From Roseibacillus sp. (GTDB lineage: Bacteria > Verrucomicrobiota > Verrucomicrobiia > Verrucomicrobiales > Akkermansiaceae), in assembly GCA_965242925.1 (NCBI GenBank), contig CBDEUM010000025.1:1-17479 (forward strand): 17,479 nt of DNA, written 5' to 3'. Made by a program: the position numbers and the translations under genes. Of the stretch, positions 1 to 17,479 are shown piece by piece. Each line of letters begins with the position of its first letter. The first letter of the stretch is position 1. The notes under the pieces are model-generated. The model made no database searches. It was not told the origin of the DNA and saw only the letters and a list, made by a program, of their open reading frames with translations.

Positions 1-192
1 TGGATCAAAACCCACCAAAGCCGCTTCGTCTTCCTGCACGCGCGTCTTCACCAGCGTGAGGCATATGAGCCCCACTGCCTATCGGAAGTTCTACAGGGTG
101 AACCCCTGGCGCCAGCAGTTCCGGTCTCCTCCACCCCGGCATGGTTGTCCCCAGAAGGGCTCCCCCCTCTCCCCTGCCTGCCTTCTGGCCCT

Positions 193-1737
193 TCACTCCC
201 TCTCCGGCAGGAGAGGAGTAGTGAGGTCCACCCGTTCATAATTTGACCCAAACTGCTCGCAAATCAGGTTGGAACTGATGCGGGCCGACTCGTAGATGGT
301 AGGAAGGCCGCTCCCGGGGTGCGTGCCTCCTCCGGTCAGGTAGAGGTTGCGGAACTTCCCGTAGCGGTTGTGGGGGCGCAGGTAGAGAAGCTGGTCCAGG
401 GTGTGCTTCAGGTTGAAGGTGGCCCCCAGGAAAATCGATCCATCATCCTGCCAATCCTGGGGAGTGATGATCCGCTCCTCTACAATGTGCCTGCGGATAT
501 CCTTCATCCCGGTACGCGCCTCCACCCGGTCGAGCACCTTGTCCCGGTAGGGCGATCGCTTGCCAGACCAGTCAACCTGGTGACGCGTGTTAATGGTCGG
601 AACCAGGATGTAGAGATTGGAGTGTCCCTCCGGAGCCACCAGCGGATCGGTCACCGACGAGTTCCGCACGTAGATCGACATGTCCTCCGAAACAGTCCGC
701 TCCTCCTGGATCTCGTTCAAATTCCGGCGATAGTCGTCAGCGAAGAGAATCTGGTGATGAGGCTCATCTTCATAGAGAGTATCGAGGCCGAGGTAGAGCA
801 TGAAGGTCGAGCAGGAGAACCCCTTCCGGCGCACCTTTTCCTCTGGCACATTGTGGCCATTCAGCAACTGGGTGACCGCATACCCATAATCGGCATTGAG
901 CACAACCGCATCCGCCTTGATGACCTCCCCCGACTCAAGGAGCACTCCACTGGTTTCCCATCCCTGGCTCAAAACTTCCCGGACGCAGGAATTGAGCCGG
1001 ATCTCAGCCCCTTCCTGCTCCGCAATCTCCGCCATTTTTTCGGAGATCCGGCTCACGCCTCCCTGCACGTGATAAATTCCGAACCGATACTCAAGGAATG
1101 CGAGAATGCTGAAAAGAGCAGGGCATTTCCAGGGAGACATCCCCAGATACTTCGACTGGAAGGTGAATGCTAGTCGCAGCCGCTCATCACTAAAATACTC
1201 TCCAAGGAGTGAGAACACGGACTTCTTGGTCGCCACGTAGGGGAAGGCACTGAGCAACCGCTTATTGAACAGGTCCCGCAGGTTGCTGTATGAGTTCCTC
1301 AGGCAGGGAATGAGCACCCGGATCTTCTCTTCATGATCCGCCATGAAGCGCCCGAAGCCCTCGCTTTCCCCGGGGAACACCCGTTCAATTTCCGCTGCCA
1401 TCTTGCCGGGATCGGAAGTGGTATCGAGCGAGGTCTCGCCCCACTTCAATCGCGTCATGGGATCGAGTTGCACTAGGTCAAGTTCCTCATCCAGGTTACG
1501 ACCCGCTTCCTGGAACATCTCCTCGAGAGTAAACTTCTGATGAAGAAAGGTCGGCCCGGTGTCGAAGGCATAGGGCCCCGCCTCGAGGCAGGCACTGCGT
1601 CCGCCTACCCGTCCGGCCCTCTCCAAGACCGTGACCCTGAATCCACGGTGCGCCAAGATCATGGCCGCCGTGAGCCCTCCAGGACCAGAGCCCACCACAA
1701 CAATGTGGCGATCCGCGTTCTTACGGGAAGCCGTCAT
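193..1737 (-). CDS. crtN: Phytoene desaturase-family enzyme, CrtN-like (4,4'-diapophytoene desaturase)
   Basis: 514 aa. FAD-binding VVVGSGPGG, FDTGPTF, LAFTFQSKYLGMSPW, C-terminal GGGTHPGSGLPTIYESARIS typical of CrtN/CrtI. Context of crtP/Q/O favours C30 CrtN over C40 CrtI. Confidence 0.85.
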   Translation of the reverse strand: MTASRKNADRHIVVVGSGPGGLTAAMILAHRGFRVTVLERAGRVGGRSACLEAGPYAFDTGPTFLHQKFTLEEMFQEAGRNLDEELDLVQLDPMTRLKWGETSLDTTSDPGKMAAEIERVFPGESEGFGRFMADHEEKIRVLIPCLRNSYSNLRDLFNKRLLSAFPYVATKKSVFSLLGEYFSDERLRLAFTFQSKYLGMSPWKCPALFSILAFLEYRFGIYHVQGGVSRISEKMAEIAEQEGAEIRLNSCVREVLSQGWETSGVLLESGEVIKADAVVLNADYGYAVTQLLNGHNVPEEKVRRKGFSCSTFMLYLGLDTLYEDEPHHQILFADDYRRNLNEIQEERTVSEDMSIYVRNSSVTDPLVAPEGHSNLYILVPTINTRHQVDWSGKRSPYRDKVLDRVEARTGMKDIRRHIVEERIITPQDWQDDGSIFLGATFNLKHTLDQLLYLRPHNRYGKFRNLYLTGGGTHPGSGLPTIYESARISSNLICEQFGSNYERVDLTTPLLPERE

Positions 1738-1752
1738 ATTCCGCTACAATCA

Positions 1753-2403
1753 CTAAAATCTTGTTGCCTGATATCCTGTCAAATCTGGGCTGAAAAGCTC
1801 AGGGCCAAGAGGGAGCCTCCTCACCACCTTGTCAAATGCGATCTGCTGGGAAGATCCATCACTGAACATCACTTCAATGGCCTGCAGGCTCCCTTTCTCC
1901 CTTCCTGTCACAAAAGTGAGCACCCGAATACCGCGTTCCGGCTGCCCGCGGGGCTGCACATTGATACGGTGGCTCTTGCTGTCGCTCTTGACCCCCAGCA
2001 GATGATACCTCCGTTGGAATTCTTCCCAGCTGCGAGGGAATTCCTGTGCCAGGATCGCCATGCTGCTCCTGCTTTCCCGGGCCAGGGCCCTCTCGTATTG
2101 CTTGGAACGCGGTCGTATGATGAGCAATTGTCCGCCCTTGCCGGTCACTATGGTCCGCGGAGGATCCCCGGTCTGCCAGCGAAAACGTCCGCCCCGCCGA
2201 TGATCGACCCACAGCACACCCCTCTGCCGGGTGGCTGACTTCAAGCTGGTCAGCTTTCTAGTCTGGGTGAATTCAATCCTGAGGGTGTCCACTCCCTCGT
2301 TGGTGGCCAGCCAGCGCTTTACTACGCCCTCGCCCGGGTCGGCACGGAGCGGACCTGCACCCAGGATTCCGATAATCAGGAGGGGGACTGTCAGGCGCAG
2401 CAT
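1753..2403 (-). CDS. LolA-family periplasmic lipid/lipoprotein carrier
   Basis: 216 aa. Cleavable-looking signal peptide (MLRLTVPLLIIGILGAGPLRA/D), then FTQTR, G-x-L-W...RFRWQ...P...IV..G and C-terminal LFSP, matching the LolA pattern. Adjacent to the MMPL gene. Confidence 0.8.
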   Translation of the reverse strand: MLRLTVPLLIIGILGAGPLRADPGEGVVKRWLATNEGVDTLRIEFTQTRKLTSLKSATRQRGVLWVDHRRGGRFRWQTGDPPRTIVTGKGGQLLIIRPRSKQYERALARESRSSMAILAQEFPRSWEEFQRRYHLLGVKSDSKSHRINVQPRGQPERGIRVLTFVTGREKGSLQAIEVMFSDGSSQQIAFDKVVRRLPLGPELFSPDLTGYQATRF

Positions 2404-2414
2404 GTGGAGCGAAT

Positions 2415-4832
2415 CTAATCAGCGAGGCCGGAACTGTCAGTTCCCGATTTCGCTCCGGAATGAAGGAGCTGATACCACGAGGGCAGAACCACCACTGCGA
2501 CGAACGTGTTGACCAGAATACCCACTGCACACACTACTCCAAGACTCGAAAGACCATGGGCGGACGCAGTGGCTAGTGATCCGAATCCAATTGCCGAGGA
2601 CAGCCCGCAGAAGGTCACGGCCTTTCCCATGCCCCTGCGAACCGAGCCCAGGTTCCCACCACTTCGCCGCAGCGCAAACAACATGTGGATACTGAAATCA
2701 AGGCCGGTCCCGAAGAGAAGCGGTATCCCACAGACATTGAAGGAGTTCCACGAGAGAGGGGTCCACACTGTAAGGATAAGGAGTATAGCCGCTCCAAAGA
2801 CAAGGGCATGAAGCGTCAGGATCAACTCTCTCCAGGATCGATAAACCATCGCCAGAACGAAGGTCAGGATTAACAGCATGGGCAGGAACACCCTCCATAA
2901 ATCCTCCTGGATGCGCTCATTCAGGGCTGTTCCCAGGGAGGACAGGCTGGCTACATTGGCATTCTCGGCGCAGACGGCCTGAATCCAGGAGCGGTCTCGT
3001 GGCGCAACGGGCCGCAGAGCAGCAATGGCCGCAACCTTCCCGTCCTTTTCCCGCACGATCCGGTTAAACGTCCACTTTGCCAGGCTACCTGCCGGAAGCA
3101 CGGGGTTTTCGCCATCGAACTGCTCAAGGTAATTCTCCCAGGAACCCATTACGGTGCGGGTAAGGGCCATTCCCTCTTCCGTAAAGCCGGCTTCGTCTAT
3201 TTCAGAAAGGAGGCGCATGCGCTCTGCCAGAAGGCCCCGCACTACGTCCGCATTCCGGCGCTGGTGCCCGAGATGCGGCACCCAGGACGTGGGCAGGATC
3301 ACCCGGTCCAGCAATCCAGCTTCCCGGGCTCCGGACACTCTCTTGCCAAACGCCTCCAGGTGAATATGAAGCTGTTCAAAATCAGGAGCGGTAATCACAG
3401 CAGGAGTGGCTTCACCCTCGCCGTATAGCTCATCCCGCATTTCCTTCCAGGTCGCCAGCGCCGGGCTCTCCTTCATCCTGAAAGGGTGGAAATTAGGCTG
3501 CAGTCCTGGCCGCTCTCCGAAGATGATGGAGCCCAGGGCGCCCAGCAGCACGCAGACGGTCAGGACCGCCACAACCGCATTGCGCGGAGAGGACGGCACC
3601 CAGTCGCGGGAACCGGCGGAGGAAAGCCCCCGAGCCACTGCCGAGGCCACTGGCGCAAACCCGAACAACATGACAACCGCGCCCAGCAGGATACCGAGCG
3701 CAACCAGATTTCCAAGTTCCGCCAGACCCGGCAGCGAGCTCAGGTTAAGGACCAGGAATACGGCCGCGGTAGTGACTGCAGCCCATCCAATACCCGGCCC
3801 CACTGCCCGCCGAAGTTGCCGGGCACTGCCAGGAGTCCCCAGAGCCTCGCGATAAAGAACAATCCCATAGTCCACCGCCAGTCCCATCAGGATGGCTGCA
3901 AAGCCCACGCTCATGACACTCAACTCCCCAACCACCAGCTCTGCCAGGGTGAGGGTCACCGCAAGAATCCCCAACATGATCACCAGGAGCCATGAAAGTG
4001 GAACCAGTTGACGGTGTACCAGGAAAAACAGGACAGAAATCAGAACTAGTGTGAGGAGGACGGACACCGTCATGTCCCGTTCCATTTCTGAACCAATTTC
4101 CGCCATGAAGGCGGGTGTTCCCGTCAGTCCGACTTCGACCTGCAACTCATCCTCCAACTCCGCATTCCATTCCTGAAGCCACTCCGTGACCACGACCTCC
4201 ACCTGATCGAGCCAGTGCCTGACCTCCCGGTAGTCGGAAAAATCCACCCCTCTCCCCTCCACAAAAAATATTTCAAAATCACCGACTTCGGACCGCATGG
4301 GATCAGCCGCAAAAACACCCTCCGTTCCTTCTTCCGGTCCGACCTGCGTCAGCCCCAGCGGGTCATAGCTCAGAATCAAGGCCTTCTCCGCCGTGACGGC
4401 ATCGTTGATTCGCAATAGCGAGTCCTTGAGCACCTCCCCTGATTGCCCGGAGGCGAGTTTCCCGTCCAATTCCGCTAGTTGCTCCGGGGGCGAATTGAAC
4501 CAGGCCCATGCGAGGAACGCGCCCCCCTCCGCCACCATCGTTTCGAAATCCAGTTCCTGGAACAAATCGCCGACCAATTGGTCCTGCTCCCGAAGTAGCG
4601 CTGCCAGCGCACCGCCAGCCTCCTCCACTGCCCAACTGGATTGGCCTCGAACCGTTACGATAAGTTGTGCATCCCGGTTGAAATAACGATTAACCTGCTC
4701 CAGGCCCCGCGCCTCTGGAAGATCCTCCGGTAACAGCTCATAGATGTCCGAGGAGAACCGTACCCGCATGATGGCAAGGACCGCGAGGGTGCCGACCAGC
4801 AACACTGCCAAAAACGGGAAAAGCCTCCTCAT
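2415..4832 (-). CDS. MMPL/RND-family lipid exporter
   Basis: 805 aa. N-terminal TM, large soluble loop, TM bundle, second loop and second bundle. RND motifs GLAVDYGI and GTGLDFSIH, plus LTGTP before TM2. ATGA overlap with crtO at 4829-4832. Confidence 0.88.
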   Translation of the reverse strand: MRRLFPFLAVLLVGTLAVLAIMRVRFSSDIYELLPEDLPEARGLEQVNRYFNRDAQLIVTVRGQSSWAVEEAGGALAALLREQDQLVGDLFQELDFETMVAEGGAFLAWAWFNSPPEQLAELDGKLASGQSGEVLKDSLLRINDAVTAEKALILSYDPLGLTQVGPEEGTEGVFAADPMRSEVGDFEIFFVEGRGVDFSDYREVRHWLDQVEVVVTEWLQEWNAELEDELQVEVGLTGTPAFMAEIGSEMERDMTVSVLLTLVLISVLFFLVHRQLVPLSWLLVIMLGILAVTLTLAELVVGELSVMSVGFAAILMGLAVDYGIVLYREALGTPGSARQLRRAVGPGIGWAAVTTAAVFLVLNLSSLPGLAELGNLVALGILLGAVVMLFGFAPVASAVARGLSSAGSRDWVPSSPRNAVVAVLTVCVLLGALGSIIFGERPGLQPNFHPFRMKESPALATWKEMRDELYGEGEATPAVITAPDFEQLHIHLEAFGKRVSGAREAGLLDRVILPTSWVPHLGHQRRNADVVRGLLAERMRLLSEIDEAGFTEEGMALTRTVMGSWENYLEQFDGENPVLPAGSLAKWTFNRIVREKDGKVAAIAALRPVAPRDRSWIQAVCAENANVASLSSLGTALNERIQEDLWRVFLPMLLILTFVLAMVYRSWRELILTLHALVFGAAILLILTVWTPLSWNSFNVCGIPLLFGTGLDFSIHMLFALRRSGGNLGSVRRGMGKAVTFCGLSSAIGFGSLATASAHGLSSLGVVCAVGILVNTFVAVVVLPSWYQLLHSGAKSGTDSSGLAD

Positions 4833-5332
4833 GACTCTGCCTGGTCTCCCCCCCGTTCAAGCTGATCCAGAAGGCGGGCCAGGCGGTGCCGGGTGTGTCG
4901 CTGGACAATGATGCAGGGAAGGTTCGAAAGCAGAGCATAACCCGCGATGATCATCGCTGCCACCGGCCAGGGATTCCAGAGGAGCGTGATGAGCACACAG
5001 GGTATCTGGACATAATGAGCCAGCTCGCCGCGACAGGTTTCCACCCGGAAGGAACGCATGTAGTGGACATCACGGCTTAAGATCGACCGCTTCGGGAAAC
5101 CTCCCAGCCACGGAGCACCGTCCGGCAACAGGTTTTTCCATGCCCTGACCACGAAGAGGCCTTCGTAGATTCCCCCTCCCCGCTCCCACCTGCGCTCTCG
5201 GAAGAGGAACGACTCAGGGTGGAAACCATCCCCGGAAGCGCGTGTCAGGATCCATGAGGGCACCAGGTGACAAAGCGGAATCATCACAAGATTAAGGACC
5301 ACGATCAGAACACCGGGAAGGTCAAGTAACAT
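4829..5332 (-). CDS. crtO: Glycosyl-4,4'-diapocarotenoate acyltransferase (CrtO family)
   Basis: 167 aa, hydrophobic. WKNLLPDGA, ETCRGELAH and NLPCIIVQR..R.RL match CrtO-type motifs. Overlaps crtQ by 11 bp. Confidence 0.85.
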   Translation of the reverse strand: MLLDLPGVLIVVLNLVMIPLCHLVPSWILTRASGDGFHPESFLFRERRWERGGGIYEGLFVVRAWKNLLPDGAPWLGGFPKRSILSRDVHYMRSFRVETCRGELAHYVQIPCVLITLLWNPWPVAAMIIAGYALLSNLPCIIVQRHTRHRLARLLDQLERGGDQAES

Positions 5333-6422
5333 GACGCCCCTTCCATTTGATGGTTCCCCCGCTCGTCTTCCTCCTTAGAGCCTGAAAGAACACAGCCTGG
5401 TAAAAGAGGAGCCCAACAGGAAAAACGATCGCGGTCAGGAATGAATACGTGCCGGACGAGCGGAAGAGATACGCACACTGAAGAACCCAGAGAAGGTAGA
5501 GCGCCCCCATAACGGCCGCGAGAGCGGGGGAAGCAAGGGCCATGAAACAAACCGGCACCGCCGACATGAAGAGCCCCGACATCCAGATCGAAACTCCTGC
5601 CAGGGCAGAAGTGGCCGTGTTGCGGGCACCCGAAATTGCACCCTTGCTCCATCCCGCCACAAGATCCCGAACCCCTCCCGGAAACATTCGCATGGTAATC
5701 GTGTTCTTCCCGAGCCAGCACCGACGGGGAATCCCGGCGGCGGAGAAATGCCGGGAGAGATGGAAATTCTCCAGCACTTCCCCCTTCACCCGGGAGTGTC
5801 CCTCAACCAGGTCGTAATGTTCACGCGAAACCAGCATGACCTGCCCGAAGAGCCCGATTTCCCGTGCCGCCTCTCCCTTGAGAGTAAAGGCATTCATCCC
5901 CAGGATCATGATCACGTTGAAGAAGGCCGACAGCTGCTCATAAGGAGCACGCACACAATGATAGGGACAGATCGAATGAACCTTCGGTTCGCCCTCCGTG
6001 AGACCGGCAAGACGCCCAAATCCCCCCCCCACGAACCGGGTATCCGCATCGAGGAAGAGCAACCAGTCACCGGTAGCAATCTGGGCTCCCTGATAGCAGG
6101 CCCACGGCTTTCCATGCCAACCTTCCGGAGGAGACTGCCCGTGTAAAACCCGCGCTCCCTGCCGGGCGGCCACCGCTGCCGTCTCATCCTCCGACTGGTC
6201 ATCCACAACGATCACTTCGTGCAGGTCGTGTCCCCTCAGCGAGTCAAGAAGACCTCCTATGTTCTCTTCCTCATTACGAGCTGGCACCACAATTGAGATT
6301 CGCACGTCCTCCCGCCTCCCTCCACCTATTGCCGGCACCCGGCGAAATCGGGCAAACATCACCCACGCGACCAGCCAGCAGAAAAAGCTGAGTCCGGTCA
6401 CAATCCAGAGGAATGTCTCCAT
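5322..6422 (-). CDS. crtQ: GT2 glycosyltransferase, CrtQ-like (diapocarotenoate glycosyltransferase)
   Basis: SIVVPARNEE, VVDDQSED, GWHGKPWAC, FLDADT (DxD), with N- and C-terminal TM helices. Start moved from 6665 to ATG 6422 (METFLWIV, 366 aa), 22 bp after the crtP stop; the longer ORF overlaps crtP. Confidence 0.85.
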   Translation of the reverse strand: METFLWIVTGLSFFCWLVAWVMFARFRRVPAIGGGRREDVRISIVVPARNEEENIGGLLDSLRGHDLHEVIVVDDQSEDETAAVAARQGARVLHGQSPPEGWHGKPWACYQGAQIATGDWLLFLDADTRFVGGGFGRLAGLTEGEPKVHSICPYHCVRAPYEQLSAFFNVIMILGMNAFTLKGEAAREIGLFGQVMLVSREHYDLVEGHSRVKGEVLENFHLSRHFSAAGIPRRCWLGKNTITMRMFPGGVRDLVAGWSKGAISGARNTATSALAGVSIWMSGLFMSAVPVCFMALASPALAAVMGALYLLWVLQCAYLFRSSGTYSFLTAIVFPVGLLFYQAVFFQALRRKTSGGTIKWKGRHVT

Positions 6423-6444
6423 GGCCTGCAGGAACGCGATAGCG

Positions 6445-7971
6445 TCACTTCCTCCGGTTTTCCTCCCGAGCGACGACCCGGTCGGACACTTTCTGTCCGC
6501 ACAGGATGGCCATCGGCATTCCCCCGCCCGGATTGACACTGCCCCCGGTAAAGAAGAGGTTCCGATACTTGCTCGACTGTTTGGGCGCCTTGAACGCCTG
6601 GTTTCTCTTCCAGTCCGACACCACCCCGTAAATGGAGCCCCCGTTCGAATTGTAAAGACGTTCAATGTCGGGAGGGGTCAGCAGATCCTCGACGATCGTA
6701 TGCTTGCGAAGGTCTGTCAGCCCCATCCTCTCAAGCTTGTCGAGCACCCGTTCCTTCAACGCGAGGTAGTCCTCCATGGTGTGCGGGCTTTCCGGGTTAA
6801 TGGGTGGAATATGCGGAAGGATCTTAAGGTTATCGCAACCTTCCGGTGCCTTGCTCGGATCGGTTCGGGTCGGCGCCACCAGGTAAATGGTTGGATCCTC
6901 AGGCAATTTCCCTTCCTGGAAAACGGAGTCAAAATGCTTTTTCTGGTCCTGCGAGTAAAAGAAGTTGTGGTGGGCCAGCTCACGGTAAACCCGGTTCGTT
7001 CCGAGATGAAGGACCAGCCCGGAGCAGGCAGGAGCAAAGCGCTGCAGCTTCTTCATGAAGGACGGAGGCTCACTCAGCAATTTGCGGTAGGCGGGGAGAA
7101 CCTCCATGTTGCACACCACGTAGTCAGCAACCAGGCGCGACCCCCCTTCGAGGGTCACCCCGCTCACCATGCGTCCTCCGTTCCGGTCGATGGTGCCCAC
7201 TTCCTGTCCCAGACGCACCCTGATGCCGAGATCCTCAACGAGCCGGCCCAGTCCCCTCGCCAGATTATACATCCCGCCTTTCACATACCACAGGCCGTAA
7301 TCAAACTGGATGACAGGCATCATGTTCATGTAGCCCGGAGAATCGAGCGCTGAAGAACCCACATACTTGATGAAATATTCAAAGATCCGTCTGAGGTAGT
7401 CGCTATCGAAGTAATTGGCGATGGACTCGGACATCCGGTTGCGGTGGTCCATCTTGAAAAGCAGCTTGCGCCAGCCGTAATGACGGATGAACTCCCAGAG
7501 GTTGTCCAACCCCTTGGCAAAATAACCGTCGTTCACCAGTTCATACTGGCCTCTGGCGTAGGTGAGGAAGTTCTGGAACTGACGCCAGTGATGGGCTGTC
7601 TCGCCCGGCAGCTTGTTCAACTCCCCCCGCATGACCTCCGGATCGTCATCCAGATCGAGCACCATCCCGTCTTCGAAGAAATTGCGCCAGTGAGGATTAA
7701 CCGCCTCCAACTCGATGTAGTCCTCCATCTTCCTGCCCGAGCGCTCGAAGAGAGTACGGAAGAATTGTGGGAGGGTGAAGATGGAAGGACCCAGGTCAAA
7801 ACCAAATCCGTCGATCTCCTTGAAGTTGAGTTTACCCCCGATCCTGTCGTTTTTCTCGATGATTTCGACATCAAATCCTTCCGCGCGAAGGGAAATCGCT
7901 GCGGAGAGCCCCCCGAGTCCGGCCCCGATCACGAGAACGGACTTATTACGTTGCGAAGAGGAACCAGCCAT
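6445..7971 (-). CDS. crtP: Diapolycopene/diaponeurosporene oxygenase (CrtP/CrtNb)
   Basis: IGAGLGGLSAA, GFGFDLGPSI, YFIKYVGSS, GLWYVKGG and GGSVNPGGGMPM are characteristic of CrtP. Likely start ATG 7971 (MAGSSSQRNK, 508 aa), just before the FAD motif; the ORF extends up to 8100. Confidence 0.88.
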   Translation of the reverse strand: MAGSSSQRNKSVLVIGAGLGGLSAAISLRAEGFDVEIIEKNDRIGGKLNFKEIDGFGFDLGPSIFTLPQFFRTLFERSGRKMEDYIELEAVNPHWRNFFEDGMVLDLDDDPEVMRGELNKLPGETAHHWRQFQNFLTYARGQYELVNDGYFAKGLDNLWEFIRHYGWRKLLFKMDHRNRMSESIANYFDSDYLRRIFEYFIKYVGSSALDSPGYMNMMPVIQFDYGLWYVKGGMYNLARGLGRLVEDLGIRVRLGQEVGTIDRNGGRMVSGVTLEGGSRLVADYVVCNMEVLPAYRKLLSEPPSFMKKLQRFAPACSGLVLHLGTNRVYRELAHHNFFYSQDQKKHFDSVFQEGKLPEDPTIYLVAPTRTDPSKAPEGCDNLKILPHIPPINPESPHTMEDYLALKERVLDKLERMGLTDLRKHTIVEDLLTPPDIERLYNSNGGSIYGVVSDWKRNQAFKAPKQSSKYRNLFFTGGSVNPGGGMPMAILCGQKVSDRVVAREENRRK

Positions 7972-8120
7972 GGATGAGCAGTCCCTTGTAGGGCTACCGT
8001 GAACAATGATTGGCGAGATCTCCTTCGATTCAACCGCAAATAAAGAATCCAGATCTCTTCTCACGGCACAAAGGTTGAGGCCTGCCTCATTCTCGGCCAC
8101 AGTCCTCTGCAGATCAGGCC
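7972..8120. promoter_or_regulatory. Divergent intergenic/promoter region between the crtP operon and aldH
   Basis: 149 bp between head-to-head starts. Contains AGATCTC at 8016-8022 and 8051-8057 and the inverted repeat TGAGGC-CT-GCCTCA at 8076-8089. Promoter hexamers not confidently placed. Confidence 0.5.
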
Positions 8121-9497
8121 ATGTTTACCTCTCCATGCGATCCCATCTCCGTATTCGAGGACCAGCGCATATTCTTTGAGAGCGGACAATCGCGGGACCT
8201 GGCCTACCGCCAAGACAGACTCAAAAGACTTGCCCGGGAGCTTGAAAGACGCAGCGACGATGCTCTCGCCGCCCTCCATGCCGATCTGGGAAAGCCAGCC
8301 CTTGAGGCCTGGCTGGCAGAGATCCACTTTTTGCAGGCCGAACTGAAATACTGCCTTAAACACCTCAGGGGCTGGCAGAAGCCGCAACGCGGCCGGAATC
8401 CCTTCTACTTCTGGCCCGCGCGCAGCGAAATCCGCCGGGAACCCTTTGGCCAGGTTCTCATTGCCTCCCCCTGGAACTACCCGCTGCAACTCGCCCTCAG
8501 CCCCCTCCTTTCCGCCGTGGCAGCCGGGAACTGTGTGATCCTGAAGCCCTCTGAACTTGCCCCCGCCACCTCCGCCTTTCTGTCCGAACTGATCTCCTCG
8601 GTCTTTGAACCCGGACACGTTGCCCTCATCGAGGGTGGTCCGGAAACCGGAGCCCGCCTGCTGGAACTTCCTTTTCAGTTCTTCTTCTATACGGGTGGGG
8701 AGAATACAGGACGTCTCTATGCGGAGGCTGGAGCCCGGCATCTTGCCCCTGTCATCCTGGAGCTGGGAAGCAAGTGCCCGTGCATTCTCGACCACGGTGT
8801 CAATCTCAGGCGGAGCGTAGAACGCATTGTCGCCGGGAAGTTCTTCAATGCCGGCCAGACCTGTATCGCGCCCGACTTCGTGGTCCTCCCTGCGGACCTG
8901 CACGACGAGTTCCTCGAACGTGCGGAGGCGGAGATCCTGTCAAGCTACGGGTCAAGTCAGGGCCCCGACCTCGCACGGATTATCAATTCGACTCACTATC
9001 AGCGACTGCAGAACCTCCTTCCTCCTGATGCTCTCACGATCGGACAGGACGATTCTGAGAACCTCTTTTTCGCTCCACGCCTCCTGCCTGATACCCCCTG
9101 GGACAGCCCCGCCATGCAGGAAGAAATCTTCGGACCGGTCCTGCCCCTCATCCCCTATGAAGACCTCTCCGAGGCGCTGGATCACATGCAGGCCCTGCCA
9201 TCTCCTCTTGCCCTCTACGTCTTTTCCCATCACCAGGAACGAGGCGACCAGGTAGCATCTGCGCTACCCTCCGGGTCGATCTGCTTCAACGACGTCATGA
9301 AGACCGGGACCAACCACTTCCTTCCCCTCGGCGGACTGGGGCGAAGCGGCATGGGCCGCTACCGGGGGCGTTCCGGATTCGAGAGCTTTACCTATCAGCG
9401 ACCGGTCACCCGGCGCTGGCTTTGCAAGGATCCCTTCCTCGTCAAGGCCCCCTACCAGAACCAGCTGGGACGCCTGCGGAAGTTCCTGAAGTTCTGA
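8121..9497 (+). CDS. aldH: Aldehyde dehydrogenase, probably diapocarotenoid aldehyde dehydrogenase (AldH/CrtNc-like)
   Basis: 458 aa. PWNYP, LKPSE, LELGSKCP (catalytic Glu), NAGQTCIAPD (catalytic Cys), EEIFGP, PLALY. Substrate inferred from being divergent to crtP. Confidence 0.8.
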   Translation: MFTSPCDPISVFEDQRIFFESGQSRDLAYRQDRLKRLARELERRSDDALAALHADLGKPALEAWLAEIHFLQAELKYCLKHLRGWQKPQRGRNPFYFWPARSEIRREPFGQVLIASPWNYPLQLALSPLLSAVAAGNCVILKPSELAPATSAFLSELISSVFEPGHVALIEGGPETGARLLELPFQFFFYTGGENTGRLYAEAGARHLAPVILELGSKCPCILDHGVNLRRSVERIVAGKFFNAGQTCIAPDFVVLPADLHDEFLERAEAEILSSYGSSQGPDLARIINSTHYQRLQNLLPPDALTIGQDDSENLFFAPRLLPDTPWDSPAMQEEIFGPVLPLIPYEDLSEALDHMQALPSPLALYVFSHHQERGDQVASALPSGSICFNDVMKTGTNHFLPLGGLGRSGMGRYRGRSGFESFTYQRPVTRRWLCKDPFLVKAPYQNQLGRLRKFLKF

Positions 9498-9644
9498 GCC
9501 AAGCCGTAGTCCTGGCTTCAAGGCACCCCCACCTACCGTCCGGAGGGCGGGTCAATGCCCCGTCTCTTCTAAATCGCCCTCTTTTGGAGCAAGCTGCTGA
9601 CATTAAGTTGTTTAAGAAAAATCAACTCTCTGCCTATTTTGGTC

Positions 9645-9680
9645 TTTCCATTTTAAACTAGTTAGACTAGTTTATATCTG
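9645..9680 (+). promoter_or_regulatory. TA promoter with palindromic operator
   Basis: Perfect inverted repeat TAAACTAGT-tag-ACTAGTTTA at 9654-9674. Candidate -35 TTTCCA (9645-9650), 17-bp spacer, -10 TAGTTT (9668-9673). 9601-9680 is AT-rich (23/80 G+C by hand count). Confidence 0.65.
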
Positions 9681-9890
9681 GTGAGACGAATTGGAATCTT
9701 TGAGGCCAAGACCAAGCTCAGTGCCATCGTGGCACAGATCATGTCCGAAGGTGAGGTGTTCCAGATCACCAAGCATGGCCGCACAGTAGCCGAACTTCGT
9801 CCCCCCACCGGGCAACCAGTCTCCCCTCAGCGGGGCACCGCCAGTGGTCCCGGTTTCTGGATGGCCGCCGACTTCGACGAACCTTTGTAA
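9681..9890 (+). CDS. Phd/YefM-family type II antitoxin (possibly C-terminally clipped)
   Basis: 69 aa, GTG start. IGIFEAKTKLS...GE...ITKHGRTVAELRP is the Phd/YefM signature. Tail RG...FWMAADFDEPL resembles antitoxins paired with PIN toxins. Confidence 0.88.
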   Translation: MRRIGIFEAKTKLSAIVAQIMSEGEVFQITKHGRTVAELRPPTGQPVSPQRGTASGPGFWMAADFDEPL

Positions 9891-10085
9891 CTACCTTTTA
9901 ACTGCCCACCTTTCCTGCCTCGCCCCTTCCAAAGCAGACGCGGGACAAGACTGTTCACCCCTTAACCGTTCAAGCCTTGGCACAAGATTACCCCTGCCCC
10001 TACCTGACCCACCCTTAGAGCAATCCCCCGTCCAGAGTTCACACTGTCCCCTCCCTTTACTGCTACCCTGCAAACCCCCTGCCCT

Positions 10086-10117
10086 GCCGGACCCCGGGAC
10101 TCGTCCCGGGGTCTGGT
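10086..10117. repeat. Strong GC-rich inverted repeat/hairpin
   Basis: GACCCCGGGAC (10090-10100) and GTCCCGGGGTC (10103-10113) are perfect reverse complements, extendable by 4 pairs (2 G-U) to 10086-10117. Confidence 0.8.
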
Positions 10118-10164
10118 TGCTTCAGGAGTACTGAGTCCTCTCCCTCCACCCGTTCCCCCTCCCC

Positions 10165-10551
10165 ATGAACCTCCTGCTCGACTCCAATACGGTGGTCTGG
10201 TTTCTCGAAGGAGCCTCCGAACTTTCCGAAACTGCAGCCGGGCTCATTGAGAGCCTCGACTCCCGCTCCCTCATTAGTTCCGTTACTCCATGGGAGCTTG
10301 CGGTAAAAACCGGCCTGGGCAAGCTGCGTCTTCCCTACAGTCTTGGCGAGGAGTTCGATTCCACCCTGCAATCAATGGGTTTCGAACTCCTCCCCCTGAG
10401 CCAGGCTGCCCTTGAGCGCACCGCACGCCTCCCCGGTCACCACCGTGATCCATTCGACCGCCTTCTGGTTGCCGAAGCCCTCGAACAGAGCGCGGCCCTC
10501 GTCAGTCCCAACGAGATCCTTGACGATTACGGCGTCAACCGCATCTGGTGA
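10165..10551 (+). CDS. vapC: PIN-domain VapC-family toxin
   Basis: 128 aa. MNLLLDSNTVVW, S.VTPWELAVK..LGKL and LPGHHRDPFDRLLVAEA carry the PIN acidic residues. Downstream of a Phd antitoxin. Confidence 0.9.
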   Translation: MNLLLDSNTVVWFLEGASELSETAAGLIESLDSRSLISSVTPWELAVKTGLGKLRLPYSLGEEFDSTLQSMGFELLPLSQAALERTARLPGHHRDPFDRLLVAEALEQSAALVSPNEILDDYGVNRIW

Positions 10552-10560
10552 CACCCTCGA

Positions 10561-11409
10561 TCAGGGATCGATTTCTCCCTCCGCCAAGGCACGGAAGGCG
10601 GACCGGAGCCGGAACGTCACTTCACCCGGAGCATCGGGCAGAACTACGCCATCCACAGCCCTGATGGCCTGCACCTCACGCGTTGTTGAAGTAAGAAAGG
10701 CCTCCCTCGCCCGGGCGAGGGCACTCACCGGTAGCTCCTTCTCCCGGACCTCAAGCCCTTCCTTTTCGCACAACTCGATGACGAGGGCCCTCGTTACGCC
10801 AGCCAGGCACCCGCTCTCCAGAGGTGGCGTTACTAATAGACCCTCGCTGACGAGAAACACATTGGAACCAGTCCCTTCACACAGTTCCCCCTTTGTGTTG
10901 GCAAAGATGGCCTCCCCTCCCCCCTTCGCCCTGGCCGCCGCCAGAGCCACCACGTTTTCTCCATAGGAGGTCGTCTTCACCCCCGCCAGAGCCCCGTTTT
11001 CATTTCGGGAATAGGGAACCACGGAGACATCCTCGGTCTCGCCCCACTCCACCGTGGGAGAAGCGGCCACCAGAGTGGTCTCCCCCGCCTCGCCTCGCTC
11101 GCTGCCCAGGGGCGCCAGCCCTCCCGTCACCGTGATGCGAAGGCGCGCCCGGCACTCAACCAATCCGTTGGCCCGCAGGACCTCGAGGCAGGCGCTCCGG
11201 AGCTCCTCCAGTGAGCCCACTGAAAGCCCCATCGTTCCAGCCGATCGTTGCAACCGCTGGTGATGACGAGTGAAGGCAAAGGGAGTCCCCGCGCAGGAAA
11301 GCATCGTTTCAAACACTCCGTTGCCAACCGTAATTCCATGATCGAAAGGCGAAATCCCTCCCTCGGCCGCGTCTCGCAGGGAGCCATTGATCCAGACCGT
11401 CGCTTCCAT
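10561..11409 (-). CDS. Class IV PLP-dependent aminotransferase (IlvE/PabC/D-amino acid aminotransferase family)
   Basis: WINGSL, FDHGITVGNGVFET, H.QRL..SA, PLP lysine in GVKTTSY, EGTGSNVF, CLAGVTR, EAFLTST. Start set at ATG 11409 (282 aa). Substrate not determinable. Confidence 0.88.
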   Translation of the reverse strand: MEATVWINGSLRDAAEGGISPFDHGITVGNGVFETMLSCAGTPFAFTRHHQRLQRSAGTMGLSVGSLEELRSACLEVLRANGLVECRARLRITVTGGLAPLGSERGEAGETTLVAASPTVEWGETEDVSVVPYSRNENGALAGVKTTSYGENVVALAAARAKGGGEAIFANTKGELCEGTGSNVFLVSEGLLVTPPLESGCLAGVTRALVIELCEKEGLEVREKELPVSALARAREAFLTSTTREVQAIRAVDGVVLPDAPGEVTFRLRSAFRALAEGEIDP

Positions 11410-11478
11410 GAACCGGAGCACATCGTATCCTGGGAAGGTTTGCAACCCCGACCCAAACACCGATGATCGCTTTCAGTC

Positions 11479-12063
11479 TTGAACTACCTCGCCCATCTCT
11501 ACCTCGCCGGACCCACCGATGCCTCCCGCATCGGAAATCTCCTGGGCGACTTTGTGAAGGGCACCCCCACCTCCCTGGAGGGGGACTATCCCGTGGAAGT
11601 CATCGCAGGCATCGTCATGCACCGCAAACTCGACCGCTTCACGGACCGCCACGAGCAGTTCCTCCGAGCTCGCAGCCTGCTCGCCCCGGAACGAAGGCGT
11701 TTTGCTGGAATCGTGGTCGATATCTTTTTCGACCACTTCCTGTCCCGGCACTGGCACGAGTATTCCGTGCAACCACTTCCCCTCTTCATCGAGGCGGTTC
11801 ATGCCTCGCTGCAACGCCATCCCGACTGGCTCAGCCCGAAACTAGCCGCCGTGGCTCCTCGCCTGCGCTCGGAAAACTGGCTTCATCGTTACGGCTCCCC
11901 GGAGGGCATTACCCTTACCCTGGAACGGGTCGCCCGGCGCTCTCCCCGTATAGCGCCCATCAAGGACTCGATCGAGGACCTCTTGGGGAAATACAACACC
12001 TTTGAAGAAACCTTCCTCCGCTTTTTCCCGGACGCCCGCGCCTTTGCGGCCACTCTTCTCTGA
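11479..12063 (+). CDS. acpH: Acyl carrier protein phosphodiesterase (AcpH family)
   Basis: 194 aa, TTG start. MNYLAHLYLA, GNLLGDFVKG, GIVMHRKLDRFTDRH, GIVVDIFFDHFLSRHW, NWL..Y, F..FFP. Confidence 0.92.
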   Translation: MNYLAHLYLAGPTDASRIGNLLGDFVKGTPTSLEGDYPVEVIAGIVMHRKLDRFTDRHEQFLRARSLLAPERRRFAGIVVDIFFDHFLSRHWHEYSVQPLPLFIEAVHASLQRHPDWLSPKLAAVAPRLRSENWLHRYGSPEGITLTLERVARRSPRIAPIKDSIEDLLGKYNTFEETFLRFFPDARAFAATLL

Positions 12064-12087
12064 CAGTTCTCCAGACGGGCATCCCCT

Positions 12088-15000
12088 TCAGGAAGGCTGC
12101 AGCTTGGTCTCCAGCAGTTCACGGAACTCCCGCAGGGCATCTTCCAGGAATCTGAGCTCCCGTTCGAACGCGAACACCAGTTCGCTCGCCGCCACGAGGT
12201 CACCCGCGGCAACCCGTTCATCCAGTTCCGTCACGCAATCCCATGTGCGACTGGCGCAGTAGTTCCCCACCAGGCCCTTCAGGCGGTGGGCTGCTTCGTG
12301 CAGAGCCCCGGCATCACCCTTCCGCTCGGCCTCCATGAGACTCTCCCGCATTGCTCCCGATTCTTCCTCGAAAATGCGGATGAGTTCACACATCAACAAC
12401 TCATCCCCGATACGACTTCGAAACCCGTCCGGATCAAAGACCTTCTCATCCGGTTCCTTCCCGTCGCACTGTATCTCTTCCGTTTCGGACTCGGAAACCA
12501 CCTCCACCCCGATGGGCTCGCCCACGGCCGCGGTTCCAGATCCAAAGCGCTCCACCACCCCGTAGAATTCGTCCGATTCGATAGGTTTGGAGATGTAATC
12601 GTCCATTCCGGCGTTCAGGCACTCCTCGCTGTCCCCGGGCATGGCATACGCAGTCATGGCGATGATGGGAACGTGCCCACCCGTCTTCTGTTCCCGTGCC
12701 CGGATTTCCTGGGAGGCCTCGAATCCACTCATCAGCGGCATCTGTATGTCCATCAGGATCACGTCGAAGTCCTCCTTTCTTGCACGGTCCACCGCTTCCA
12801 GTCCGTTCTCGACCACCGTGACCCGGTGTCCCCGCCTTTCAAGCAGGCGAACCGCGACCAGTTGATTGACCTTCCCGTCCTCCGCCAGGAGAATTTCCAT
12901 CGGAGCCACCCCGCTCTGATGCTCCCCGGCCTCGCCATCCCTCAGCCGCGGCAATCTGTTCCCCATTCCCATGGTGAGCATGATGGCATCGAGCAACATC
13001 GAGTGCTTGATCGGCTTGTTCACGACCTTCATAATTCCCAGTTCACCGATCTCCCGGTCCGGGGTGCCCTCGCTCACTGAGCCGAGCAGGATCATTGGCA
13101 GGTCAGACCAACGCGACTGTCCCCGGATGCGCCTCGCCAGCTGAAGTCCATCCGTACCCGGCATGGCGCGATCGATGATCCCCAGTTTCACCTCCTGTCC
13201 TTCCCTCTCCAGCTCCTCCAGCTTGGCCAGGGCGCTTTCCGCATCCGGACAGAGGATGCCGGTCATTCGCCAGTTGTTGAGCATTTCGCCCACGATCTCC
13301 CGTTGGGTTGTATTGTCTTCGACCACCAGGACGGGGAGTCCATCCAGCGACCGCAGGATGTCGGCCTCGCTGCTCTTCTCCGTCGCCCCCACATCAAAGA
13401 TTCCCGTGAAATAAAAGGTGCTGCCCTCTCCCTCCACGCTCTCCACCCAGATCTCGCCTCCCATCTTCTTCACGATGCGCCTCGAGATAGCCAATCCCAG
13501 TCCAGAACCTCCAAACTCCCTCGTGGTGGAACTGTCAGCCTGTTCAAACATCTCGAAGATCGTTTCCGTCCGGTCGGCCCGCACTCCGACCCCCGTATCC
13601 CTCACCTTGAACAGAAGTTCGATCTGCCCATCCAGTTTCTTCCCAGCCTCCACACTTACCAGAACCTCCCCCTGGTCGGTGAACTTCAGAGCATTACCCA
13701 CCAGGTTGACAACCACCTGGCGCAACCGGGTCAGATCGCCTGCCAGAATCCTGGGAACCGCAGGATCCACCCGGAAGGCCAACTCCAGATCCTTCTCGGC
13801 CGCACGGGGAAAAAGGGTATGGAGCATGTCGCCCACTGAGCCACGCAGATCAAACTCCCGACGCTCCAGTTCCAGTTTGCCCGCCTCGATCTTGGAGTAA
13901 TCGAGAATGTCGTTCAGCAGCATGAGGAGTGCCTGGGCCGACTGCTCCACAAGAATCTGGTAATGGCGTTGCTCCTCGGTGAGATTCGTTCCCAAAGTCA
14001 GCTCCGTGATCCCCATGATGGCATTCATGGGGGTGCGTATTTCATGGCTCATGTTGGCAAGGAAATCACCCTTCGCCTTGCTGGCCTCCTTGGCCCGCTC
14101 CATGGCCTCCCTCAGTTTTTTCTGCGCCTCCCCCAGCCGAGCCCTCATCTGATTGAACTCGTGGCTGAGCTCGGATAGCTCATCGCGCCCGGCCACCGAG
14201 ATGGGCGCCTCGGTCGTTCCCTTCCCGATTTGCTTGGTGGCTTCCACCAACCTCTTCATCCTCCGGGAGACAGGAAAAACAACCCAGAGCATTACCGCCA
14301 CTCCCAGAATGGTTGCCATTGCGGCAGCCAGAATGACATTGTTCCGCAACTGTCGGACCGGAGCGAGCAGGGTGTCCGCCTCCGCAGTGTGGACCGCCAG
14401 CCAGCCAAGACTGCTCACTATCCCCTCTTCCGGGGGAACCGCATAGGTGTAAACCTGTTCCCGACCGGATGCATCCTTCTCGAGAACCTGTGTCCCCTCC
14501 AGTCTGCCGCTCTCGTTGGGCACAAGATATCGACGCCCATCAGACAGGGTCCGGGTTCTTCCCCTGCCACCGATCCGGATCAACTGACCTTCACTGTTCA
14601 GAAGCACCATGCCTTGATCCCGTCCCCCCCGTCGCGCGTAAGAGTCGACTACATCCAGCACCTCCTGCAGGTTGATCTTCACGCGCATGATCCCCACGAA
14701 CTCGCCCTCCTGGTCATTGATCCTGAGGCAGAAGGAGATGGAAACCTCCTCCTGGCCGTTCCCATCCCGGCCTACGGTCACATCTCCTATGTAGGGACTG
14801 CTGGCCTTTGCCTCCTGCCACCAGACGCTGCCATCGTGCAGATACCCGGCAGTGGGACTGCTCTGGGCCACGATCCCGCCGAAGGCATTGGTCAGCATCA
14901 CCCCATGGAAGATCTCCGTGCCCCCGCTCAACTCGGTCATCTTGTCGACGGTGGAGCCGAGCTCACGTGAGAGGGAGCGGTCCAGGACCCCGTCCGGAAG

Positions 15001-15315
15001 GTTCCTTCGCCTCTCCTCGTCACTCCAAACCAGCGCAATCTCCTCCACGAGGCCCTCCTTTTTGCGCAGCATCTCGTTCGACTTGACCAGAGTGGCAATC
15101 ACCTCCTCGTCCTTGGAGAACTTCTCCCAGGTGTTGGTGCGCGCCCTGAGCAGGCGGTCGATCTCCTCCTGCATGGAGCGAACCTCCGCCATGGCAGCGG
15201 TCTGGATGGCTGCGCGAAGCTGGTCCTGCGAAGCCTTCACCACATAGACACCCACCAGCCAGATCAGAGCCGGCGAAATGCAGGTGGTGAGAAGCAACTT
15301 GGTTGAAAGCCTCAT
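12088..15315 (-). CDS. Hybrid sensor histidine kinase (TM-Cache-like sensor-TM-HAMP-HisKA-HATPase-REC-REC-Hpt)
   Basis: 1075 aa. HAMP GRDELSELSHEFNQM, H-box FLANMSHEIRTPMN, NLVGNALKFT, DTGVG, GGSGLGLAI. Two receivers (IIDRAMP...KP; LMDIQMP...KP). Hpt AAHRLKG. Confidence 0.93.
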   Translation of the reverse strand: MRLSTKLLLTTCISPALIWLVGVYVVKASQDQLRAAIQTAAMAEVRSMQEEIDRLLRARTNTWEKFSKDEEVIATLVKSNEMLRKKEGLVEEIALVWSDEERRRNLPDGVLDRSLSRELGSTVDKMTELSGGTEIFHGVMLTNAFGGIVAQSSPTAGYLHDGSVWWQEAKASSPYIGDVTVGRDGNGQEEVSISFCLRINDQEGEFVGIMRVKINLQEVLDVVDSYARRGGRDQGMVLLNSEGQLIRIGGRGRTRTLSDGRRYLVPNESGRLEGTQVLEKDASGREQVYTYAVPPEEGIVSSLGWLAVHTAEADTLLAPVRQLRNNVILAAAMATILGVAVMLWVVFPVSRRMKRLVEATKQIGKGTTEAPISVAGRDELSELSHEFNQMRARLGEAQKKLREAMERAKEASKAKGDFLANMSHEIRTPMNAIMGITELTLGTNLTEEQRHYQILVEQSAQALLMLLNDILDYSKIEAGKLELERREFDLRGSVGDMLHTLFPRAAEKDLELAFRVDPAVPRILAGDLTRLRQVVVNLVGNALKFTDQGEVLVSVEAGKKLDGQIELLFKVRDTGVGVRADRTETIFEMFEQADSSTTREFGGSGLGLAISRRIVKKMGGEIWVESVEGEGSTFYFTGIFDVGATEKSSEADILRSLDGLPVLVVEDNTTQREIVGEMLNNWRMTGILCPDAESALAKLEELEREGQEVKLGIIDRAMPGTDGLQLARRIRGQSRWSDLPMILLGSVSEGTPDREIGELGIMKVVNKPIKHSMLLDAIMLTMGMGNRLPRLRDGEAGEHQSGVAPMEILLAEDGKVNQLVAVRLLERRGHRVTVVENGLEAVDRARKEDFDVILMDIQMPLMSGFEASQEIRAREQKTGGHVPIIAMTAYAMPGDSEECLNAGMDDYISKPIESDEFYGVVERFGSGTAAVGEPIGVEVVSESETEEIQCDGKEPDEKVFDPDGFRSRIGDELLMCELIRIFEEESGAMRESLMEAERKGDAGALHEAAHRLKGLVGNYCASRTWDCVTELDERVAAGDLVAASELVFAFERELRFLEDALREFRELLETKLQPS

Positions 15316-15400
15316 CGGGATCGGATCAACCCTGTATACCCACGCAGTTCACCCTGCGCCAGCAAAACGCCGACTTCCCTCCCGACTGGAACCAGAGAGT

Positions 15401-16762
15401 CTACACCTCCTTCAGGATCCCGGTCGAATCACCGAGGCGTCCCGTTGGCGCGCCAACCTCTCCGAGCATCCGCAGGTAAAGATTGTTTAAGGGCACATCC
15501 GTCTTGAGATCAACATGCCGACCCGTCCGGAACTTGCCGCCCGCATGTCCCGCCAGGATAACGGGCAGGTCGTTGTGGCTGTGGCTATTCCCATCGGAAA
15601 GTCCGCCTCCCCACACGATCATCGAGTTGTATAACAGCGGTTTTCCATCAACATCCTTGGTGTTGCGCATGCGATCCAGGAAATAGGCGAGCTGCTCGAG
15701 GTAAAAGGTGTCGATCCGGGTAATCTTGTCGATCTTGGACCCGTTACCCTGGTGATGGGAGAGGCCATGATGCCCCTCAGTCACTCCATGGGTTGGAAAA
15801 GTACGATTACTCCCATCATGCGCGAGCAGGAAACTGGCGATCCGGGTCTGGTCGCTGCGGAAGGCCAGGATCATCATATCAAACATGATCTTGATATGCT
15901 CATGGTAGTGCCGGGGCACTCCATTCTCAGGTGCCGGCACCCCCGGCTCAGGAGGTGGCCCCATCCTTTCCGCCTTTTCGAGCTGTTGCTCAATCTCGCG
16001 GACACCGGTCATGTACTCGTCAAGCTTCTGCTGATCATTCCCGCCAAGGCGTTTCTCCATGGCCTTGGCATCCTCGAGGACAAAGTCGAGTATGGAACGC
16101 TGCTCGGCCCGACGCCTGGCGCGGTTCTCCTCCCGCTCCGCCCGGGACCCGCCCCCGAACAGACGCTCAAAGACAAGCCGCGGATTTGACTCGGGGGTCA
16201 TCGGCTGGGTCGCGGACCGCCAGGAGATATTAAACTGGTAAGCACAGGAATACCCCGAGTCGCAGTTGCCAGACTTTCGCACGCCGTCACAGGAAAGCTC
16301 CAGGGAGGGCAGGCGAGTCTCCCTGCCGAGATGATTGGCGGCCATCTGATCGACTGAAATCCCCAGCCGGATGTCCGACCCCGACGTTTTCCTCGGGCGG
16401 GACCCCGTCAGGAAAGTAGCATTCCCGCGCGCGTGATCACCTGCTCCATCGCGACCACCCCAGCCGTTGGCCTGCTCGAGTCCCTTCAAGATCTGGAGAT
16501 CGTTCCGGAACTTCTCCAACGGCTTCATTGACTCATTAAACACAAACTCCTTCCCCACACCCTGGGGACGCCATTTGTTCATGATGACTCCATTGGGAAG
16601 GCAGAGATAGGCCATCCGCAGCGGCGCTCCGCTGGCGGTCACCCCCCGGGCACCCGCTGCAGCCCGGGCCAATCCCACAGAACCCAGCCCGGGGAGGGCG
16701 ACACTCGCTCCCAGTCCACGGAGGAAGGTCCGGCGGCCCGGAAGGATTTGCTCTTCACTCAT
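15401..16762 (-). CDS. DUF1552 (HXXSHH) family protein with twin-arginine leader
   Basis: 453 aa. GRRTFLRGLG, PNGV, ISVDQMAA, LPSLELS, CDSGYSCAY, NPRLVFERLFG, SILDFV, HHGLSHH, SDGNSHSH. Confidence 0.9.
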   Translation of the reverse strand: MSEEQILPGRRTFLRGLGASVALPGLGSVGLARAAAGARGVTASGAPLRMAYLCLPNGVIMNKWRPQGVGKEFVFNESMKPLEKFRNDLQILKGLEQANGWGGRDGAGDHARGNATFLTGSRPRKTSGSDIRLGISVDQMAANHLGRETRLPSLELSCDGVRKSGNCDSGYSCAYQFNISWRSATQPMTPESNPRLVFERLFGGGSRAEREENRARRRAEQRSILDFVLEDAKAMEKRLGGNDQQKLDEYMTGVREIEQQLEKAERMGPPPEPGVPAPENGVPRHYHEHIKIMFDMMILAFRSDQTRIASFLLAHDGSNRTFPTHGVTEGHHGLSHHQGNGSKIDKITRIDTFYLEQLAYFLDRMRNTKDVDGKPLLYNSMIVWGGGLSDGNSHSHNDLPVILAGHAGGKFRTGRHVDLKTDVPLNNLYLRMLGEVGAPTGRLGDSTGILKEV

Positions 16763-16842
16763 CTAGCCCGAGTATACGCCATTCCTCAGGAACTTCGTAC
16801 AGAAATCGTCACCCGAAGAAATGACACCACGAACCCCTGCTT

Positions 16843-17479
16843 TTACAGCCGATCACCATCTCCCCGCCGCTTCTGGAAGGGCGTACTCTCCACGATTCCA
16901 TTGATCAGATCCACCATCGTTCCGTCATTACGGTTCAGGAGAGCAACAATGGAATCCACCGTGGGGGCGTCGTAGTATTCCACCCCTCGTCCCAGGGCAT
17001 AAGTGAGCATCTTCTCCGTCAGGCACCGATAGAAGTCCTGCTTCCGGGAGCTGGCCAGAATCTCCTTCAGCTCCATTACGTTTGAGAACTTTTCCCCCGT
17101 CACGAGCTGGCCTGCACTGTCAATGGGGTTTCCCCCCTCTTCCTCTCTCCACTGCCCGATTGCGTTGAAATTCTCGAGCGCCAGCCCGATCGGATCCATG
17201 CGCTCATGGCACGATTTGCACAAGGCCTTCTGGCGGTGCTCGACCATCAGTTCCCGCATCGTTCCGCTGCTGACTTCCTTCCGCGCCTCTTCCAACTCTG
17301 GCACATCGGGCGGAGCCGGCGGCGCGGGCGTCCCGAGGATGTTCTCAAGCACAAAGAGCCCACGCTTGACCGGCGAAGTGCGGGTCGGCTGCGAAGTCAC
17401 GATCAGAAACGTTCCCTGTGTAAGAATGCCCCCACGCGCCCACAGGTCCTCTCCGAATTCCACCCGGCGATGCGCTCGC
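16843..17479 (-). CDS. Partial (5'-truncated by window) PSD/PSCyt multi-domain protein, DUF1588 + DUF1585 C-terminal part
   Basis: RGGILTQG, RTSPVKRG.FVLENILG..PPAPP, H...CKSCH.RMDPIG.ALENF.AIG.WR, KMLTYALGRG. Frame is open to the window edge; usual upstream partner of DUF1552. Confidence 0.88.
   Translation of the reverse strand, partial: RAHRRVEFGEDLWARGGILTQGTFLIVTSQPTRTSPVKRGLFVLENILGTPAPPAPPDVPELEEARKEVSSGTMRELMVEHRQKALCKSCHERMDPIGLALENFNAIGQWREEEGGNPIDSAGQLVTGEKFSNVMELKEILASSRKQDFYRCLTEKMLTYALGRGVEYYDAPTVDSIVALLNRNDGTMVDLINGIVESTPFQKRRGDGDRL

Follow-up and report, generated by a model that had tools for sequence, protein, structure and literature searches.

Why would an operon for carotenoid synthesis also encode a membrane exporter and a periplasmic lipid carrier? 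The operon in question lies in a window of 17,479 nt (the whole stretch of DNA analyzed here) from Roseibacillus sp. (contig CBDEUM010000025.1 of assembly GCA_965242925.1); the host is a marine Roseibacillus-like Verrucomicrobium. As read from the sequence, six minus-strand genes follow each other in the order crtP-like, crtQ-like, crtO, MMPL/RND, LolA-like and crtN-like. A divergent aldehyde dehydrogenase gene at 8121-9497 (plus strand), absent from an earlier sequence-only reading of this DNA, completes the features considered here:

8121..9497, plus strand: aldH, aldehyde dehydrogenase (PF00171, 249.4 bits)
7972..8120, 149 bp, no strand: divergent crtP/aldH intergenic region, a presumed promoter region judging from position alone
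6445..7971, minus strand: crtP-like CrtI-family flavoenzyme, 508 aa (TIGR02734, 341.5 bits, cut-off 238.1)
5322..6422, minus strand: crtQ-like family-2 glycosyltransferase, membrane-anchored, 366 aa (PF00535, 68.6 bits)
4829..5332, minus strand: crtO, glycosyl-4,4'-diaponeurosporenoate acyltransferase family, 167 aa (PF18927, 90.6 bits, cut-off 27.3)
2415..4832, minus strand: MMPL/RND inner-membrane lipid transporter, 805 aa (PF03176, 72.6 bits, cut-off 20.5)
1753..2403, minus strand: LolA-like periplasmic carrier, 216 aa (PF03548, 51.3 bits, cut-off 23.6)
193..1737, minus strand: crtN-like CrtI-family desaturase, last gene of the operon, 514 aa (TIGR02734, 460.3 bits, cut-off 238.1)

The six genes are tightly packed on one strand, with two overlaps and no gap longer than 22 bp. 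The crtP-like gene (ATG at 7971, TGA at 6447-6445) is followed after 22 bp by the crtQ-like gene (ATG at 6422, stop ending at 5322), which overlaps crtO (ATG at 5332, stop ending at 4829) by 11 bp. crtO in turn shares the 4 bp ATGA with the MMPL gene (ATG at 4832, stop ending at 2415), and gaps of 11 bp and 15 bp precede the LolA-like gene (ATG at 2403, stop ending at 1753) and the crtN-like gene (ATG at 1737, stop ending at 193), respectively. The transport pair is therefore placed between crtO and the crtN-like gene. The sequence-only reading had proposed this gene order and each of these junctions, all of which were reproduced to the base, and its claim that the pair forms an integral, closely spaced part of an operon for a C30 acyl-glycosyl carotenoid is upheld by the junctions. 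A scan for the sigma-70 consensus gave no match in the crtP/aldH intergenic region (7972..8120).

Both flavoenzymes exceed the cut-off of TIGR02734, the phytoene-desaturase family, and were told apart as N and P because of the weaker CrtI-family score of one and the gene order. Based on sequence, the crtP-like protein is probably a diapocarotenoid oxygenase; it is 74-92% identical to its counterpart in crt-linked loci. The crtQ-like protein reaches no NCBIfam equivalog cut-off (HpnB, 89.8 bits against 379; CruG, 74.8 bits against 600). AldH belongs to the same pathway as the operon and likely converts 4,4'-diapocarotenal to the acid, a C30 pathway role for AldH being described in the available text of PMC9907078. 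Of the 80 related loci surveyed below, 20 have a divergent aldH beside crtP or crtN. The set crtN, crtP and aldH together with crtQ and crtO is common to the window and to the C30 pathways of the staphyloxanthin type and of Planctopirus limnophila; unlike these, the window has no precursor synthase gene (neither a squalene nor a dehydrosqualene synthase gene was found in its 17,479 nt). For Roseibacillus genomes in a table of PMC9907078, the CrtN and CrtP accession numbers are five apart, as expected for the operon described here. Neither the main text nor two supplementary files of that paper refer to the transport pair. The sequence-only reading knew of no characterized carotenoid pathway of this kind, and our literature searches likewise found no paper on a carotenoid system with such a pair.

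The MMPL protein is a candidate carotenoid-lipid exporter. Its nearest PDB structures by sequence are those of HpnN (5khn and 6wu0), and its AlphaFold2 model (pLDDT 81.0) finds its best Foldseek matches in HpnN (E-value: 2e-20, TM approximately 0.6); HpnN is thus its closest solved relative by both sequence and fold, in line with the parallel drawn by the sequence-only reading. All 23 relatives that were aligned share D321, which aligns with HpnN D344, as well as Y322, D712 and S745. This invariant set includes the Asp-Tyr of TM4 and the Asp of TM10, and its members are putative proton-relay residues. Assignment to HpnN proper was rejected, with scores of 148.9 bits for TIGR03480 (cut-off 751.85) and 100.8 bits for the other HpnN model (cut-off 1100). 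In sterol transport by BstA/BstB/BstC, an RND inner-membrane protein is likewise combined with a periplasmic binder of an isoprenoid lipid, but the partner families probably differ and the window protein matches the NCBIfam BstA model only weakly, far below the cut-off (97.4 bits against 1400). HpnN moves an isoprenoid lipid and is encoded together with the genes that make this lipid, as is proposed for the window protein. The scheme proposed for hopanoids in the available text of PMC12324291, an RND protein with a periplasmic shuttle (partners HpnM/HpnS/HpnT), resembles the window pair; however, the partner in the window has a LolA fold rather than an MlaC-like or lipocalin-like one, and no hopanoid genes are found near the window pair.

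The LolA-like protein begins with a Sec-type signal peptide that lacks a lipobox cysteine, and its AlphaFold2 model (pLDDT 85.8) is a confident LolA fold. The top Foldseek matches are LolA structures (2w7q, E-value: 3.4e-12, TM 0.67/0.74), with 8cgm, also LolA, matching at TM 0.70/0.79. Fold and signal peptide together support the earlier identification as LolA-like. In profile comparison, hhalign probabilities of 88.6 for ApeL and 94.7 for the housekeeping LolA of E. coli place the carrier equally near to both. Its score for the TIGR00547 lolA equivalog is below the threshold (36.5 bits, cut-off 112). Housekeeping LolA partners the ABC transporter LolCDE and is not known to work with an RND protein. 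The window carrier has the same fold, Pfam LolA family and periplasmic signal peptide, but it differs in being paired with an RND protein, in lying within pigment clusters and in falling below the lolA equivalog cut-off.

Prediction of a complex between the two proteins gave a median score of 0.59 over three runs, compared with 0.00 for the best of three controls; at least 90% of contacts agree between runs, and the pLDDT of the partner is 75-76. When the predictor was calibrated, 116 of the 157 solved complexes reached its mark, as did 2 of the 215 mismatched pairs. Only 18 solved complexes among the 157 passed with a score at or below 0.60, a range that also holds both passing mismatches; by the predictor's own guidance, a pass of this kind is more often false than true if the pairing was not likely beforehand. 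The prediction therefore lends weak support to pairing.

Conservation of the arrangement was assessed in 80 related loci, divided at an MMPL identity of 46% (54 at or above this value and 26 below it). crt genes lie within 10 kb of MMPL in 24 of the 54 closer loci, and a LolA-like gene is directly downstream of MMPL in every one of these 24 (58 of the 80 loci overall). Three gene orders occur among the crt-linked loci. The window order, crtP-crtQ-crtO-MMPL-LolA-crtN, is seen in 10 of the 80 loci (L001-L010), all of which keep the crtN-like gene at the operon end. In the second order (e.g. L021, L025, L037 and L053), a divergent aldH is followed by crtN, crtP, crtQ, crtO, MMPL and LolA, while the third (L016, L044, L049 and L050) adds 1.3-3.3 kb of spacer genes to the second; spacer genes part crtO from the MMPL gene in four loci. 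Gap lengths in the related loci are approximate, as their start codons were set by alignment: among the 23 loci with an identified crtO, 12 have this gene overlapping MMPL by 4 bp or 1 bp, and junctions in the Roseibacillus group are nearly fixed (-4 or -1 bp, then 11-12 bp, then 12 bp). Because both order and overlap recur, the arrangement is no accident. The MMPL and LolA-like genes remain intact across relatives as MMPL identity falls from 82% to 46%.

For the other 30 close loci, the available sequence contains no crt gene; it reaches 5 kb or more upstream in 15 of them and 5 kb or more to both sides in 12. Six of these loci were examined and have unrelated housekeeping genes upstream. The pair is therefore kept without physical linkage to crt; a LolA-like gene was not detected beside MMPL in nine of the 30. 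In the MMPL tree, unlinked members nest among crt-linked ones (L022 and L016, for instance, are sisters with 100% support), which identifies the unlinked pairs as orthologues and not as a separate paralogue. One unlinked genome (L042) has the pair on NEUQ01000064, and crtN and crtP on NEUQ01000037 according to the supplementary table of PMC9907078. Conservation of the linkage, on which the sequence-only reading had staked its proposal, thus holds for 24 of the 54 close loci and fails to appear in the available sequence of the other 30.

Among the 26 loci with MMPL identity below 46%, none is linked to crt, and 24 have genes that mark xanthomonadin/aryl-polyene clusters, namely those for XanB2-type chorismatase, halogenase, FabA-like dehydratase, AMP-ligase, UbiE-type methyltransferase and acyltransferases. 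Within this phylum, deeper kin of the MMPL thus lie in such clusters, as the sequence-only reading had stated for MMPL and LolA-like pairs in general. In the tree, the window MMPL clade is joined to MMPLs of these Verrucomicrobiota aryl-polyene-type clusters (full-length identity 31-41%), 13 of the 26 being fused to a lipid-A-type acyltransferase domain, a parallel to the crtO-MMPL overlap of the window. Gene order in the deeper loci matches that of the Azoarcus arc cluster (exporter-lolA-acyltransferase-dehydratase-AMP-ligase; excerpts of PMC3949708). ApeL/ApeM(/ApeN) and the exporter-lolA pairs of xanthomonadin, arcuflavin and flexirubin clusters resemble the window in that an MMPL/RND gene adjoins a LolA-like gene in a polyene-pigment cluster; in aryl-polyene-type clusters, as in the window, the acyltransferase for the last step of lipid synthesis is encoded near the pair. 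For the aryl-polyene pair, too, the proposed role is to bring a pigment lipid to the outer membrane (excerpts of PMC8253772, PMC3949708 and 10.1101/2020.12.19.423268), an RND "aryl polyene pigment extrusion" family being named in the last of these; in the portions available of PMC8253772 and 10.1101/2020.12.19.423268, this function is itself a proposal. The systems differ in cargo pathway (an isoprenoid C30 carotenoid in the window, a type II PKS aryl polyene in those clusters) and in order (MMPL then LolA in the window, LolA then MMPL in the E. coli ape cluster). Unlike ape clusters, the window has no gene for a DUF3261/LolB-like lipoprotein or COG4648 (ApeG-like) protein. Similarity of the window pair to E. 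coli ApeL and ApeM is weak (28% identity over 163 residues, E-value: 5e-8, for ApeM and MMPL).

On balance, we lean towards the view that the pair is an aryl-polyene-type pigment-lipid export cassette that was recruited for transport of acyl-glycosyl C30 carotenoids to the outer membrane. The earlier interpretation was of this kind; operon context, homologies and pigment-cluster kinship speak for it, while conservation of the linkage does so in part. Judging from the sequences, CrtN at the inner membrane would desaturate a C30 precursor supplied by genes beyond the window, CrtP and AldH would oxidize one end to a carboxylic acid, CrtQ would join the acid to a sugar as an ester, and CrtO would acylate the sugar to give a glycolipid that bears a polyene chain and a fatty chain. 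Powered by the proton gradient, the MMPL/RND protein may then extract the finished lipid from the inner membrane and pass it to the soluble LolA-like carrier, which would shield the hydrophobic chains and ferry it to the outer membrane. The overlap of crtO and MMPL suggests that the final enzyme and the exporter are produced together. By analogy, we infer that an acyl-glycosyl diapocarotenoate shares its general build with the aryl-polyene lipids of Xenorhabdus, in which a polyene acid sits on a sugar beside fatty acyl chains (available text of 10.1101/2020.12.19.423268).

The same crt linkage also fits a pair that serves the pigment pathway but does not deliver to the outer membrane, acting instead in release of pigment to vesicles or medium, removal of toxic aldehyde or acid intermediates, mere flipping of the lipid across the inner membrane or supply of acyl donor to CrtO. 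Coupling to the acyltransferase is also compatible with a part in the acylation step. The window contains no gene for an outer-membrane receptor of the LolB-like or DUF3261-like kind, whereas such a gene is present in the E. coli ape cluster, and a small lipoprotein is encoded upstream of MMPL in 16 of the 26 aryl-polyene-type loci. Nevertheless, soluble carriers with a LolA fold are chiefly known for taking acyl chains, shielded, across the periplasm. Xanthomonadins are reported in the outer membrane (excerpts of PMC3949708), and HpnN is reported as necessary for outer-membrane localization of hopanoids (as relayed in the available text of 10.1101/2020.12.21.423902). We consider such a role unlikely, if credible.

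General trafficking of envelope lipids or lipoproteins in Verrucomicrobiales, with crt adjacency incidental in some lineages and carotenoid not the specific cargo, is rather improbable. The 30 unlinked loci agree with it, as does the carrier, with its housekeeping LolA fold and equal closeness to E. coli LolA and ApeL. Two uncharacterized downstream neighbor clusters (c8 and c7) are also kept in crt-linked and unlinked loci alike (21 and 20 loci, respectively), and the pair therefore holds a neighborhood of its own independent of crt. Set against this are the position of the pair between crtO and crtN with overlaps, the survival of crt linkage through three gene orders, the second type of pigment cluster around 24 of the 26 deeper loci, the score of the carrier below the lolA equivalog cut-off and the pairing of housekeeping LolA with LolCDE rather than an RND protein. 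It is highly improbable that the two genes were inserted as passengers and now play no role in the operon: gene order does vary by lineage and spacers occur in four loci, but both genes stay intact, junction lengths in the Roseibacillus group are nearly fixed and the putative proton-relay residues are invariant.

Recruitment of a pigment-lipid export cassette thus remains our preferred reading, and it makes the MMPL and LolA-like pair a testable candidate for the movement of carotenoid lipids to the outer membrane in a two-membrane bacterium.

The MMPL/RND gene and the LolA-like gene lie within a run of six closely packed minus-strand genes, in a window of 17,479 bp with a G+C content of about 59%. 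Gene order, gaps and overlaps, with junctions taken directly from the sequence, are identical to those of the sequence-only reading, which had proposed the pair as a carotenoid export system to the outer membrane. The features are as follows:

8121-9497, plus strand, divergent: aldehyde dehydrogenase (PF00171, 249.4 bits)
7971-6445, minus strand: crtP-like gene, CrtI-family flavoenzyme (TIGR02734, 341.5 bits; cut-off 238.1)
6422-5322, minus strand: crtQ-like gene, 366 aa, family-2 glycosyltransferase (PF00535, 68.6 bits); gap of 22 bp from the crtP-like gene
5332-4829, minus strand: crtO, 167 aa, CrtO-family acyltransferase (PF18927, 90.6 bits; cut-off 27.3); overlap of 11 bp with the crtQ-like gene
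4832-2415, minus strand: MMPL gene, 805 aa, assigned by Pfam family scan; ATGA overlap with crtO
2403-1753, minus strand: LolA-like gene, 216 aa (Pfam LolA); gap of 11 bp from the MMPL gene
1737-193, minus strand: crtN-like gene, CrtI-family flavoenzyme (TIGR02734, 460.3 bits; cut-off 238.1); gap of 15 bp from the LolA-like gene
10561-17478: class IV aminotransferase, ACP phosphodiesterase, hybrid histidine kinase and, at the far end, DUF1552 and DUF1588/DUF1585 genes

Both CrtI-family flavoenzymes (a putative desaturase and a putative oxygenase) pass TIGR02734, their N/P naming being provisional, while the glycosyltransferase and the aldehyde dehydrogenase are matched at family level only, with no equivalog model reached. 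The known C30 enzyme set is completed by the divergent aldehyde dehydrogenase. A C30 precursor synthase (CrtM, or HpnCDE/Sqs) was not found among the window ORFs scanned; its gene is probably sited elsewhere in the genome, as the table of PMC9907078 lists HpnD in 7/7 and Sqs in 5/7 Roseibacillus genomes (CrtN: 7/7, CrtP: 6/7). In the same table, the accession numbers of Roseibacillus CrtN and CrtP mostly differ by five, matching the prediction from the operon, and two CrtN proteins are listed in 4/7 of these genomes. A consensus scan of positions 1-9700 returned one promoter-like site (2.7 expected) and seven terminator-like sites (8.7 expected), and so no usable signal.

On the far side of the aldehyde dehydrogenase gene, a 96-aa ORF without a family match (9844-10134, plus strand) precedes a PIN-domain (VapC-like) gene (10165-10551, plus strand), and these two may constitute a VapBC toxin-antitoxin pair. 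Seven Roseibacillus-group loci likewise have a PIN gene near aldH. The hybrid histidine kinase is 1075 aa in length, with Cache-HAMP-HisKA-HATPase, two receiver domains and Hpt; the kinase and aminotransferase (protein clusters c16 and c17) are syntenic in Roseibacillus loci.

For the synteny survey, 23 MMPL relatives were aligned (A1) and one genome per GTDB species was then scanned. This gave 299 pattern matches, 246 of which encode an MMPL relative; all figures cover the best 80 of these 246 (L001-L080), annotated from stop-to-stop ORFs using BLASTP and profiles built from the loci. MMPL identity to the window's protein ranges from 82% to 31% across the 80 loci, and nearly all of the records are titled Verrucomicrobiota. 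The LolA-like gene immediately follows the MMPL gene in 58/80 loci, or in 56 of the 73 with at least 1 kb of downstream sequence. Conservation of the crt linkage, on which the sequence-only reading depended, is borne out for part of the family: among the 54 loci with MMPL identity of at least 46%, crt genes lie within 10 kb in 24, in three gene orders, while 30 have no crt gene in the available flanks (15 of them with 5 kb or more upstream, and 12 with 5 kb or more on each side). All 24 crt-linked loci have the LolA-like gene. L001-L010 have the gene order of the window and L014 has this order minus the downstream crtN, while others (e.g. L021, L025, L037 and L053) have the order aldH< crtN crtP crtQ crtO MMPL LolA. 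In L016, L044, L049 and L050, 1.3-3.3 kb of unrelated genes separate crtO from the MMPL gene. A crtO was detected in 23 loci and, with starts placed by alignment, it overlaps the MMPL gene by 4 bp or 1 bp in 12 of these.

The upstream genes of six unlinked loci were scanned and show no relation to pigments or to one another (e.g. DUF1501, Fpg, a two-component pair, EF-G, sulfatases and FadL). One unlinked locus, L042, lies on contig NEUQ01000064, and for its genome crtN and crtP are placed on contig NEUQ01000037 in the supplementary table of PMC9907078. Contig prefixes listed in this table number 1/9 for the unlinked loci (NEUQ01) and 0/2 for the aryl-polyene-type loci; as the crt-linked controls also gave 0/7, absence from the table is uninformative.

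Several other features of these loci were observed. The crt-linked L021 comes from Verrucomicrobiales bacterium BCK34, apparently an isolate. Clusters c7 and c8 are convergent genes without a Pfam match just downstream of the LolA-like gene in approximately 20 Verrucomicrobiales loci, both linked and unlinked (e.g. L016:13426-14301 and L018:3243-3560, both minus strand), and are often followed by a thioredoxin-reductase-like gene and a photolyase-domain gene. A single MAG carries two crt-MMPL-LolA loci, L031 and L038 (contigs JBLHKS010000005 and JBLHKS010000089), whose MMPLs are sisters in the tree; this may reflect duplication or a mixed bin. In L005 (13097-14583) and L006 (13096-14648), crtN is in two or three ORFs, and in L014 there is none downstream of the LolA-like gene (downstream of 13093); frameshifts, assembly errors or gene loss may account for these cases. 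L039, L047, L048, L051 and L052 form a well-supported MMPL subclade (47-50% identity) with no adjacent LolA-like gene, four of the five having less than 5 kb upstream.

The window crtN (193-1737, downstream of the LolA-like gene) has 44-45% identity to the crtN found upstream of crtP elsewhere in Verrucomicrobiales (L011, L016, L021, L025, L037, L044, L049 and L053), and the minus-strand copy of L038 has 49%. Identity of crtP over these loci is 74-77%. The downstream and upstream crtN genes may not be orthologues.

A first tree was constructed from 78 MMPLs (quick maximum likelihood, LG+G4). In this tree, the window falls in a clade of 12, all of which are crt-linked, within a 54-row Verrucomicrobiales clade (100% SH-aLRT) in which linked and unlinked loci are mixed and from which the aryl-polyene-type loci, more distant relatives with markers of xanthomonadin/aryl-polyene clusters, are excluded. 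The crt label requires four changes, compared with a shuffled mean of 21.5 (0/500 shuffles were as low). Most of the unlinked loci form a single 21-row group (88% support), inside which is the crt-linked L016, a locus with spacer genes. A second tree (34 rows, mixture model, E. coli ApeM as outgroup) gave the same picture, with unlinked L022 as sister to linked L016 (100% support). Because linked and unlinked loci are intermixed in the trees, the unlinked pairs are orthologues whose adjacency to crt genes has been lost, not another paralogue. In the second tree, aryl-polyene-type MMPLs form a grade in which the crt-containing clade is nested (99%, then 86%). As ApeM sits on an extremely long branch (length 10), this tree can only suggest where the root lies and in which direction transfer took place.

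MMPL identity is below 46% in the remaining 26 loci. None of these is crt-linked, and 24 have at least one xanthomonadin/aryl-polyene-type marker (an FkbO/XanB2-type chorismatase, a tryptophan-halogenase-like enzyme, a FabA-like dehydratase or a small lipoprotein without a known family). Frequent additions are an AMP-ligase, a UbiE-type methyltransferase, a PlsC-type acyltransferase and a GT2-deacetylase. The gene order is that of the Azoarcus arc cluster as described in PMC3949708: hypothetical, exporter, lolA, acyltransferase, dehydratase, AMP-ligase. No ketosynthase was identified within the 10-kb flanks of the three aryl-polyene-type loci scanned in full, and therefore the assignment to this cluster type rests on accessory genes. 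In 13/26 loci (L058, L064, L067, L069-L075, L077, L079 and L080, from Limisphaerales/Pedosphaera-like Verrucomicrobiota), the MMPL ORF continues into a C-terminal lipid-A-type acyltransferase domain (PF03279), giving ORFs of 1090-1211 aa that would be transporter-enzyme fusions. L067 and L074 are from records titled "uncultured Bifidobacteriaceae" but group tightly with Verrucomicrobiota, and these bins are probably mislabelled or contaminated.

In 16/26 aryl-polyene-type loci (among L058, L063, L064 and L067-L080), the gene immediately upstream of the MMPL gene belongs to cluster c25, which is absent from the crt-linked loci. The c25 protein is approximately 165 aa long, carries a lipoprotein signal (lipobox ...GC) and matches no Pfam family. 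It may be the outer-membrane partner in the aryl-polyene-type version of the system. Two identities for c25 were considered: homology to CrtO was ruled out (hhalign probability 0.1), and comparison with DUF3261/ApeN (probability 4.9 over 20 columns) revealed nothing beyond the shared lipobox.

The statement in the sequence-only reading that MMPL + LolA pairs occur in aryl polyene-type clusters holds both for these relatives and for the ape cluster of E. coli CFT073. The window and the ape cluster have in common an ApeL/ApeM-like module, with adjacent MMPL/RND and LolA-like genes in a polyene-pigment cluster. Full-length identity of the window MMPL to the MMPLs of Verrucomicrobial aryl-polyene/xanthomonadin clusters is 31-41%, while its kinship with E. 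coli ApeM is weak. Aryl-polyene clusters carry type II PKS genes, whereas the window has no KS, ACP or KR and its cargo genes are those for a carotenoid. A LolB-like/DUF3261 lipoprotein gene was not found in the window.

The nearest solved protein to the MMPL is HpnN, both by sequence (profile E-value: 1.1e-27) and by Foldseek search with the predicted model (pLDDT 81.0, pTM 0.73), where HpnN is the top match (E-value: 2e-20, TM about 0.6); mycobacterial MmpL4, MmpL5 and MmpL3 are the next solved matches. Neither HpnN family model is reached, however (TIGR03480: 148.9 bits vs 751.85; NF052374: 100.8 vs 1100), and the scores are also far below the thresholds for BstA (97.4 vs 1400) and HAE3 (110.2 vs 351.9). 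D321 and Y322 in TM4, D712 in TM10 and S745 are invariant in 23/23 aligned MMPL relatives. D321 is aligned with D344 of HpnN and S745 with T818, which we take to be residues of functional importance in HpnN. Although HpnN has in common with the window's MMPL both the RND/MMPL architecture and the conserved TM4 acidic residue, it is encoded with hopanoid biosynthesis genes, while family scans identified no hpn or shc gene in the window. A tblastn search of 72,556 plasmids with the MMPL returned no match, and the named closest homologues of both the MMPL and the LolA-like protein are from Roseibacillus, Akkermansiaceae and other Verrucomicrobiales. The DUF1552 and DUF1588/DUF1585 genes of the window are in keeping with a bacterium of the PVC group.

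Because the N-terminus of the LolA-like protein is hydrophobic, with A-D-P next in the sequence, and cysteine is absent throughout, this protein is predicted to be a soluble periplasmic protein and not a lipoprotein. The predicted model (pLDDT 85.8) matches LolA structures from P. aeruginosa (2w7q, E-value: 3.4e-12), X. campestris (8orn) and P. gingivalis (8cgm, TM 0.70/0.79). This protein has the fold and periplasmic targeting of housekeeping LolA but does not reach the NCBI lolA equivalog (TIGR00547, 36.5 bits vs 112). In profile comparisons, its distances from E. coli LolA (probability 94.7) and E. coli ApeL (probability 88.6) are about the same, and a protein-atlas look-up returned Verrucomicrobiota LolA-family clusters only. 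Complex prediction with MMPL residues 1-790 and mature carrier residues 22-216 gave scores of 0.58, 0.59 and 0.60 in three runs (best of three controls: 0.00), with at least 90% of contacts in agreement, a partner pLDDT of 75-76 and no interface reported. In calibration, the tool's mark was reached by 116/157 solved complexes and 2/215 mismatches, and those passing with scores of 0.60 or below comprised only 18 of the 157 solved complexes and both passing mismatches. The prediction lends weak support to a complex between these two proteins.

As the most likely mechanism, we propose that at the inner membrane the enzymes would assemble an amphipathic glycolipid in which a sugar bears a polyene acid and a fatty acid. 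The HpnN-like, proton-driven MMPL would pull this glycolipid from the inner membrane and the LolA-like carrier would ferry it over the periplasm. Of these roles, those of the enzymes alone draw on homology to tested proteins; we infer all of the transport steps, for the following reasons. First, the pair is embedded in the operon and genes overlap. Second, the arrangement persists over three gene orders. Third, the pair is akin to the exporters that serve another class of polyene pigment of the outer membrane. Fourth, the exporter is repeatedly coupled to the final acyltransferase: the two are fused in 13 loci, and their genes overlap in the window. Xanthomonadin was reportedly localised to the outer membrane, according to the title of a 2002 paper. 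Aryl-polyene lipids carry a polyene acid on a sugar beside fatty acyl chains (10.1101/2020.12.19.423268), and by this analogy the aryl-polyene and C30 carotenoid cargoes would be chemically alike. The transport role of the aryl-polyene pair is itself a proposal in PMC8253772; in the account given there, an E. coli apeM mutant lost most of its pigment, and no clean mutant of apeL or apeN was obtained.

Against carotenoid export stand the 30 unlinked loci, the lack of a receptor gene in the window and the weak similarity to the E. coli proteins. In addition, the P. limnophila pigment mutants described in the available text of PMC9907078 include no transporter. A wider reading, which we regard as quite possible but do not yet favour, would see in the MMPL-LolA-like pair a portable cassette for the export of glycolipids of conjugated polyene acids, indifferent to how the cargo is synthesized. 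Such a cassette would have left a xanthomonadin/aryl-polyene cluster for a C30 carotenoid operon within Verrucomicrobiota, with the last acyltransferase coupled to it by fusion or overlap.

In the searchable full-text literature (subscription journals lying outside it), no paper was found that ties a carotenoid cluster to an MMPL/LolA-type pair. The terms MMPL, LolA, RND and transporter are absent from the main text and two supplementary files of PMC9907078, in which Fig. S7 has enzyme genes alone coloured, and from PMC10448405; in 10.1101/2020.12.21.423902 they occur solely in a cited title on HpnN. The export module and the idea behind it are already known from aryl-polyene, xanthomonadin and hopanoid systems, and what is new is the cargo class and the evolutionary link. 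The route by which very hydrophobic isoprenoid lipids get to the outer membrane in bacteria with two membranes is a largely open question: HpnN is the one established hopanoid transporter, and its periplasmic partners were proposed only in 2025 (PMC12324291). The Methylobacterium outer membrane is reported to hold carotenoids (10.1101/2020.12.21.423902), and no transporter for outer-membrane carotenoids was described in the literature searched.

The operon supplies two candidate proteins for this step, an RND pump and a small soluble carrier that would be expected to co-purify with a coloured ligand. Accumulation of pigment in the inner membrane is regarded as a limit on the yield of engineered carotenoids, and engineered production might gain from an export module. 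Carotenoid and aryl-polyene pigment biology would be joined by a common export module and, if the pair is indeed a portable cassette, it would be the first dedicated bacterial system for the transfer of carotenoids from the inner to the outer membrane.
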